Below, piece by piece: positions 1 to 64,000 of a stretch of 64,000 nucleotides of DNA. The stretch's first letter is position 1. The number at the start of each line of letters is the position of its first letter. The notes under the pieces were generated by a model. The model ran no database searches and had not been told where the DNA came from. It was given only the letters and a program-made list of their open reading frames with translations. The position numbers and the translations under genes were made by a program. Source of the stretch: an uncultured candidate division Zixibacteria bacterium (GTDB lineage Bacteria; Zixibacteria; MSB-5A5; GN15; FEB-12); NCBI GenBank assembly GCA_963806185.1, contig CAWDXE010000001.1, forward strand, positions 160,001 through 224,000. Direction: 5' to 3'.

Positions 1-2
1 GA

Positions 3-710
3 CTCGAACGCATCAAGGAAAAAGGGCCGATCCTCTCCCAGGTTGCCTATAACTACATTCAATTAAACGACTATTGCGGTGCGATTCCCTACTTCAAGGA
101 AATGATCGCCCTCAATCCCGGCGACACCAGCTCGGTCCCAACGATGCTCAACCTGGCCATATGCTACAACAACTGCAAGCAATTCGATTCCGCCCTGTTG
201 GTCCAGCGCCAGATTCTGGAAATCTCGCCTACCAATACCGACGCCCTCACCGGCATCGGACGCTACTTCAATACTCAGGCCCGGCTCGCCAATGACTCCG
301 TCAATGCCCTGACCGACGAGGCCGGCAAGAAAAAGTGGTCGACCGCACGCGACAACGCCTTTGACTCCTCGAAGGCATATTTCAAAAAGGTCTACGATCT
401 GAAGACCGACGATCAGTTCGCTGCCGAGGAATATGCCCTCGTCTGCGCCCTGCGTTCCGATTACAAATCGGCCGCCGAGGCGTTCAAACGCGCTTCCGAC
501 CTCGATCCGAAAATTGCCGAGAACTGGACCTCCCTTGGTGACTGCTACCTCAACCTCAAGCAGTTCAAGGATGCCATCGTCGCCTATGAGAAGGTAGTCG
601 AGCTGGAACCGTCCAACCGCGAAATCTGGGAACGCCTCAGAGACCTTTACCAGCAGGAGAAGCTGCCGGTCAAGCAGGCCGAAGCCGACAAGAAACTTAA
701 GGAAATCTAA
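3..710 (+). CDS. TPR-repeat protein, 5'-truncated by the window edge
   Basis: Frame is open from position 3. TPR-like helices such as ENWTSLGDCYLNLKQFKDAIVAYEKVVELEP. Confidence 0.85.
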   Translation, partial: LERIKEKGPILSQVAYNYIQLNDYCGAIPYFKEMIALNPGDTSSVPTMLNLAICYNNCKQFDSALLVQRQILEISPTNTDALTGIGRYFNTQARLANDSVNALTDEAGKKKWSTARDNAFDSSKAYFKKVYDLKTDDQFAAEEYALVCALRSDYKSAAEAFKRASDLDPKIAENWTSLGDCYLNLKQFKDAIVAYEKVVELEPSNREIWERLRDLYQQEKLPVKQAEADKKLKEI

Positions 711-731
711 GAACGTGACACTGATCGTTCG

Positions 732-762
732 AAAAAGGCTGGCGTTACGCCGGCCTTTTTTT
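732..762 (+). terminator. Intrinsic terminator, possibly bidirectional
   Basis: AAAAAGGCTGGCG-TTA-CGCCGGCCTTTTTTT: hairpin plus T-run directly after the TPR gene. Confidence 0.8.
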
Positions 763-773
763 ATCGTACCCCT

Positions 774-3168
774 ATGGCCGACAACTCCAGAACCATTCAA
801 GTAGCGATCGCCGGACCGCTCCGTCGCTCGTTTACCTACTCTGTCCCGACCGGAATGCCGATTCCGCACGCCGGTCAGCGAGTAGTCGTCAGCTTCGGCC
901 GCGCGCAAAAAATCGGCTACTCCCTGGGTCCGTGCTCACCGCCCGCCGGCGTCACTCTCAAACCGATCGTGAAATCACTGGACGGCCAGTCACTCTTCCC
1001 TCCCGATCTCCTCAAATTTTGTCTCTGGATGGCCGACTACTACTTCGCCAACCCGGCCGACTGCCTCACCGCCGCTCTTCCACCAGTCCTCAAAGCGGGG
1101 AAAGAACGCGTCTGGCAGTGGACTGTCAACGCGCGGGACATCGCACCATCGTCCATTCACAGCTTGATCCGCGCCGGACGGCGACTAACGCCCAGGACAG
1201 TTCAGAGAATCAACTCCGTCTCCAAAGCACTCTTCTCCGACCTGCAACAAAACGGCGCGATCATCGAAACCCACGCCGAGGCCGACCAGCCCAAACGCCG
1301 CATCCTCGTCGGTTACCAGGCCGTCCGAATCGACGAGTGGCCGACCGGCTTCGCGAAAAAAAAATTCACGCCGCTCCCCTTTGACGGTATCCGCTCACGC
1401 AACGAAATGATCTCCGATCATTGGACATCGCATCATCTTCATTGGGCTGTGAAGGCAGGACTTCTTGAACCGGTCTACGACCAGGCGCACGACGACATTT
1501 TCAGTTTTATCACGCCGCGCAAAGACGTCGACCGCCTCCCCCTTACCGACGAACAACAGGTCGTCATCGACAACGTGAGTACCGCCTTCGGCAAGGGCTT
1601 CTCCACCCTCCTTCTGCACGGCGTTACCGGCTCCGGCAAAACACTGGTGTACTGCCATCTCGCTCGTGAGGTTTTGGCGGCCGGAAAGACGGTGCTTGTG
1701 CTGACTCCCGAAATCACCCTGTCTGGCACGACGCTGGCGTATCTGCGCGGCTTCTTCGGCGACACCGTCACCGTCATTCACTCCGCCATGACCGAACGTG
1801 AACGCCTCGCCAGTTGGGAGGGCATTCGCTCAGGCAAATATCCAATCGTCGTCGGCCCCCGCTCGGCGATCTTCGCCCCGCTCGAAAATCTGGGTTTGAT
1901 CGTCGTCGATGAAGAGCACGACGGCTCGTACAAGCAGGACGAACCCTCGCCCCGCTTCCAAGGGCGCGACGCCGCCATCATGCGCGCAAAATTGAACGGA
2001 ATTCCTGTCCTGCTCGGCTCGGCGTCGCCGTCAGTCGAATCATATCACCACGCCGCCACCGGTCGTTATCAGTTGCTTACTCTGACTCATCGCCCGGCCG
2101 GCGCCACGTTGCCGCGTATCGAAGTCATTGACATGCGCTCCCAGCAGGTGAAAGGCGACCTCCCTTTTCTTTCTCTGAAATTGAAGAAGGCGGTCGAGGA
2201 TCGGCTCCGGCGCGGCGAACAGGCCATTCTCTTCCTCAATCGTCGCGGCTATTCCCCCATGGTAAAATGTGGCGCCTGTGGTTTTGTGCCGCAATGTCCG
2301 CAATGTGAAGTGAACCTGACCTTCCACAAGGCCGGCCGCAAACTGATCTGCCATTACTGTGGCTACCTGCACCAACGGTACGACGCGTGTACCAAGTGCG
2401 GAAGCACCACGGCTCTCTATCTGGGCGCGGGCACTCAGAAGGTCGAGGAGAGCATCCCGCGCCTGTTTGACGGCGCCAAACCGTTGCGCTTCGATTCCGA
2501 CTCCGCCTCCGGCCGCCTCAACGCCCATCGCCTGCTCGATGAATTCGCCCAGCAAAAATTCAACCTCCTGCTCGGCACCCAGATGGTTACCAAGGGACTG
2601 GATCTGCCCGAGGTATCCCTCGTCGGCGTACTATCGGCCGACATGGGCCTCGACATGCCCGATTTCCGCGCTTCAGAGAAGACATTCGCCAAGCTCCTGC
2701 AGGTCGCCGGACGATCCGGCCGCGCCGACAAACCGGGCGAGGTGTTGATCCAGACGTTCTATCCGGAACACCACGTCATCATCGACGCCGAGCATCAGGA
2801 TTACCCTTCGTTTTTTGCGCGGGAAATCAAGAAGCGAGAATTGCACCAGTTCCCGCCTTTCTCTCGCTTGGTGAGAATCCTGCTGAGTGGGAAAGAAGAA
2901 AAGAATCTGGTGAAGGTGACCGCCACGTTCCGTGAGTCACTCGAACGCCGTCTAGGTGATGCCGGCATCACCGCCGAATTGCTCGGCCCCGCGCCCGCGC
3001 CGATGGCGCTGCTCAAGGGATTATTCCGCCGTCATCTGTTGGTGAAAACCCGGCAGATGACCCGCGTGACCAATACACTCACTGAGTGGGAAAATCAGGA
3101 GGCCCGCTTCGGCCTCCCCGCCAACTGTCAAGATTGTCGTCGACGTCGACGCCGACGATATGATGTAA
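774..3168 (+). CDS. priA: Primosomal protein N' (helicase); +1 frameshift near 3126
   Basis: GVTGSGKT Walker A, DEEH box, four CxxC zinc ligands, GTQMVTKGLD and QVAGRSGR. Removing one base near 3126 restores the typical ending VKIVVDVDADDMM* at 3168. The 1048-aa ORF is a read-through artefact. Confidence 0.95.
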
Positions 3169-3176
3169 TCGCTCTC

Positions 3177-4489
3177 CTACCGACCGTGAGTCTCTTTCCT
3201 CTGCTCCTCCGCCGATGCTGTTTCCAATTCGAAAGTAATCAGTCTTGCCCCGCGATTGCGTGTGATGTAACTCCACCCCCACTGGAGAAACACCAGCAGT
3301 CGATTTTCAAACTCGACCAGGTACATCAGATGTACAAACAGCCAGAGCAGCCAGGCCGGATACCCCCAGACTTTGAGCCACCCGAAATCCGCTACCGCCT
3401 TCGCCCGCCCGATCGTCGCCAGCACACCCTTATTGAAATACCGATACGGCTTCACCGGCTGGCCGGCCAGACGATTCTTTATCGCCCGCGCTACATACCG
3501 CCCTTCGGACATTGCCACCGGCGCTATCCCCGGCAGCGGCTGCTTGCCCTGATGCGTGAACAGCGCGAGATCACCGATGACATATATCGACGGCCGCCCC
3601 GGAACCGTCAGATCCGGTTCAACCACTATTCTCCCCGCCCGATCGACATGCGTGTGGCTCACCGCCACCATTCTTCCCAGTTTCGATGCCTGCACGCCCG
3701 CCGCCCACAGCACCGTCTTCGCCTCAATTCGCTGCGCCTTCTCTCCCTGTCCCAGGATCACGCCTTCTTCATCAACCTGCGACGCATACTCGCCCGTGAT
3801 CACCCGCACCCCCATCCGCTCCAGCGCCTCACGTACTTTTCGCGAGAGCAACGGTGGGTAGGTGCCCAAGCAGCCGATCCGATCCTTCGATCAAGAATGA
3901 TCTCTGCATCTCCCGTGTGAATGCGCCGGAAATCCTGCTTGAGCGTCTCAAACGCGATCTCCGCGATCGCCCCGGCCAGCTCGACACCGGTCGGACCGCC
4001 CCCGACTATGACGAAAGTCATGTGCTTCTTCCGCTCGTCCGCTCGTTCAATCCACTCCGCATGCTCAAAAGCATGAAAGATGCGCGACCGTATATCTATC
4101 GCATCCTCGATCGACTTCAGACCGGGTGCGTGGCCGGACCACTCCGGATGACCGAAATAATCGTGCGTCGATCCGGTCGCCAGAACCAGCAGGTCGTACG
4201 ATATATTGGCCGAATCCACCCGCACCGTTTGACGATCCGGATCTATCGACGAAACCTCGCCCATGAGCACGGTGGTATTGTTCTGATGTTTGAGAATATG
4301 TCGAAGCGGCGACGAAATGTCTCCCGGCGATAATCCGCCCGTCGCCACTTGATAGAGCAGAGGTTGGAAAAGATGAAAGTTCCGTCGATCGACAAGTGTC
4401 ACCAGCGCCGGCGCATCTTTCAGGTGCTTGGCCACTTCGATGCCGCCAAAACCTCCCCCGACGATCACGATCTGCGGAACCGACGTCAT
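3177..4489 (-). CDS. ndh: Type II NADH dehydrogenase; two frameshifts at about 3870-3890
   Basis: Two Rossmann motifs (IVIVGGGFGG, IVGGGPTGVELAG) and C-terminal ATIGRAKAVA. RBS AAGGAGGAG. The two ORFs join as IILIEGSDRLLGTYP. Confidence 0.92.
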
Positions 4490-4606
4490 GACTCCTCCTT
4501 GAAAACGCAGCCGACTGTAAAGCGGCCACCTTTGAGTGTTCCCAAAGGTGGCCAACTTATATAACCGCGTCGACGCGGGCTAGTTCATGTATTCTCGATG
4601 CCTGGC

Positions 4607-5272
4607 TTAACCTTGACTTTCAGCCGCTTTCTTCAGCTTGTCGTTGGCAAAGATAGCGATTTCCACACGACGGTTCGCCTGACGGCCGTCAGTCGTCGCG
4701 TTATCCGCAATCGGCTGATCTTCGCCGTATCCCATCGTTGAGAATCTCGTCGGCAACACTTGAAGTCCGCTCAGATAACCCGACACCGACTGCGCCCGAC
4801 GCTGCGACAACGCCAGATTGTGATCGGCCGACCCGGTCGAATCGGTGTGACCTTCGATCAGAATCTTGGTATCCGGATATTTGTTCAATATTGTCGCGAG
4901 CTTTTCCAGATTCGTTTTCGCCTCTGGTCGAAGCTCGGCTTTGTCGATATCGAAGAGAATACCCGAGTCAAACGTTATCTTGATCCCTTCGCCTACGCGC
5001 TCGATCTGCGCACCTTCCAGGTCGGCCCGCATCTCTTCCGCCTGTTTATCCATATAGTTGCCGATGTAGGCACCGGCAACGCCGCCGACCATCGCCCCGA
5101 GAATCGCCCCGGCCGCCGTGTTTCCGGCCTTGTTGCCGATGACGCCACCGAGCACTGCGCCAGCCGTGGCGCCGATTGCCGCACCCTTATCCCGTTTCTT
5201 CCAGTTGCTGCACCCTATGCCCCCGGCTACTACTGCGAGAGCTAGCGTTATGATCAGAACTTTCCGTAGCAT
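4607..5272 (-). CDS. OmpA-family lipoprotein with glycine zipper
   Basis: Lipobox-like GIGC, Gly-zipper, EGHTDSTG, NLALSQRRA and NRRVEI. Confidence 0.93.
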   Translation of the reverse strand: MLRKVLIITLALAVVAGGIGCSNWKKRDKGAAIGATAGAVLGGVIGNKAGNTAAGAILGAMVGGVAGAYIGNYMDKQAEEMRADLEGAQIERVGEGIKITFDSGILFDIDKAELRPEAKTNLEKLATILNKYPDTKILIEGHTDSTGSADHNLALSQRRAQSVSGYLSGLQVLPTRFSTMGYGEDQPIADNATTDGRQANRRVEIAIFANDKLKKAAESQG

Positions 5273-5306
5273 ATTGGTTCTCCTCTGTTACTGTTCAGAC
5301 AGTTTG

Positions 5307-5335
5307 ATTAATGCTCTTACGATAGACTTTGTCAA
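5307..5335 (-). promoter_or_regulatory. Candidate sigma70 promoter for the OmpA gene
   Basis: Minus strand reads TTGACA-17 nt-ATTAAT, ending 35 nt upstream of the ATG. Confidence 0.5.
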
Positions 5336-5492
5336 CCCTAAACGCGAACTGCTCGCCTTCACGAAAGTCTGAGTCCCCCTATTCTCGCTTCTTGTTGACC
5401 GATCGTGTGTGCCCTATTACGTTTAGCGTGAGTGTCCCATTTGGTACACACTGTAAACCAATGACAGAGAGGAAAGTGAGAGGAGCTCGAAC

Positions 5493-5828
5493 ATGCGGTT
5501 TCGCTTTAGCCGTTGTATTGCCATCCAGACGCCTCACCACGATCAGGCTGTCGATTTCTACCACCGCGTGCTCGGGTTTCCCGTGATCGACGTCCAGCCC
5601 GGCTGCACCGAACTCAACGGCGATCCCTATCGAATCTTCATTCAGAAAGGTGAACCCAAGGGGCCGATTCTGGAGTTTCAGGTTGACGACCTGATCGCCG
5701 CCCGCAAAACTCTCGAATCGCACGGCTGCACCGTCATTCGCTGGGAAGGCAAAGGCAAGGACTGTTACATGCGAGACCCCTACGGCCTGGTTTTCAACCT
5801 GTGGGAAGAACCGGCTGCCGCGAAATAA
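5493..5828 (+). CDS. VOC/glyoxalase family protein
   Basis: AVDFYHRVLGF, FQVDDL and YMRDPYGLVFNL. RBS AGGAG. Confidence 0.88.
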   Translation: MRFRFSRCIAIQTPHHDQAVDFYHRVLGFPVIDVQPGCTELNGDPYRIFIQKGEPKGPILEFQVDDLIAARKTLESHGCTVIRWEGKGKDCYMRDPYGLVFNLWEEPAAAK

Positions 5829-5854
5829 CTCTACCGCCGTCGAAAGGCCGTGAC

Positions 5855-6196
5855 ATGGATTACTATCAAATCTGGTGCAATCTCATCGACAGCTCCAAAG
5901 ACCTGCAGTTCGCCCGCGACGTTCGCGCGTATATGGACTATCTGCAGGGCAAAGGTCTGATCGCCCACTACACCCTGACCCGCCGAAAATTCGGCTTCGG
6001 TCCGCAGGAATTGGGCGAGTTCAGTATTACCATCGCCACCGATAACCTCGCCCAGCTCGAGGCTGCGTTTCAGGAAGTGGCAACGCGATCAGGCGACGTT
6101 GAGAAACGTCACCACCCCGTCTACTCCGCCGTCAAGGATTTCCGCTCCGGACTCTATCGCGATTTCCCTGACCAGGTCCGCATCGAAAACAGATGA
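5855..6196 (+). CDS. Conserved hypothetical protein (DUF6614-like)
   Basis: MDYYQIWCNL...TRRKFGFG...GEF...LYRDFPD pattern, recognised from memory of the family. Confidence 0.65.
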   Translation: MDYYQIWCNLIDSSKDLQFARDVRAYMDYLQGKGLIAHYTLTRRKFGFGPQELGEFSITIATDNLAQLEAAFQEVATRSGDVEKRHHPVYSAVKDFRSGLYRDFPDQVRIENR

Positions 6197-6253
6197 TTGA
6201 TTGATTGGCAGAAGGAGGGGGAACGAGAGAGTTCTCGTTCCCCGCTCTGAGCT

Positions 6254-6760
6254 TTAGAAATGAAGACCGATGGTCAGCGGAATGAACGTGGAGCTTGATC
6301 CTTCGGTCGAAATCGACACGAAACGGACTTTGCCGAACCACTTGCCCATATCGGCGCCGGCGCCAAGTGAGAAGAAAATGTCCGAGCTGGACTCACCACC
6401 GTAGCTGGAGAAAGCCATGCCGAGACCACCCAGCAGGAACGGCATCATCTTCTTCGCGGTTGCGTCCGCCGGTGACAGTTTGAACTTGATGTCGCCGCCG
6501 GCCAGGAAGGAACCGAACGATTCGTCAAATTCCGTTCCGAAATGATGATAGGACACAGCCGGACCGACTTCGATCTTCGGTGACAGCGGCCACATCAGCG
6601 TGCCGTCGCCGTGAAATCCCATATTGGCAAAATCACCGAAATCCCCCATCGGCAGTGACAATCCGGCGCCGACATTAATCGAGAACTTGCGTGCGCTTTG
6701 CGCCGACGCAACCGAAGCCACGACCAGCACCAGACCGAGCACTACGAGTACTTTCTTCAT
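6254..6760 (-). CDS. Small outer-membrane beta-barrel protein
   Basis: Signal peptide ending ASA-Q, alternating beta strands, C-terminal aromatic (IGLHF). Confidence 0.8.
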   Translation of the reverse strand: MKKVLVVLGLVLVVASVASAQSARKFSINVGAGLSLPMGDFGDFANMGFHGDGTLMWPLSPKIEVGPAVSYHHFGTEFDESFGSFLAGGDIKFKLSPADATAKKMMPFLLGGLGMAFSSYGGESSSDIFFSLGAGADMGKWFGKVRFVSISTEGSSSTFIPLTIGLHF

Positions 6761-6897
6761 CTTGTCTCTCCTCAGCTAAAATATCCGACTCTCCCGAGCT
6801 GCCCCGGGATTTTCTTTGGTTCAACTTCACCTGCAACTATTGATCAATACGTTGATTATTGCCCGCCAAGCTACGCCCCTAAATCCCTCCGGTCAAT

Positions 6898-6944
6898 AAA
6901 AAAAAATGGCCCGCTTCGGTCCATCTCATATGCCGAAGCGGGCA
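6898..6944 (-). terminator. Intrinsic terminator after the M6 protease gene
   Basis: GCCCGCTTCGG...CCGAAGCGGGC stem followed by a long T-run on the minus strand. Confidence 0.75.
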
Positions 6945-6964
6945 AATAGCCGATTGATGATTGT

Positions 6965-8983
6965 CTATTGACAGGCGGGCAGCGCTTCAAAGGTCACAAA
7001 AAGATTATTAATCAGCGCTGTCAAATCGCCGATATCCGGCGCCTCCGCACTGCCCGCTCCGTCGCAGTTCGACTCCACGGCACAGCAGAGCGGAGTGAAG
7101 GTGATAAAAAGATTGTCTATCAGAGTCGTCAGATCGCCGATGTCAACCCCATCACTCGCGTCGCAATCTACATTGCCCACCGAACTGAGGCAGCAACAGG
7201 CATCCCCGCGACCGTCATCATCCAAATCCGCCTGATCCGGATTGAACACCGTCGGGCAGTTATCCACATTAGCGCAGAAACCGTCCTGATCGGCATCGTT
7301 GTTCGCGTCCAGCACGCACGCATCACATGCGTCGCCAATTCCATCCTCGTCGGTGTCGAGCTGCGACGCGTTAGCCACCGTGGGACAATTATCCACATTG
7401 GCGCAGAATCCGTCGCTGTCGATGTCGTTTTGCGCATCAGTCGGACAAGCGTCGCAGGCATCGGCGATGCCATCGCTGTCGCTATCCACCGTCGGAATGA
7501 ATATGTAGGCGTACAACCGGTCGTTGACCAGCGAATCGACCCGCACGATTACCCCGCTCGGACCGGTGTGGCCATCACTGCTTGGCGTGGTCGTCGGTGA
7601 CAATAGATTCTGCCCCGCTACATCAGGCGAAAACAACGCCCCCTTGCGCGACTCATACGGATACCACCATTGCGCCGAATCTGATACATTCCCGCCGGGA
7701 TTCATCGTGTAGTCGTACCCTGGATTGTAACCCGCATCTACCACCTGAACATGATAAAACGGCTCATCCGGCGTCCCATTGTTCCCCCAGTACGCTACGT
7801 TGTCATCGACATGAGTAATCAACAAGCCGCGATCCAGCGAATCACACCCCAGGTGCAGAAGAGGGTAAAAGTAACAGCTGAAGTCCGAATCCGTCTTGTC
7901 AAACTTGCCTGGCGCACGACGGTTGCGGTACTCCAACAGAAAATACTCCGACCCGTCCGGCCGCAGCGGTATCTTGTACAGTGAGCTGTCCGAATAGGTC
8001 TCGATCTCCTTAAGCGGAAGGGCGGCATACGTCCCGCCGCACAATGTTATCGGCGCCACCCATCCCAGCGCCGCCTTACTCCAACCGCATAGATGCGACG
8101 TTACCGCCGATCGAATCGACAAAACGCCATACCCGCCGTACCCCATGGTGCACCAATCATACAGGGGATGATCGTTATCATCATTGGGCGTGTAGAATGT
8201 GGAGACGACCAGCTTGGAGTCATAGTCATATAAATCCGGCAATCCCAGGTTATGCCCCAGTTCATGAGCAAATACGCGAATGTTGTTGATCACCACCTGG
8301 CCGCTGAATCCGGACGGATTGGTCGCGCTGTGCAACGGAAACATTTCCGGACACGTGTTCCAGGCGTCAACCGTGACCCCGTCGAATGGCCCCACGCCGT
8401 CGCCCGGGCCATACGTCATCGCCGCCGACCAGATGTCTTCGGGGTTGTGAGAGTCTTCCTGTCCGAGCCTTGAGCGAATGAATACGACCGCATCGACCGA
8501 GCCGTCATGATTGCCGTCAAATTGACTGTAATCGATTAGCGGATCGAGCTGATACAGCAACGGCTCGAACTGCCAGATGTTCCTCGTGTACATGCCGTTC
8601 TCTACCCAGTCAATCACCTGCCCCTGAATCACGACACGCCCGTACGAAACTTCGCTGTAATAATCCGCCAGTGAACCATTCGGCCAGACATTCCTCGAAA
8701 AAAGCAGACTGTCGAATCTGGCTTTGGGATACGTACCCTCCCGATCATACCAATCCACCAGAATCGCCAGCACCTTCACCGTATCTCCGGTACGGCGAAC
8801 CGTCGCCATGGCCATACTGTCTTCCCGGGTCAGTGCGGACCCCGGCATTCGGCCAAATTGCGGCACCAGTTCCTCCCGAGGAATATCGAAGATAAGCGCT
8901 TTGGAGATATCGGCCGCAGACACTGCGCCCGAAGCCAGCATCAGTCCGAATAGGACTGCCAGAAAGCGTGACCGGATGAGCAT
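6965..8983 (-). CDS. Secreted M6 (immune inhibitor A-like) metalloprotease with thrombospondin type-3 repeats and a C-terminal dockerin-like domain
   Basis: Signal peptide, HELGHNLGLPDLY zinc motif, EYFLLEYR, DxDxDG..DxCDxC repeats and a duplicated DIGDLTxLI motif. RBS GGAGG before ATG 8983. Confidence 0.9.
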   Translation of the reverse strand: MLIRSRFLAVLFGLMLASGAVSAADISKALIFDIPREELVPQFGRMPGSALTREDSMAMATVRRTGDTVKVLAILVDWYDREGTYPKARFDSLLFSRNVWPNGSLADYYSEVSYGRVVIQGQVIDWVENGMYTRNIWQFEPLLYQLDPLIDYSQFDGNHDGSVDAVVFIRSRLGQEDSHNPEDIWSAAMTYGPGDGVGPFDGVTVDAWNTCPEMFPLHSATNPSGFSGQVVINNIRVFAHELGHNLGLPDLYDYDSKLVVSTFYTPNDDNDHPLYDWCTMGYGGYGVLSIRSAVTSHLCGWSKAALGWVAPITLCGGTYAALPLKEIETYSDSSLYKIPLRPDGSEYFLLEYRNRRAPGKFDKTDSDFSCYFYPLLHLGCDSLDRGLLITHVDDNVAYWGNNGTPDEPFYHVQVVDAGYNPGYDYTMNPGGNVSDSAQWWYPYESRKGALFSPDVAGQNLLSPTTTPSSDGHTGPSGVIVRVDSLVNDRLYAYIFIPTVDSDSDGIADACDACPTDAQNDIDSDGFCANVDNCPTVANASQLDTDEDGIGDACDACVLDANNDADQDGFCANVDNCPTVFNPDQADLDDDGRGDACCCLSSVGNVDCDASDGVDIGDLTTLIDNLFITFTPLCCAVESNCDGAGSAEAPDIGDLTALINNLFVTFEALPACQ

Positions 8984-9137
8984 ATCCACCTCCTGAAATA
9001 CGTCGAAAAGACGGCTGTCGTGAAGTAGTGAGGACCACCTGAAAATAGGACCGACTGCTCTTCTTTCCAAATACTTTCTTCCGCCCCGCCCCCAAGGTTG
9101 CAGTTGACCTCCCGCTCGCCAGTCCCTTTATTTCGCC

Positions 9138-9890
9138 ATGCTGCCACCCGCTCTGTTCGTCACCCTCGCCCGGATGGAATTCCCTGGCGACGCCATTACC
9201 TTTCAAAAATCGGTGCCTACCTTCCATCCCAATAATTCCGACGAGACGGCCCGCTTCCTAAAATTGGCCAACGAGCACAGACAACCCATTTTTGTCACCG
9301 GCTTTGGCAACAATATCGATCCGATTGGCGAACCATTTGTCAATATGACCGCCATCCGCACCGACCGCCTCAATGACCTGATCGAAATCAACCCCGGCGA
9401 CCTCTTCGTCACCGTCGGCGCCGGCTACCCGTTGCGCGAGCTCAATCTCCAACTGGAACGTGAAGGCCTCTTTCTCCCGCACGCCGACCTGCCGTACGTC
9501 GGTTCCGTCGGCGGCGCTGTGGCGGTTAACCTGTCGGCCGATCTCAACGGCCACGATTGGCCAATCAAGAAGTACCTGATCAAGGCCGAGGTGGTCACGC
9601 CGGAGGGTGACATAATCAAACCCGGCTCGGTCTGCTTCAAATCGGTCTCCGGGTACGACGTCGTCAAAATCTTCGCCCCCTCGTGGGGACTGCTCGGACT
9701 GATCGTCAACGCCACCTTCCGCGTCCTGCCGATCACCGCAAAACACGAGTATTCTGCCCTGAAAATGAAAGCAATCGACCGCTTGCACTTTCTGTCCGGC
9801 CTGTCCCCGGAAAACACCGCCGTCGATGCGGTTTACTCGCGCAAAATCAAAGAAAAATTCGACCCGAACGGAATCTTGCCGGTTGTCTGA
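9138..9890 (+). CDS. FAD-binding oxidoreductase (GlcD/GlcE-like FAD_binding_4 domain), short
   Basis: VTVGAG, SVGGAVA, KSVSGYDVVK, SWGLLGLI and KFDPNGIL. Start uncertain (9138 or 9174). Confidence 0.8.
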   Translation: MLPPALFVTLARMEFPGDAITFQKSVPTFHPNNSDETARFLKLANEHRQPIFVTGFGNNIDPIGEPFVNMTAIRTDRLNDLIEINPGDLFVTVGAGYPLRELNLQLEREGLFLPHADLPYVGSVGGAVAVNLSADLNGHDWPIKKYLIKAEVVTPEGDIIKPGSVCFKSVSGYDVVKIFAPSWGLLGLIVNATFRVLPITAKHEYSALKMKAIDRLHFLSGLSPENTAVDAVYSRKIKEKFDPNGILPVV

Positions 9891-9937
9891 GCGGTTGTAG
9901 AGGTTGAATTTGGAAGACGAAGGAGAGGTGACCTCGT

Positions 9938-10325
9938 ATGTCAAACACGCGCGCAGCCAAAGGCTCTACCGTCGCCGTCCTCGGCGCCTCGCCAAAAGAA
10001 GATAGATATTCCTATAAGGCAGTTGTCATGCTCGGTGAACATGGCCACCACCCCATTCCTGTGCACCCGGCAGGACACGCCGTCAACGGTATCCCCGGCA
10101 AAACATCGCTCGACGAGATCACCGGCCCCATCGATACCCTGACTATCTATGTGAACGCCGACATCTCTTCTCTAGGAGTACGACCGGATCATCCGTCTCA
10201 AGCCGCGTCGCGTCATTTTCAACCCCGGTGCGGAAAACGAGGCTCTGGCCGCCAAACTGGAGGCCGCCGGTATTGAGGTCGTCCGCGCCTGCACGCTGGT
10301 TTTGCTGCACACGGGGCAGTTCTAA
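9938..10325 (+). CDS. CoA-binding protein (YccU-like); frameshift near 10172
   Basis: VAVLGASPKEDRYSY. The shifted frame continues RRVIFNPGAENEALAAKLEAAGIEVVRACTLVLLHTGQF*. Confidence 0.88.
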
Positions 10326-10441
10326 GACGGGGATACCCGGTCCCACTCTTGAGGACCGGGACGTATCACGGATTCGAAAGCGGCCCAAACCTTAGTAATC
10401 GCTTTTCTCAAACGCACAGTCGAAATATATTCATCCATTCC

Positions 10442-11437
10442 ATGAATCTCTCGCCCCGCAAAGCCCTGTACGTCTTCCTCGCCATGGTCGTCTTCATTTT
10501 CGCCCAGGCCGTCTGGTGGGTCATCTTTATGGCCCAACTGACCGGCGAAAAAGTCGACATGGCTCGCGAACTCTCCGGCGATCCCGAATTCGTTGCCCGT
10601 ATCCACGACCAGGAAATCCAGCGCCAGATCATGCTCGGCTTCGAGGGCACCTTCTTCCTTCTCGTCTTTCTCGCCGGTATCTGGCTCATTTACCGCTCGC
10701 TCGTGAAAGCCGAAGAACTCAAATTCCATCAGCAGAATTTCCTCATGGCCGTCACTCACGAATTGAAAACGCCCCTCGCTTCCATGCGTATCTATCTCGA
10801 CACGCTCCTGTCGTCAAAAATCGCGCCGGAGAAAAAGGAAGCCATTGTCCCCAAACTGAAAGAGGATGTCGGCCGCCTCGAAAAACTGGTTGAGGATATT
10901 CTCGAGGCAGGCCGCTTCGAACGCAGCGGCTACAAATTGCAGGGAGATAACTTCGATTTCTCAGCCTTGATCGCTGAACGCGCCCGGGCGCTCACCAATC
11001 TGCCCAGCCAGATCACCAAGCATGTCGAGTCTGACATTGAACCGGAGATCATAGTCTGGGGCGACCAGTCCGCCTTGCGGCGGGCCATCGACGCCATCAT
11101 GGAAAACAGCCTGAAGTATCACGATGGCGACCGTATCGACGTCGCCATGACTCTGCGCGCCGACGGCGACAAGGTGCACTTGAAAATTGCCGACAAGGGA
11201 GTCGGCTTCGATCGCAAAGAAGCCCACGCCCTGTTCGAACGATTTTATCGCGCCGGCAGTGAAATGACCCGCCAGGCCCAGGGCAGCGGCCTCGGATTGT
11301 ATCTCTGCCGGGAGATCATCAAGGCTCACGGCGGCACGGTAATCGCCCATTCGGACGGCCACGGCAAAGGAGCCGCCTTTCTCGTAACGCTCAAACGCGG
11401 ATCGAAATATGAAAACAATTCTGCTCGTCGAGGATGA
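10442..11437 (+). CDS. Membrane sensor histidine kinase
   Basis: Two TM helices, THELKTP H-box, N box, DKGVG and GSGLGL. Confidence 0.93.
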   Translation: MNLSPRKALYVFLAMVVFIFAQAVWWVIFMAQLTGEKVDMARELSGDPEFVARIHDQEIQRQIMLGFEGTFFLLVFLAGIWLIYRSLVKAEELKFHQQNFLMAVTHELKTPLASMRIYLDTLLSSKIAPEKKEAIVPKLKEDVGRLEKLVEDILEAGRFERSGYKLQGDNFDFSALIAERARALTNLPSQITKHVESDIEPEIIVWGDQSALRRAIDAIMENSLKYHDGDRIDVAMTLRADGDKVHLKIADKGVGFDRKEAHALFERFYRAGSEMTRQAQGSGLGLYLCREIIKAHGGTVIAHSDGHGKGAAFLVTLKRGSKYENNSARRG

Positions 11438-12110
11438 TCAGCATCTCGCTGACGGCCTCCAGATGAATCTCGAGGCCGAAGGGTACCAGGTCGTGCACGC
11501 CGCCGACGGCCTGCACGTGCTCGATATCTATGGTAAGGGGAACTTCGATCTCATTCTGCTGGATATCATGCTCCCCGGTAAAGACGGCCTCACGATCTGC
11601 AAGCGAAATCCGCGCCGAGGGCGGCATCCTGCCGATACTCTTCCTCACCGCGCGCGGCCAGACGGAAGAGCGCATCGAGGGTCTGCTGGCCGGCGGCGAC
11701 GACTATATCGTCAAGCCGTTTGACGTTCAGGAACTGATGGCCCGCATTCAGGGCATCTTCCGCCGTCAGGCCTGGCTCGCCTCCGAAGAGACGCTCACCG
11801 GCGCCTACGAATGGGACGACCGCAAGGTCGATTTCAAAACGTTCGTGGCTTCGGGACCGAACGGTCGTCCACCAACTCACTCGCAAAGAATGTATGGTCG
11901 TCAAATATCTGGTCGAACGCGCCGGCCAGGTCGTCAGTCGCGATCAGTTGCTCGACGCCGTCTGGGGATACCACATCTACCCCACCAATCGCACGATCGA
12001 CAACTTCATTCTCAAACTGCGGAAGATCTTCGAGGACGACCCAAAGGAACCCGAAATATTTCGAGACCATTCGCGGCGTCGGCTATCGCTTCACCCGGAG
12101 TCAGCCATGA
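11409..12110 (+). CDS. OmpR-family response regulator; three +1 frameshifts (about 11602, 11868, 12046)
   Basis: Receiver LLVEDD, LDIMLP, DDYIVKPF and wHTH SRDQLLDAVWG, RTIDNFI, ETIRGVGYRF, spread over successive frames. Confidence 0.9.
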
Positions 12111-12459
12111 TCGGCAATTCGCCGAACAAATCTCCTCGTTATCAAGCCACATGTTCGGTCGTACGAGGAATCGCTCAGCGCGCCAAGGGCGTGACGCTGG
12201 TAATCACGCCGAAGGAATCCGAATGGCCCGGCTGGCTCTGGTGCACGGCGCCTGACGGCCGCTCCGGCTGGGTACCGCAGGCGTTCGTGAATACAGGAAG
12301 ATCAATCGCGCGATCCTGCTCCGCGATTACGACGCCGTCGAGTTGACCGTCAGTCCCGGTGAAATGCTCACCGTGCTCGAACGAGTCGCCGGCTGGGCCT
12401 GGTGCCGCAACGCCAAAGGCGAACTCGGATGGGTTCCGAACGATTGTATCAACGGTTGA
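12107..12459 (+). CDS. Tandem bacterial variant-SH3 protein; frameshifted
   Basis: EWPGWLWC...GRSGWVP, then in another frame RDYDAVELTVSPGEML...GWAWCRNAKGELGWVP. Confidence 0.75.
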
Positions 12460-12471
12460 TTGTTTCCAATT

Positions 12472-13059
12472 ATGATTTCACTGATCTTCGGCCTCGGTAA
12501 CCCCGGCAAAAAATACGCCGGCACTCGCCATAACGTCGGCTACGATGTCGTCTCGACGGTCGCTTCCCGCCTTCGTGCCACTCCGCAACCTCCGCACGAT
12601 CTCTATCAATGGTCAACTTTCGAGCGACCAGCCTCACGCATTGTGCTCGCCTGGCCCACCACCTTTATGAATCTCTCCGGCCATGCCGTGACCGAGCTTC
12701 TGGCGGAGACTCAGATCGATCTGGCCAATATTCTGGTCGTCGTGGATGATTTTAATCTCTCCTTGGGTACGACGCGGATACGCTCGGAGGGTTCCGACGG
12801 CGGTCACAATGGCCTCGCGTCGATTATTGAATCTATTGGCAGCCAACAGTTTGCCCGCGTCCGGGTCGGCCTTGGCCCCCTCTTGCCTGACTTCAGTGTC
12901 ATCGATTTCGTGCTAAGCCGCTTTTCTGAGGCAGAACGCGTAGAAATCGATAAGGCGGTTGACTTTGCCGCCGAGGCCTGTATATTCGCACTGGACAATC
13001 CGCTGGAAACAACGATGTCCAAGTACAACAGAAACCCTGCCCTGCCGGAAAATTCCTGA
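12472..13059 (+). CDS. pth: Peptidyl-tRNA hydrolase
   Basis: GLGNPG..Y..TRHNVG, TTFMNLSG and GGHNGL. Confidence 0.96.
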   Translation: MISLIFGLGNPGKKYAGTRHNVGYDVVSTVASRLRATPQPPHDLYQWSTFERPASRIVLAWPTTFMNLSGHAVTELLAETQIDLANILVVVDDFNLSLGTTRIRSEGSDGGHNGLASIIESIGSQQFARVRVGLGPLLPDFSVIDFVLSRFSEAERVEIDKAVDFAAEACIFALDNPLETTMSKYNRNPALPENS

Positions 13060-13113
13060 AATCCACGACGGGGCCGTTTGACCTTTAACCAACGTCCGTA
13101 GGGAGGATTTGTA

Positions 13114-13686
13114 GTGAATCGCTACGAAACTACCTTTATTCTCAATTCCCAGGCCGACGATGCTACCATCGATCGTCAGGTCAAGGCTGTCTCCGATATC
13201 ATCACCACGAATGGCGGCGCCATTTTGCATGAGGATCGGATGGGCACCCGCCGACTGGCGTATGAAATTGCCGGTCTGACTCAGGGATACTACATGAGCT
13301 TCATCTTCGAAGCCCCGGCTGGCGTCCTGCCGTTGCTCGAGCGCCATTACAAGCTCGAGGAACCGTATGTCCGCCACCTCACCGTTATCTTCGACGCCGA
13401 CCTCGAGGCCGTCAAGAAGGGCCCGTCTCTGTTTGAGTCGGTCTTCGAGCGTCCCGACCGTGGCGAGGCCGATGGCGGCCGTCGCGACGGCCGTCGTGGC
13501 CACTGGGGTGATCGTGACAATCGCGGTGGTGGCGACCGCTGGGATCGCGGCGACCGTGGCGGCCGCGATGATCGTGGCGATCATCGCCCGCATGACCGTG
13601 GCCCGCGTCGCTTTGACTCCGCCCCCTCGGCTCCTCAGCCGCCGCGGAGTAATCCCGGTGAATCGTCATCGGGGAGCAACTCCTGA
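13114..13686 (+). CDS. rpsF: 30S ribosomal protein S6 with a long RGD-rich C-terminal tail
   Basis: RYETTFIL, GTRRLAYEI and GYY. GTG start with RBS GGGAGG. Confidence 0.96.
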   Translation: MNRYETTFILNSQADDATIDRQVKAVSDIITTNGGAILHEDRMGTRRLAYEIAGLTQGYYMSFIFEAPAGVLPLLERHYKLEEPYVRHLTVIFDADLEAVKKGPSLFESVFERPDRGEADGGRRDGRRGHWGDRDNRGGGDRWDRGDRGGRDDRGDHRPHDRGPRRFDSAPSAPQPPRSNPGESSSGSNS

Positions 13687-13731
13687 TGTGGCCCCGCCCA
13701 AAGCGAAGAAACTGATTGAAAGGATAGATCC

Positions 13732-13992
13732 ATGGCCTATTATCGCAATAACGAAGAACGCGGCGACGGCGAAAAGAAACGCAAAAAGATCTGCCGGTTC
13801 TGCGAGAATAAAATCAACTATATCGACCACAAGAACGAACGTCTCCTCCGTCGGTTCTGCACCGAACGTGGCAAGATTGTTCCCCGCCGGATTTCCGGTA
13901 ACTGCGCCATACATCAGCGCAAGCTGACCGTGGCTATTAAACGTGGTCGTCATCTGGCAATTATGCCGTTTGTCGCCGAATCGTACCGCTAG
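13732..13992 (+). CDS. rpsR: 30S ribosomal protein S18 (zinc-ribbon form)
   Basis: [28 protein letters not shown]. Confidence 0.97.
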
Positions 13993-14040
13993 TCGGACGA
14001 TTCAGGAAAACTGTTGCTTCGATTTTACCGTGAGGTTACC

Positions 14041-14487
14041 ATGAAAGTGATTTTGCGCGAAGATATTCCGGATCTCGGTACGGCGGGACAGACGATTGAA
14101 GTCAAGGCCGGCTACGGCCGCAACTTCCTCATCCCCCGCAACCTGGCCATTCCCGCGACCAAGGGCAATCTCCGCTCGGTCGACGAGATTCAGCGCCAGA
14201 AAGACATCCGGACCAAAAAACGCCGTCGAGCGGCCGAGGTCGTCAAAGACAAAGTCGAGAAGATCTCGCTCGAGATCGAAGTGCTGGTCGGCGAAGAAGA
14301 CCGCCTGTTCGGGTCGGTCACCAGCAATGACATCGCCGAGCTGATCGGCGCCAACGGTGTTACGGTCGACAAGCGGGCCATCCAGCTCGAAGAACCCATC
14401 AAGGCGCTCGGCTGGTACACCGTGCCGATCAAGATAGACAAGGATGTAACCGCGAGTATTCGGGTGTTCGTAAAAAAGAAACTGTAA
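14041..14487 (+). CDS. rplI: 50S ribosomal protein L9
   Basis: MKVILREDI, LG..G, VKAGYGRNFLIP and LFGSVT. Confidence 0.97.
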   Translation: MKVILREDIPDLGTAGQTIEVKAGYGRNFLIPRNLAIPATKGNLRSVDEIQRQKDIRTKKRRRAAEVVKDKVEKISLEIEVLVGEEDRLFGSVTSNDIAELIGANGVTVDKRAIQLEEPIKALGWYTVPIKIDKDVTASIRVFVKKKL

Positions 14488-14490
14488 CAC

Positions 14491-15018
14491 ATGAATATGC
14501 TTGAGGTCAAACTGGAAGGTCTGGCCCTCGATATGACCACCAATTCTCCGGTGGTCATCCTCTCGCCGGCCGGTCTCGAAAAGGTGCTGCCCATCTGGAT
14601 CGGCCACGCCGAAGCCTGGGCCATCGCCATGGAACTCTCCGGCGTCGGCTCGCGCCGCCCGATGACCCACGATCTGATCAAACACGTCATCGAAGCCATG
14701 CACGGCCACGTCGAACGAGTCGAGATTACCGAACTCCGCGAGCAGACCTTCTTTGCTTTGATCCATCTCCGTTGCGACGGGCAAACGATGACCGTCGATG
14801 CCCGTCCGTCCGATTCCATTGCCCTGGCCCTCAAATGCGGGGTCAGCATCTATGTCAACGAGGAGCTGTTCAACCTGGCCGCGTCGGCAACCATGGGCGA
14901 CGCATCCGAACCGGATGCCCCCAATGATACGCCGCCGATGGGTCCAATCGACCGCGAGACGTTGCGCGAACGGCTCCGTAAGATCAACCCGGAAGATTTC
15001 GGCAAATTCTCACTCTGA
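14491..15018 (+). CDS. Bifunctional nuclease family protein (DUF151)
   Basis: LPIWIG..EA.AI, RPMTHDL and DARPSDSIALAL. Confidence 0.92.
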   Translation: MNMLEVKLEGLALDMTTNSPVVILSPAGLEKVLPIWIGHAEAWAIAMELSGVGSRRPMTHDLIKHVIEAMHGHVERVEITELREQTFFALIHLRCDGQTMTVDARPSDSIALALKCGVSIYVNEELFNLAASATMGDASEPDAPNDTPPMGPIDRETLRERLRKINPEDFGKFSL

Positions 15019-16802
15019 TGCGCACTCATCGCGTATGGCTGGCGCTGCTTTTGCTCGTGTTCGCCGCCGTCGGCGTACGCGGCGATGATATTACGGATGA
15101 ACCGGACGCCGTCTCGGCCTACACCCGCGGCCTCCGCCTCATGCGCGAAAGCAATTATCTCGACGCCGCTCGCACCTTCCACGATCTCGCGGACAAGTTC
15201 GCAAACTCTCCCAATCGCGACCTGTTCCTCTTCAACGCCGCCAAAGCCGAGTACCACCTCGGTGACCTCCCCAAGGCGAACGCGACCTTCGACGAACTGC
15301 TCACTCAGTTCCCCGACAACTCGCTTCGCCCCTTCGTAAAATTCTTCCAGGGCAACATCCTCTACGCACAGGGTCGCATTCAACGCGCGCTCGACACCTG
15401 GACCACCGCCTACCCGCTGGCACAGATCGACGATCGCCTCCGTAGCCTGACTCGCGCGTCGATCACCGCCGCCGTCCTGGCCGACGAGACCCGACTCAAT
15501 CTGCTGCGCATCGACTCACTGCCAAGGGATCTGCGCTGTGAGCTCGCGCGTCATATTGCCGACGCTTTTTCCGAAGAGAAACGCCTCACCGCCGCCCAAC
15601 AGGCGCTCGCGCTCTGTTCCGACATGGATCGGGCGGTGAAGTCGCAACTCGATTCGAGCATCGCCAGGCAGAATATCGAGATCGCCATCGTCCTCCCGTT
15701 TTCCGGCGAACTCGCCGATTACGCCGATGAAATCTTCCAGGGGGCGGTGATCGCCGCCGAAGAGCAGTCGGCCGCCATCGGCCGCACCATCCATCTCACG
15801 ACCTATGATACCAAGGGTGAGCCGCTCGAGGCCGCACGCATCATCAAAGACCTCGCCCGCTCTCAGGTCCTGGCCGCCGTCGGTCCGTTGACCTCCGAAG
15901 AAGCCGGCGTCGTCTCTGCCGCCAACGGCTGTGACCCGCTGCCCATCGTCATACCCGCCGCCACCGAGGCCGGCCTGACTCGACTCAGCCAGACGACCTT
16001 TCAACTCTCACCCAATATCGAACTGCAGGGTATCGCCGCCGCAGATTACGCCGTCTCCGTCCTCAAAGCCGACTCCGCCGCCATCATCAGTCCTACGACT
16101 TCCGAATGCACTCGGCTTACCGACGCTTTCAGCCGCCGCTTCAAACAGCTCGGCGGGAAAATACTGGCGGTGGAATATTACCGACCCCGGGACAAAGACT
16201 TCGGCCCCTATTTGCGCGATTTGAAACTGGCCGTCCGCGGCCGCCCCCTTGATTCTGCCGTCTACATCAACCAGCGCGGCGACACGCTTGAATCGGACGG
16301 CTACCCCGCGGCAGTGGATTGCCTCTTCCTCCCCGGCGACGTCGAACACCTCCGCCAACTACTGCCGCAACTCAATTTCTACGGCATCACCGCGCAGTAT
16401 CTGGGTTCCGATGCCTGGGGCGATGAAATGATCTGTCGCCTCGGCGCTGACAACACGAAACAGGCAGTCTTCCCTTCCCCGTTCATGGTTGATGAGAACT
16501 CCGAGTCTTTCGTCAAACTCAGATCGGCCTTCGACGCCCGTCTCGGCCGCCGCCCCCAGCGCCTGGCTTCACTCGGTTATGATGCCGTCACCGTGATCGC
16601 CCGTGCCATCGGCAAGGATACCCCCAATCGCGATCACCTTGTCGACCGGTTGATTCACCTGCCGCCGCTCGCGGGCGCCGCCGGCCGCATCGTCTTTGGC
16701 CTCCACCGGGAGAATGTCGCCATGCCGATGTACCGCATCCGCGATGGTGTCGCCGTCCCGCTGGGCGTGCAGACCATTTCCGAGTTTCCAACGGCCCGGT
16801 GA
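15018..16802 (+). CDS. Exported TPR plus periplasmic-binding-fold protein (LpoA/LppC-like)
   Basis: Signal peptide, N-terminal TPRs, IAIVLPFSG, VGPLTSEE and LGYDA. Confidence 0.75.
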   Translation: MRTHRVWLALLLLVFAAVGVRGDDITDEPDAVSAYTRGLRLMRESNYLDAARTFHDLADKFANSPNRDLFLFNAAKAEYHLGDLPKANATFDELLTQFPDNSLRPFVKFFQGNILYAQGRIQRALDTWTTAYPLAQIDDRLRSLTRASITAAVLADETRLNLLRIDSLPRDLRCELARHIADAFSEEKRLTAAQQALALCSDMDRAVKSQLDSSIARQNIEIAIVLPFSGELADYADEIFQGAVIAAEEQSAAIGRTIHLTTYDTKGEPLEAARIIKDLARSQVLAAVGPLTSEEAGVVSAANGCDPLPIVIPAATEAGLTRLSQTTFQLSPNIELQGIAAADYAVSVLKADSAAIISPTTSECTRLTDAFSRRFKQLGGKILAVEYYRPRDKDFGPYLRDLKLAVRGRPLDSAVYINQRGDTLESDGYPAAVDCLFLPGDVEHLRQLLPQLNFYGITAQYLGSDAWGDEMICRLGADNTKQAVFPSPFMVDENSESFVKLRSAFDARLGRRPQRLASLGYDAVTVIARAIGKDTPNRDHLVDRLIHLPPLAGAAGRIVFGLHRENVAMPMYRIRDGVAVPLGVQTISEFPTAR

Positions 16803-16884
16803 GCCGCGCGATGTGGGCCGACGATCAGTTGTTTTCACGCCGCCCGTCCTCTATATTCCATGAAAAGAAGCTAAAGGAGTTCCG

Positions 16885-17091
16885 GTGACGGATAACAAAA
16901 TAGCCATCAAGATGGTCATCGACGGTAAAGAGCGCGACGTCTCGTTTGAGGAGCTGGCTCTCTCCAATAATCTCGCCCAGGAAGCGCTCGTGCGCTTGCT
17001 TATTGACAAGAAGCTCTTCACCCCGAAAGAATTGCTCGACATGATGGAAACCGTCAAACGCGAACGCTACCGCCACCCGGACGAAAAGTAA
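16885..17091 (+). CDS. Small hypothetical protein
   Basis: GTG start with RBS AAGGAG; codon usage like its neighbours. Confidence 0.7.
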   Translation: MTDNKIAIKMVIDGKERDVSFEELALSNNLAQEALVRLLIDKKLFTPKELLDMMETVKRERYRHPDEK

Positions 17092-17097
17092 TCGGCC

Positions 17098-17586
17098 ATG
17101 ACTGATCCCCGGATACAGGACGCCGCCGACTCAACTGTCATACCCGACGAGGGCGCGGTGCTAACTTGGACCGTCCATCCGATGAAACGGCGACCGCTCG
17201 TCGCCGTCGCGGTCACGCTCTTCATCATGTTGATTGGCGCCATTGTCTTCTATTCCACCGAATCGCGCCTCTTTGCCGTGCTGGCCCTGGTCATCCTCTT
17301 TGCGTCGGTGGCAAAATATTATTTTCCCACCAGCTACCGCCTGACCGACCGCAAAATCACGGTCAAGTCCACCACGCAGACTCTCCACAAAGAGTGGTCG
17401 CTCTATCGCAGCTGCTGGCCCGACAAAAACGGTATCCTGCTCTCACCCTTCGCCGAACAGTCGCGCCTGGAGAATTTCCGGGGCATCTATCTTCTCTTCA
17501 ACGACAACAAGGAGGCGGTTACCGCTTTCGTCAAGGCACGCCTCAACCGCGACTTCGAAACCCCATCGTCAGGAGACAAGGCGTGA
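17098..17586 (+). CDS. Hypothetical membrane protein (two TM helices plus a soluble domain)
   Basis: Hydrophobic hairpin; tight operon spacing. Confidence 0.75.
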   Translation: MTDPRIQDAADSTVIPDEGAVLTWTVHPMKRRPLVAVAVTLFIMLIGAIVFYSTESRLFAVLALVILFASVAKYYFPTSYRLTDRKITVKSTTQTLHKEWSLYRSCWPDKNGILLSPFAEQSRLENFRGIYLLFNDNKEAVTAFVKARLNRDFETPSSGDKA

Positions 17587-18029
17587 ACTATTTCGGCGGC
17601 TCCTCCCAGCTTCCTCCCGGCGGATCGCGCCTGGCCGAAGACGAAGACTTGGTACTCGCTAAACTCGCCGGCAAAGTCGTCGATCGCGGCTTCACCGTCC
17701 CGGCCATTCTCTTCCTCGAATCGGTCAAACCGCTCAATTACATCGGCTCGCAAGCCCTGGTCTTTTTCGAACCGATCGTGCAAAGCTTGTTCAATTTCAA
17801 GGAATACGACACCTTCCGCACCGCCCTTGAAAAACGTGAATCCATCGAGGTACTCATCCAGAAGATCGAAGCCATGGACGCCGTTGCGCTCGTCAAAGAA
17901 AAACGCCTGAAAGCATATATTAAAGAGCAGAAGAAAAGCTGGCGATGGTATCAGCGCTGGCTCGGCGTCTTCACGCCGAAAGTCGATCCGCCCGACTCGG
18001 TCCTTAATCCGCCCGACGAAAAGAAGTAA
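17583..18029 (+). CDS. Hypothetical protein
   Basis: GTGA overlap with the previous stop and RBS AGGAG; PAILFLESVKPLNYIGSQ segment. Confidence 0.75.
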   Translation: MNYFGGSSQLPPGGSRLAEDEDLVLAKLAGKVVDRGFTVPAILFLESVKPLNYIGSQALVFFEPIVQSLFNFKEYDTFRTALEKRESIEVLIQKIEAMDAVALVKEKRLKAYIKEQKKSWRWYQRWLGVFTPKVDPPDSVLNPPDEKK

Positions 18030-18040
18030 TCCCAAGCGCT

Positions 18041-19031
18041 ATGCCGACCGCCGCCGACATCAAGCAGCTCGCCTATGATGCCGGCTTTGATCTGTGCGGC
18101 ATTGTCTCTCCCGAGGTTGTCCCGGAGGCGCGCGAACGATACCTCCGCTGGCTCGAACGAGGCTACCATGGCGACATGACCTATCTCGCGAAAGAACACG
18201 ATCGGCGCACCGACCCCGCTCGGCTCGCCGATAACGTTCGCTCCGTCATCATGCTCGGCCTCAACTATTACCAGAAGAATTCACCGAATACACCCCCCGG
18301 CCACGGTGTCGTCGCCCGTTATGCCAGGGGACGCGACTATCACAAAGTGATGGAGTCAAAACTCAAGAAGTTGGTGCGGCTCATCCGCAAGTCGGCTGGC
18401 GATGAAGCCGCTGCTCAAAGCGTATGTCGACTACGGCCCCCTGCTCGAACGCACCTACGCCGCCAAAGCGGGACTGGGGTTTCTCGGCAAAAATTCAATG
18501 CTGATCAACCACCGCTTCGGCTCCTGGATTCTGCTTTCCGAGATTGTCACCAGCCTCGATCTCGCGCCCGATGACCAGTTCGCAGTCAATCACGGCACCT
18601 GCGGAAAATGCAAACGATGTATGACCTTCTGCCCCACCGGCGCTATCATCAAGCCGGGCGTGGTCGATGCTACCCGGTGCATTTCCTACCTCACTATTGA
18701 ACGCCCGTCGGCGATCCCGCCCGACCTCGCCGCCTTGATGGGCGATGCCCTGTTCGGCTGTGACATTTGCCAGGAAGTCTGCCCGTACAACCTGAAGTCA
18801 ATCGTCACGCCGCACCCCGAGTTTCTCCCGGAAAACGGCGTGGGCGAATCGGTCAACCTCGGGAAACTGTTGAAGCTGCAATCGCGGGAGGAATTTCTCA
18901 AACTGACTGCGGGTACTCCGCTGACGCGGGCCAAACTCGAGGGCCTGCAGCGCACTGCCCGCATCGCCCTTGAAAACGAAAAGCGGCAGGAGAAACTCCC
19001 GCCGCCCGACAAGCCGAAAAAGACGTCCTGA
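18041..19031 (+). CDS. queG: Epoxyqueuosine reductase; +1 frameshift near 18410
   Basis: [50 protein letters not shown] and [10 protein letters not shown]. Confidence 0.94.
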
Positions 19032-19745
19032 TCACCACTGCATTTTGTATACCCGCTGTCCCCCGGCCGGCGTCGACCCGCTTCCGCGCATCCTGTAAAT
19101 CGCTTTGATCGCCACCCAGCCGAAGACAAATCCGCCGACGTGCGCCAGCCAGGCCGTGCCTCCGCCCGACGAAATATCGGCTACCGACATGACCAGTTGG
19201 ATCGCAAACCAGATCCCCAGCACAACCTTCGCGGGCAACGTGACAAACTGAATGAAGAAAAACACGATAAGACAGGTGATTTCCGCCCTCGGATGCAGCA
19301 CCAGATACGCTCCCATCACGCCGGCTATCGCTCCCGATGCACCCACCAACGGCACGGCGGAATGGGGATTGAACAACGTATACATCGCAATCGCCAACAG
19401 CCCCGCGGCCAGGTAGAAGAGCAGATATTTGACCGGGCCGAAATAGTCCTCCACATTGTTGCCGAAAATCCAGAGAAACAGCATGTTGCCGATCAAATGC
19501 CACCACCCCCCATGCATGAACATCGAACTGAACGGCGTCACGTAGAGCGTGCCGGCGTCCAGGTACGGACTCTGGGCATTCAGGAAATAACCCGGCGTGA
19601 ACCCGTACGACACGATGAGAAACTGAAATCGCTCCAATCCGCCCATCCACGTAAACAGGAATATCAGGCTGTTCACCGCGATCAGCCCGATCGTGACGAC
19701 CGGCGTGCGCATGGTCGGATTGTCATCTCGAAGGGGAAAAAACAC
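19032..19745 (-). CDS. Rhomboid intramembrane serine protease
   Basis: FMHGGWWHLIGNM, GASG and AHVGGF. Confidence 0.95.
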   Translation of the reverse strand: MFFPLRDDNPTMRTPVVTIGLIAVNSLIFLFTWMGGLERFQFLIVSYGFTPGYFLNAQSPYLDAGTLYVTPFSSMFMHGGWWHLIGNMLFLWIFGNNVEDYFGPVKYLLFYLAAGLLAIAMYTLFNPHSAVPLVGASGAIAGVMGAYLVLHPRAEITCLIVFFFIQFVTLPAKVVLGIWFAIQLVMSVADISSGGGTAWLAHVGGFVFGWVAIKAIYRMRGSGSTPAGGQRVYKMQW

Positions 19746-19755
19746 TCGCGTTCCT

Positions 19756-22098
19756 CTACTTGTGACCGGACCCGGCTTTGGTCTTCTTAACCGCCCCGAC
19801 CGCAGGTTTCTTGCCTTCTATGACACTGAAAATGGAAAACTGCTCCGTGCGGTTGCCGGCTCGATCGGTCACCGTCACTGCAAGGTGATGATCCCCCACC
19901 GCCAGCGAATCCGGGGGCTGGAACCGACATTGTTTTGCCTCCGGATCATACTCCGGTATCATCCACTTGTTGTCCAGTTTGATGTCAATCGACCGATCAT
20001 CGGCCAATCCGGACAGCGTGTCGCGTACCGTAAAAGTAATCTTCGGCAATCGATCGGTTATGACCGAACGCGGCGGAATACTGAAATCCCCGACATACGG
20101 CCGCTCAACATCCATGACCGCGGCAAACGACCCGCTCCCGGTTGTCGTCGCTGTCAGCGTATCGTTACGAAAGACATTGTCACCCAGCCAGACCCAGCGA
20201 TCAGCCGCCTTGTCCAGCCAGCAAATTCCCGAAATCGCATTGGTGGCCGACCCGGGCGGCAACGTGACTTGCAGAGTGTACCCCCGCTTCGCAACGAATT
20301 CTTCCGGGAGTACTTCATAGTAGCTCGAATTCAGTTTCATCAATCCCGGATTCATGAGCTTGTTCGCGCGTACGCCGACAAAGCGCGGGAAAAACAGATC
20401 GTCCTTTTCAAATATCACACGCGCCTTCTCATCCAGAACGAGCGTATCGGCACCCCGTATTCCCGCCACGGCCAGGTTAACCTCCTCCGTGTCCAGCAGG
20501 GGATAGAGACTGTCCGGCACCGTCACGAGACCGATCTTGTCGACCCGGACATACTGTTCGCGCGCCGGGATCAGCACGTAGTACGCGCTCATACTGAAAT
20601 ACTGCGCCGGCTTTTCAATACCGAGGAGCTGACCTCGGTAATACAACTGCACCCGAGGTACCATCGCAAACCGCTCGTCCGAAAGAACTTTCACCAGCAC
20701 GCCGTCGTGTGTCAATTCCCATTCCAGCCTGGCGCGCACCCCTTGCTTGTCGCGAATGCCGCTAAACGGTTGATCGAGGTGCACTATCTGATTCCCCGTA
20801 TAATAACCCAGCGCCATGACAACGTTTTCCGGATTGCGCGCGACCACCGTGAGAACCGGATGGCGCTTGTCCCGCCGGGAGATGATCGCATTGTTCCCGC
20901 GACCCCATCTGTCCGATTTGTTCACGCAGACCGCAATCGAGTCAAACGCCAATCGATCATAATCGGTACACGTGGTCAGGAAATATCTCGTGGTGTCTGC
21001 AGCCCCGGTGACAGCCGAGTCCACGACCATCGCGTTCCCCGTCGGTCCCTGCCGATAGGTGAATGTCAAGGTCGCCGTGTTGCCGGCGAAATCGCCCGCC
21101 TCAATTCTCACCCGGCGCATGCCGACGTGGCGGTCTGCGTCCATGCCAATGATACCCCTGTATTCATTGGTGGCGCGACTCCCGGCAAATTCATCACCCG
21201 GCGACTGATACAGCCGCCTCACCCTGTTCTTTCCGACTGACACCTGGCCAAAGCTGTATTCAAAGTACGACGCCTGGCCGGTCGCGAAATCCAGCGTGTC
21301 AAACTTTGACTCGTACCAGAGACTGTCATCCACGTAGACCCGCAGACTGTACACCGCCTGCTCCATCCCGTCTGCTCGCATCCGATCGGAACACTCAACC
21401 AGCAGGCCGAACGGTCGATCAAGGTAGGGAATCGTATCGACCACCGCCTGCCCCGCCTTGCCTGCTCCTTTCACTGAGAAGAACCACTGACGTTTGCCAT
21501 CGGGAAGAAGCGACCGCTCGTCCGTCAACTCGATCCCCAGTCGCGTGAAGCTCGGCCGCACCTTGTCTTTGAGCGGGAAACCGTGACGTAGCGGATTGAT
21601 AGGTTTGTCCTCGGCGGTTCTCGATTCAAAATGCAAATGCGGCGCCCCCGAGCCGGTTTGTCCGGACAGGGCGATCAACTCGCCCTGGCGTACGCGCAGT
21701 GAATCCTTCGGGAAAAAGAGATCCTCGTAATACCGCTGGTCACGGTACTGAGCCGCTTTAAGCGCCCGGTCCACGGTCGGTGCATATTGATCGAGATGAC
21801 CGAATACATACGTCCGACCGTCATCCCCGGCGACGTAGAGCCCCTTGCCGTAGCCAAAGTAAGACGTCTTAACTCGCTTGACGTACCCGTCTACCGGCGC
21901 AAATACTTTGGCTCCGATCCGACCCCCAGTCCGAATATCCAGTCCGGCATGAAAGCGGCCCGAGCGATAATCTCCAAAGCCCGAGGCAAGATCAATAGCA
22001 TTGTCTACCGGCCATCTCACCGAACTGGCATAAGATGTTGTAAGACAGGCAATTAAAAAAGTACAGCACGTGGCGACCAAAAAGCGAAATATCTGCAT
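19756..22098 (-). CDS. Exported M23 peptidase with extra C-terminal domains
   Basis: FHAGLDI (HxxxD), PHLHFE (HxH) and a signal peptide. Confidence 0.9.
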   Translation of the reverse strand: MQIFRFLVATCCTFLIACLTTSYASSVRWPVDNAIDLASGFGDYRSGRFHAGLDIRTGGRIGAKVFAPVDGYVKRVKTSYFGYGKGLYVAGDDGRTYVFGHLDQYAPTVDRALKAAQYRDQRYYEDLFFPKDSLRVRQGELIALSGQTGSGAPHLHFESRTAEDKPINPLRHGFPLKDKVRPSFTRLGIELTDERSLLPDGKRQWFFSVKGAGKAGQAVVDTIPYLDRPFGLLVECSDRMRADGMEQAVYSLRVYVDDSLWYESKFDTLDFATGQASYFEYSFGQVSVGKNRVRRLYQSPGDEFAGSRATNEYRGIIGMDADRHVGMRRVRIEAGDFAGNTATLTFTYRQGPTGNAMVVDSAVTGAADTTRYFLTTCTDYDRLAFDSIAVCVNKSDRWGRGNNAIISRRDKRHPVLTVVARNPENVVMALGYYTGNQIVHLDQPFSGIRDKQGVRARLEWELTHDGVLVKVLSDERFAMVPRVQLYYRGQLLGIEKPAQYFSMSAYYVLIPAREQYVRVDKIGLVTVPDSLYPLLDTEEVNLAVAGIRGADTLVLDEKARVIFEKDDLFFPRFVGVRANKLMNPGLMKLNSSYYEVLPEEFVAKRGYTLQVTLPPGSATNAISGICWLDKAADRWVWLGDNVFRNDTLTATTTGSGSFAAVMDVERPYVGDFSIPPRSVITDRLPKITFTVRDTLSGLADDRSIDIKLDNKWMIPEYDPEAKQCRFQPPDSLAVGDHHLAVTVTDRAGNRTEQFSIFSVIEGKKPAVGAVKKTKAGSGHK

Positions 22099-22306
22099 CA
22101 ATTACCTTTTCCCATCCGAGTTTGTCTCCTGTATACAAGTATATCGGCTCACTGTTTCGGCACCAACTTTTTTGTCGGTCAAATAGACCCCAAACCTTGC
22201 CGAAACCGCCGATTATAGTATATTTGGGATTCTTGTTAACCGACGGGCGCACCCCGCTCTAACTGGCAACGGGCAGACATAGCGGCTGTCCAGAGGAGTC
22301 TTGCAG

Positions 22307-24157
22307 ATGTTTGAGACCTTACGCAAATTGATCTTCCCCATAATCATCGTCGTTTTGTTGTTCTTCGTGGCCATGATCATTCTCGAGTGGGGTCTGAATT
22401 TCACCGGTCGCGGCAAATACACTACGGTTTCCTACGCCGCTAAGATCAACGGCGAGGAGATTCCTTTCGATTACTACCAGCGCATCTACAACAACATGTA
22501 TCAGGCAGAGTCCCAGCAGGCTGAGGGCGAAGTCACGGAAGAACGCTCCCGCCAGTTGGAAACAGAGGCCTGGAACCAGCTCCTTCAGGATCGCCTCCTC
22601 CAACAACAGGCCAAGAAGCATAACATCGTCGTGACCGACGAAGACATCTTCTTCTACCTCCGCAACAACCCGCCGGAATATGTGCGTCAGCAGCCCAGCT
22701 TCCAGACCAACGGCCAGTTTGACTACCAGAAATACGTGCAGGCGATGGTTGATCCGCAGAACGCTCCGTTCTGGACGGCTGTCGAGACCAACGTTCGCGC
22801 CGATCTGACTAAAATGAAGATGCAGCAGCTGGTCATCGACGCCGTTACCGTCACCGACCCCGAGGTTCAGCAGGCTGAACTTGATCAGCTCGAACAGGTC
22901 CGCGTCAACGCCATTAACGCGACCTGGACCAAGTACTATGCGACTGCGCAGCAGCCGACCGCCGACGAAGTTGCGTCATATTTCGAAAGCCACAAAGAAG
23001 ACTACAAGCAGCCCGAGCGGGCGATATTCAATATCGTGTTTCTGCAAAAGCAGCCGAGCGATCTCGATCGTGAATCGGCCCGTCAACAAATCGCCGCAAT
23101 TTACGATTCGGTCAAGGCAGGCGCTGATTTTGCCGAAATGGCCAGGAGTTACTCCAGCGACGGCAGCGCCTCGCAGGGCGGCGACCTGGGCTGGCTCAGC
23201 GCAGGGCAAACGATCAAGGAGTTTGACACCCACGCCTTCAGCATGAAGTCCGGGGAAATCTCCGAGCCGTTTCTGACCCAGTTCGGATGGCACATCATCA
23301 AACACGAAGGATACCGTGACACGACGATGGCCGTGGAGGCCAACAAGGCCCCCGAGAAGGTTCGTCAGGCCAAGGTCGCCCATATCCTGATCAAAGTCGA
23401 GTCGTCCCAGGCAACCCTCGACGGCATATTCCAGAAGCTGCAAGAGTTCCAGACCGAGGCGCCCAAAACCGGCTTCGAGGCCGCCGCTAAGGAACTCGGC
23501 CTTACGGTTCAGAAGACCCCGCCGTTTGCCAAGGGTGGTCCGATTCAGACTCTGGGCAATCTCCCCAGCGCCCATGACTTCGCCTTTTCCGCCAAACCGG
23601 GCGAAATCTCCCAGGTCTTTGACCTCAGTTCAGGCTACGCCGTCGCCCAACTGGATAAGCGACTGGAAGCCGGTCTGCCCACGCTTGACGACGTTCGGGA
23701 TCGGGTGAAAAACGATGCCCTCCGCGTTCAGGTCGCCAAGATATGCGACGACGTCATGGCTAGTGTCTACAAGGCGATGAAAAGCGGAGTACCTGCCGAA
23801 CAGGCCGCCAAAAGTCAAGGACTCACCTACGACACAATCCCGGCCTTCTCCCGCACCGGCTTCATCCCAGGGCTCGGTCGCCCGTCACGAGCCATTGGCG
23901 AGGCCTTCTCGCTGAAAAAACCCGGCGAATTTACCCCGCCAGTCAATCATGACGTCGGCACGATCATCTTCGTCCTGCGTGAACGTATTTCCCCGGACCT
24001 GACCCAGCTTAATGACAAGCGCGACTCTGTGTACAACTCCGTCCTGTACGCCAAACAGCAGGAAGTCTACACGCGCTGGTTCGAAAATCTGATTAAGAAC
24101 TCGAATATCGAGAACAATATCGAGCAGCTGAATCGCGGCACCGTCACGACTCAGTGA
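22307..24157 (+). CDS. PpiD/SurA-like periplasmic parvulin PPIase chaperone
   Basis: N-terminal TM helix, SurA_N domain, DFAEMARSYS.D, GGDLGW and TQFGWHII. Confidence 0.9.
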   Translation: MFETLRKLIFPIIIVVLLFFVAMIILEWGLNFTGRGKYTTVSYAAKINGEEIPFDYYQRIYNNMYQAESQQAEGEVTEERSRQLETEAWNQLLQDRLLQQQAKKHNIVVTDEDIFFYLRNNPPEYVRQQPSFQTNGQFDYQKYVQAMVDPQNAPFWTAVETNVRADLTKMKMQQLVIDAVTVTDPEVQQAELDQLEQVRVNAINATWTKYYATAQQPTADEVASYFESHKEDYKQPERAIFNIVFLQKQPSDLDRESARQQIAAIYDSVKAGADFAEMARSYSSDGSASQGGDLGWLSAGQTIKEFDTHAFSMKSGEISEPFLTQFGWHIIKHEGYRDTTMAVEANKAPEKVRQAKVAHILIKVESSQATLDGIFQKLQEFQTEAPKTGFEAAAKELGLTVQKTPPFAKGGPIQTLGNLPSAHDFAFSAKPGEISQVFDLSSGYAVAQLDKRLEAGLPTLDDVRDRVKNDALRVQVAKICDDVMASVYKAMKSGVPAEQAAKSQGLTYDTIPAFSRTGFIPGLGRPSRAIGEAFSLKKPGEFTPPVNHDVGTIIFVLRERISPDLTQLNDKRDSVYNSVLYAKQQEVYTRWFENLIKNSNIENNIEQLNRGTVTTQ

Positions 24158-24182
24158 GCGACGATCAGCAGTGAATATTGCC

Positions 24183-24216
24183 AGGACTCCCGTCAACCAC
24201 GGGAGTCTTTTCTTTT
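24183..24216 (+). terminator. Intrinsic terminator after the PPIase gene
   Basis: GACTCCCGT-CAACC-ACGGGAGTC followed by TTTTCTTTT. Confidence 0.75.
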
Positions 24217-24438
24217 GGCGGTGAATAACTGTACCAGCGAGACCACGGCCCACGCCCCCTCCAGGATCACGAAGGGCACGTTGCCTCCCGCCCAGGCATA
24301 CCACGCCGCCATCCCGGATCCGACCAGGTTCATCGACAAATACCCCCCACCCGTCTGCGCCATCTTGCCAAATTGGTTCAGCGCGTATGCCGCCAGCAGT
24401 ATTGCGACACCCGCCGATCCGATGATCGTTGGATTCAT
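24193..24438 (-). CDS. Small membrane protein (CBU_0592-like)
   Basis: IIGSAGVAILLAAY, YLSMNLVGS and FVILEGAW. Confidence 0.75.
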   Translation of the reverse strand: MNPTIIGSAGVAILLAAYALNQFGKMAQTGGGYLSMNLVGSGMAAWYAWAGGNVPFVILEGAWAVVSLVQLFTAKRKDSRG

Positions 24439-24513
24439 GCGTGATTTCTCCCTCGTTGATGCGCCGCCCAGACCTGGAGTAGGCCGACGGAAGTAATAGG
24501 ACAGTGTGTAATC

Positions 24514-25311
24514 TTACAGGAGAAGCTTGGAGGCTTGCCTGCTCCGACGAGCTGTCCGCCGGGGCAACTTCTGCCGGAAATCGCGGACTTCGACAATATC
24601 GAGTGTGGCGGTCACCAGACGCTTGTGCTGCTCTCCTCCGATATCAACTCGCTCCATCACCCCCCACGGCGCCGCCACGAGCGACCGCCCCTGCAATGGG
24701 TGGGAAAATATTGTCCCCACACCACAGACCTTGATGACGTACGCGCCGGCGGTCGATGCCCCGGCGACAAAATAACGCTCATCCCGCTCGTGTTTCTCTT
24801 GCAGCGTGTCGGCCGGCCGATAGGGTGATGTCGTCGGAATGAAGATAACGTCCGCTCCCTCGTCAGCCAGCTCGTCAAATCGCTCCGGAAAGAAAACGTC
24901 TCCACAGATCATGACACCGACACGCACACCGTCACAGTCCAGAACGAGATTTTCCGAACCCGGTGCTATCCCGCGCGCCGCCTCGCGCTCGACCGGATGG
25001 CGCTTTCGATACGAGCCCAGGACCTGCCCGCGATCAAACACGTAGGCAACATTGAACAGCCGGTCCCCGACTGCCTCCACCACCGTCCCCCCAATCAGCA
25101 CCGTGTGCAGTTCATCACTGAGACGGCCGAGGTAGCTGAGCCACTCCCTTCGCTGGAGCGCCGCCCGGGAATAGTCGGTTATCGATCCGTCGACCAGGGA
25201 GTACTCGGGCAGACAGACAAAGTCCGGCTGCTGCTTGAAGATATGAATCTTCTCTTCCAGCGTCAGCCGTTCGCCCATCCGGGCCTGTACCGCAATGACC
25301 TTAATTAACAT
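24514..25311 (-). CDS. Carbon-nitrogen hydrolase (nitrilase family)
   Basis: Glu-Lys-Cys triad motifs LPEY, YRKRH and MICGD. Confidence 0.9.
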   Translation of the reverse strand: MLIKVIAVQARMGERLTLEEKIHIFKQQPDFVCLPEYSLVDGSITDYSRAALQRREWLSYLGRLSDELHTVLIGGTVVEAVGDRLFNVAYVFDRGQVLGSYRKRHPVEREAARGIAPGSENLVLDCDGVRVGVMICGDVFFPERFDELADEGADVIFIPTTSPYRPADTLQEKHERDERYFVAGASTAGAYVIKVCGVGTIFSHPLQGRSLVAAPWGVMERVDIGGEQHKRLVTATLDIVEVRDFRQKLPRRTARRSRQASKLLL

Positions 25312-25427
25312 TTAGCGACAATCCGCCACTGTCACACCCTTGTACGACGCCGCCACGCGCGTTGTTCGCACGGCCGCAAAAAAACATCGGGTCGACCGCG
25401 AGGATCGACCCATAGTCGACAGTTGTC

Positions 25428-27104
25428 TCAGAGATTCGTGTAGTTGGGTCCCTCGCCCCCCTGGGGCGTCACCCAGCGGATGATCTGGTAAGGATCCGCT
25501 ATGTCGCACGTCTTGCAGTGCACGCAATTTGACGGCGTGAGCTGAAGTTTCGTCTTGCCCGGCCGGGTCTCGTCCTCAACCATATTGTACACCGTGGCCG
25601 GACAGAAATGCTGGCACGGGTTGCCGTACTCCAGCGTACACCGATTGTTGCAGATATCATAGTCGGCAATCACCAGGTGCGAAGGCTGGTGCTCCTCGTG
25701 CATCGTCCCCGACTTGTAAACGTCGGTCACCTTGTCGAAGGTCAACTTGGCGTCAAACTTGACTTCCACTTTCTTCGGTTCGTGCCCAAACCGGCGCGCG
25801 TAGTCCGCGATCGGCAGCATGTATTCGTGATCGCTCTTGTGACCCTGTCGATCGAACAGCCCGCGTCCCCCCGTCACCGTCTGCATGCCCGCATGGAACA
25901 CGCCCGACCATATGCCACCGTGGAAAGCGGCGTGGAAATTGCGCGACTTCCATAACTCCGCTTTGGCCCAGCTCGCTTCGAACCGTCGACCGTATTCCGC
26001 CAGCCTGTCGGTGGAGAAATCGCCCGCTTTCGCGCAGGCAAACAACGTCTCGGCCGCCATCATCCCCGATTTGATTGCCAGATGAATACCCTTCAAACGG
26101 CTCGCATCGAGAAACCCGCCCGAATCGCCGCACAAGAGCAAGCCGTCATGGTACAATTTGGGCATCGAGTAGTACCCGCCCACCGGAATCGTCTTCGCTC
26201 CGTAGTGAAGCATCGTCCCGCCGTCGAGTATCCCGCGAACCAGCTTGTGCGTCTTGTACCGCTGAAACTTCATGTGCGGATCATTGGTCGGATCGGGTGA
26301 ATCCAGCCCGACGCAGTACCCCACCGACACCATCGTGTCGCTCATACCATAAACCCAACCACCGCCGTATTCGTTGCTCGGCTGCGGCCAACCGGCCGTA
26401 TGAATGACTTCGCCCGCGACAATTCGCCCGGCGGGCACGTCCCAAACTTCCTTGACGCCGGTCAGATACTGCTGCGGCAGACTGTCGCGCCGGAGCTCCG
26501 GTATCTTCTCGAACGCATGTTTCGTCAGCGACCCGTGAACGCCTTCGCACAGTACCGTTACTTTCGGTTTAATGAGCGAACCCGGTTCAAAATTACCCTT
26601 TGGACTGCCGTCCTTATCCAGCCCCATATCGACCGTCTGCACGCCCGTCACCCGTCCGTCTTCGACCAGCAGGTCAAACCCGGCCATCCCGGCGTAAATG
26701 TCCACCCCTTCACCTTCCACCTGCTGGGCCAGCCAGCCGGTCAGCTTGTTGAGCGAGACAATATAGTTGCCGTGATTCTGTAATGTGGGTGGATTGAATG
26801 GTGCTTTGATCGAACCCGATTCGGTGAGCAGATGGAACGCGTCCTTGCTCACAGCCGCTTCCAGCGGTGCCCCCTTCTCGCGAAAATCGGACATCAGTTC
26901 CGTTAGACCGCGCGGATCCATGACGGCGCCCGATAGTGAATGAGCACCGACATACGACCCCTTATCCATGAGAAGGATCTCCGGCATCGTCACCGACCCG
27001 TCGGCCTTCACCAATTTGGCCAGATGATAAGCAAGCGCCAGACCCGCCGGGCCGGCGCCAACGATCAGAATGTCTGTCTCGAGAATTTCGCGCTCAATAT
27101 CCAT
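25428..27104 (-). CDS. Electron transfer flavoprotein-quinone oxidoreductase
   Basis: IVGAGPAG, HSLSGA, KGIHLAIKSG, CQHFCPA and NCVHCKTCDIADP. Confidence 0.93.
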   Translation of the reverse strand: MDIEREILETDILIVGAGPAGLALAYHLAKLVKADGSVTMPEILLMDKGSYVGAHSLSGAVMDPRGLTELMSDFREKGAPLEAAVSKDAFHLLTESGSIKAPFNPPTLQNHGNYIVSLNKLTGWLAQQVEGEGVDIYAGMAGFDLLVEDGRVTGVQTVDMGLDKDGSPKGNFEPGSLIKPKVTVLCEGVHGSLTKHAFEKIPELRRDSLPQQYLTGVKEVWDVPAGRIVAGEVIHTAGWPQPSNEYGGGWVYGMSDTMVSVGYCVGLDSPDPTNDPHMKFQRYKTHKLVRGILDGGTMLHYGAKTIPVGGYYSMPKLYHDGLLLCGDSGGFLDASRLKGIHLAIKSGMMAAETLFACAKAGDFSTDRLAEYGRRFEASWAKAELWKSRNFHAAFHGGIWSGVFHAGMQTVTGGRGLFDRQGHKSDHEYMLPIADYARRFGHEPKKVEVKFDAKLTFDKVTDVYKSGTMHEEHQPSHLVIADYDICNNRCTLEYGNPCQHFCPATVYNMVEDETRPGKTKLQLTPSNCVHCKTCDIADPYQIIRWVTPQGGEGPNYTNL

Positions 27105-27187
27105 AGGTCTCCCGCTATTCACGCTTCGGCGAATAGGGGAATATACGACGGGAGAATGTGGGAAAACAAGAGGGGGCTACGATCGAT

Positions 27188-27622
27188 CTACTTGGAAGTA
27201 CTCGAAGGTACAGCTTCGCTCTGGCCCTCTTTTTCGGAATCGCCACCCTTGCCATTGCCGTTCTGATTGATCTGCAACATCTCGGATATCTTGCGACGAT
27301 CACAGCCCACCGTCATCAGCCGGGCCGTCTTGATGATCGGCCGACGAAGCAGCGTCTGATCCTCAAGAATCATCTTTACGATCTCCGCCCGCTCCGGAGT
27401 CGACTTGTCCAGGCCGTTCTTTTCGAACGCCGGAGATCCGGGATTCAGAAAATGGGTTATTTCAAAATACCCCAGCAGGCGCTTCAGCTCATCTTCGTTT
27501 AGTGGATTCTTCTTAATGTCACGAATATCCATGTCAATGCCGGCATCTTCGATGAATCGGCGCGTGTCACTGCACCGTTCCTCGTCACCATAAGTTATAT
27601 ATACGGCCCGTTTTGGCGCCAT
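27188..27622 (-). CDS. ArsC/Spx-family protein
   Basis: RDIKKNPLNEDELKRLL and LLRRPII; a single Cys at the CxxC position; RBS GAGGAGG. Confidence 0.85.
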   Translation of the reverse strand: MAPKRAVYITYGDEERCSDTRRFIEDAGIDMDIRDIKKNPLNEDELKRLLGYFEITHFLNPGSPAFEKNGLDKSTPERAEIVKMILEDQTLLRRPIIKTARLMTVGCDRRKISEMLQINQNGNGKGGDSEKEGQSEAVPSSTSK

Positions 27623-27778
27623 AAGACCTCCTCGAAACCACACCTTGGCGTGGCCCATCATATTGAACCGGGGTCAAGGTCCAGACACTCGTCTTTGTCG
27701 TGAATCTTCAGCAGACCTGCACGTGTGCTCACCGTGAGAACCGCGACCTAACTAATCCGACTGGATTCTTGAGCCGGT

Positions 27779-27808
27779 ATAAAAACATCTTGTCACTGCA
27801 TCTGTCAA
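27779..27808 (-). promoter_or_regulatory. Candidate promoter for the Spx/ArsC-like gene, implying a leader of about 150 nt
   Basis: TTGACA-18 nt-TTTTAT with an upstream T-tract. Confidence 0.4.
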
Positions 27809-28106
27809 TAAAAAAGTACGTCGAACTTCCTCTGCATACCTGACCATCGTCGCGACTTCTGCGCCAACTGGCCTCGCCCCCCTCATGTTGTCTCGTATTC
27901 ATGGGCACCGAACTCGGCTATCCTCAAGCTCTTACAGCTTCAACGGCGTTTATCTGAGGATCCCGGGAGCGATGCGCCCCCATGGACAGTATCGGAAAAA
28001 GATGCGACAACTTGATTAGCTTGTCTACTCGGTATAACGAAATTCCCTGAGATTGGTTCCAATCAGCAGTAAATTTCTCGCCCGACCGTGACCTTGCCCA
28101 CCGAAC

Positions 28107-28730
28107 TCACCTGCGGACGGCAACGGCTACACCGTCGCGCAACGGCATGATCGTGGTAAAGAAGCGATCATCAGCGTACAGCCGCTCCGTGAACTGCACA
28201 ATCGCCTTCGTGGTGGCGTCGCGGTTTCTGCGACAAACTTTGCCCGACCAGATGACGTTATCGGTGATGAACAAGCCGCCGGGGCGCAGTCGCTCTGCAA
28301 CCAGATCAATCGTCCTGGGGTAGTCCTTTTTGTCGATATCGTTTAGAATGATATCGAACGGCCCCCTCTCCGATTTCGCGATGCGCAGCGCGTCTCCCAG
28401 CCGATAATCAAAGGTCGTCTTCAGCCCCGCCTCGGCCAGATACGCTGCCGCCAGCTTTTTGTTCTTCGCCGACGAATCGGTCATGATGATCTTCCCCTTC
28501 GCCCCCATCGCCATCGCAAACCAATACGCCGAATACCCGTATCCTGAGCCAAGCTCCAGCACCTTCTTCGCCTTGATCAACTCGGCCATCTGATAAAGAA
28601 ATCGCCCCACGAGTGGTCCGATGATGGGAAACCCGTTTTCCGCCGCGTATGCCTCCATCCGCGTCATGACTTCCGGGCGCTCCGGCGTGACTTTGTGCAA
28701 ATACTTATGAATGTCCTGAAACATCGGCAT
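28107..28730 (-). CDS. SAM-dependent O-methyltransferase (CCoAOMT/COMT-like)
   Basis: VLELGSGYGYS, FDIILNDIDK and ITDNVIWSG. Confidence 0.92.
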   Translation of the reverse strand: MPMFQDIHKYLHKVTPERPEVMTRMEAYAAENGFPIIGPLVGRFLYQMAELIKAKKVLELGSGYGYSAYWFAMAMGAKGKIIMTDSSAKNKKLAAAYLAEAGLKTTFDYRLGDALRIAKSERGPFDIILNDIDKKDYPRTIDLVAERLRPGGLFITDNVIWSGKVCRRNRDATTKAIVQFTERLYADDRFFTTIMPLRDGVAVAVRR

Positions 28731-28733
28731 CTC

Positions 28734-29042
28734 TTACTCCCAAATCAGATAGATTTCGTCCCCTTCAACTTCCACTTCGTACAGTTTGAGCTTGAAGCCT
28801 TCGGTTGTCAGGCACTTCCCCGTGCGCAGATCGTATTTCCAGCCGTGCCAATTGCAGGTCAACACGCCATGTTCAACTCCACCCTTGGCCAGCGATGCCC
28901 GCATATGCTTGCAGTCCGACTCCACGCCATACAATGTACCGTTTTCGTTAAACACCGCAATGCGCCGGGCCATAATGCTCTTCTCGATCGCCTGCCCGGG
29001 CGAAAGCGAGGACATCTTCCCCATCAGAATACGCTTGGCCAT
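28734..29042 (-). CDS. Rieske [2Fe-2S] ferredoxin
   Basis: CKH...CNWHGWKYDLRTG. Confidence 0.9.
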   Translation of the reverse strand: MAKRILMGKMSSLSPGQAIEKSIMARRIAVFNENGTLYGVESDCKHMRASLAKGGVEHGVLTCNWHGWKYDLRTGKCLTTEGFKLKLYEVEVEGDEIYLIWE

Positions 29043-29155
29043 ACACCAACGGTACCCGACGCGGGTACAATTTAACACAACAATTTTTGGATTGCCGTTG
29101 TGACGACGGCCCTCAAACATGCACCCGATCAACCTACCCAGCGCAACTCCTGCGA

Positions 29156-31399
29156 TCAGGATGCTACCGATACCGCTGCCGTAGGATCGGTGGAAAGCGG
29201 AGTGGTCGATATTGCCGGATCGTTGCGACGACGGCGGAACTGCCGCATGCTCAAGAGCCCGCCCGAGAACGTAATCAAGGCGCCGAGCCAGAACATGATG
29301 ATGAGCGGCTTCTTGGACAATTCCACTACCAGCGACGCCGCTCCCTGGGAACCCGGCGGCACAAAACTGCCCGCCACCTTTAGCAACACCCCGCCCTCTT
29401 CGGGACGAACTCCGGAGATGAATATCTGGCCCGCATTCGAATCAAATGACGCCATGACCGGCGTGATCTCGCTGTTCTTCACCCGGAGCACCGGCCGGAT
29501 CTCTTCGCTCTTGCCGTCATACGCGACCGTCACGATTGCGGCCGCCGTCATACCGTTGCTGTCGGCGGCGTCATGGCCGCCCATCTCGAAGCGTTGAAAC
29601 GTGAACTGATATTTGTCGAGTGACTTCGACTCACCCTTCTTGATCATCATTTCGCCCGGGTCGTTCCCCTGCGCCGGTTCGAATGATGCCGGCGAAAGGT
29701 ACAGATCGTAAGCCAGATGACTCTCCACGTGCGGCTTCTTCATCACGCCGTCCTGGTTCTTCGGGAACTCGTGCGCCAACACCGCCGTGTAACTCGAGTT
29801 GTCGTGGGAGACGACGACGTGACAGTCAAACCCCTTCGGCTTGGGCATCACCTGTGTGAAGTTCAGCGTGTACCCCATTACATTCACCGGTACGTTCTGT
29901 ATTAGCTTGATTGTCTCTTTCGTCTCAAACCCATTAGCCGTAGCCGCGCCGATCAGGGCAATCGAAAGACCCACGTGCGACAAATACCCTGGCTTCAACT
30001 GCTTGTCGCGCCACGACTGCAGGAAAACATACCCGTTCACTATCAGGGCCGACGATGCGAACGCGTACAACAGAAGGTACATGGGATTGTACGTGTACCC
30101 CGTCCCAATCATGGTGATGACCGTCGCCATCGCCACTCCGCCGCCGATCATCAGCAGCCTCGGCTTGGCCATCCCCTGATTCCAGCGATAGACGGGAAAC
30201 AACGTAATCAACAGTAGGATCGCTATGGCAATCGGCGTCATGGTCGCGAAATAATAGGGCAGACCGACATTCGACGGATTCGCCGAGAACCGCGTCAACA
30301 GCGGCGCCGACGTTCCCAGCAGCACCAGCACGCCGCCGACAAACAGGATCACCACACCCAGCGTCACCAGGTATGATCGTGAATTTACTTTGGAGAACGA
30401 CGGTTCCGGCCTGATTTCCCGCCACCGTACGGCCAGGAGGGTCGCCCCGAGTATGACAAACGTCGCCAAGCCCCCCACCAGGAAGTTGTTGATCCCCAGG
30501 TCGACGAACGAATGTACCGAAAAATCGGCCAGCACCCCCGAACGGGTCAGAAACGTCCCGTAGAGCACCGACCAGAAGGTCAGGCAGACCACAAACATCG
30601 AAAACCGCATCAGGCCGCGCCGCTGACGTTTGATAAACAGCGAGTGCACCTGCGCGGTCAGGAAGATCCACGGAATGAACGACGAATTTTCCACCGGATC
30701 CCATGCCCAGAAACCGCCCCAGCCGAGCGTCTCATACGCCCAGTAGCCGCCCATCACCAGCGATACACCCAGTGATGCCCAGGCAAACATCGTCCACCGC
30801 CGGGCCGCTTCCGACCAGGTCTGGAACTTGCGCTCCACCAGCGCCGTCATCGCGAAACAAAACGGGAACACCGCGCCGGAGAAACCGATGAACATGATCG
30901 GCGGATGAATCTGCATCCAGAAATTCTGCAACAGCGGATTGAGTCCCGCCCCGTCTTCGCGGAATACCGGCGACAACTCGAACGGCGATTTCTTGATGAG
31001 GATGAGCAAGAGCGATATCAGGAAGAGATTCAGAAAGAACATATTCCCTTTTTCGAACTCGCGCGCGGTTCGCATCATGATGATGCCGAGCACCGAGGTG
31101 AAAAAGAGCCAGAGCAGGAAGGTCCCTTCCTGTCCCCCCCAGAGACTGGAGATCAGGTACCCAAACGGCAGATCATTCGATGAATACGAATACACGTAGG
31201 CCACCGTGTAGTCGTGAGTGAGAATAAGGTACAGAAGCAATCCGAGCGCACCCACGACGAACGTGGCCGTCGCCAGGTAGAAGCCGCGGGCCAGCGTCTG
31301 AAATTGATCTCGCCCCCGCCACCACAAGAAGTACGACACCAACGACGCCAACGCCGAAAATGCCGCAGCTATGATGAAGTAGTCACCGTAATGAGACAT
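29156..31399 (-). CDS. ccmF: Cytochrome c maturation heme lyase
   Basis: WGGQEG, NPLLQ, IHPP, WAYETLGWGGFWAWDPVEN and SVHSF. Confidence 0.95.
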   Translation of the reverse strand: MSHYGDYFIIAAAFSALASLVSYFLWWRGRDQFQTLARGFYLATATFVVGALGLLLYLILTHDYTVAYVYSYSSNDLPFGYLISSLWGGQEGTFLLWLFFTSVLGIIMMRTAREFEKGNMFFLNLFLISLLLILIKKSPFELSPVFREDGAGLNPLLQNFWMQIHPPIMFIGFSGAVFPFCFAMTALVERKFQTWSEAARRWTMFAWASLGVSLVMGGYWAYETLGWGGFWAWDPVENSSFIPWIFLTAQVHSLFIKRQRRGLMRFSMFVVCLTFWSVLYGTFLTRSGVLADFSVHSFVDLGINNFLVGGLATFVILGATLLAVRWREIRPEPSFSKVNSRSYLVTLGVVILFVGGVLVLLGTSAPLLTRFSANPSNVGLPYYFATMTPIAIAILLLITLFPVYRWNQGMAKPRLLMIGGGVAMATVITMIGTGYTYNPMYLLLYAFASSALIVNGYVFLQSWRDKQLKPGYLSHVGLSIALIGAATANGFETKETIKLIQNVPVNVMGYTLNFTQVMPKPKGFDCHVVVSHDNSSYTAVLAHEFPKNQDGVMKKPHVESHLAYDLYLSPASFEPAQGNDPGEMMIKKGESKSLDKYQFTFQRFEMGGHDAADSNGMTAAAIVTVAYDGKSEEIRPVLRVKNSEITPVMASFDSNAGQIFISGVRPEEGGVLLKVAGSFVPPGSQGAASLVVELSKKPLIIMFWLGALITFSGGLLSMRQFRRRRNDPAISTTPLSTDPTAAVSVAS

Positions 31400-31422
31400 G
31401 CGATCAACTCCGTGTCAGGGGT

Positions 31423-32370
31423 TTATGACAGCTTGACACTGTCTTCAGACTGGCCGATTTGCTTCGGCGCGCGTTTCGCCCGCTTCTCCTGTTCGGCAAC
31501 CGTTGCCGTGCCCCCGGAAATATCTACGAGCTTCGCCAGGACGGCGTCGACGAGGAAGTCAGGCGTCGACGCACCGGCCGACACGCCGACAGAACGAATC
31601 TGCTGATCCGCCGCAAACCACTCGCGCCGGATATCCAGCGCCGATCCGATCAACTGCGCCTTCCCGCAGATCGACTTCGCGATCTTTGTCAGACGCTGCG
31701 AGTTGGCCGACGATTGCGAGCCGACCACCAGCACCATATCCACCTGCGGCGCCAAATCCATAATGGCTGTCTGCCGTTTGTTGGTGGCATTACAAATCGT
31801 ATCAAACACCTCTATATGCGGCCACCGCTTCGCCGCCTCCTGGCGGCAGGTGATAAATTCTTCGAGCGACGACGTCGTCTGCACCGTCAACGCCAGCTTG
31901 CGCTCTTTCCAGTCCGGCAGTGCCCACATATCTTCGATCTTCTTGAGTACCGTTATCCGCTCCGGCGCATGACCAACCACCCCGGCTGTCTCATCATGAT
32001 CCGGATCGCCGAAATGCACGATATAATACCCCTCGGCCACTACCTTCTTGATGATGTCGTAAATCACCGTCACCAACGGACACGTCGCATCGACGACATT
32101 CAGTCCCTTGGCGCGCGCATTCTCGATAACCGCCGGCGCAATCCCGTGGGCCGAAATGATCAATGTCCCACCCTTGACGTCGTCGAGCGAAAACGCCTGC
32201 CCGACCCCCTCACTGCGGAACCTTTCCACCACCGCCTCGTTGTGCACGATCTCATTGAGAATCGTCACCGGCTCGGTGGCGGTCTTCGAAGTCTCTTCTG
32301 CTATCTGGATTGCCCGTTTCACGCCCATGCAGAAACCGTATGAGCGCGCCACGATGACTTTCTCGAGCAT
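31423..32370 (-). CDS. ispH: 4-hydroxy-3-methylbut-2-enyl diphosphate reductase
   Basis: GFCMGV, IVHN, DATCPLV, HDE, TICNAT and AGASTP. Confidence 0.96.
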   Translation of the reverse strand: MLEKVIVARSYGFCMGVKRAIQIAEETSKTATEPVTILNEIVHNEAVVERFRSEGVGQAFSLDDVKGGTLIISAHGIAPAVIENARAKGLNVVDATCPLVTVIYDIIKKVVAEGYYIVHFGDPDHDETAGVVGHAPERITVLKKIEDMWALPDWKERKLALTVQTTSSLEEFITCRQEAAKRWPHIEVFDTICNATNKRQTAIMDLAPQVDMVLVVGSQSSANSQRLTKIAKSICGKAQLIGSALDIRREWFAADQQIRSVGVSAGASTPDFLVDAVLAKLVDISGGTATVAEQEKRAKRAPKQIGQSEDSVKLS

Positions 32371-32373
32371 CAA

Positions 32374-33327
32374 CTACTCCAGCAATGCCTGTGATTGATG
32401 AAACGCCTTGTAGGAACTACGGACCAGCGGCCCCGACTCGACATGACGATATCCCATCTCCTTGCCGATCCGCGCTAACTCGGCGAATTCTTCGGGACGA
32501 TAAAACCGTTCCACCGGAAGATGCGCCAGCGACGGCCGCAGGTACTGACCGATCGTCATAATATCCACTCCCGCCGCATAACACTGGTGCAGGAGTTCTA
32601 CGCACTCGTCCATCGTCTCGCCCAGTCCCACCATCATCCCCGTCTTGACCACCGGGCGCGGCCGGTAGTCGTTCATCCACCGCAATACCTGCAGCGAACG
32701 GTCCAGCTTGGCGGCGCCGCGCACGCGCTTGTGCAGGCGGCCGACGGTCTCGACATTGTGCGCCAAGACGTCGACGCCGGCATCGAGCACGATTTTCAGG
32801 GATTCATACTTACCGGCGAAGTCCGGCACCAGGAATTCGACTTTGACATTTTTATCCTGCCGTCGGAGGAGTTCTATAGTCCGGGCAAATATAGAAGCTC
32901 CCCCATCGGGCAGGTCATCTCGTGTTACGCTCGTAATCACAACTTGTTTGAGCTGAAGTTCAGCTACTGCGTCCGCCAGGCGTTGCGGCTCCTCTAAGTC
33001 CAGACCAACCGGCTGTGCCTTAATGACATCACAAAAATTACAGCCGCGCGTGCAATGACTCCCCAGAATCATGAACGTCGCCGTGCCGCCGTCCCAGCAT
33101 TCCCGAATATTCGGGCAGGCTGCCTCCTGGCAGACCGAATGCAGGCCGTTCCCTTTGACGATGCCGCGCACTCGGTTGAAATTCGGTCCGGACGTTGCCG
33201 TGATCTTCATCCACCCCGGCAGCCGCATATGCGGCACCGCCATCCGGTCCTTCACTGTCGGCGCTTTCGGATTCGGCCCGTGCGCACTGGTCTCCCCAAC
33301 TGATTGGGTAAAAAAGACTTTGTTCAT
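32374..33327 (-). CDS. lipA: Lipoyl synthase
   Basis: CQEAACPNIREC plus radical-SAM CTRGCNFC, and PLVRSSY. Confidence 0.97.
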   Translation of the reverse strand: MNKVFFTQSVGETSAHGPNPKAPTVKDRMAVPHMRLPGWMKITATSGPNFNRVRGIVKGNGLHSVCQEAACPNIRECWDGGTATFMILGSHCTRGCNFCDVIKAQPVGLDLEEPQRLADAVAELQLKQVVITSVTRDDLPDGGASIFARTIELLRRQDKNVKVEFLVPDFAGKYESLKIVLDAGVDVLAHNVETVGRLHKRVRGAAKLDRSLQVLRWMNDYRPRPVVKTGMMVGLGETMDECVELLHQCYAAGVDIMTIGQYLRPSLAHLPVERFYRPEEFAELARIGKEMGYRHVESGPLVRSSYKAFHQSQALLE

Positions 33328-33332
33328 CTACT

Positions 33333-33950
33333 TTAATATACGTCAGGTATCGGCGTTCTCAAGCAAAAATCGTAAGAAAAATATCGCAGCAACGTAAAAT
33401 CCTGTGTCAGTTCGTTGTGGAACGAAACGGCCAATACGTTGCCCGCTTGCACCGCCACGACTTCATTGCGATAGGTGCCTAATACCTCGACGCCCTTTCC
33501 CACGTGGGCAATCTTGGGAGCCCGGATAAATTCCGCTGGTACGGAATATTTCTGATTATTCAATGTAATGGTCAATTCATCTTCAAACGAGAATATCTGT
33601 CGTCCCCAGCCGTTGCGAATGACATCTATATCAATACAGTCCAATGGTTTAACATTCGCTTGGTTATTGACGATGTTTTTTGCCAGAAGGATCATCCCCG
33701 CGCACGTACCGTAGACCGGTTTTGTCCGACAGAACTTCGTCAACGGCTCACGAAGCCCAAACCGATCAATCAACTTGTCCATCGTAGTGGACTCGCCACC
33801 CGGCAGAACCAGCGCATCGACTTGAAGCAGGTCGGACGGGAGTTTGACCAGACGGCAGTCGACCTGTAGTTCGGTGAGTTGCCTGACATGTTGTTCGAAA
33901 TCCCCTTGAAGTGCCAGGACACCGACTCGGGGGGTAACCTGAGATTTCAT
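33333..33950 (-). CDS. pdxT: PLP synthase glutaminase subunit
   Basis: GVLALQG, PGGESTT, GTCAG, FIRAP and SFHNEL. Confidence 0.95.
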   Translation of the reverse strand: MKSQVTPRVGVLALQGDFEQHVRQLTELQVDCRLVKLPSDLLQVDALVLPGGESTTMDKLIDRFGLREPLTKFCRTKPVYGTCAGMILLAKNIVNNQANVKPLDCIDIDVIRNGWGRQIFSFEDELTITLNNQKYSVPAEFIRAPKIAHVGKGVEVLGTYRNEVVAVQAGNVLAVSFHNELTQDFTLLRYFSYDFCLRTPIPDVY

Positions 33951-34051
33951 ACCCGCTTAAACACTTATGGTCCGCTTTATGTGCCGGAGAATATAGGGAA
34001 TTGGTGGGCTGGGGGAAATGCCATATATCGGCAGCTATTTCAATTTGCCAT

Positions 34052-34345
34052 CGTCAATCTGAGCCCCATTAGATTGTCATTCTGGGCCGAAGGCCCAGAA
34101 TCCATGGGGTCGCTTCTCGTCTGCGCTCGAAGCGGCGGTCTGCGCGTGGTCATTCAATGGTTGGCGTACGTCCCGTGCGCCAACCAACCTGCACTCCCCC
34201 CTCTGTCATTCCGGGCCCCCGGCCCGGAACCCATGGGTCGCGACCAGCTCTCAGCTAACACCCACATCACCCGCAAAGCGTCGCCCTGAGCGGAGCCGAA
34301 GGGCGACCGTCTTACGGGGGCCTCAAATGCCGTTCGCCCGTACGC
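34052..34345. repeat. REP-like hairpin mosaic A
   Basis: TGTCATTCTGGGCCGAAGGCCCAGAATC (34075), TGGCGTACGTCCCGTGCGCCA (34162), TGTCATTCCGGGCC..GGCCCGGAAC (34204) and GTCGCCCTGAGCGGAGCCGAAGGG (about 34280). All recur elsewhere in the window. Confidence 0.85.
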
Positions 34346-34436
34346 CGCAGGAACGGCCCCAGATACGCATTGACATTTTCCGATTATGGACTATGTTGTT
34401 GACAGAAACGTTCTCTGCCTGAAACTGGAATTGACA

Positions 34437-35960
34437 GTGAGACTGCTTCTTCTCGTAATTCGATCGGCCGTAATCACGACTCTTCTTTATCTTTCAGCAA
34501 TTGCACAAACCTCCAACCCCGCTGATTGGACTACACGCTCATACAACGCCCAGCACATCGGGTACAATCCGGCCGTCACCGTTTCCTTCCCTCTCTCACT
34601 CCAGTGGAAGAAACAAATGCCGCAGGACGGCTGGGTAGCGTATCAGACCTCGACTATCGGAGACATCGTGCTCCTGTCGTCCTCCTTCTGGAACTGGCGA
34701 GATGGCACATATCGCGCTGGACAGGTGCTCTGTTGTAATGCCCTCACCGGCGATACCATCTGGAATCGCTGGTTTCTAGGCCTATATTACTTCAATCAGC
34801 CGACAGTCGCTGGCGATACAATATTCGTGCGTTGCGAACTATATGAGTCAATGTGGGCTTATGTCGAGGCACTCACGCTGGATAGCTGCCAGTCTATATG
34901 GGCGAGCGGATGGAACTCGCAGGGCAATGGTTTCCTTCCCCCAATCGTCTATGACGGATCTGTTTCAGCGTCTGGCGGCTACTACGGCGGCTTACACTGC
35001 TGGAATCGCTTTACGGGGCAGTCGCAGTGGTGGCAGGGGACGTTACAATACGATTGGTGGACTCCATCTGCCTACCTAGATCGAGTTTACACCTACATAC
35101 AAAACAGTCTGCTGATCAGGGACCGGGCTACGGGGGTGTTACTGGGCGCGATCGGCGCCCCTAACCCCGGACAGCCGCCATATTGGTCGATGTACGCCGC
35201 GCCAATCATCGACACGACTACCATGCGCGCCTACGTGGCGAACGAGAATTGGCTATGCGCGGTGAGCTTAGTTGACAGTACGCTGTACTGGCAGCGAGAG
35301 GGTCAATACGGACGCATCGGGGATAACTTGTCGGGGGGTATCACGCCGGCACTCGCTTACGGCTATATCTACACGGTAGACTCGGATAATCTAGTAGTAC
35401 TCGATACAGCTGACGGGTCGACTGCGTGGCAGTTTGATAAGCGAAGTGCATCCGAACCGCTCAACTATTCCCCTATTGTGGCCGACCATTACGTCTTCGT
35501 TGCTTCTGACTCCGCCACCTATGCCTTGGACGTCAATACGCACGAGATGGTTTGGTCCGCGCCCATCGGCGGGGAATTGAGCATTGGCCGCCATGGCCTA
35601 TATATCTCGAGCAACACTGGCTGGTACGCCGCCTACGGCGGCATCACCACCGACGTCGCCGACCAACCCGACGATATCCTCCCCTCTGACCTAACCCTCA
35701 CCAACTATCCCAACCCCTTCAACGCCTCCACCGTCATCAACTACTCTCTCCCGACTGCAGGCCGTGTCCAAATCGATATCTTCAACTCCCTCGGCCAGAG
35801 AGTCCGGCGCCTTCTCAATTCCGATGAATCCACAGGCGATCACTCAATCACTTGGAATGGACAGGACGCGCAGGGCAACGACCTTGCCTCCGGAAGTTAT
35901 CTCTGTCGGGTGAAAACCGCTGATGCGACAGCCACGCGAAAGCTCCTCCTCCTTCGCTGA
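34437..35960 (+). CDS. Secreted PQQ-like beta-propeller protein with FlgD-Ig/T9SS-type C-terminal domain
   Basis: Trp-rich propeller repeats (ALTGDTIW, DTADGSTAWQF) and LTNYPNPFNASTVINYSLP...RKLLLLR. Start uncertain (34386 or GTG 34437). Confidence 0.82.
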   Translation: MRLLLLVIRSAVITTLLYLSAIAQTSNPADWTTRSYNAQHIGYNPAVTVSFPLSLQWKKQMPQDGWVAYQTSTIGDIVLLSSSFWNWRDGTYRAGQVLCCNALTGDTIWNRWFLGLYYFNQPTVAGDTIFVRCELYESMWAYVEALTLDSCQSIWASGWNSQGNGFLPPIVYDGSVSASGGYYGGLHCWNRFTGQSQWWQGTLQYDWWTPSAYLDRVYTYIQNSLLIRDRATGVLLGAIGAPNPGQPPYWSMYAAPIIDTTTMRAYVANENWLCAVSLVDSTLYWQREGQYGRIGDNLSGGITPALAYGYIYTVDSDNLVVLDTADGSTAWQFDKRSASEPLNYSPIVADHYVFVASDSATYALDVNTHEMVWSAPIGGELSIGRHGLYISSNTGWYAAYGGITTDVADQPDDILPSDLTLTNYPNPFNASTVINYSLPTAGRVQIDIFNSLGQRVRRLLNSDESTGDHSITWNGQDAQGNDLASGSYLCRVKTADATATRKLLLLR

Positions 35961-36008
35961 CATACCCGCTCGTGCCCCCCTGCCTCTTCACCCCTCCCCG
36001 AATTACCA

Positions 36009-37067
36009 TCACTCCACCCAACACGGAAAATCTGTTACCTCAGACACCGTACCGTCAGTCAAGTTGATCTCTGACCGCAGGCATTTGTTTGCCTTTTCAT
36101 CTATCGTGCCCCACAGTTCCATCGTCAGATCGCCTTGGTAGGAAAGGCGCAGACCCCGGTTGACGTCAAACCCCAGCAACGGTGACGCACTCTCTACTGC
36201 TTTGATCACCTGGTCACGTGAGATGATGTGATCTACCGACCGAAGTTCTGGCACTGCGAAGTCACGGTACGCCAGGAGCTCTGGCGGCAACGCTGCGTTG
36301 AACGTCTCGAATGACTTTTCGTACGCCGACGTGTCCATCACGTCGCATAGCCGGTGTACGCCGTCGGAAATGAGCAACTCATTCATGAGTTCAATTCTCG
36401 CCCAATCGACGTGATAGTAGAAGTTGACTATAAAGTACTCGCAATGAAAGCTGTCTCGATCTAGTTCGCGAGTATAGGCGCTGAGAACCCTGACATGAGA
36501 GTCGAAATACTCCTCCGTCATGCCGTTCCTTGCCATGAGCAGTGCTCTCCACAAGGGAAGATAGGTCTTCGGTGCGTCGACCGAGAATACCGGGATCTCA
36601 TAGTCCCCGAATGGCACCAGAAAGAATGCCTTGGCAAGATTTGGCAATGAATCGTTCCCCCAGTAGACCGCCGGGGTCGTCTTGGCCATATGCGCCTGCG
36701 CGAACAACCCGCCGGTCATCGGTGATACGCACACTTCGTACGCAAACGTCGGATACCCCATCGACACCACCATCTTCGCCCCTCTCCCTTGCAGACAGAC
36801 CGGCTCGATTGTGCGGAATGGATGTTTCCCCACGTCCGTGCTGTCGCCCGTGCATAGCAGAGCTGCCAGAGTAGGGTCCTTCTCGAGTAGCTTGTCGAAC
36901 GTGGTGGTTATCTTCGATGGGATCGCAACCACCCCCGAGCTGTCACCGCGCTGATACTTGAAATTGCGCTTCGGACCTTCCCTGCCCTCTGCCTTCCCTT
37001 CCCCCTGGGCCATGACAACGCCAGCCAGCGACGTCGTCACCAGTACGATTCGAATGAGTGTATTCAT
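36009..37067 (-). CDS. Orphan secreted hypothetical protein
   Basis: Long ORF with signal peptide MNTLIRIVLVTTSLAGVVMA-Q. Confidence 0.72.
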   Translation of the reverse strand: MNTLIRIVLVTTSLAGVVMAQGEGKAEGREGPKRNFKYQRGDSSGVVAIPSKITTTFDKLLEKDPTLAALLCTGDSTDVGKHPFRTIEPVCLQGRGAKMVVSMGYPTFAYEVCVSPMTGGLFAQAHMAKTTPAVYWGNDSLPNLAKAFFLVPFGDYEIPVFSVDAPKTYLPLWRALLMARNGMTEEYFDSHVRVLSAYTRELDRDSFHCEYFIVNFYYHVDWARIELMNELLISDGVHRLCDVMDTSAYEKSFETFNAALPPELLAYRDFAVPELRSVDHIISRDQVIKAVESASPLLGFDVNRGLRLSYQGDLTMELWGTIDEKANKCLRSEINLTDGTVSEVTDFPCWVE

Positions 37068-37255
37068 AGGCTCCAAACCTGATGCTCGCCGGACATACTC
37101 ACGACACCCGCCACGGATTGCAGCAGGCTGCGAGTGATTCGGCTACACAACGATAATGGCGATTGTGCTCGAGTACAATGGAGTTCGAGTACAATAATAT
37201 GACGTGAAACGTCCCGTCCCGGTGTAATTGAAAGACGAACCCGGTCGCCGCGGAT

Positions 37256-37605
37256 TGTCATCCTGAGCCCGCTAGATTGTCATTCTGGGCCGAAGGCCCA
37301 GAATCTCGTCGTCCACTGAATCTCCCCCTCTGTCATTCCGGGCCGAAGGCCCGGAATCCATGGGGTCGCTTCTCGTCTGCGCTCGAAGCGGCGGTCTGCG
37401 CGTGGTCATTGTCAGATGAGGCGAATTGGGGAGGTCGTGGTGGACGGCGCGGGATTTGAGGTTGCTTCGTCCCCTTCGGCTCCGCTCAGGGTCCTCGCAA
37501 TGAGTAGAACTCGTGCGGTGTCAGGCACGGGGGCCTGACACCACGTATTCACCCACATCGCTCGCAAATCCCCCCCCGCGCAGCGTCGCCCTGAGCGGCG
37601 TTGAA
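37256..37605. repeat. REP-like hairpin mosaic B
   Basis: Two TGTCATTCYGGGCCGAAGGCCCRGAATC copies (37278, 37331), the nested element 37453-37506, GTGTCAGGCACGGGGGCCTGACAC (about 37518) and a truncated GTCGCCCTGAGCGG. Confidence 0.85.
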
Positions 37606-37628
37606 CCTCGATCGCTAGACGATCGCCC

Positions 37629-38258
37629 CTAACTCCCCAAGAGGAGCCTTCGCTTGTGCTTTACGTGGAATCTCACGTGCTTGGTCTCTCGCGCAATCTC
37701 ATTCCCGCTCGCTCTGTTCAGGAGTCGTGCAAAGAGCTCCACTGATAGTAACGAATCGGTACAAGCTTCTGGCAGTTTGAATGCGTTTCGGGTGATGTAT
37801 CCGCCGGGAACTAGTCTCTTGTGGAAGTAATAGAGGTCGTCGTCATGTATGGGTCTTATGGCCTCTGCTCTTCCCCGTGTATAAGACTCGCGCCGCAATC
37901 GCCTTTCGTATCCGCCCAACTTCTGAGTCCGATACAGATGGCGCTATCCATGCAATGCCCCAGGACGCAGAGGCTGTCTATAACCAGATGGGCAGGGTAT
38001 CAAGTGAGTTGGTATCGACCGCTTCGCCCAGGAAGGCCGGGTTGAAGTCAATTTCGTACGAGGCGACGCGAGTCCCTTAATGTCGAGTTGATACGTGCCG
38101 AACAGAACAACTGGCCGTTCTGACGCTTCCGGGCTGAAGTCTCGCCAAGTCATAGATCTGCAACCTGCACAAAGTGCGATAGTAACAACTGCAGATACGA
38201 CAACCATCGCAGCAACAAGAGAGTGTTGCCGCATCATGAAATTGGATTGTTTCTTCAT
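37629..38258 (-). CDS. Probable orphan lipoprotein split by several indels (or a pseudogene)
   Basis: RBS GAGGT and lipobox LCAG-C. Plausible protein sequence continues through several frames to the stop at 37629. Confidence 0.5.
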
Positions 38259-38319
38259 CTACCTCTTAGTATACGTTCCTTTGGTCTTCTTTCCTAGTTT
38301 TTTCGCTGTTTGTCCAGAG

Positions 38320-38925
38320 TACTTTGACATTGCTCAGGGTGACGATTTCGAGGGTGGTGGACACTGAGGTCCTGAACCTTTAAGAAAAGGTTCAGGATGA
38401 CGAGGTGAAAGGAAGCGCGCCTCGCAATGGCCAGAATTCGTGCGGTGTCAGGCACGGGGGCCTGACACCACGTATTTGCGCTTACTTCGTCCTTCGACTG
38501 CGCTCAGGACGACGATTTCGAGGGCGGTGGAGTGATGCGGGGATGGTCGATCTGTGAGTGACGCGAGGTTTGAGATTGCCACGGCGCGAAGCGCTCCTCG
38601 CAATGGCGAGATCGAGAGTGCGGTGGACGAGGAGATCCTGAATCATAAGAATGCTTCAGGATGACGAGGAGTTGGAAGCGCGACTCGCAGTGACAGGAGG
38701 GGGAGAGAAGCGCGCCTTGCAATGGCGGGAAGGGGATTGTTCATATGTCCAGGCAAATGAGTCCTTACTACGCGCCCTTCGACTCCGCTCAGGACGACGA
38801 TGCCGAGGACGGCGGTGTGGAGCGGGGATGGTCGATCTGTGAGTGACGTGAGACTTGAGATTGCCACGGCTCGTAGCGAGCCTCGCAATGACGGGGAGGG
38901 AGAGAAGGGCCCTCGCGATGAGTTT
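38320..38925. repeat. REP-like hairpin mosaic C, containing two copies of a composite unit of about 120 bp
   Basis: Units at 38491-38605 and 38776-38892, CCTGAA..TTCAGGATGAC hairpins (about 38366 and 38632) and a 39-bp copy at 38438-38476. Confidence 0.88.
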
Positions 38926-38945
38926 CAACGAGAATCGCGCGAGGA

Positions 38946-39326
38946 TCAATCGGGGATGAGGAGAAAATTGACGTTGCCGACATTGGCATTGCGCGTCGGC
39001 GACGAAATTGTTCGCACCTGCGATTTGTAGCCGTGCTTGCGACAAGTCAAGTAGTACGGGCCGATTCCCTCGGTGTCAAAACGGAATTTCCCTTTGCTGT
39101 CGGTGTAGAGGAGCGGGAGGCGAAACGTGTCGAGCGGATATTTCAGGAAGTAGTCGATCTGCGCCGAGTCGATGGCGTATCCGTGCACGGAATCAGTGAC
39201 AGTTCCTGACCAGATCACGCCCCATGAGGGGTCAGCCTCGTGGTCGCAGCCTGCAAAGGAATGCACAAGGAGAGCGATCGCGAGAAGCATAACGAGCCGC
39301 ACAATGTGATATTTATTTTGGCGCAT
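38946..39326 (-). CDS. Orphan lipoprotein with a carboxypeptidase-regulatory-like domain
   Basis: Lipobox FAG-C; SGTVTDS...TDSKGKF...RKHGYKS...VNFLL. Confidence 0.78.
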   Translation of the reverse strand: MRQNKYHIVRLVMLLAIALLVHSFAGCDHEADPSWGVIWSGTVTDSVHGYAIDSAQIDYFLKYPLDTFRLPLLYTDSKGKFRFDTEGIGPYYLTCRKHGYKSQVRTISSPTRNANVGNVNFLLIPD

Positions 39327-39624
39327 GGGGTAGTGTCCTTCGTGAATGCACAATAATGAGTCGAGGGCGCACGGTCAAGTGGGGAGATGAAGGAGCGGGG
39401 TTGTCATGTATTTGTTGGTGCAAGGTGTATGTCAAGATTTTCAGAGTGTATGTCAAACATCACACGAGGGTGGCAACACGGAAAGCGTCGATACCTGCCT
39501 GTCGAAAAACGACAGAGCACAACGCGAGTAGCTTCATAGTGAAAAAAAACGGGCGCGGGCGAAGCGGCAGCGGCTCAGTTTCTGGGTGATGATGCAGGCG
39601 GGTCCATGGGAAATGCTCCTCAAG

Positions 39625-40110
39625 ATACCCCACCGCAAGACGGTGGGGTACGGAATGGTTGTTGGACAGTGTGTCCTCTATATAAGGGCCCCGATCCGCA
39701 TACTGTAGCGATTTGGTAGTGCAAGGGAATGCAGTGGTGGTGCACGAGATATTTCACAGCCATGGCAAGCCCCTACTGCTCGCCCTTCGACTGCGCTCAG
39801 GACGACGTTCCGAAGCCGATGGAGTGGTACGGGGATGGTCGATCTGTGAGTGACGTGAGATTTGAGATTGCCACGGCGCGAAACGCGCCTCGCAATGACG
39901 AGATCGAGTATGCGGTGGACGACGAGATTCTGGGCCTTCGGCCCAGAATGACAATTGAGGGGACCCGGAATGACAATTGTCGTTTGTTATCTGCATTAGG
40001 GGAATCTCAAGAGCCCAAGCCCGGTCCAATTGACGAGGCTTGGGCCCTTGAAATCTGCCATCATCCCCCCTTCTTCCCTCTCCCTCCGGAAGAGGGCCAG
40101 GGTGAGGGCC
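39625..40110. repeat. REP-like hairpin mosaic D
   Basis: TACCCCACCG..CGGTGGGGTA (about 39626), third composite unit 39784-39899, an inverted family-1 hairpin 39926-39953 and CCCTCTCCCTCCGGAAGAGGG (about 40076). Confidence 0.85.
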
Positions 40111-40129
40111 GCCAGGGCACCTCTTTCAC

Positions 40130-40162
40130 AAAAAAAGCCGCCAGGCGTTTCCACCTGACGGT
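40130..40162 (-). terminator. Intrinsic terminator after pdxS
   Basis: Minus strand ACCGTCAGG-TGGAAACG-CCTGGCGGC followed by T7. Confidence 0.75.
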
Positions 40163-40187
40163 ATGATAAATCTCTACTCTTCGCGCT

Positions 40188-41081
40188 CTACCGCGTCTGC
40201 AACTGATGCTCCGTCGGAATCGACTCCGCCGCGATCCCCTTCATCGGCTCACCCAGTCCGTGCGAATGCTCGGCAATGATCGCGTAATCCTGCCAGTGCG
40301 TCGTCGCAGCGACAATCGCCTTCGCCCGCTTCTCCGGATTGCTCGACTTGAAAATACCGCACCCCACAAAGACCGCCTCGGCGCCCAGATGCATGCACAG
40401 CGAGGCATCGGCCGGCGTCGCCACACCACCCGCCGCAAAATTCGGCACCGGCAGCTTGCCGGTCTTGGCGACTATCTGCACCAGCTCGAGCGGGACGCGA
40501 TGTTCCTTCGCGCATCCGTACAGCTCTTCCGTTGCGTCATGACCGTTAACGAACGCATCACCGACGTGATCTCGCGAAGATGCTTCACCGCCTGCGAAAC
40601 GTCACCCGTGCCGGCCTCGCCCTTGGTGCGAATCATCGCCGCGCCTTCGCTGATGCGACGCAGTGCCTCGCCCAGATTGCGGCAGCCGCAGACGAACGGC
40701 ACCTTGAATTCCCACTTGTCGACATGGTACTTGTTGTCGGCCGGCGTGAGTACTTCGGATTCGTCGATGAAATCGATTTCCATCGATTCCAGCACACGCG
40801 CCTCGACAATATGCCCGATACGGCACTTGGCCATCACCGGGATGGTAACTGTTCGCTTGATCTTCTCGATGACATCCAGGTCGGCCATCCGGGCGACGCC
40901 CCCTTCGGCGCGAATGTCCGATGGTACTCGTTCGAGCGCCATGACGCTGGCGGCCCCCGCCTGCTCGGCGATCTTCGCCTGCTCGGCGTTGGTGACGTCC
41001 ATGATGACGCCTCCCTTGAGCATCTCGGCCAAGTCCGATTTTTACCCGGTGCCTTTTATCTTCGAATTTTGTCGTCCACAT
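40188..41081 (-). CDS. pdxS: PLP synthase lyase subunit; frameshifts near 41032 and 40530
   Basis: [43 protein letters not shown] and [22 protein letters not shown]. Confidence 0.95.
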
Positions 41082-41259
41082 GGGGTTCCAGCTCCTTATC
41101 ACTCTTTCACCATCTTGAACGCGCGAATCGGCGGTTCAGTTGCCGAAAATCTCCTGCCTGGATAACCTGTCTTGAGGAAACGGCCGAGATCGCGCGGGCA
41201 ATCACATAATATACTACATGCGTCCAGCATGGACAACCCGTGTTGCCCCGTTCACCAAT

Positions 41260-41287
41260 AAAAAAACCCGCCTGTGCGGCGGGTTTT
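41260..41287 (-). terminator. Intrinsic terminator after the Rrf2 gene
   Basis: AAAACCCGCC-TGTGC-GGCGGGTTTT with A7 on the plus strand. Confidence 0.78.
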
Positions 41288-41303
41288 ACGGGCAAAGCAT
41301 GCC

Positions 41304-41714
41304 TTAGTCGCGGACTTTTCTGTACCGCCCGAAGTTGTGCTTGGACAACTGCTTCTTGAACTGGTTCTCCTGCGTGATCCAGAACTGGTGCATCTCGCAG
41401 CTCCCCACCTGGTCGCACGCGCACTTGGCCGACTCGGTGCACAGATTAATATGTACCGGCCCTTCGATGGCCTCGATAACGTCAAGAAACGAAATTTCCT
41501 TCGCCCCACGGGCCAGACGGTACCCACCGGTAACCCCCTGGAAGGAGACGAGTATTCCGGCGCGGGTCAGGTCTTTCAGGATTTTCGCGAGAAATTCGCG
41601 CGGAATCGCTTCCGCCTCGGCAATGGAATTGATGGAGCCGAGCTTCCCCTTCGGCAGGTTCGAGACGTGGCGCACCGCACGGAGTGCGTAGTCAGCTTTG
41701 CGGGATAGTTGCAT
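41304..41714 (-). CDS. Rrf2-family (IscR-like) regulator with a Cys cluster
   Basis: ADYALRA, FLAKILKDL, GVTGGYRL, DVIEAIEG and CTESAKCACDQVGSC. Confidence 0.92.
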   Translation of the reverse strand: MQLSRKADYALRAVRHVSNLPKGKLGSINSIAEAEAIPREFLAKILKDLTRAGILVSFQGVTGGYRLARGAKEISFLDVIEAIEGPVHINLCTESAKCACDQVGSCEMHQFWITQENQFKKQLSKHNFGRYRKVRD

Positions 41715-41989
41715 GGTCGTTCTTCCTCAATCGATATATTGCAGGTGCGTATTAAAAATGACTATTGCCGGTCCATGTACACATAGTGGAATTGTATTTC
41801 TTCTTTTCCATAATGCGCGGACATAATACCAAACCGGATGCACTTAGTCCATAAAATTCTTTCGATTTTGCCATTTTTTTGCCCCTTTTCCACCTCCGGA
41901 ACCTCCGCCCCCTCGCCGCTGTTATCGCCAAAGCCGGCAAATCCGGATAATTATACTCAGGCGAAACTTGTCCCCGCCGATTATGTTAT

Positions 41990-42014
41990 AGGATGGACAC
42001 AATTTGTCGAGTAT
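41990..42014. promoter_or_regulatory. Candidate Rrf2/IscR-type operator
   Basis: AGGATG-GAC-ACAATTT-GTC-GAGTAT matches the GAC-N7-GTC-RRS-TAT half of the IscR type-1 box. A related site lies at 41831-41855. Confidence 0.5.
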
Positions 42015-42062
42015 TTATATTGAGTGAAAATGGTAAGATTTTGTACGATAAGGAGTTGACTG

Positions 42063-42422
42063 ATGACGGAAAATGCCAAATCTACCGCCGCGGAACAGGT
42101 TATCATCCTCACCCCCTCGGCCATCGAAGAAGTTAAGCGTCTTTTGGCCGAAGAAAAGGACCAAAACCTCTTTTTGCGCCTCGGTGTCGCCGCCGGCGGC
42201 TGCTCGGGAATGTCCTACTCGATGGCCTTTGACAATAACCCCTCCGAATTCGATCGCGAATTCGATTTCGACGGGGTCAAGGTCCGGGTCGACCTCAAGG
42301 CCCTTATGTACCTGGCCGGCACCACGATCGACTACAAAGGCGGCATGTTGGGTGGCGGCTTCTCGTTCGGCAATCCCAACGCCAAACGCTCCTGCGGCTG
42401 TGGCTCGTCGTTCACCTGCTAA
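42063..42422 (+). CDS. A-type Fe-S carrier (HesB/IscA/ErpA family)
   Basis: GGCSGMSY and NPNAKRSCGCGSSF. Confidence 0.95.
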   Translation: MTENAKSTAAEQVIILTPSAIEEVKRLLAEEKDQNLFLRLGVAAGGCSGMSYSMAFDNNPSEFDREFDFDGVKVRVDLKALMYLAGTTIDYKGGMLGGGFSFGNPNAKRSCGCGSSFTC

Positions 42423-42483
42423 TTAATGCAAATTCGCCGACGTGGGATCAAAATCCCCGTCGGCTCCCTAGGCGATTCGTCTC

Positions 42484-42756
42484 ATGGCCTTTGAAATTGT
42501 TGACCCAAAAGATTTCTTCACGGACGGCATGTTCCGCGAGGCGGAGTTGCTCAACGCCGTTGATCAATTCGATTGGAGTGCCTACTCAGGTAAGATGGTT
42601 CTGGTGCGGGGCTGTTCGACAGTCATGCCACCCTGGGTGTACATGCTTATTACGAGCAAATTGATCCCCTTCGTCAAGTCCATCCGGTACGGCAACGAGC
42701 ACGACCACGTTGTCGTCTATCGCGCGAGCCGGACCGGGGAGGCGAAAAGCTCTTGA
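42484..42756 (+). CDS. DUF2480-like protein, short form
   Basis: D.KDF, FDWSAY.GK.V, PPWVYML..SKL.P and YG. Confidence 0.7.
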   Translation: MAFEIVDPKDFFTDGMFREAELLNAVDQFDWSAYSGKMVLVRGCSTVMPPWVYMLITSKLIPFVKSIRYGNEHDHVVVYRASRTGEAKSS

Positions 42757-42821
42757 GTTTTGAGGGGAACTGTTCTACCTTAGGGACCGTTTTTCCGACG
42801 AAGCCCGACGAGAACAGGATA

Positions 42822-43139
42822 ATGCCGAAGATAAAGTTTTTGCCTGCCGACATCGAAGTTGAAGTCCCCGAGGGAACTAATATTCTCGATGCCGCCCTTG
42901 ATAATAATATCCAGATCGACCACAATTGCGGCGGCAACTGCGCCTGCTCCACCTGCCATGTCATCATCGAGCAAGGGTTCGAATCGCTCGCCCCTCGTTC
43001 GGAGGACGAAATCGACATGCTTGATGAGGCCGAAGGACTTACCGACAAGTCACGCCTCGCCTGCCAGTGCAAAATTAAAGCCGACCTGATTGTACTCATC
43101 CCGGACAAAGAATCGTCCTGGGATGACGACACGTTTTAA
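42822..43139 (+). CDS. fdx: ISC-type [2Fe-2S] ferredoxin
   Basis: HNCGGNCACSTCHV, EIDMLD and SRLACQ. Confidence 0.92.
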   Translation: MPKIKFLPADIEVEVPEGTNILDAALDNNIQIDHNCGGNCACSTCHVIIEQGFESLAPRSEDEIDMLDEAEGLTDKSRLACQCKIKADLIVLIPDKESSWDDDTF

Positions 43140-43275
43140 CTCCCACGTTTAACGACGAATCTCCCCACAAGCTGTGGCTCTTGCCCCCATTCCCGTCTGC
43201 TCCCCGCCCCCCAAAGCCAATCTCCCTTCCTGCCGATAATACGTTAACCGGAATCGGGTTAAGGCGCAGGGGATT

Positions 43276-44022
43276 ATGTTACGCATCCGCTCAACAAACG
43301 GGTACTCGCTTATCGAACTCATCGTCGTAATCGTCATTGTCGGCATCCTGGCCGGCGTGACGATGCGCTCGCTTAGATCAGCAAATGATACGTCGCGCAC
43401 CGAAGAGACAAAGGCCGAACTGAACCGGCTCGCCGAGGCGATCGTCGGCACGCCCGATCAATCAGTCGGCGGCGTGCGCACCAGCTATGGGTATATCGGC
43501 GACAACGGTTCATTGCCGCCCAATCTAAGTGCACTCCTCACCAACCCCGGCTACAGCACGTGGAACGGTCCGTACATTCACGACCAGCTTTCCATTGGGG
43601 GAAACGACGAATTCACGCGTGACGCCTGGGGTGTCGCGTACGTCTACAACACCGCCACGGCCACGATCACGTCCACCGGCGGCGGCACGTCAATCTCCCG
43701 CAAGCTTGCGGCGAACCCCACCGATCTCACCATCAATCGGGTCACCGCGACGGTTGTTGATCTGAAAAAACACTGCCCCGGCGCAACCTACCGAGACTCC
43801 GTCAAATTTGTCCTGTCAGTACCAAATGGCAGCGGATCACTGGTCAACCGAATCAAGTACCCGTCGAATGATGGATACGTTCAATTCGATTCCATTCCGA
43901 TCGGCCTGCATGAATTGCGCACCATCTACCTCCCGACCGGCGACACGTTGACCCGCCGAGTCAACGTCGAACCGGGAACCGGCTACCACGCCGAAATCAC
44001 GCTTCCTCGGCAGGTATGGTGA
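43276..44022 (+). CDS. Prepilin-type (GspG-like) protein, paralog 1
   Basis: G|YSLIELIVVIVI class III signal; GYIGD, WNGPYI and DAWG. Confidence 0.88.
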   Translation: MLRIRSTNGYSLIELIVVIVIVGILAGVTMRSLRSANDTSRTEETKAELNRLAEAIVGTPDQSVGGVRTSYGYIGDNGSLPPNLSALLTNPGYSTWNGPYIHDQLSIGGNDEFTRDAWGVAYVYNTATATITSTGGGTSISRKLAANPTDLTINRVTATVVDLKKHCPGATYRDSVKFVLSVPNGSGSLVNRIKYPSNDGYVQFDSIPIGLHELRTIYLPTGDTLTRRVNVEPGTGYHAEITLPRQVW

Positions 44023-44023
44023 T

Positions 44024-45250
44024 ATGAACAAGTTGCGCACAGCCGCCGGATTCGGACTCATCGAGATCACCATGTTGATCGTTGTGACCGGCATTATCGC
44101 CGGCATCGCCATGCAGTCGATGACGGTGGCGGTGAATGATATCCGTCGCGCCAAGACGGAACGTGAAATGGAATCGCTCTCTCACGCGATCGTCGGCGAT
44201 CCTTCGGTATTGCAGGACGGTCAGCGCGCCGATTTCGGCTATGTCGGCGACGTCGGCGCCTTTCCCGCCAGTCTCAACGCGCTCTACACCAATCCGGGCG
44301 GCCTTCCAACATGGGACGGTCCGTATGTTGACGTTCCGTTTTCTCAGGACACGATTTCCTATCGCCTCGACGAATGGGGTACCGCGTACGCCTTCACAGG
44401 CGGGCTGACCATAACATCATCGGGCGGCGGAAGCACGATCACCAAGAAGATCGCCGACGCATCCTCAGACTACCTCTACAACAAGCTGCAGGGTCAGATC
44501 ACCGACAAGAATGATTCCGTGCCGGGGCCCGTTTACAAGGATTCCATTCGCGTCGTGCTTACCTACCCAAGGGGTGCATCGGGCATTGTCAACACGACCG
44601 TCACGCCCAATGCCTCGGGTGAATTCACTGTCGATTCGCTCCCGGCGGGACGCCGCCTCGTGCGCGTTGTCTACACGCCGACCAATGATACGACTAAACG
44701 GTACGTGGCCATTCAACCGCGCCATCAGAACACCCCGCCGTTAAAAGTCGTATTGCCGGTGATGCTCTACTCCTCCTCCGGAACCACTCAGATTCTCCGT
44801 CCCAATGCCCCGGGGTACGTCGATGACTTGAACAACAGTGGGTGTGGAACCGACTGGCAGTGTGTCGATGACGTCAGTGCCGACGAGAATGTCTCGTACG
44901 TCTGGACTAACGATAACAACTGGAATGATGAAACCTATCAACTCACCAACGCCGTGGGCGGCACCGGCATCATCGACAGCATCGTTGTCTCGATCCGCGT
45001 GGTCGCTGCCGGCAGCGGGAATAACCGGATTGCGCGGACAATCATCCGCACCGACGGTCACTCGTATGACGGATCAAACATCGATCTCGATCCGGTCACG
45101 TCATACACGACGTTCTCGACCACGTACGCGACCAATCCGAGTACCGGCTCGGCCTGGACCTGGACGCAGATGGATGGTCTGGAGGCCGGCGTCGTGCTCA
45201 AAAAAGACAGTCGCTGCACGCAAGTCTATATAACGGTTTATTCGCATTGA
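44024..45250 (+). CDS. Prepilin-type protein, paralog 2, with an extra C-terminal domain
   Basis: G|FGLIEITML; GYVGD, WDGPYV and DEWG; roughly 160-aa extension. Confidence 0.88.
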   Translation: MNKLRTAAGFGLIEITMLIVVTGIIAGIAMQSMTVAVNDIRRAKTEREMESLSHAIVGDPSVLQDGQRADFGYVGDVGAFPASLNALYTNPGGLPTWDGPYVDVPFSQDTISYRLDEWGTAYAFTGGLTITSSGGGSTITKKIADASSDYLYNKLQGQITDKNDSVPGPVYKDSIRVVLTYPRGASGIVNTTVTPNASGEFTVDSLPAGRRLVRVVYTPTNDTTKRYVAIQPRHQNTPPLKVVLPVMLYSSSGTTQILRPNAPGYVDDLNNSGCGTDWQCVDDVSADENVSYVWTNDNNWNDETYQLTNAVGGTGIIDSIVVSIRVVAAGSGNNRIARTIIRTDGHSYDGSNIDLDPVTSYTTFSTTYATNPSTGSAWTWTQMDGLEAGVVLKKDSRCTQVYITVYSH

Positions 45251-45260
45251 GGACGCTTGA

Positions 45261-46403
45261 ATGCATCGCCGCATGAACAGACAGCAGGGCTTCACTCTCG
45301 TCGAACTCGTGGTGGCCATCATGATCGCCGCCGTTCTGACGGCTGTGCTTATGCGCTCGGCCGGGCAGGTTTCCGACGCGGCCAATTTCAGTCAGACCGA
45401 AGCGGAACTCGACGCTCTGGCGATCGCCGTGGCGGGCAATCCGTCGCTCGAGAACGGCGGTATGCGGAGCGACTTCGGCTACGTGGGCGATATCGGCGCA
45501 CTCCCGGCCAGTCTGGATAATCTCGTTTCCAATCCGGGCGGGTATGCAACCTGGAAGGGTCCGTACATCTCCAACCGGTTCACGCAAGCCACTGATGATT
45601 ACAGGACCGACTCCTGGGGCGCGGCCTACACCTGGCAGCCCGATTCGGCGCGGATCATTTCTAATGGTTCGGGCAGTCCTCTGACCCGTCAGATTGAGGC
45701 GTCAAAGAGCGACTTGCTTATGAATCAATTCCGCGGCACTGTTCTCGACGCCGACAGAACCGCGCCCGGTCCGATATACAGAGATTCAGTGACCGTTCGC
45801 CTCACGGTGCCCAACGGTACCGGCGGCACCGTCACGAAGACAAGAACACCCGACCTCGGCGGCTCGTTTGTGTTTGATTCACTGCCGATCGGCAACCACT
45901 CCCTTCAAGTCATTTACAAACCGACCGCCGACACCATGACGCGGACTGTTGCAATCGAGCCGGGCACGTCCGAGTATGCCGAGTACAATTTCCACGCCGA
46001 CTACTGGCGGCAATCGTCGGGCGAGGGTCTGGCTATGGTGCCCGAATCGGACACACTCTATACCAGCTGTACCAAGCTCCGTTTCTACATCCGCAACTCC
46101 ACCGGCCGGTCCATCAGCGTATCATCGATACAGCTCTACTATCCCGGCACAACGGCGTATTGGACCGACGCCTTCTGGAACGGCACGCAAGTGGTGAATC
46201 TCGGCACCGGGATCGCCGGCGGCAGCTCCGCTACATTCTCTTCGGCGCAGGCGATTGGCGACGGTCAGAAAGTAAAAATCGAAATTGAACGATTTCGCAC
46301 CGGCCCCAGTTCCGGCGGCTGGGTGGACATAAGCGATGTCGCATTTACGGTTCTATTCTCCGACGGTTCCCGCATACGCTTCACGGGGGATGTATGTCCG
46401 TAA
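45261..46403 (+). CDS. Prepilin-type protein, paralog 3, with a different extra C-terminal domain
   Basis: G|FTLVELVVAI; GYVGD, WKGPYI and DSWG; roughly 130-aa extension. Confidence 0.88.
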   Translation: MHRRMNRQQGFTLVELVVAIMIAAVLTAVLMRSAGQVSDAANFSQTEAELDALAIAVAGNPSLENGGMRSDFGYVGDIGALPASLDNLVSNPGGYATWKGPYISNRFTQATDDYRTDSWGAAYTWQPDSARIISNGSGSPLTRQIEASKSDLLMNQFRGTVLDADRTAPGPIYRDSVTVRLTVPNGTGGTVTKTRTPDLGGSFVFDSLPIGNHSLQVIYKPTADTMTRTVAIEPGTSEYAEYNFHADYWRQSSGEGLAMVPESDTLYTSCTKLRFYIRNSTGRSISVSSIQLYYPGTTAYWTDAFWNGTQVVNLGTGIAGGSSATFSSAQAIGDGQKVKIEIERFRTGPSSGGWVDISDVAFTVLFSDGSRIRFTGDVCP

Positions 46404-47128
46404 AGATCAAGAGTGAACGCGCTTTCACGCTGATCGAGCTGGTTACGATCATTGTCGTGATCGGCATCATTGCGGCAGTCGCGACGCGTAAGATGTCAGC
46501 CACGCTCGACACCGCACGCTACGAGGCGACTAAGACCGAGCTTGATAATCTCGCGATGGCGGTGGTTGGCGACCCCGACTCGTACGGCGAGGGTGCGCGG
46601 GCGGTCTTTGGGTATGTCGGCGACGTGGGCGGTTTGCCGCCGAATCTCGATGCTCTGGCGACCAATCCGGGCGGGTACACGACCTGGCACGGCCCGTATA
46701 TCGACAAAGGGAACGGTTCCGACTTCAAGAAGGACGCGTGGGGCACAACCTATTCGTATGCCGGCACGACGATCTCGTCGACCGGGTCGGGGAGCAGTAT
46801 TGACAAGGTGTTTGCATCGGCATCGTCAAAACTTCTTCAGAACACGCTGCAGGGATCTGTTATTGATGCGAACGGAAGTTTACCTGGCTCGGTCTACAAA
46901 GATTCGCTTAGGATCAATCTCATCTATCCCAACGGTTCGGGTGGCACGACGACCGCCACGGTGTATCCGAATGTAAAGGGTGAGTTCTCGATTGCCAATC
47001 TGCCGATGGGGAATCGGCAGATGCAGATGATTTACTTACCGAAGACGGACACGATTACGATTCCGGTGACGATCTATCCCGGCCGCACGGCGACGATTGC
47101 CGCGATCTGGCCGGCGGATTTGTGGTGA
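46394..47128 (+). CDS. Prepilin-type protein, paralog 4
   Basis: A|FTLIELVTII; GYVGD, WHGPYI and DAWG. Confidence 0.88.
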   Translation: MSVKIKSERAFTLIELVTIIVVIGIIAAVATRKMSATLDTARYEATKTELDNLAMAVVGDPDSYGEGARAVFGYVGDVGGLPPNLDALATNPGGYTTWHGPYIDKGNGSDFKKDAWGTTYSYAGTTISSTGSGSSIDKVFASASSKLLQNTLQGSVIDANGSLPGSVYKDSLRINLIYPNGSGGTTTATVYPNVKGEFSIANLPMGNRQMQMIYLPKTDTITIPVTIYPGRTATIAAIWPADLW

Positions 47129-47144
47129 CAGGGCCGCTGAGTAG

Positions 47145-47805
47145 CTCGGGCTTCGACTCCGCTCAGCCCGGCGCTTCGCGCAACCTCGACAAGTACACCG
47201 CGACGTTTTGATTACTCATTGCGAGGAGCCTGAGCGGAGCCGAAGGGGACGAAGCAACCTCAAATCTCAATAGATAGAACAAATGGCCTTGGGCGCACGC
47301 AGCGACCGAAGGTGTCATCGCGAGGCCCGCTTCGGGCTGTGGCGATCTCTCAGTTCTCTTCCGGCTGGCGTACGTCTCGCGCGCCAACACCAACTTTCCG
47401 TGCCCGTGGCGCACGGGACGTACGCCACGCATGGAATGTCATCCCGCTAATCAATGTTGTCCTGGCCTTCCCCAATGTCATCCCCGCCTCCCCAATGTCA
47501 TCCCCGCCGCACAAATGTCATCCCCGCCTTGAGCGGGGATCCAGTCCAGACATCCGCACTCCACACGACCATCTGTGCGCCGTAGACGCCACTTCTCAAG
47601 AGAAGAAAACTGAAAGATTGCCACGACTCGCTACGAAGCGAGTCTCGCAATGATTTCATGGGCGGATTCAATCTGTATGCGCGTATCACGGCGCCCACTC
47701 TTGCCCCTTCTCCCTCCGGGAGAGGGTAGAGGTAAGGGCAAGTGAGGCGAGATTCCCTACTTGTCAGGCTTCTTGATCAATTGGAAGTAGAAGCCTGACC
47801 TACAA
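47145..47805. repeat. REP-like hairpin mosaic E
   Basis: Nested element 47213-47266, inverted TGGCGTACGTC doublet 47366-47428, AATGTCATCCCCGCC tandem 47435-47542, GATTGCCACG..CTCGCAATGA near 47616, CCC..GGGAGAGGG near 47705 and a GTAG-type hairpin 47763-47803. Confidence 0.88.
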
Positions 47806-47815
47806 GCGATGCTGC

Positions 47816-48271
47816 CTAATTGAATATCAAGCTCTGACTCACAATGACCCAGCCTGTATCCGTGGCTCTGTACGCAACGTCGCTAAACCAGCCGCTCGGT
47901 GGGTACCCCATTCGCATCCAGGCAGAATCGGCAAACAAGTCGATTCGATCGACGATGACGCAAGTGGAACACCGCTTTGGTTCCGTCACGATGGGAATAA
48001 TCACACCATTACGAACAATCTTAATTCGTTCGGACATCCAAACGCCAGAGACGCACAATTTCAGCGTATCTTCTGGCCCAGGAAGTTCGTCTCGAACAAT
48101 TTCCGTCGTTAGAGCTTTCTCAAGCAATTCTGAGATAACAATATCGGCCCTTGATTTTGCGTTGCCAGACGATTGTGTATCATTTTGGCAGCCTCCGTAG
48201 AGAAGGGCGAATAAAAGAAGTACCAATCCTGCCAGCACACGAACATTGTACGCGCAATATCGATTAAGCAT
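47816..48271 (-). CDS. Orphan lipoprotein, AT-shifted
   Basis: Lipobox LYGG-C; visibly lower GC than its flanks. Confidence 0.72.
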   Translation of the reverse strand: MLNRYCAYNVRVLAGLVLLLFALLYGGCQNDTQSSGNAKSRADIVISELLEKALTTEIVRDELPGPEDTLKLCVSGVWMSERIKIVRNGVIIPIVTEPKRCSTCVIVDRIDLFADSAWMRMGYPPSGWFSDVAYRATDTGWVIVSQSLIFN

Positions 48272-48287
48272 ATCCCACTCGCCCCCC

Positions 48288-50210
48288 CTACCTATCCACC
48301 CCCACGCCCAGCTCATACACTCCCCGCCCGTCCTCGTTCGACTTCGGGCCGATCCACTTCGTACCGTTTGTCGCCCACGGCTGATTGTAGGTGTCAGTCC
48401 CGCCACCGTCGATGAAGATCCCCATCACCGGCAACTTCCCTCGCGCACCCGCGATCTCTCCGTTCGCCTTGCCCAGCGTCGCGCCACCCTTCGACGTGTA
48501 CACGTCATCACCGGAGTAATCATGAAAGATGCCAATCCCGTTCGCATTCCCGCCGCCGAGCGACAACGTCGGCGCGTTGTACGTATCATTGCCGGCTCGT
48601 TCGTTGAAGAAGCCGATCGTAAAATCGTGCCCCGCACCTTGCGCCATGTTCATGGTTGCAGTGTAGGTGTCATTGCCGGCGAAATCGTCGAGATACCCGA
48701 CGCCAAAATGCGCCCCTGATCCCTGCACGTACCAAATGCCGTCGTACACATCGTCACCGGCGCCGTCGAGCAGCATGCCGACGGAGAACCAATAGGCACA
48801 CCCCTGCGCAAACAGTCCGGCCGAGTAGCTGTCTTTCCCCTCAATGTCACAGAGAACGCCGAAACCGCCCGCCCAGCTGTGACCGTCGACATAGTCTGCC
48901 CTCTTGCCGAACCCGACCCCCTGCGCCAGCGATGAGTTGTGCTCGGCCGTCTGCGGCGACGGCGAGAAAACCGTGTCATCCTCGGCGACATACTTGTCGT
49001 CACCCGCTGCATTCACCAGAACGCCGCACCCGCGCGAATAGGCGTACCCTTGCGACGTGGTCAGGCAATACAACGAATCGTTACCGGACAGGTCGGACAA
49101 AATACCGAGACCAAAGACGCCCGCCCCCTGGCACAGATTCTTCCCGGTGTAGAGATCATTGCCGCCGCCGTCGAGTAACATGCCCGCGCCCAGCACGCCA
49201 CACCCTTGCGAGGCGTTGAGGCCGATATATTTGTCGTCCCCGGATTTATCAATGAGAATAGAAATACCGAGCACGCCGCCGCCAAAGGCCGGCTGATCCT
49301 CGCTCTTCGCCAGGTATTGATCGTTCCCGGACGCATCGACGATGATCGACACCGGATACTCGTCGGGAAAACCGCCAAATTTGTAGGTGTCGTTCCCGCC
49401 GCCATCGATGATCAAGAGCGGTGCCTCGAGATACTCGTATTGATCGTCACCGGTCGTGCCGACCACGATCAGCCCTCTGCGTGATTTCAGTTCGAGTTTG
49501 ATTTTTGGAAAAGTCGCAAACTCAAGCGAATCGGCGATCCGCTTGGCGACCTCAGCCAAATCCTGCGCGCTGGCCGCCAGCCGATCGTAATCCATCCGTT
49601 CGGCCAAATCCTCGACCATATCATTCAATTCTTGCTTCTCAGTGGTCAGGTAGTCGATCACCTGACTGCGGGTCTTCCCCTTGTTTTCATCGGCCAGCAC
49701 TTTCGGCAACGGGAACGCATCGTCATCGATGACATTCCAGAGCACGTCAATCTTTGCGCGCAATTTGACATACTGGCTCCCCGCCAGAAAATTGTGGCCG
49801 CCGGTCATCGACGCTTTGTTCGCCGTGTCCTTCTTCTGATAGGCTTCCAGAGCATCGCCGATCAAGCCGCGCCGGACGGGATGATCCATCCATCGGGATG
49901 CCGCAGTCGCCAGGCCGGTTAGATTGCCCGCGTTGTCCTTGAGGGAGGCGAAAATCAGGTCGCCATACTTGGGGAGCTTGAGCGGATGTTTGTGGAACAT
50001 CGTGAAGAAGCTGCCACGCCAGCGGTCGCCACCCCACGTCGCCATTTCGTCCTGATCGAAACCGATATCGGCGGCCGTCAGGCCGACCTGGCTCATGGCC
50101 GTATCGAACAGTTCCACCTGTGGGACCGCCATGCGATCGAACATCTCGGTGTTCTGGGCCGAGGCGGAAGATACGAGCAGACAAAGGGCTATGGCGAGCA
50201 CGCGGTACAT
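48288..50210 (-). CDS. Secreted protein with about 13 Gly-rich DxxGxDxY repeats (RTX-like beta-roll)
   Basis: Signal peptide ending ASA-Q; repeated QG.G..G.G.L.D..G.D.Y units. Confidence 0.8.
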   Translation of the reverse strand: MYRVLAIALCLLVSSASAQNTEMFDRMAVPQVELFDTAMSQVGLTAADIGFDQDEMATWGGDRWRGSFFTMFHKHPLKLPKYGDLIFASLKDNAGNLTGLATAASRWMDHPVRRGLIGDALEAYQKKDTANKASMTGGHNFLAGSQYVKLRAKIDVLWNVIDDDAFPLPKVLADENKGKTRSQVIDYLTTEKQELNDMVEDLAERMDYDRLAASAQDLAEVAKRIADSLEFATFPKIKLELKSRRGLIVVGTTGDDQYEYLEAPLLIIDGGGNDTYKFGGFPDEYPVSIIVDASGNDQYLAKSEDQPAFGGGVLGISILIDKSGDDKYIGLNASQGCGVLGAGMLLDGGGNDLYTGKNLCQGAGVFGLGILSDLSGNDSLYCLTTSQGYAYSRGCGVLVNAAGDDKYVAEDDTVFSPSPQTAEHNSSLAQGVGFGKRADYVDGHSWAGGFGVLCDIEGKDSYSAGLFAQGCAYWFSVGMLLDGAGDDVYDGIWYVQGSGAHFGVGYLDDFAGNDTYTATMNMAQGAGHDFTIGFFNERAGNDTYNAPTLSLGGGNANGIGIFHDYSGDDVYTSKGGATLGKANGEIAGARGKLPVMGIFIDGGGTDTYNQPWATNGTKWIGPKSNEDGRGVYELGVGVDR

Positions 50211-50392
50211 ACGATCTCCTGTGGCAAAGGTTGGCGTAAGTATAGCCAACCTTCTGCCCCGCAACAGCTAAAAACTGGAACGACGAAACGCGGACTGGTT
50301 GCTCCGCGAGACGATGGTTTATCTTGCCCCAGAGCGCGCAAACGTGTACTTTATGCGCCGCTATTGTAATTGCCAATAAGTCTGGAGAGAAT

Positions 50393-51805
50393 ATGAATCT
50401 TGAACCTTTGGCCAAACTTGCTCGCGACCGCAAGGTCGAATTTCTCGATCTGAAATTTGGCGACTTGCTCGGCGTCTGGCATCATATGACAGTGCCGGCC
50501 GCCTCTCTAAAACCAGATCTGTTCAAAACCGGTATCGGTGTCGACGGCTCCTCGCTTCCCGGCTTTTCGTCGATTGAACGGGGTGACATGATTATGTTGC
50601 CCGACCCCTCGACGGCGTTTATCGATCCGTTTTTCGAACGCCCAACGTTGTCGTTTATCGGTGACATCATGGAGGCCGGCAAGGAGACCCGTCCATACTC
50701 CCGCAATCCGCGACGGGTGGCCGCGGACGCAGAGAAGTATCTACAAAAAGTACAGCCGGGTTCCACGTGCATTCTGGGACCGGAATTTGAATTCTACATT
50801 TTCGACAAGGTGAACTACTTCCAGGGGCCGGAGAGCGCCTTCTACTATCTGGATTCCGCCGAAGCGGCCTGGAGCGCCGGCAACGATCAGGAGAATCTTG
50901 GCTACAAGATCCCGTACAAAAAGGGATACCACGCCGCGCCGCCGCTCGATCGCACCTACAATCTTCGCTCGGAGATTACGTCGATGCTTTCCGAGGTCGG
51001 TGTCGGACTGAAATATCATCATCATGAAGTCGGGGGCGGCGGACAGCACGAAATCGAAGTGAGTTTTGCCCCTCTGCTCCAGATGGCCGATCAATCGATG
51101 CTGGTGAAGTATTTTGTGAAGAACCAATGTTTCCGGGTCGGCAAGTCAGCCACGTTCATGCCCAAGCCGTTGTTCAACGAACCGGGCTCCGGGCTGCATG
51201 TGCACCAGTATCTGTCTGACGGCAAGGGATCACTTTTCTTCGAGAAGGACGGCATCGCCTACTTCTCGCAGCTGGGCCTCTGGTATATCGGCGGGTTACT
51301 TAAACATGCCGGCGCCTTGCTGGCCTTCTCCAATCCGTCGACCAATTCGTTCAAGCGACTGATTCCCGGTTTCGAAGCGCCGGTGGCCGGGACATATTCG
51401 GTCGGCAATCGGACAGCCTGCATCCGTATACCGGGGTATCTCAAGGATCCCAAGACCATGCGCCTGGAGTTCCGTCCCGGCGACGGCACCATGAATCCGT
51501 ATCTCGGGTACGCTTCCATGCTGATGGCCGGTCTGGACGGTATCACGAACAAGATTGACCCGGGTCTGCCATTCGACAAAAACCTGGATCATTTGTCACC
51601 TGAAGAGTTGGCCAAGATTCCGCAGCTTCCCACGTCACTCAACAAGGCGCTCAACGCTCTTGAGGAAGACAACGAGTTCCTCCTCGTTGACGGCGTGTTT
51701 ACTCCGGATCTCATTCAGAGCTGGATAAATCTGAAGCGGAAGGAAGTGACGGAAATACGCGTCCGCCCTACGCCGTTCGAATTCGAGATGTATTACGATA
51801 TGTAA
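50393..51805 (+). CDS. glnA: Type I glutamine synthetase
   Basis: DGSSLPGF, GPEFEF, HHHEVG, ATFMPKP, GSGLHVH, RLIPGFEAP and EFEMYY. Confidence 0.96.
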   Translation: MNLEPLAKLARDRKVEFLDLKFGDLLGVWHHMTVPAASLKPDLFKTGIGVDGSSLPGFSSIERGDMIMLPDPSTAFIDPFFERPTLSFIGDIMEAGKETRPYSRNPRRVAADAEKYLQKVQPGSTCILGPEFEFYIFDKVNYFQGPESAFYYLDSAEAAWSAGNDQENLGYKIPYKKGYHAAPPLDRTYNLRSEITSMLSEVGVGLKYHHHEVGGGGQHEIEVSFAPLLQMADQSMLVKYFVKNQCFRVGKSATFMPKPLFNEPGSGLHVHQYLSDGKGSLFFEKDGIAYFSQLGLWYIGGLLKHAGALLAFSNPSTNSFKRLIPGFEAPVAGTYSVGNRTACIRIPGYLKDPKTMRLEFRPGDGTMNPYLGYASMLMAGLDGITNKIDPGLPFDKNLDHLSPEELAKIPQLPTSLNKALNALEEDNEFLLVDGVFTPDLIQSWINLKRKEVTEIRVRPTPFEFEMYYDM

Positions 51806-51809
51806 GCTG

Positions 51810-52562
51810 TCAGACGCGCATGGCGCGGATCAACTCGATCTGCGCCAGCGCCGCCGTTACCGCCGATTCCACTCGCAACACCCACGGCCCCAGGTAAAAC
51901 GGCGTGAAACCGAGCCGCATAAAATGCTCGATTTCAAACGGCACCCATCCCCCTTCGGGGCCTATCGCCAACACGCTATGACCCGGCGCACTATTCCAGA
52001 TATCGGATATGTATGTTGACGACGACACTTCGCACAGCAATCGATTGGCGATGGGCGGAGCAGTTTTCTCGAGCGACGGCCAGGTATCTTCGGCAAACGG
52101 TCGAAACAGCAGGTGAATCGTCACCTTCGGCAGGCGGGTGAATTTCCCCTGACTCAGTCCCTCGAGCATGACGGGGCGCATCTTGTCAGCGGTGAGCATC
52201 GGCGAATCGAGATAGCTTCTCTCCGTCCGATTAGCGCGCACAAGATGCACCGCTCGCACTCCCATGGTGGCTGCAGTCAAGAGCACTTTGCGCACGGTGG
52301 GAGGCCGGGAGATGGCACATATCAGATTAATCTCACAGGGAGGCAGCGGCATGGGGCCACGCGGAGTAAAACGCAGTGTGGCGGTTCGTTCATCGATGGT
52401 GAGTATTTCAGCATCCCCCACGTCCCCGTCGAGCAGGCCCGCCTGGACCACCTCGCCGACCCCGCGCTTCAGCACCGCTCGAATATGTTCCACCCGGTGA
52501 TCGGTGATTTCGTAATGCTCATTGCCGCGCGAGTCGTCGGTCGTCAGAATCAGCAAGTTCAT
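51810..52562 (-). CDS. rsmE: 16S rRNA m3U1498 methyltransferase
   Basis: HIRAVLK, AIGPEGGW and LGPWVLRVESA. Confidence 0.9.
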   Translation of the reverse strand: MNLLILTTDDSRGNEHYEITDHRVEHIRAVLKRGVGEVVQAGLLDGDVGDAEILTIDERTATLRFTPRGPMPLPPCEINLICAISRPPTVRKVLLTAATMGVRAVHLVRANRTERSYLDSPMLTADKMRPVMLEGLSQGKFTRLPKVTIHLLFRPFAEDTWPSLEKTAPPIANRLLCEVSSSTYISDIWNSAPGHSVLAIGPEGGWVPFEIEHFMRLGFTPFYLGPWVLRVESAVTAALAQIELIRAMRV

Positions 52563-52626
52563 GCCGGGCAGGATACGCCAGTTTCATTCGCTTCGCAACG
52601 GGCGATCTGATCGACGAATTCGATAA

Positions 52627-53373
52627 CTATTCCCCCATTCGGAACTCCACCGAGTAGGTCACCCAGACCGGAATCGCAAGACCGTTTTGAATACCGGGCG
52701 AATAGACATTCAGATACGCTGCCGTCACGGCGGCCGAATCCAGTGCTTCGCACCCCGACGACGACACAATGTGCGCCTCCCCTACTTTTCCGCTGGCCAA
52801 CACGAGCGCGCCAATGGTCGCTTTTCCCTCGAGACCAAGCCGTTTGGCCAGTGATGGGTATTCCGGCTTCACTTCGACTACCATCGCCGGTTCCTTCTCA
52901 ACCTTCTGCCAAACGCCATATTCGGGCAGATCATCACCGATCGACGCCCCATGCAGCGGGGTAAGTCCGAAATCGCCGGTATCGCTGGTGCCGGTCCCCG
53001 TGCTGTCGAGGCCCACTCCCCGACCGGTCGCAATGACTCGGTCGTCAACGACCATCGTATCAGGGACGGGTGTGGGAATGCCGACGCGCTCATCCCGGGG
53101 CAGGGCCGGTCTGGCGCCCACACCATCGGAAACTACGTTTACTACCTGAAGTGGATCGATGACGACGCGCACTGAGTCAATGTCGTCCGGGAGAACCCTC
53201 GGTGGAATTATGACAATATCCGGGTTCCCCGCGAGTATCGAGACACTCACATAAGTCGCCGCAATGGCCAAGATCACGAGTATATTGGCGATCAGCATAT
53301 TGCGCTGATAGGTCATCTTCAGCTCGATCGCCCCGTACGGTCGATAGCGGAAATCATCCCTGCTGGGAATCAT
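52627..53373 (-). CDS. TonB-family energy transducer
   Basis: YGAIELK, a TM helix, PEYPSLAKRLGLEG, LDSAAV and WVTYSVEF. Confidence 0.85.
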   Translation of the reverse strand: MIPSRDDFRYRPYGAIELKMTYQRNMLIANILVILAIAATYVSVSILAGNPDIVIIPPRVLPDDIDSVRVVIDPLQVVNVVSDGVGARPALPRDERVGIPTPVPDTMVVDDRVIATGRGVGLDSTGTGTSDTGDFGLTPLHGASIGDDLPEYGVWQKVEKEPAMVVEVKPEYPSLAKRLGLEGKATIGALVLASGKVGEAHIVSSSGCEALDSAAVTAAYLNVYSPGIQNGLAIPVWVTYSVEFRMGE

Positions 53374-53517
53374 ACTCCACCCCTTGCGGCTCAGCCGCGT
53401 GTTTAAATCCCTGACCGGTCCGTGGTGACGGGCCGATTCACCAATGGCAATGAAGGATGAGGTGAGGACTCTACTAAATCTACATTAATGACGGCGGTCT
53501 CTTCCCGTCCGTCCAAA

Positions 53518-53548
53518 GAAAAGGCGGCGGAGACTCATCGTCGCCGCC
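53518..53548 (-). terminator. Candidate terminator after the large beta-helix gene
   Basis: GGCGGCG...CGCCGCC stem with TTTT on the minus strand. Confidence 0.55.
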
Positions 53549-53578
53549 ACCTGGTTAGTCAAGGTGCTGCTGTGCGGG

Positions 53579-56500
53579 CTACTTGATCATGAGCATCTTG
53601 TTGGTTCGCTCATCACCGCCCGCTGTCAGGCGATAGAAATAGACGCCCGTCGCGACACTCTCGCCCCGGTCATCGCGGCCGTTCCATTCAATCCGGTGGC
53701 TGCCGGCGGAAAGATCACCGTCCACCAATTGGCGGACTTCTTGTCCGAGCATGTTGTACACGACCAGCGAGGTACGTGCCGGCGCGGGCAGGCTGAACTT
53801 GATCACCGTGCTCGGATTGCACGGATTGGGGTAGTTCTGATCAAGCGCAAACTTCAGCCCGCCATCGGGCTTTGAAACGACGGTCGGAGCAGCCGACAAC
53901 GCCCCCATGTCGGCGCGTGAGCCGTCGGGATCATTGTAGATGCTGTTCGGATCTCCGGCGTCGATACAGGGCGAACCCGACTGCAACAGAAAATCAGGAA
54001 TGGAGTAAACCGCCCCCGGCTCGATCACCGAGGCCAACATCGGGTCGGCCGATATCTCACCGATTCCGGGCTCCAGCAGGACGTAATCCTTCCCGTTGTT
54101 GTTCCAGACGTCGTTATACTCGTGCACAAGATTGACCGGCGCGCCGCAGTAGTCGTTGCGAATCAGTCCGCCGGCGAGGTTGTTCATGATGATGTTATTG
54201 CGCACGTCGACATTCTGGCTGTACACGATGGTCACGCCGCCGTCGTTGGTAACGATTGTGTTGTTGAGGATACGGCAATTGTCGGCTCGAATCGTCACGG
54301 CCCCCCACCCTTCAGTGTGGGGTGGGTCGACGTGATTGTCGTAAATCAGATTTCGCTCGATGATGGCACCTTCGCCCTCGATCGCGCAGATACCGCCGGC
54401 GTTGCCGCCGACATTTCCGTAAATCTGATTGCCGACGAAGCGCGGCGCATATCCGTACCCCAGTCGAATAAAGATACCGCCACCGGAAATGGGCGTGCGA
54501 TTGAAGCGGATGATGTTGTTCTCAACCAAAGGCTCACAGAACTGGAACCAGAGGCCGCCGCCATCATACGATCCGACGCAATGCTCGATGATGCAGTTGC
54601 GAACTGTCGGATCGGACTCCGTGCAGTGAATGCCCTCGTTATTGTCCTGCCCGTCCAGCGTGAAGCCTTCAATGAGAGTGGATTTGTCGCTGCCGGCGAC
54701 CAGGACGATGAGTGCGCCGGGCTTGCAGTCCCTGGGCATTTCTGCCGGCGTTGTCGCCTGATGGTCGTCAAACTCACCGGACTGCCCTGGCTTCTTCAAT
54801 GCCGCCGGCGGGATAATTCGTGTCGCTTCAGGGCCATCAGTGGATTTCAGGACCAGCGACTTACTCATGAACTGGAGTTGTTCGGCGTATTCACCCGGAC
54901 CGACCAGGATGGTATCCTGACAGCCGGCCGCGTCGATAGCCGCCTGGATAGTTGCGAATTCGGCCGGCACCCGGATGGTGCGAGAATCGTTCGGTACGGC
55001 CGGATCATACGGGATGGCGCCGATATCGTTTCGGGAACCATCGGGATCGTTATACACCGGATCCGGATCGCCGGCGTCGATGCAAGGAGATTCAGGTAAC
55101 AGCGTGGAACCGCAGCGGTTGAACAACGGATCCACCGACAGGTCGGTCACTCCGGGTGGGATATTGAGGTAGTCACTCCCGTTATACCAGACGTCATTGT
55201 ACGCCAGCGTCGCCGTTGACGGTCCGACGTAATCATTCGCGATGATGCCGCCGTTGGTGTTGAACACAATGAGGTTGTTTCTCACCTCGGCGTCGCTCGC
55301 GGCCGCCAGCGTGATACCAGCGCGATGGCCGGTGATCGTGTTGTTAATGACAGAACAGTCATCGGCGCGAATGAACACCGCCCCTTCCGCTTCTGTAACC
55401 AAAGAACCAATGCTATTGCGGTAAAACAGGTTTCGCTCAATGCGGGCGCCGCGCCCTTCGATGGCACAGATACCGCCGCTGTTGCCCGCCGAGTTACTGT
55501 AAATTGTGTTACCGATGAATTTGGCCGTGCCGCCGCCTTCACCCAGCCGGATGAAGATGCCGCCGCCGGAAACTCCCGTTTCGTTGTACCGAATGATATT
55601 GTTTTCAACCAGCGGGCGACATTCCTGCAGCCAAAAGCCACCGCCGTCCCAATTGGCGTGACCGTTTTCAACGATGCAATTGCGGATCACCGGATCTGAC
55701 TGTATGCATGAAACACCATTGGTTCTCGTCATACCGTCAATGGTGAAGCCGTCTATCAGAGTCGCCTGAGTGCTTCCGGGAAAGAAATGGATCACGCCGC
55801 CGTCATAGATCGGATACGCTTCTGAAGGGAAGCTCAGAACAGTTTGCTTCGCCCCCTCAGTCGACTTCAGGACGAGACTCTTGCCGTCGAACTCAAGGCA
55901 CTCCTCATAATCCCCCGGCCCGACCAGGATGGTATCGAAGTCCACGGCCTGCGCCAGCGCCTGGCTGATGGTCGCGAATTGCCCCGGCACATAGAAGGTC
56001 GCGGGCTGGCGCGGCTCCACCGGGAAATAGGTCAGGGCGCCGATATCGTTGCGGGACTCGTCGGGATCATTGTAAACAGGATCGGGGTCGCCGGAGTTGA
56101 TACAAGGCGATTCGGCGGACAGATAGACCGTGCCGGACACAAAGCCCGGGATCTTCCAGACATCGGTGGCGCCGGGTGCAATGTTTTCGTAGTTGGTCGT
56201 GCCGTTCAACCAAACCAGGTTATACCCGAGCGTGACCGTGCTCGGACCGGCGTAATTGTTGACCCAAATGCCCCGAGTATTCCACGCGACGATATTGTTC
56301 AAGATGAGCGCGTTATCACTCGCAATAACCGTTATTCCGGCATAGTTTCTGACGATGGTATTGTTAATCAGGGAGCAGTCGGCGGCACGAATACTCACCG
56401 CACCCACACCCTCAGTATAGGTTGGCGACACGGTGTTGTTCTTGATGATGTTCCTGGCAATGTACGCACCGCGGCCTTCGATGGCACAAATACCGCCGGC

Positions 56501-57088
56501 ATTTCCCGCCACGTTGCCGTAAATGGTGTTGCCGACTATTTTCGCTGCGCCTTCGGTGGTGTCCAGACGGATAAAAATCCCTCCGCCGGAGACCCACGTC
56601 CGATTGTGTCGAATGATATTGTTTTCGATTGTCGGACGGCAGTGCTGCAACCAGAAGCCGCCACCGTCGTAGGAGCCCAGACCGTTCTGCACGATACAAT
56701 TCCTGATCTGCGGATCTGATTCCGTACAAGAAACACCGTTGCACCGGCTCATGGCGTCAATGGTGAAACCTTCGACGATTGTGGTCGCATCGCTGCCAGG
56801 CTCGAAGTAGATCACGCCGTCATTTTCGTCGACCAATCGTCCGGTCGGATACTGGATAATCGTCGCCTCCGGACCATCAGTCGATTTTAGCACCAGGCTC
56901 TTCCCTCCGAAATGAACCACCTCGGCATAGGTCCCGGGTCTGACCAGAACAGTGTCGCCTCCTGCGGATGCTACAACGCCTTCCTGGATGGTGCTGAAGT
57001 CATCCGGAACCACAAGTGTTGCCCCCCATGCCGACGTGGCCAGGCATACTACAGCCAGGGCAACGATCAGTTGATGCTGTGCGCGCAT
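53579..57088 (-). CDS. Secreted protein with three tandem right-handed beta-helix modules and a FlgD-Ig/T9SS-type C-terminal domain
   Basis: Each module begins VP..F.TI and ends SPCI..GDP..YNDPD.SR.D.GA. C-terminus LDQNYPNPCNPST...NKMLMIK. Confidence 0.9.
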   Translation of the reverse strand: MRAQHQLIVALAVVCLATSAWGATLVVPDDFSTIQEGVVASAGGDTVLVRPGTYAEVVHFGGKSLVLKSTDGPEATIIQYPTGRLVDENDGVIYFEPGSDATTIVEGFTIDAMSRCNGVSCTESDPQIRNCIVQNGLGSYDGGGFWLQHCRPTIENNIIRHNRTWVSGGGIFIRLDTTEGAAKIVGNTIYGNVAGNAGGICAIEGRGAYIARNIIKNNTVSPTYTEGVGAVSIRAADCSLINNTIVRNYAGITVIASDNALILNNIVAWNTRGIWVNNYAGPSTVTLGYNLVWLNGTTNYENIAPGATDVWKIPGFVSGTVYLSAESPCINSGDPDPVYNDPDESRNDIGALTYFPVEPRQPATFYVPGQFATISQALAQAVDFDTILVGPGDYEECLEFDGKSLVLKSTEGAKQTVLSFPSEAYPIYDGGVIHFFPGSTQATLIDGFTIDGMTRTNGVSCIQSDPVIRNCIVENGHANWDGGGFWLQECRPLVENNIIRYNETGVSGGGIFIRLGEGGGTAKFIGNTIYSNSAGNSGGICAIEGRGARIERNLFYRNSIGSLVTEAEGAVFIRADDCSVINNTITGHRAGITLAAASDAEVRNNLIVFNTNGGIIANDYVGPSTATLAYNDVWYNGSDYLNIPPGVTDLSVDPLFNRCGSTLLPESPCIDAGDPDPVYNDPDGSRNDIGAIPYDPAVPNDSRTIRVPAEFATIQAAIDAAGCQDTILVGPGEYAEQLQFMSKSLVLKSTDGPEATRIIPPAALKKPGQSGEFDDHQATTPAEMPRDCKPGALIVLVAGSDKSTLIEGFTLDGQDNNEGIHCTESDPTVRNCIIEHCVGSYDGGGLWFQFCEPLVENNIIRFNRTPISGGGIFIRLGYGYAPRFVGNQIYGNVGGNAGGICAIEGEGAIIERNLIYDNHVDPPHTEGWGAVTIRADNCRILNNTIVTNDGGVTIVYSQNVDVRNNIIMNNLAGGLIRNDYCGAPVNLVHEYNDVWNNNGKDYVLLEPGIGEISADPMLASVIEPGAVYSIPDFLLQSGSPCIDAGDPNSIYNDPDGSRADMGALSAAPTVVSKPDGGLKFALDQNYPNPCNPSTVIKFSLPAPARTSLVVYNMLGQEVRQLVDGDLSAGSHRIEWNGRDDRGESVATGVYFYRLTAGGDERTNKMLMIK

Positions 57089-57258
57089 AGTTTCCTCCCG
57101 TGGGATATTCCCATACCCACGTTCCGATTACTTTGGTACTTATGTGTTCGCGAGCGGAGGCTCGCCTGCTGTTCCGTGCAGACTTGCGGATCGCAGATTA
57201 ACTAGATTATGGATACTGAATGTCGATCTACTTGTCAATGCAAAAGTAGGGCGGACAC

Positions 57259-57287
57259 AAAAAAGCCGCGCCATTTACTGACGCGGC
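57259..57287 (-). terminator. Intrinsic terminator after pstS
   Basis: GCCGCG..CGCGGC stem followed by T6 on the minus strand. Confidence 0.7.
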
Positions 57288-57309
57288 CAGCATAGGAAAC
57301 GAAAATGGT

Positions 57310-58149
57310 TCACTTTACCGGGAAGTAACCGACCTCGGTGACAATTTTCTGCCCCTCGTCGGAGAGCACGAAGTCAACCAACGATTTCATGTCCCCTTTC
57401 GGCTTATTGCGTACATACCAGAAAAGGAAGCGCGACAGCGGATAGTCGCCCGACCGGACAGTTTCCAGCGTCGGTTCGAACCCGGGCGTGGCGGCATCTT
57501 TCTTCAGCTTGGCATACTTCACACCCTTGGCGTAGGCGGCCCCGCCATAACCGATGCCGTGCTTGTCTTTGGCGACAGCGTTGACGATGGCTGCCGTACC
57601 CGGCAGTGTCTGAACCTGAGCGGCAAAGTCCTCTCCTTTAAGGACGACGTCCTTGAAGTAGCCGTAGGTGCCGGAACTGTTCTCGCGTCCGTAGACGATG
57701 ATGCGGGCGTCGGGTCCGCCGACATCCTTCCAGTTCGTAAGTTCACCGGTATAGATCAGTTTGAGTTGATCAATCGTCAATTCGTGAACCGGATTTTCGT
57801 CGTTGAGATAGACCGCCAGACCATCGCGGGCGACCGGAATCTCGACGCCGGGCGTATTGAAGCGCTGCTTCAATTTGTCGATCTCACTCGCCTTGATCGG
57901 GCGAGAGGCTTCGCAAATGTCGGTCGTACCGTTGATCAGGGCGGCCAGACCCACACCCGACCCGCCGCCGGTGACCTGAATCACTGCGCCCGGGTGAGCT
58001 TTCATGAAGGCTTCGGCCCAGCGCTGTCCGAGCGGAAGCAGGGTGTCTGAACCCTTTACCGTGATTCCCTGTCCGGCAAAGAGGCCGCCGGCGATGCCGA
58101 GGCAGGACGCCACGACGGCCATGGTGATGATGTTCTTTAGTGCTTTCAT
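57310..58149 (-). CDS. pstS: Phosphate ABC transporter substrate-binding protein
   Basis: VKGSDT, GGGSGVG, ASRPIK, RENSSGT and YPLSR. Confidence 0.94.
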   Translation of the reverse strand: MKALKNIITMAVVASCLGIAGGLFAGQGITVKGSDTLLPLGQRWAEAFMKAHPGAVIQVTGGGSGVGLAALINGTTDICEASRPIKASEIDKLKQRFNTPGVEIPVARDGLAVYLNDENPVHELTIDQLKLIYTGELTNWKDVGGPDARIIVYGRENSSGTYGYFKDVVLKGEDFAAQVQTLPGTAAIVNAVAKDKHGIGYGGAAYAKGVKYAKLKKDAATPGFEPTLETVRSGDYPLSRFLFWYVRNKPKGDMKSLVDFVLSDEGQKIVTEVGYFPVK

Positions 58150-58170
58150 ACTTCTCCTCATAGTCACGTG

Positions 58171-59475
58171 TTAAAACACGAACTGGAATTGCAGGGTGAA
58201 GCGGTTATCCTTCACGTCCTTGTCCGATTTCGTGAAGATGCTGTTCCCGTCGAGCAGGTGGGCGACGTCGTACGCCGCAGTGACGCGCACATGAGCGTCC
58301 CAGAAGTAGTTGGCGGCCAGCGACAGTGTACCCGTAGCGTCATTCTGTTTGCTGCTCGCGGAGTTTGGGTCCCAGTAATCATAACGAACGGCGCCGCCGA
58401 GTTTGGTGCCGAGTGACTGCGACAGCCAAACATACCAGCCGCGCCCTTTGGCCAGCGAGTCGGCAGCCTTGGCATCGTAGTCTTTGGAGAGATACATTTC
58501 ACCACGGATAGCCGAGCCGCCGAACGGCAGAACATCGAGATACACCTGCGCGTCAGCCCCATACCGGATCTTGTCCTTCTCGACACCGGGGATGGCGGCT
58601 TTGGCCGGTGTAGGCTGGGTCGTGGTGACTTCGCCGGCGTCAATCGCGTTATTGCCATTGGCATCAAACCAGGTCGAACTGCCCGGTTTGGCGGCGACAG
58701 CGGCCACACCGGCAGTGTTGGTCTTGCCCCAGTAGCCCGAGGCACCCAGATCAATCATCCCCAACTTCACCTTGGCGCGGGCGATGACGTCTTTGGCTTT
58801 GCTCGGATCGTACCAGGTGGGCGCCTTGCCTTCGGCTCCTTCGATCCCCCATCCCTGGAAGATACCCAGATTCAGTTGGAGCGTTTTGGAGCCACGCTCG
58901 TTGAGCGGTCCGGTGTAGGTGACGTTCATGCCGCGATCGCGTTCACCTTTGAAGAGTTTGTTCTCGGCCAGACTGCGTTCGGGGAAGTCGCGCTGTGACG
59001 AACTGTATTCGATTTCGTAGCCAAAGGGCCAGTTGAATTGCCCGGCCGTAAGCACAAACTGATGCAGGCCGATCGGTTTGATCAAGTCGACATAGGCTTC
59101 TTTCAGTGAAATCGACTGCTTGGAGGCATCGACGTAGAAGACGTAGCGGCTCGTCTGGCCGGGTTGTACGGCGAATTTCAGCCGACCGCGCCGGATGTAG
59201 ATATTGTTCGCATTGCGATTGTCGGCGTAGCTGCCGGTGAGCAGGCCGCTCTTGGACGTGTCGTTGAACTCGTAGCGGGCCTGAAGATATCCGGAAACCT
59301 TCACCCACCTGAGAATGCCGACGTCGCTGTTGAGCGTGGCCAGGTTCTCTTCAATGCCGGCCAGCTTATCACTGACCGCGCCGGCCGATTGGTCGGAACT
59401 GTCTTTGGAATCCGCTTGAGCGTGGACGGATGCGGTTAGCGCCAGGCATAACCAGATCCATTTGCTGATGCGCAT
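58171..59475 (-). CDS. Phosphate-selective (OprO/P-like) porin
   Basis: VSGYLQARY, IRRGRL, LKEAYVD, GQFNWPFG, RDRG and C-terminal QFVF. Lies directly upstream of pstS. Confidence 0.82.
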   Translation of the reverse strand: MRISKWIWLCLALTASVHAQADSKDSSDQSAGAVSDKLAGIEENLATLNSDVGILRWVKVSGYLQARYEFNDTSKSGLLTGSYADNRNANNIYIRRGRLKFAVQPGQTSRYVFYVDASKQSISLKEAYVDLIKPIGLHQFVLTAGQFNWPFGYEIEYSSSQRDFPERSLAENKLFKGERDRGMNVTYTGPLNERGSKTLQLNLGIFQGWGIEGAEGKAPTWYDPSKAKDVIARAKVKLGMIDLGASGYWGKTNTAGVAAVAAKPGSSTWFDANGNNAIDAGEVTTTQPTPAKAAIPGVEKDKIRYGADAQVYLDVLPFGGSAIRGEMYLSKDYDAKAADSLAKGRGWYVWLSQSLGTKLGGAVRYDYWDPNSASSKQNDATGTLSLAANYFWDAHVRVTAAYDVAHLLDGNSIFTKSDKDVKDNRFTLQFQFVF

Positions 59476-59589
59476 GTTTCCCTCCAACATATGTCGTTTC
59501 CATCCTGTTGTCGCGTTGGCGTCGTCATCCCCAAGTTCACGTGTTGAGGCGGCGATCGCGTTGTCCTGCGCCCAATTAAACCGGCTGAT

Positions 59590-59630
59590 TATTAGGATAA
59601 AGTTAGGCCGACATTAGAAATTCTGACAAA
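59590..59630 (-). promoter_or_regulatory. Candidate Pho box
   Basis: Three YCTAAY direct repeats at an exact 11-bp period (plus-strand TTAG at 59592, 59603, 59614), upstream of porin-pstS. Confidence 0.6.
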
Positions 59631-59820
59631 GAGCTCCACGCGCCACTGTCATTCCTGGAGTGGAAGTACTTTTGTTGCACAGATATAACCAGAGCTGGCG
59701 ATTCAACACTGACAGAATCTTAGTACGGAGGGCTGGGGCGACGATACCAAGGAGGAGGCCTTCGGCTATCCTTGATGGGTTAGAACCGCCGTGCCCTGGG
59801 CATGGCGACAGAGCATATAC

Positions 59821-62055
59821 ATGATTAGTTCCATACGACGTACGCAAACTAAGATCCTTCTGTTAATACTCATTCTGGGGGCAGGCTTCGCGATCGGCCT
59901 CGGGGTGGCTTTCCACGAGCAGTCACGACTCGAACAGAACATGCTCGTCGAGCGTCAGCGTGAAAAGGCCGACCTTCTCCGCGAGGTGGTGCGGCAGAAG
60001 TCCGAATCCCTGCATATGTTCACTGACGACTACAGTCGTTGGGACGACATGATTCGTTTTATCGATACCCACCCGGTCGATTCCCAATGGGCCAGGGAGA
60101 ACCTGGATGTCGCTATCGCCAACTTCGGCGGCCAGACCGTGATGGTCTTCGACAGCAAATTCAATCCGATATTCGCCACCACGGGAAGCGTCCGAAGGGC
60201 CGATGAACAACTACCTATTGCGGCGGTCTGCCGCCAAGTTCTCTCCGGTGTTCCTTTTCAACACTTCTATCTACGACAACCGACCGGCGTATTCGAACTC
60301 TTCACCGCTCCGGTACAGCCAACGAAGGATATCGAGCGAAAGTCAACACCACGCGGATATTTCGTCACCGGCTACTTCTGGGAAGACTCGTTGCTGAATT
60401 GGCTGTCGTTGCGAACGGGGACGGTCACCACGCTGGCGGGAATTGACGACCACGGCGAATTTGCCGCGCTGTCCCTGGGTGAGAACGGCGCTTTGATAGC
60501 TTACACACCGCTGATCGGTCCGGATGGACGGCCGGTTGCGGCCCTGGAGAGCCGCTATCACTCGGAGGTGTTCGCTGAGCAGGTGGCCTTGATTCACCGG
60601 CAAGTGGCGGCCCTGGCCATGTTCGGTGCGGTGGTGGTCGCAGTGCTCTTACTATCCCTGTACGCCTGGGTCAGTCGCCCCCTGGAAATCATCAATACCG
60701 GTCTCAACACCCAATCGGGCGAACCGCTACTGCAGCTCACGTCACAAACGGACGAATTCGGCCAGATCGCCCGACTCATAACCACCTCGTTTTCCCAACG
60801 GCTGGCGCTGGTCGAGGAAATCGTGGAAAGGCGACAGGCCGAACGAAATGCCCATGAGAGCAAACGGGCGCTGAGTTCATTCATCAGTAATCTGCCCGGT
60901 ATGGCTTACCGGTGCCGCAACGACGTCGAACGAACAGTCGAATATGTCAGCGATGGTTGTGTCGGCGTTACCGGTTTCACCGCCGATTACTTCACGCTCA
61001 AGCAGAGTCTCTCGCTCAATAAACTCATTCACATGGGTGATCGCGACCAGGTGCGACTGACGATCGAATCGGCCGTGGCCTCGCGCCAGAGTTATGCGCT
61101 GACCTATCGGATCAACGCAGCTGATAAATCCGAACGCTCGGTCCTCGAACAGGGTCGGGCCGTGTATGCGTCCGACGGAAAAGTGACGGCTTTGGAAGGG
61201 ATCATTCTCGAAATCACTGATCGAGTCGAAGCGGAACGGGAACGGGCTTTCCTCCAGAACAAGCTCAACCGGGCCGAGCGGGTTCAGGCTCTCGGACTCC
61301 TGGCGGGAGGAGTTGCTCATGATCTCAACAACATGCTCGCGCCGGTGATGGCCTATCCCGATCTGATATTATCCAAACTACCCGAAAACGATCCCCTGCG
61401 ACCCAAGCTCATGATTATCAGGGATGCAGCTCAACAGGCGGTGGATGTCGTTCAGGACCTCCTGACCATGGCCCGACGAGGCCGTATCGAGATGACGTCG
61501 GCCAATCTCAATGACGTTGTGGAAAGGTACACGCATTCCGCCAATTTCCTCCAACTGACAGCCAAGCATCCCGATGTGGCCGTAGTCATAGACCTCGCCC
61601 CCGACATGGATTCTATTGGCGGATCGGTGACGCACTTGAACAAGGCGCTCATGAACATCGTGGTAAACGCCTTTGACGCCATGAGTCGAGGGGGACAGCT
61701 CACTATTCGTACGCGCCAACGCAACGTCACGGAACTTGCCGACGGCCACCGCATTATCCCCGGCGAATATATCATCCTGTCCGTGTCCGACACCGGCGTA
61801 GGCATTCCACCCGAAGACATGAAAAAGATCTTCGAGCCCTATTTCTCGCGGAAGCAGATGGGCACCAGCGGCACGGGACTCGGACTTGCCGTGGTATACG
61901 GTACGGTGAAAGATCATCACGGATATTACGATATTATTTCGCAGGTTGGCGAAGGGACCGAGTTCATCCTGTACTTCCCAGCCGAGAATCAATCTACGGG
62001 CGTCGACGCCGACGGCTCACGAGTATCGACTTTGGCCACCCCTAAAGCAATTTAA
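59821..62055 (+). CDS. CHASE4-PAS sensor histidine kinase
   Basis: DDYSRWDDM (CHASE4), two TM helices, NLPGMAYRC PAS, AGGVAHDLNN and GTGLGL. Confidence 0.92.
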   Translation: MISSIRRTQTKILLLILILGAGFAIGLGVAFHEQSRLEQNMLVERQREKADLLREVVRQKSESLHMFTDDYSRWDDMIRFIDTHPVDSQWARENLDVAIANFGGQTVMVFDSKFNPIFATTGSVRRADEQLPIAAVCRQVLSGVPFQHFYLRQPTGVFELFTAPVQPTKDIERKSTPRGYFVTGYFWEDSLLNWLSLRTGTVTTLAGIDDHGEFAALSLGENGALIAYTPLIGPDGRPVAALESRYHSEVFAEQVALIHRQVAALAMFGAVVVAVLLLSLYAWVSRPLEIINTGLNTQSGEPLLQLTSQTDEFGQIARLITTSFSQRLALVEEIVERRQAERNAHESKRALSSFISNLPGMAYRCRNDVERTVEYVSDGCVGVTGFTADYFTLKQSLSLNKLIHMGDRDQVRLTIESAVASRQSYALTYRINAADKSERSVLEQGRAVYASDGKVTALEGIILEITDRVEAERERAFLQNKLNRAERVQALGLLAGGVAHDLNNMLAPVMAYPDLILSKLPENDPLRPKLMIIRDAAQQAVDVVQDLLTMARRGRIEMTSANLNDVVERYTHSANFLQLTAKHPDVAVVIDLAPDMDSIGGSVTHLNKALMNIVVNAFDAMSRGGQLTIRTRQRNVTELADGHRIIPGEYIILSVSDTGVGIPPEDMKKIFEPYFSRKQMGTSGTGLGLAVVYGTVKDHHGYYDIISQVGEGTEFILYFPAENQSTGVDADGSRVSTLATPKAI

Positions 62056-62264
62056 GTCCCTCACCGACAATAGGTATGAGCGGGGCAACCGTCGGAAGGC
62101 AGCCTGGGCAGCTAGCCGTTTTTCTGTCTTCTAACAATGTCATCTGTTCCCGCAAGCAAACTTTGGACCGCCATGTACCGGGCGTCTGATCACCATGGCA
62201 GGAATCTGCCTGTCCAAATTGATCGGCGCTACTTGATTCAGGGCAGGTCCGTCGGAGAAGCAGC

Positions 62265-64000
62265 GTGATTCATCGTATCCGCACTCGTGTCATCGCAGTT
62301 GTTTGTCTTTTGGCAGCGATTGCCGTGGCGGGGGTTGTGGCTGTCCAGTTCGCCGTAACCGATGAGTTAAGAGCCCTCCTGCACGATCGCCGTATTGACA
62401 TTGAGGCGTGGACCGATCGCGTTCTCAAATTGAACGGCAAGTCACTGGAGGCGATGGCCTATGATTACTCGTACTGGGACGAGATGGTCGATTTCCTCGG
62501 AAAGTCTGATTCCGCCTGGGCGCTTGACAATATCTCCGCGTCGTTAGGGACGTACAATGCAAACGTGGTGTGGTTAGTTCAGCTTGACGGAAGTTTGCAT
62601 CACCTCTCGACCGATGAGAACTGCCCTTTGCTTACCGCGGAAATAGCGGCGAATCTCATCTCGGTACGCACGCTTGGCGCGGAGCCGTTCCGTCACTTCT
62701 TCACAACGATTCCAGATGGTCTTCTTGAGATCCGGACAGCACCCATCCAGCCGAGTAGCGATATCGAGCGCAAGACCACCCCTCGAGGATACCTGTTGGT
62801 CGGCAGGATATGGAATCGTGCCTGCCTCGACAATCTGGAGTCACTGCTGGAAGCCAAACTGGAGCTCTGTTCGCCCCAGAGTGATTCGGCACTTACTTCT
62901 GCTGCCAATGAAGATATTCGGGCCGGCATCCTTCGCACTGGATATGTACTGCGTGATATGGATGGCAAGCCGCTGGCGGTGTTAATGAGTCTGACAAAGA
63001 CACCAATGATTTCGGAAGTGGCCCACGAGTCGGACCGAACGGTGTACAGTGTCGCGCTGCTGGCCGGACTGTTCTTGATCAGTTTGTGGTTTGCGATTAC
63101 CCGCTGGGTGGTACGGCCGCTCGGGCATGTCTCAAGTGCTCTGCAGGGAGTGGAGCCCGAGTCATTGGCGCATCTGCACTCGTCCGGCGCGGAGTTTTCC
63201 GAAATTGGCACGCTCATTTCACGATACTCGGCATCCGAACGCGCCCTGCAGGAAAGCCAGCGGTCGCTGCAGACGCTCTTTTCAAACCTGCCGGGGATGG
63301 CCTACCGCTGTGCCAACGACAATTACTGGACTATGGAGATGGTGAGCGACGGCTGTACTGACCTTACCGGCTATCAAGTGTCGGACTTGACCGACAATCG
63401 TCAGGTGTCGTTCGGCGAGTTGATCGTCGCCGATGATCGGAAGATGGTGTGGGACTCGGTGCAGGCGGCCCTGGATTTGCATCGTCCGTTTCACTTGCTC
63501 TACGGAATCCGGCATCGCGATGGGACCATCAGGTTTGTCGAAGAGCACGGTCGGGGTGTATTTGACAACGAGGACAAACTCCTGGCGCTTGAGGGGTTCA
63601 TTGCAGATATCACCGAGCGCCGGAAAGCGGAGTCGGAACAGGCGGAGCTTCGCGCCCAGCTCGAAACGGCGCGGCGCCTGGAATCACTGGGCATTCTCGC
63701 CGGCGGCGTGGCTCATGATCTGAACAACATGCTCGGCCCGCTGGTGGCGTATCCGGAAATGATTCTGGAATCGCTGCCGCCGGACAGTAATGTACGCGAT
63801 TCAGTGGCCCAGCTCGGCCGCTCGGCCGAGATGGCGGCCAATGTCATCCAGGATCTGCTCACGCTGGCACGACGAGGTCGATACAAAATGTGTGCCACCG
63901 ATGTGAATGAAATCGTAACCAGCTATATTTCATCGCCCAGCTTCCAAATGCTCAAGGGCAAACACCAGAACGTCCTGGTGCACACTGTTCTTGAGGAGAA
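62265..64000 (+). CDS. Paralogous CHASE4-PAS histidine kinase, 3'-truncated by the window edge
   Basis: GTG start, YDYSYWDEM, NLPGMAYRC and AGGVAHDLNN. The frame is open to the window end, so it is absent from the ORF track. Confidence 0.9.
   Translation, partial: MIHRIRTRVIAVVCLLAAIAVAGVVAVQFAVTDELRALLHDRRIDIEAWTDRVLKLNGKSLEAMAYDYSYWDEMVDFLGKSDSAWALDNISASLGTYNANVVWLVQLDGSLHHLSTDENCPLLTAEIAANLISVRTLGAEPFRHFFTTIPDGLLEIRTAPIQPSSDIERKTTPRGYLLVGRIWNRACLDNLESLLEAKLELCSPQSDSALTSAANEDIRAGILRTGYVLRDMDGKPLAVLMSLTKTPMISEVAHESDRTVYSVALLAGLFLISLWFAITRWVVRPLGHVSSALQGVEPESLAHLHSSGAEFSEIGTLISRYSASERALQESQRSLQTLFSNLPGMAYRCANDNYWTMEMVSDGCTDLTGYQVSDLTDNRQVSFGELIVADDRKMVWDSVQAALDLHRPFHLLYGIRHRDGTIRFVEEHGRGVFDNEDKLLALEGFIADITERRKAESEQAELRAQLETARRLESLGILAGGVAHDLNNMLGPLVAYPEMILESLPPDSNVRDSVAQLGRSAEMAANVIQDLLTLARRGRYKMCATDVNEIVTSYISSPSFQMLKGKHQNVLVHTVLEE

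Follow-up and report, generated by a model that had tools for sequence, protein, structure and literature searches.

The window, i.e. the whole stretch of 64,000 nucleotides that was analysed, contains pdxT (positions 33333..33950, minus strand; PF01174 SNO, E 2e-51) and pdxS (40188..41032, minus strand; PF01680, E 1e-91), which are the left and right core genes of an interval of 6.2 kb. Four cargo genes in mixed orientation are located between them. A PQQ-type beta-propeller of 524 aa with a FlgD/T9SS-type C-terminal domain (34386..35960; PF13360, PF13860, TIGR04183) is encoded on the plus strand. The other three genes lie on the minus strand and comprise a gene for a 355-aa protein with a hydrophobic N-terminus and without a family match (36009..37076), a lipoprotein-like gene in pieces, also without a family match (37629..38258), and a small lipoprotein-like gene with a CarboxypepD_reg-like fold match below the cut-off (38946..39326). 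The second of these had been described from the sequence alone as one lipoprotein gene. It does harbor a lipobox-like cysteine, but it is not a single ORF and requires approximately three frame changes. As pdxS is split by a frameshift, and clpB and groEL are seemingly split too, the breaks in all four genes are likely indels of the assembly. No integrase or transposase was found among the called ORFs of 33951-40187, and a plus-strand scan of this interval for the near-symmetric attC motif RYYYAAC...GTTRRRY located no such pair, which agrees with the sequence-only reading. An Rfam search gave two matches, both below the gathering score.

The cargo genes are accompanied by four spacers that share common modules in shuffled order. 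Spacer 1 (34050..34309, plus strand) contains SRM-type hairpins at 34076, 34205 and 34280 and a RAYT-type REP at 34162, whose family was also found flanking a RAYT gene on contig C5 (58.5k). Within spacer 2 (37254..37614) the hairpin orientation switches from plus to minus. Spacers 3 (38319..38925) and 4 (39400..39977) are on the minus strand, and the latter includes a RAYT-type REP at 39626. Three repeat pairs are distributed over these spacers. R1 (34075-34154 and 37331-37410, in spacers 1 and 2) spans 80 bp with 2 mismatches, and its left copy, on the plus strand, begins at a hairpin tag (TGTC). R2 (37493-37549 and 38420-38476, in spacers 2 and 3) spans 57 bp with 4 mismatches, the final 39 bp being identical, and the copies of R3 (38776-38892 and 39784-39899, in spacers 3 and 4) are 87% identical. 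The coordinates and lengths given earlier, the two mismatches of R1 and the identical end of R2 were reproduced.

It had also been claimed that each cargo unit is bracketed by a repeat of its own. The pairs are real, but R1 flanks two convergent genes instead of a single unit, and R3 is present in three copies (38487-38640, 38760-38893 and 39768-39932). The first two (also delimited as 38488-38608 and 38773-38893) are arranged in tandem without a gene between them, and the third, which is the right copy of the pair, matches 38487-38640 best (154 bp, 89%), not its earlier-named partner. R2 also occurs outside the locus: the segment 37453-37551 corresponds to C5:15435-15531 (99 bp, 90%) with 127 bits, compared with 86 for the local pair, and an R2-similar composite adjoins a GIY-YIG gene at C1:760.7k. 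Inverted copies occur between the spacers as well (37254-37340 and 39891-39977, 88 bp, 83%; 34073-34102 and the R1-inverted hairpin 39926-39955 of spacer 4, 30 bp, 100%). The earlier observation was thus confirmed in part.

Hairpin mosaics and candidate enzymes in the genome

Genome-wide, 418 hairpins were located in 163 clusters. They comprise Ssn-type motifs and RAYT-type REPs of about ten families, nine of which gave at most three matches in shuffled sequence. These numbers apply after removal of 77 of 240 clusters that consisted of a single loose A-family match, as shuffles yielded 36-39 such matches. The published SRM pattern has 47 exact matches in the genome, 23 of them inside hairpin clusters; at the locus there are none, and five with up to two substitutions. 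The hairpin tags are mostly on the C-rich strand.

The sequence-only reading had postulated a catalyst acting in trans, and candidates are present near the same hairpins. Six small GIY-YIG genes (PF01541) were found in the genome, none of them in the locus, and five are adjoined by these hairpins. For the encoded proteins NCBIfam returned no family above the cut-off; they presumably resemble CDD cd10448. There are also six Y1/RAYT genes (PF01797), and hairpin families flank RAYTs. Both RAYTs examined (2/2) pass NF047646, and the REPs flanking RAYT genes match those of the locus at 34162 and 39626. GIY-YIG and RAYT genes themselves lie within direct repeats, at C1:760.7k and C1:835.8k, in relative G068 and at L130. 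A search of the 82%-complete genome for an IS110 transposase (PF02371), also named as a candidate, gave no match. Two PF00589 genes, candidates for an IntI integrase, are far from the locus on C4 and C7.

The best match of a cluster was local in 27 of 124 cases, against 2.04 expected (13-fold), and non-local in the remaining 97. All of the excess lies at distances below 8 kb, where 27 such matches were observed and 2.1 expected; between 8 and 120 kb there is none (14 observed, 11.3 expected). Strong linkage was found in 8/48 cluster pairs within 2 kb, compared with 159/10855 across contigs. Among matches of at least 60 bp, local ones were direct in 21 cases and inverted in one, and non-local ones were evenly divided (46/46); with each pair counted once, the local share of direct matches is 16/17, which is only modestly above the same-strand background of 32/46. 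In 19 of the 163 clusters internal direct repeats of at least 50 bp occur at a spacing of 69-511 bp with no gene between them. A polarity of the shared flanks, with the 3' side longer than the 5' side, was significant, but it depended on the chosen pattern ends and on conserved tails and was given no weight.

Genes are bracketed elsewhere in the genome, too. A dnaJ-like gene (PF00226 and PF01556) lies between two 143-bp repeat copies of 88% identity. This gene is a resident in syntenic position: in 29 loci of relatives it is preceded by hsp20 in 6, followed by clpB in 13, and both apply in 4. Around an aldehyde dehydrogenase gene, the bracketing copies (122 bp) are inverted relative to each other. 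Most long direct brackets around single genes enclose orphan-like secreted genes (C1:141955, C4:131204 with PEP-CTERM, C5:63537 and the genes of the locus), and the gene at C1:141955 is absent from 107 relatives. The predicted enrichment of the repeats beside exported genes was not borne out. With exported proteins called by a crude signal-peptide rule, genes flanked on both sides did not differ significantly from the genome (11/34 vs 599/2701, p=0.15) or from isolated genes (94/336, p=0.56), and their enrichment in low GC3 was not significant either.

Cargo content and the probable origin of the brackets

In 48 of 76 relative genomes pdxS and pdxT are linked; the other 28, with contig ends or unlinked genes, were excluded from the gap counts. 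The gap measures 106-4412 bp in these relatives. It is nearly empty (about 110-550 bp) in 11 of them and filled in 37, with DUF5131 in 28, RAYT in three and GIY-YIG in one; genes for SocA and DUF3800 occur in it as well. Across the family, the space between pdxS and pdxT is thus a hotspot of insertion. As had been proposed, the cargo is patchily distributed and does not belong to the slot, where it is carried by none of the 48 relatives. Homologs of the PQQ gene are present in 15/159 relatives, all at other loci, and partial homologs of the 355-aa protein in 2/159. The lipoprotein-like gene 38946..39326 has one paralog (31%) at C7:229.6k, which lacks these hairpins. A metagenome scan yielded six loci of 53-65% identity, with no close strain among them.

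The repeats of the locus are pieces of intergenic Ssn/RAYT hairpin mosaics that were probably duplicated over short range (below about 8 kb) within a gene hotspot. Tandem duplication of a mosaic would leave a copy on each side of whichever gene lies between. In the single-stranded DNA of replication forks the hairpins may be nicked by Ssn-like GIY-YIG nucleases and RAYTs, and such nicks could prime local copying on the same strand; SsnA is described to cut ssDNA immediately upstream of the cognate hairpin (PMC11893778). Genes would enter mainly when the core genes on either side, or the mosaics, recombine, in the style of minimal mobile elements, and repeats once present would be likely to facilitate the loss or exchange of genes, a role that has been proposed for the Neisseria NIME arrays.

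The sequence-only reading had instead regarded each pair as the scar of a circle, with gene-plus-repeat units integrating successively at the mosaics as integrase-free cassettes and RAYT- or Ssn-like catalysis in trans. We regard this as possible but doubtful. The excess of local direct best matches and the absence of the cargo from the slot in 48/48 relatives are in its favor, as are three relatives in which direct repeats bracket a gene of this slot. Two of these (G078 and G118) carry, independently, a non-enzyme gene inside a REP direct repeat of 103-131 bp; the third is G068. Integration would also give these brackets, the orphan-like bracketed genes and the enzyme genes in direct repeats. 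Furthermore, TnpA-REP is reported to cleave and rejoin REPs (PMC6006769), and Bentley 2007 (PMC1797815) proposed that genes flanked by arrays can insert into arrays. However, the resident dnaJ-like gene is bracketed likewise, and tandem copies without a gene as well as inverted copies occur. No bracketing repeat was found in 32 of the 37 filled gaps, and within 1.5-kb flanks none of the 15 loci with PQQ homologs has a long bracket, one showing a 24-bp pair. Relative G119 possesses a hairpin-bounded gene that is missing from G004 of the same genus, but its boundaries do not form a direct repeat. The cargo genes point in both directions, no IS110 transposase was located in the 82%-complete genome, and for SsnA cutting alone is demonstrated (PMC11893778). 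The earlier interpretation is thus supported in part, for the foreign cargo and the candidate enzymes, and not for the scars.

The pairs could also be chance neighbours out of an abundant pool of repeats, which is very improbable for the locus as a whole. Hairpins are abundant, the best match of R2 is on another contig, and most best matches in the genome are non-local; nevertheless, chance pairing of R1 and R3 is refuted by the occurrence of full-length R1 just twice in 3.65 Mb, by the local best-match excess and by the linkage counts. R2 alone may be such a pair. Hardly credible is an artefact of the assembly, even though it is likely to contain indel errors, as the differences between the copies (2-15%) follow a pattern that includes paired stem changes in R1, the order pdxS-pdxT-lipA is that of the relatives, and similar brackets occur in other genomes.

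GC skew and the strand of the hairpins

The GC skew of this Zixibacteria-related genome is saw-toothed, with seven sharp upward steps (C1:213k, C1:866k, C4:185k, C5:47k, C6:155k, C7:391k and C7:867k), none of them at dnaA (C1:993k), and seven smaller downward steps. Hairpin orientation tracks this skew. The pdxT-pdxS locus lies 16 kb from the nearest upward step (52726..57544 of the window, C1:212.7-217.5k), where the mean skew at 4-fold degenerate sites is -0.22 on the left and +0.20 on the right. Three of five Ssn-like genes are within 3.4 kb of an upward step; the other four steps showed no remnant GIY-YIG gene. The step regions have no common sequence besides the hairpins, and clusters of three perfect DnaA boxes were found nowhere in the genome. 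That inversions produced the steps is made less likely by conserved gene order across C1:865.7k in 13/21 loci of relatives and across the weak step at C3:72k, and by a gene-strand bias that stays the same on both sides of C1:865k, C6:155k and C7:391k. The skew of C7 also declines linearly (R2 0.88; RSS 0.049 vs 0.114 for one step), whereas over C1:540-860k a single step gives the better fit (0.022 vs 0.030 for a line).

The saw-toothed strand bias of the hairpins would fit several replication origins. A wider proposal, which we consider unlikely, is that at least seven fixed non-oriC replication sites exist with an Ssn/REP system tied to them. Ssn-like genes and inward-facing hairpins would be found at these sites, which nicking might create; hairpins would spread along one replication strand to either side, and the same single-strand copying would build direct repeats that capture and swap surface genes in hotspots like pdxS-pdxT. 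In cyanobacteria with multiple, DnaA-independent origins the skew is described as irregular (PMC7198777), whereas the steps here are sharp. In the literature covered (few subscription papers), no such skew pattern is described for Zixibacteria, nor is repeat-bracketed cargo like that seen here.

Relation to known systems and meaning

The analogy to Neisseria drawn by the sequence-only reading is apt, since hairpins alternate with reused spacer modules. NIME arrays of dRS3 and RS elements are likewise intergenic, have varied spacers and lie beside variable surface genes; they are dynamic, and a trans-acting recombinase and the insertion of array-flanked genes were already hypothesised for them (PMC1797815). 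In contrast, the mosaics described here mix some ten hairpin families, belonging to two types of enzyme, the flanked genes are not significantly enriched in exported proteins, and orientation tracks a multi-step skew. The Ssn/SRM/NTS system (Chenal et al. 2025, PMC11893778) likewise combines small single-domain GIY-YIG genes with GTCA-tagged hairpins, but the hairpins of our locus show no exact match to its pattern and belong to several divergent families; strand bias and local duplication do not appear in the sections of PMC11893778 that the analysis covered. GTAG/GTGG-tagged hairpins flank RAYT genes in REP/BIME/REPIN systems, too, and reiteration of REP clusters in tandem together with flanking DNA has been described (PMC6006769, PMC3733652), whereas the REPs here are interleaved with SRM-type hairpins. 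If the G-rich strand is the leading strand, the tags would be opposite to the lagging-template rule of IS200/IS605.

Integrons have IntI, the attC core and a single cassette orientation. The locus shares with them an array of unrelated genes with folded repeats between, but no integrase was found among its ORFs and no attC core in the plus-strand scan, its genes are of mixed orientation, its spacers extend over 300-900 bp, and resident genes are bracketed in this genome as well. In minimal mobile elements, alternative gene sets occupy the space between conserved genes and a mobility gene is unnecessary. The pdxS-pdxT slot resembles these elements, which are cited in PMC1797815, in that different short sets of genes fill it across species; recombination in the flanks is only proposed here.

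Viewed as a cassette system, our locus is less special than first proposed. Our results extend NIME-like mosaics to Zixibacteria and provide a genome-wide measure of their spread, which is in tandem, on the same strand and below 8 kb, and which bears on the in vivo role of Ssn nucleases and RAYTs. The skew result would be weightier, if true, as several sharp skew steps resembling origins would then exist away from dnaA on a bacterial chromosome. These steps offer a way to ask whether the replication strand sorts Ssn sites.

Repeats in the pdxT-pdxS interval

pdxT (33333-33950) and the split pdxS (40188-41032) lie 6.2 kb apart. Between them are a PQQ-propeller gene whose tail is of the FlgD/T9SS type, an orphan gene encoding 355 aa, a fragmented lipoprotein-like gene and a further, small gene that is also lipoprotein-like. 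All three direct-repeat pairs proposed by the sequence-only reading were recovered: R1 (34075-34154 and 37331-37410), R2 (37493-37549 and 38420-38476) and R3 (38776-38892 and 39784-39899). The proposal that each cargo unit has a private pair was not borne out. R3 is present in three copies, two of them in tandem without an intervening gene, and the left copy of R2 matches a sequence on contig C5 better, and over a greater length, than it matches its local partner. Spacers 2 (37254-37614) and 4 (39400-39977) share 88 bp in inverted orientation, and common modules are patched together in these and in spacers 1 (34050-34309) and 3 (38319-38925). R1 and R2 fold better than shuffled sequences (z -3.1 and -3.8), whereas the whole of R3 does not (z about -1.1). 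As a whole, the observation is partly confirmed. The integron features looked for at the locus, attC-like sites on the strand scanned and a uniform cassette orientation, were not found.

Frameshifts occur in pdxS, in the cargo gene at 37629-38258 and in clpB (contig C3) and groEL (C5); these are likely long-read assembly indels. Four tandem genes whose N-termini read as pilin-like (248, 408, 380 and 244 aa) lie at 43276-47128, and an extensive hairpin mosaic comes next, at about 47150-47810.

Hairpin families, enzyme genes and GC skew

Ten hairpin patterns gave 495 matches in the 3.65-Mb genome versus 45 and 40 in two shuffles. This background came nearly entirely from one loose pattern. Filtering left 418 hairpins in 163 clusters. 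Of six small GIY-YIG genes, five have GTCA-tagged families next to them, while GTAG/GTGG-type families adjoin six Y1 genes; both Y1 proteins tested passed the RAYT model. Candidate trans-acting enzyme genes of these two kinds are present; no IS110 transposase was found in the 82%-complete genome. The pairing of GTCA-tagged hairpins with GIY-YIG genes matches the Ssn/SRM system (PMC11893778), although the locus hairpins fit the SRM pattern given there only with up to two substitutions. The pairing with Y1 genes likewise matches REP/RAYT (PMC6006769, PMC3733652).

One RAYT gene (G000:C1:835779-836934, L041) is embedded in REP units of 69 bp repeated in tandem, four per side and all in the same orientation. 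An 85-aa GIY-YIG gene (G000:C5:189656-190050, L034) immediately follows tRNA-Met and has no SRM hairpins; after it, part of the 3' half of the tRNA is repeated. At G000:C1:491175-492744 (L089) a 165-bp direct repeat (100%) from the tRNA-Asn 3' end contains a RAYT-type REP and encloses 1.2 kb, likely an island remnant.

The GC skew of the genome forms a saw-tooth at four-fold degenerate sites in genes of both strands, with seven strong upward steps, smaller downward steps and a linear fall over 465 kb on C7. None of the seven lies at dnaA; the nearest is 128 kb from dnaA-dnaN-recF at C1:993k (dnaN and recF assigned by sequence appearance). Gene orientation favours the G-rich strand only slightly (772 versus 643). 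Under the eukaryotic N-domain model, upward steps can be taken as origins; that reading also uses the usual convention that the G-rich strand is leading (PMC7111523). The steps may instead stem from misjoins or old rearrangements. Among sparsely sampled relatives, G012 has two replichores, G078 and G068 show weak skew of mostly one sign, G097 rises close to its dnaA but changes sign elsewhere too, and in G022 the single rise and dnaA are about 350 kb apart; the saw-tooth is therefore strongest in the window's genome and not family-wide. A search of mostly open-access literature found no account of such a pattern in Zixibacteria.

Hairpin tags lie mostly on the C-rich strand in families A (51/59), B (43/54), C (16/21), D (37/46), E (34/39) and I (14/14), but not in J (8/18). 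Up to 25 kb from steps there are 10.7-13.8 clusters per 100 kb, versus 2.8 beyond 100 kb. For three of five hairpin-flanked, Ssn-like GIY-YIG genes the distance to a step is 0.4, 1.0 and 3.4 kb, and for the other two it exceeds 100 kb (binomial, at a distance chosen post hoc, 2e-5 versus random places and 1.5e-3 versus cluster places). One of the three is inside an operon; 13 of 21 relative loci keep the operon's order but lack this gene. Between the pdxT-pdxS locus and the C1:213k step (window about 52.7-57.5 kb) there are 15.6 kb, and the orientation of its hairpins flips in spacer 2.

Bracketing and gene gain at the slot

Hairpin clusters occur genome-wide, but bracketing is more than chance: 124 clusters have another cluster less than 8 kb away, and for 27 of them the best match lies at that distance, versus 2.04 expected. 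Of these matches 26 are direct; they represent 17 distinct pairs (16 direct), and the excess ends at 8 kb. A bracket does not necessarily mean integration, since a 143-bp repeat (88%) surrounds a resident dnaJ-like gene that lies between hsp20 and clpB (among 29 relative loci hsp20 precedes it in 6, clpB follows in 13 and both hold in 4), an inverted copy of 122 bp brackets an aldehyde dehydrogenase gene, and 19 of the 163 clusters contain internal direct repeats. Genes flanked by clusters on both sides showed no significant enrichment in predicted exported proteins (11 of 34 versus 599 of 2701, by home-made gene calls and a home-made signal rule).

In 48 of 76 family members, all from other genera, pdxS and pdxT are linked, with gaps of 106-4412 bp, 11 near-empty and 37 filled. 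The window's cargo is in none of these 48 slots; they hold DUF5131 (28), RAYT (3), GIY-YIG (1), SocA, DUF3800 and others. Across the relatives' gaps (L044-L055, L064-L082, L155-L194) DUF5131 looks repeatedly gained or lost within genera; in six of them it has a 375-aa partner upstream (GMT-wHTH match below cut-off). Genes thus enter the slot whether or not repeats are present: only 5 of 37 filled gaps have a direct repeat of at least 25 bp spanning at least 300 bp (at least 50 bp in three: G068, around RAYT, G078 and G118), the one extra gene of G119 relative to same-genus G004 is bounded by hairpins that form no direct repeat, and homologs of the window's cargo, patchy among relatives (PQQ gene 15/159, 355-aa gene 2/159), lie at unrelated loci without long brackets.

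Integration of gene-plus-repeat units at the hairpins, close to a hypothesis made earlier for NIME arrays (PMC1797815), is unlikely as the general explanation and may account for some units. Most of the long single-gene direct brackets hold orphan-like secreted genes, a point that counts against local copying. The sequence-only interpretation is partly supported. Paralogous secreted genes beside hairpin mosaics in neighbouring spacers (G000:C5:56179-58203, C4:128032-131800) suggest local gene duplication too. The best-supported reading, and probably the correct one, is nick-primed, short-range, same-strand duplication of mosaics within a hotspot: a nick at a hairpin, made by a putative hairpin-associated catalyst, would prime copying of the mosaic over a short range on the same strand, and this duplication would occur inside a slot where genes come and go.
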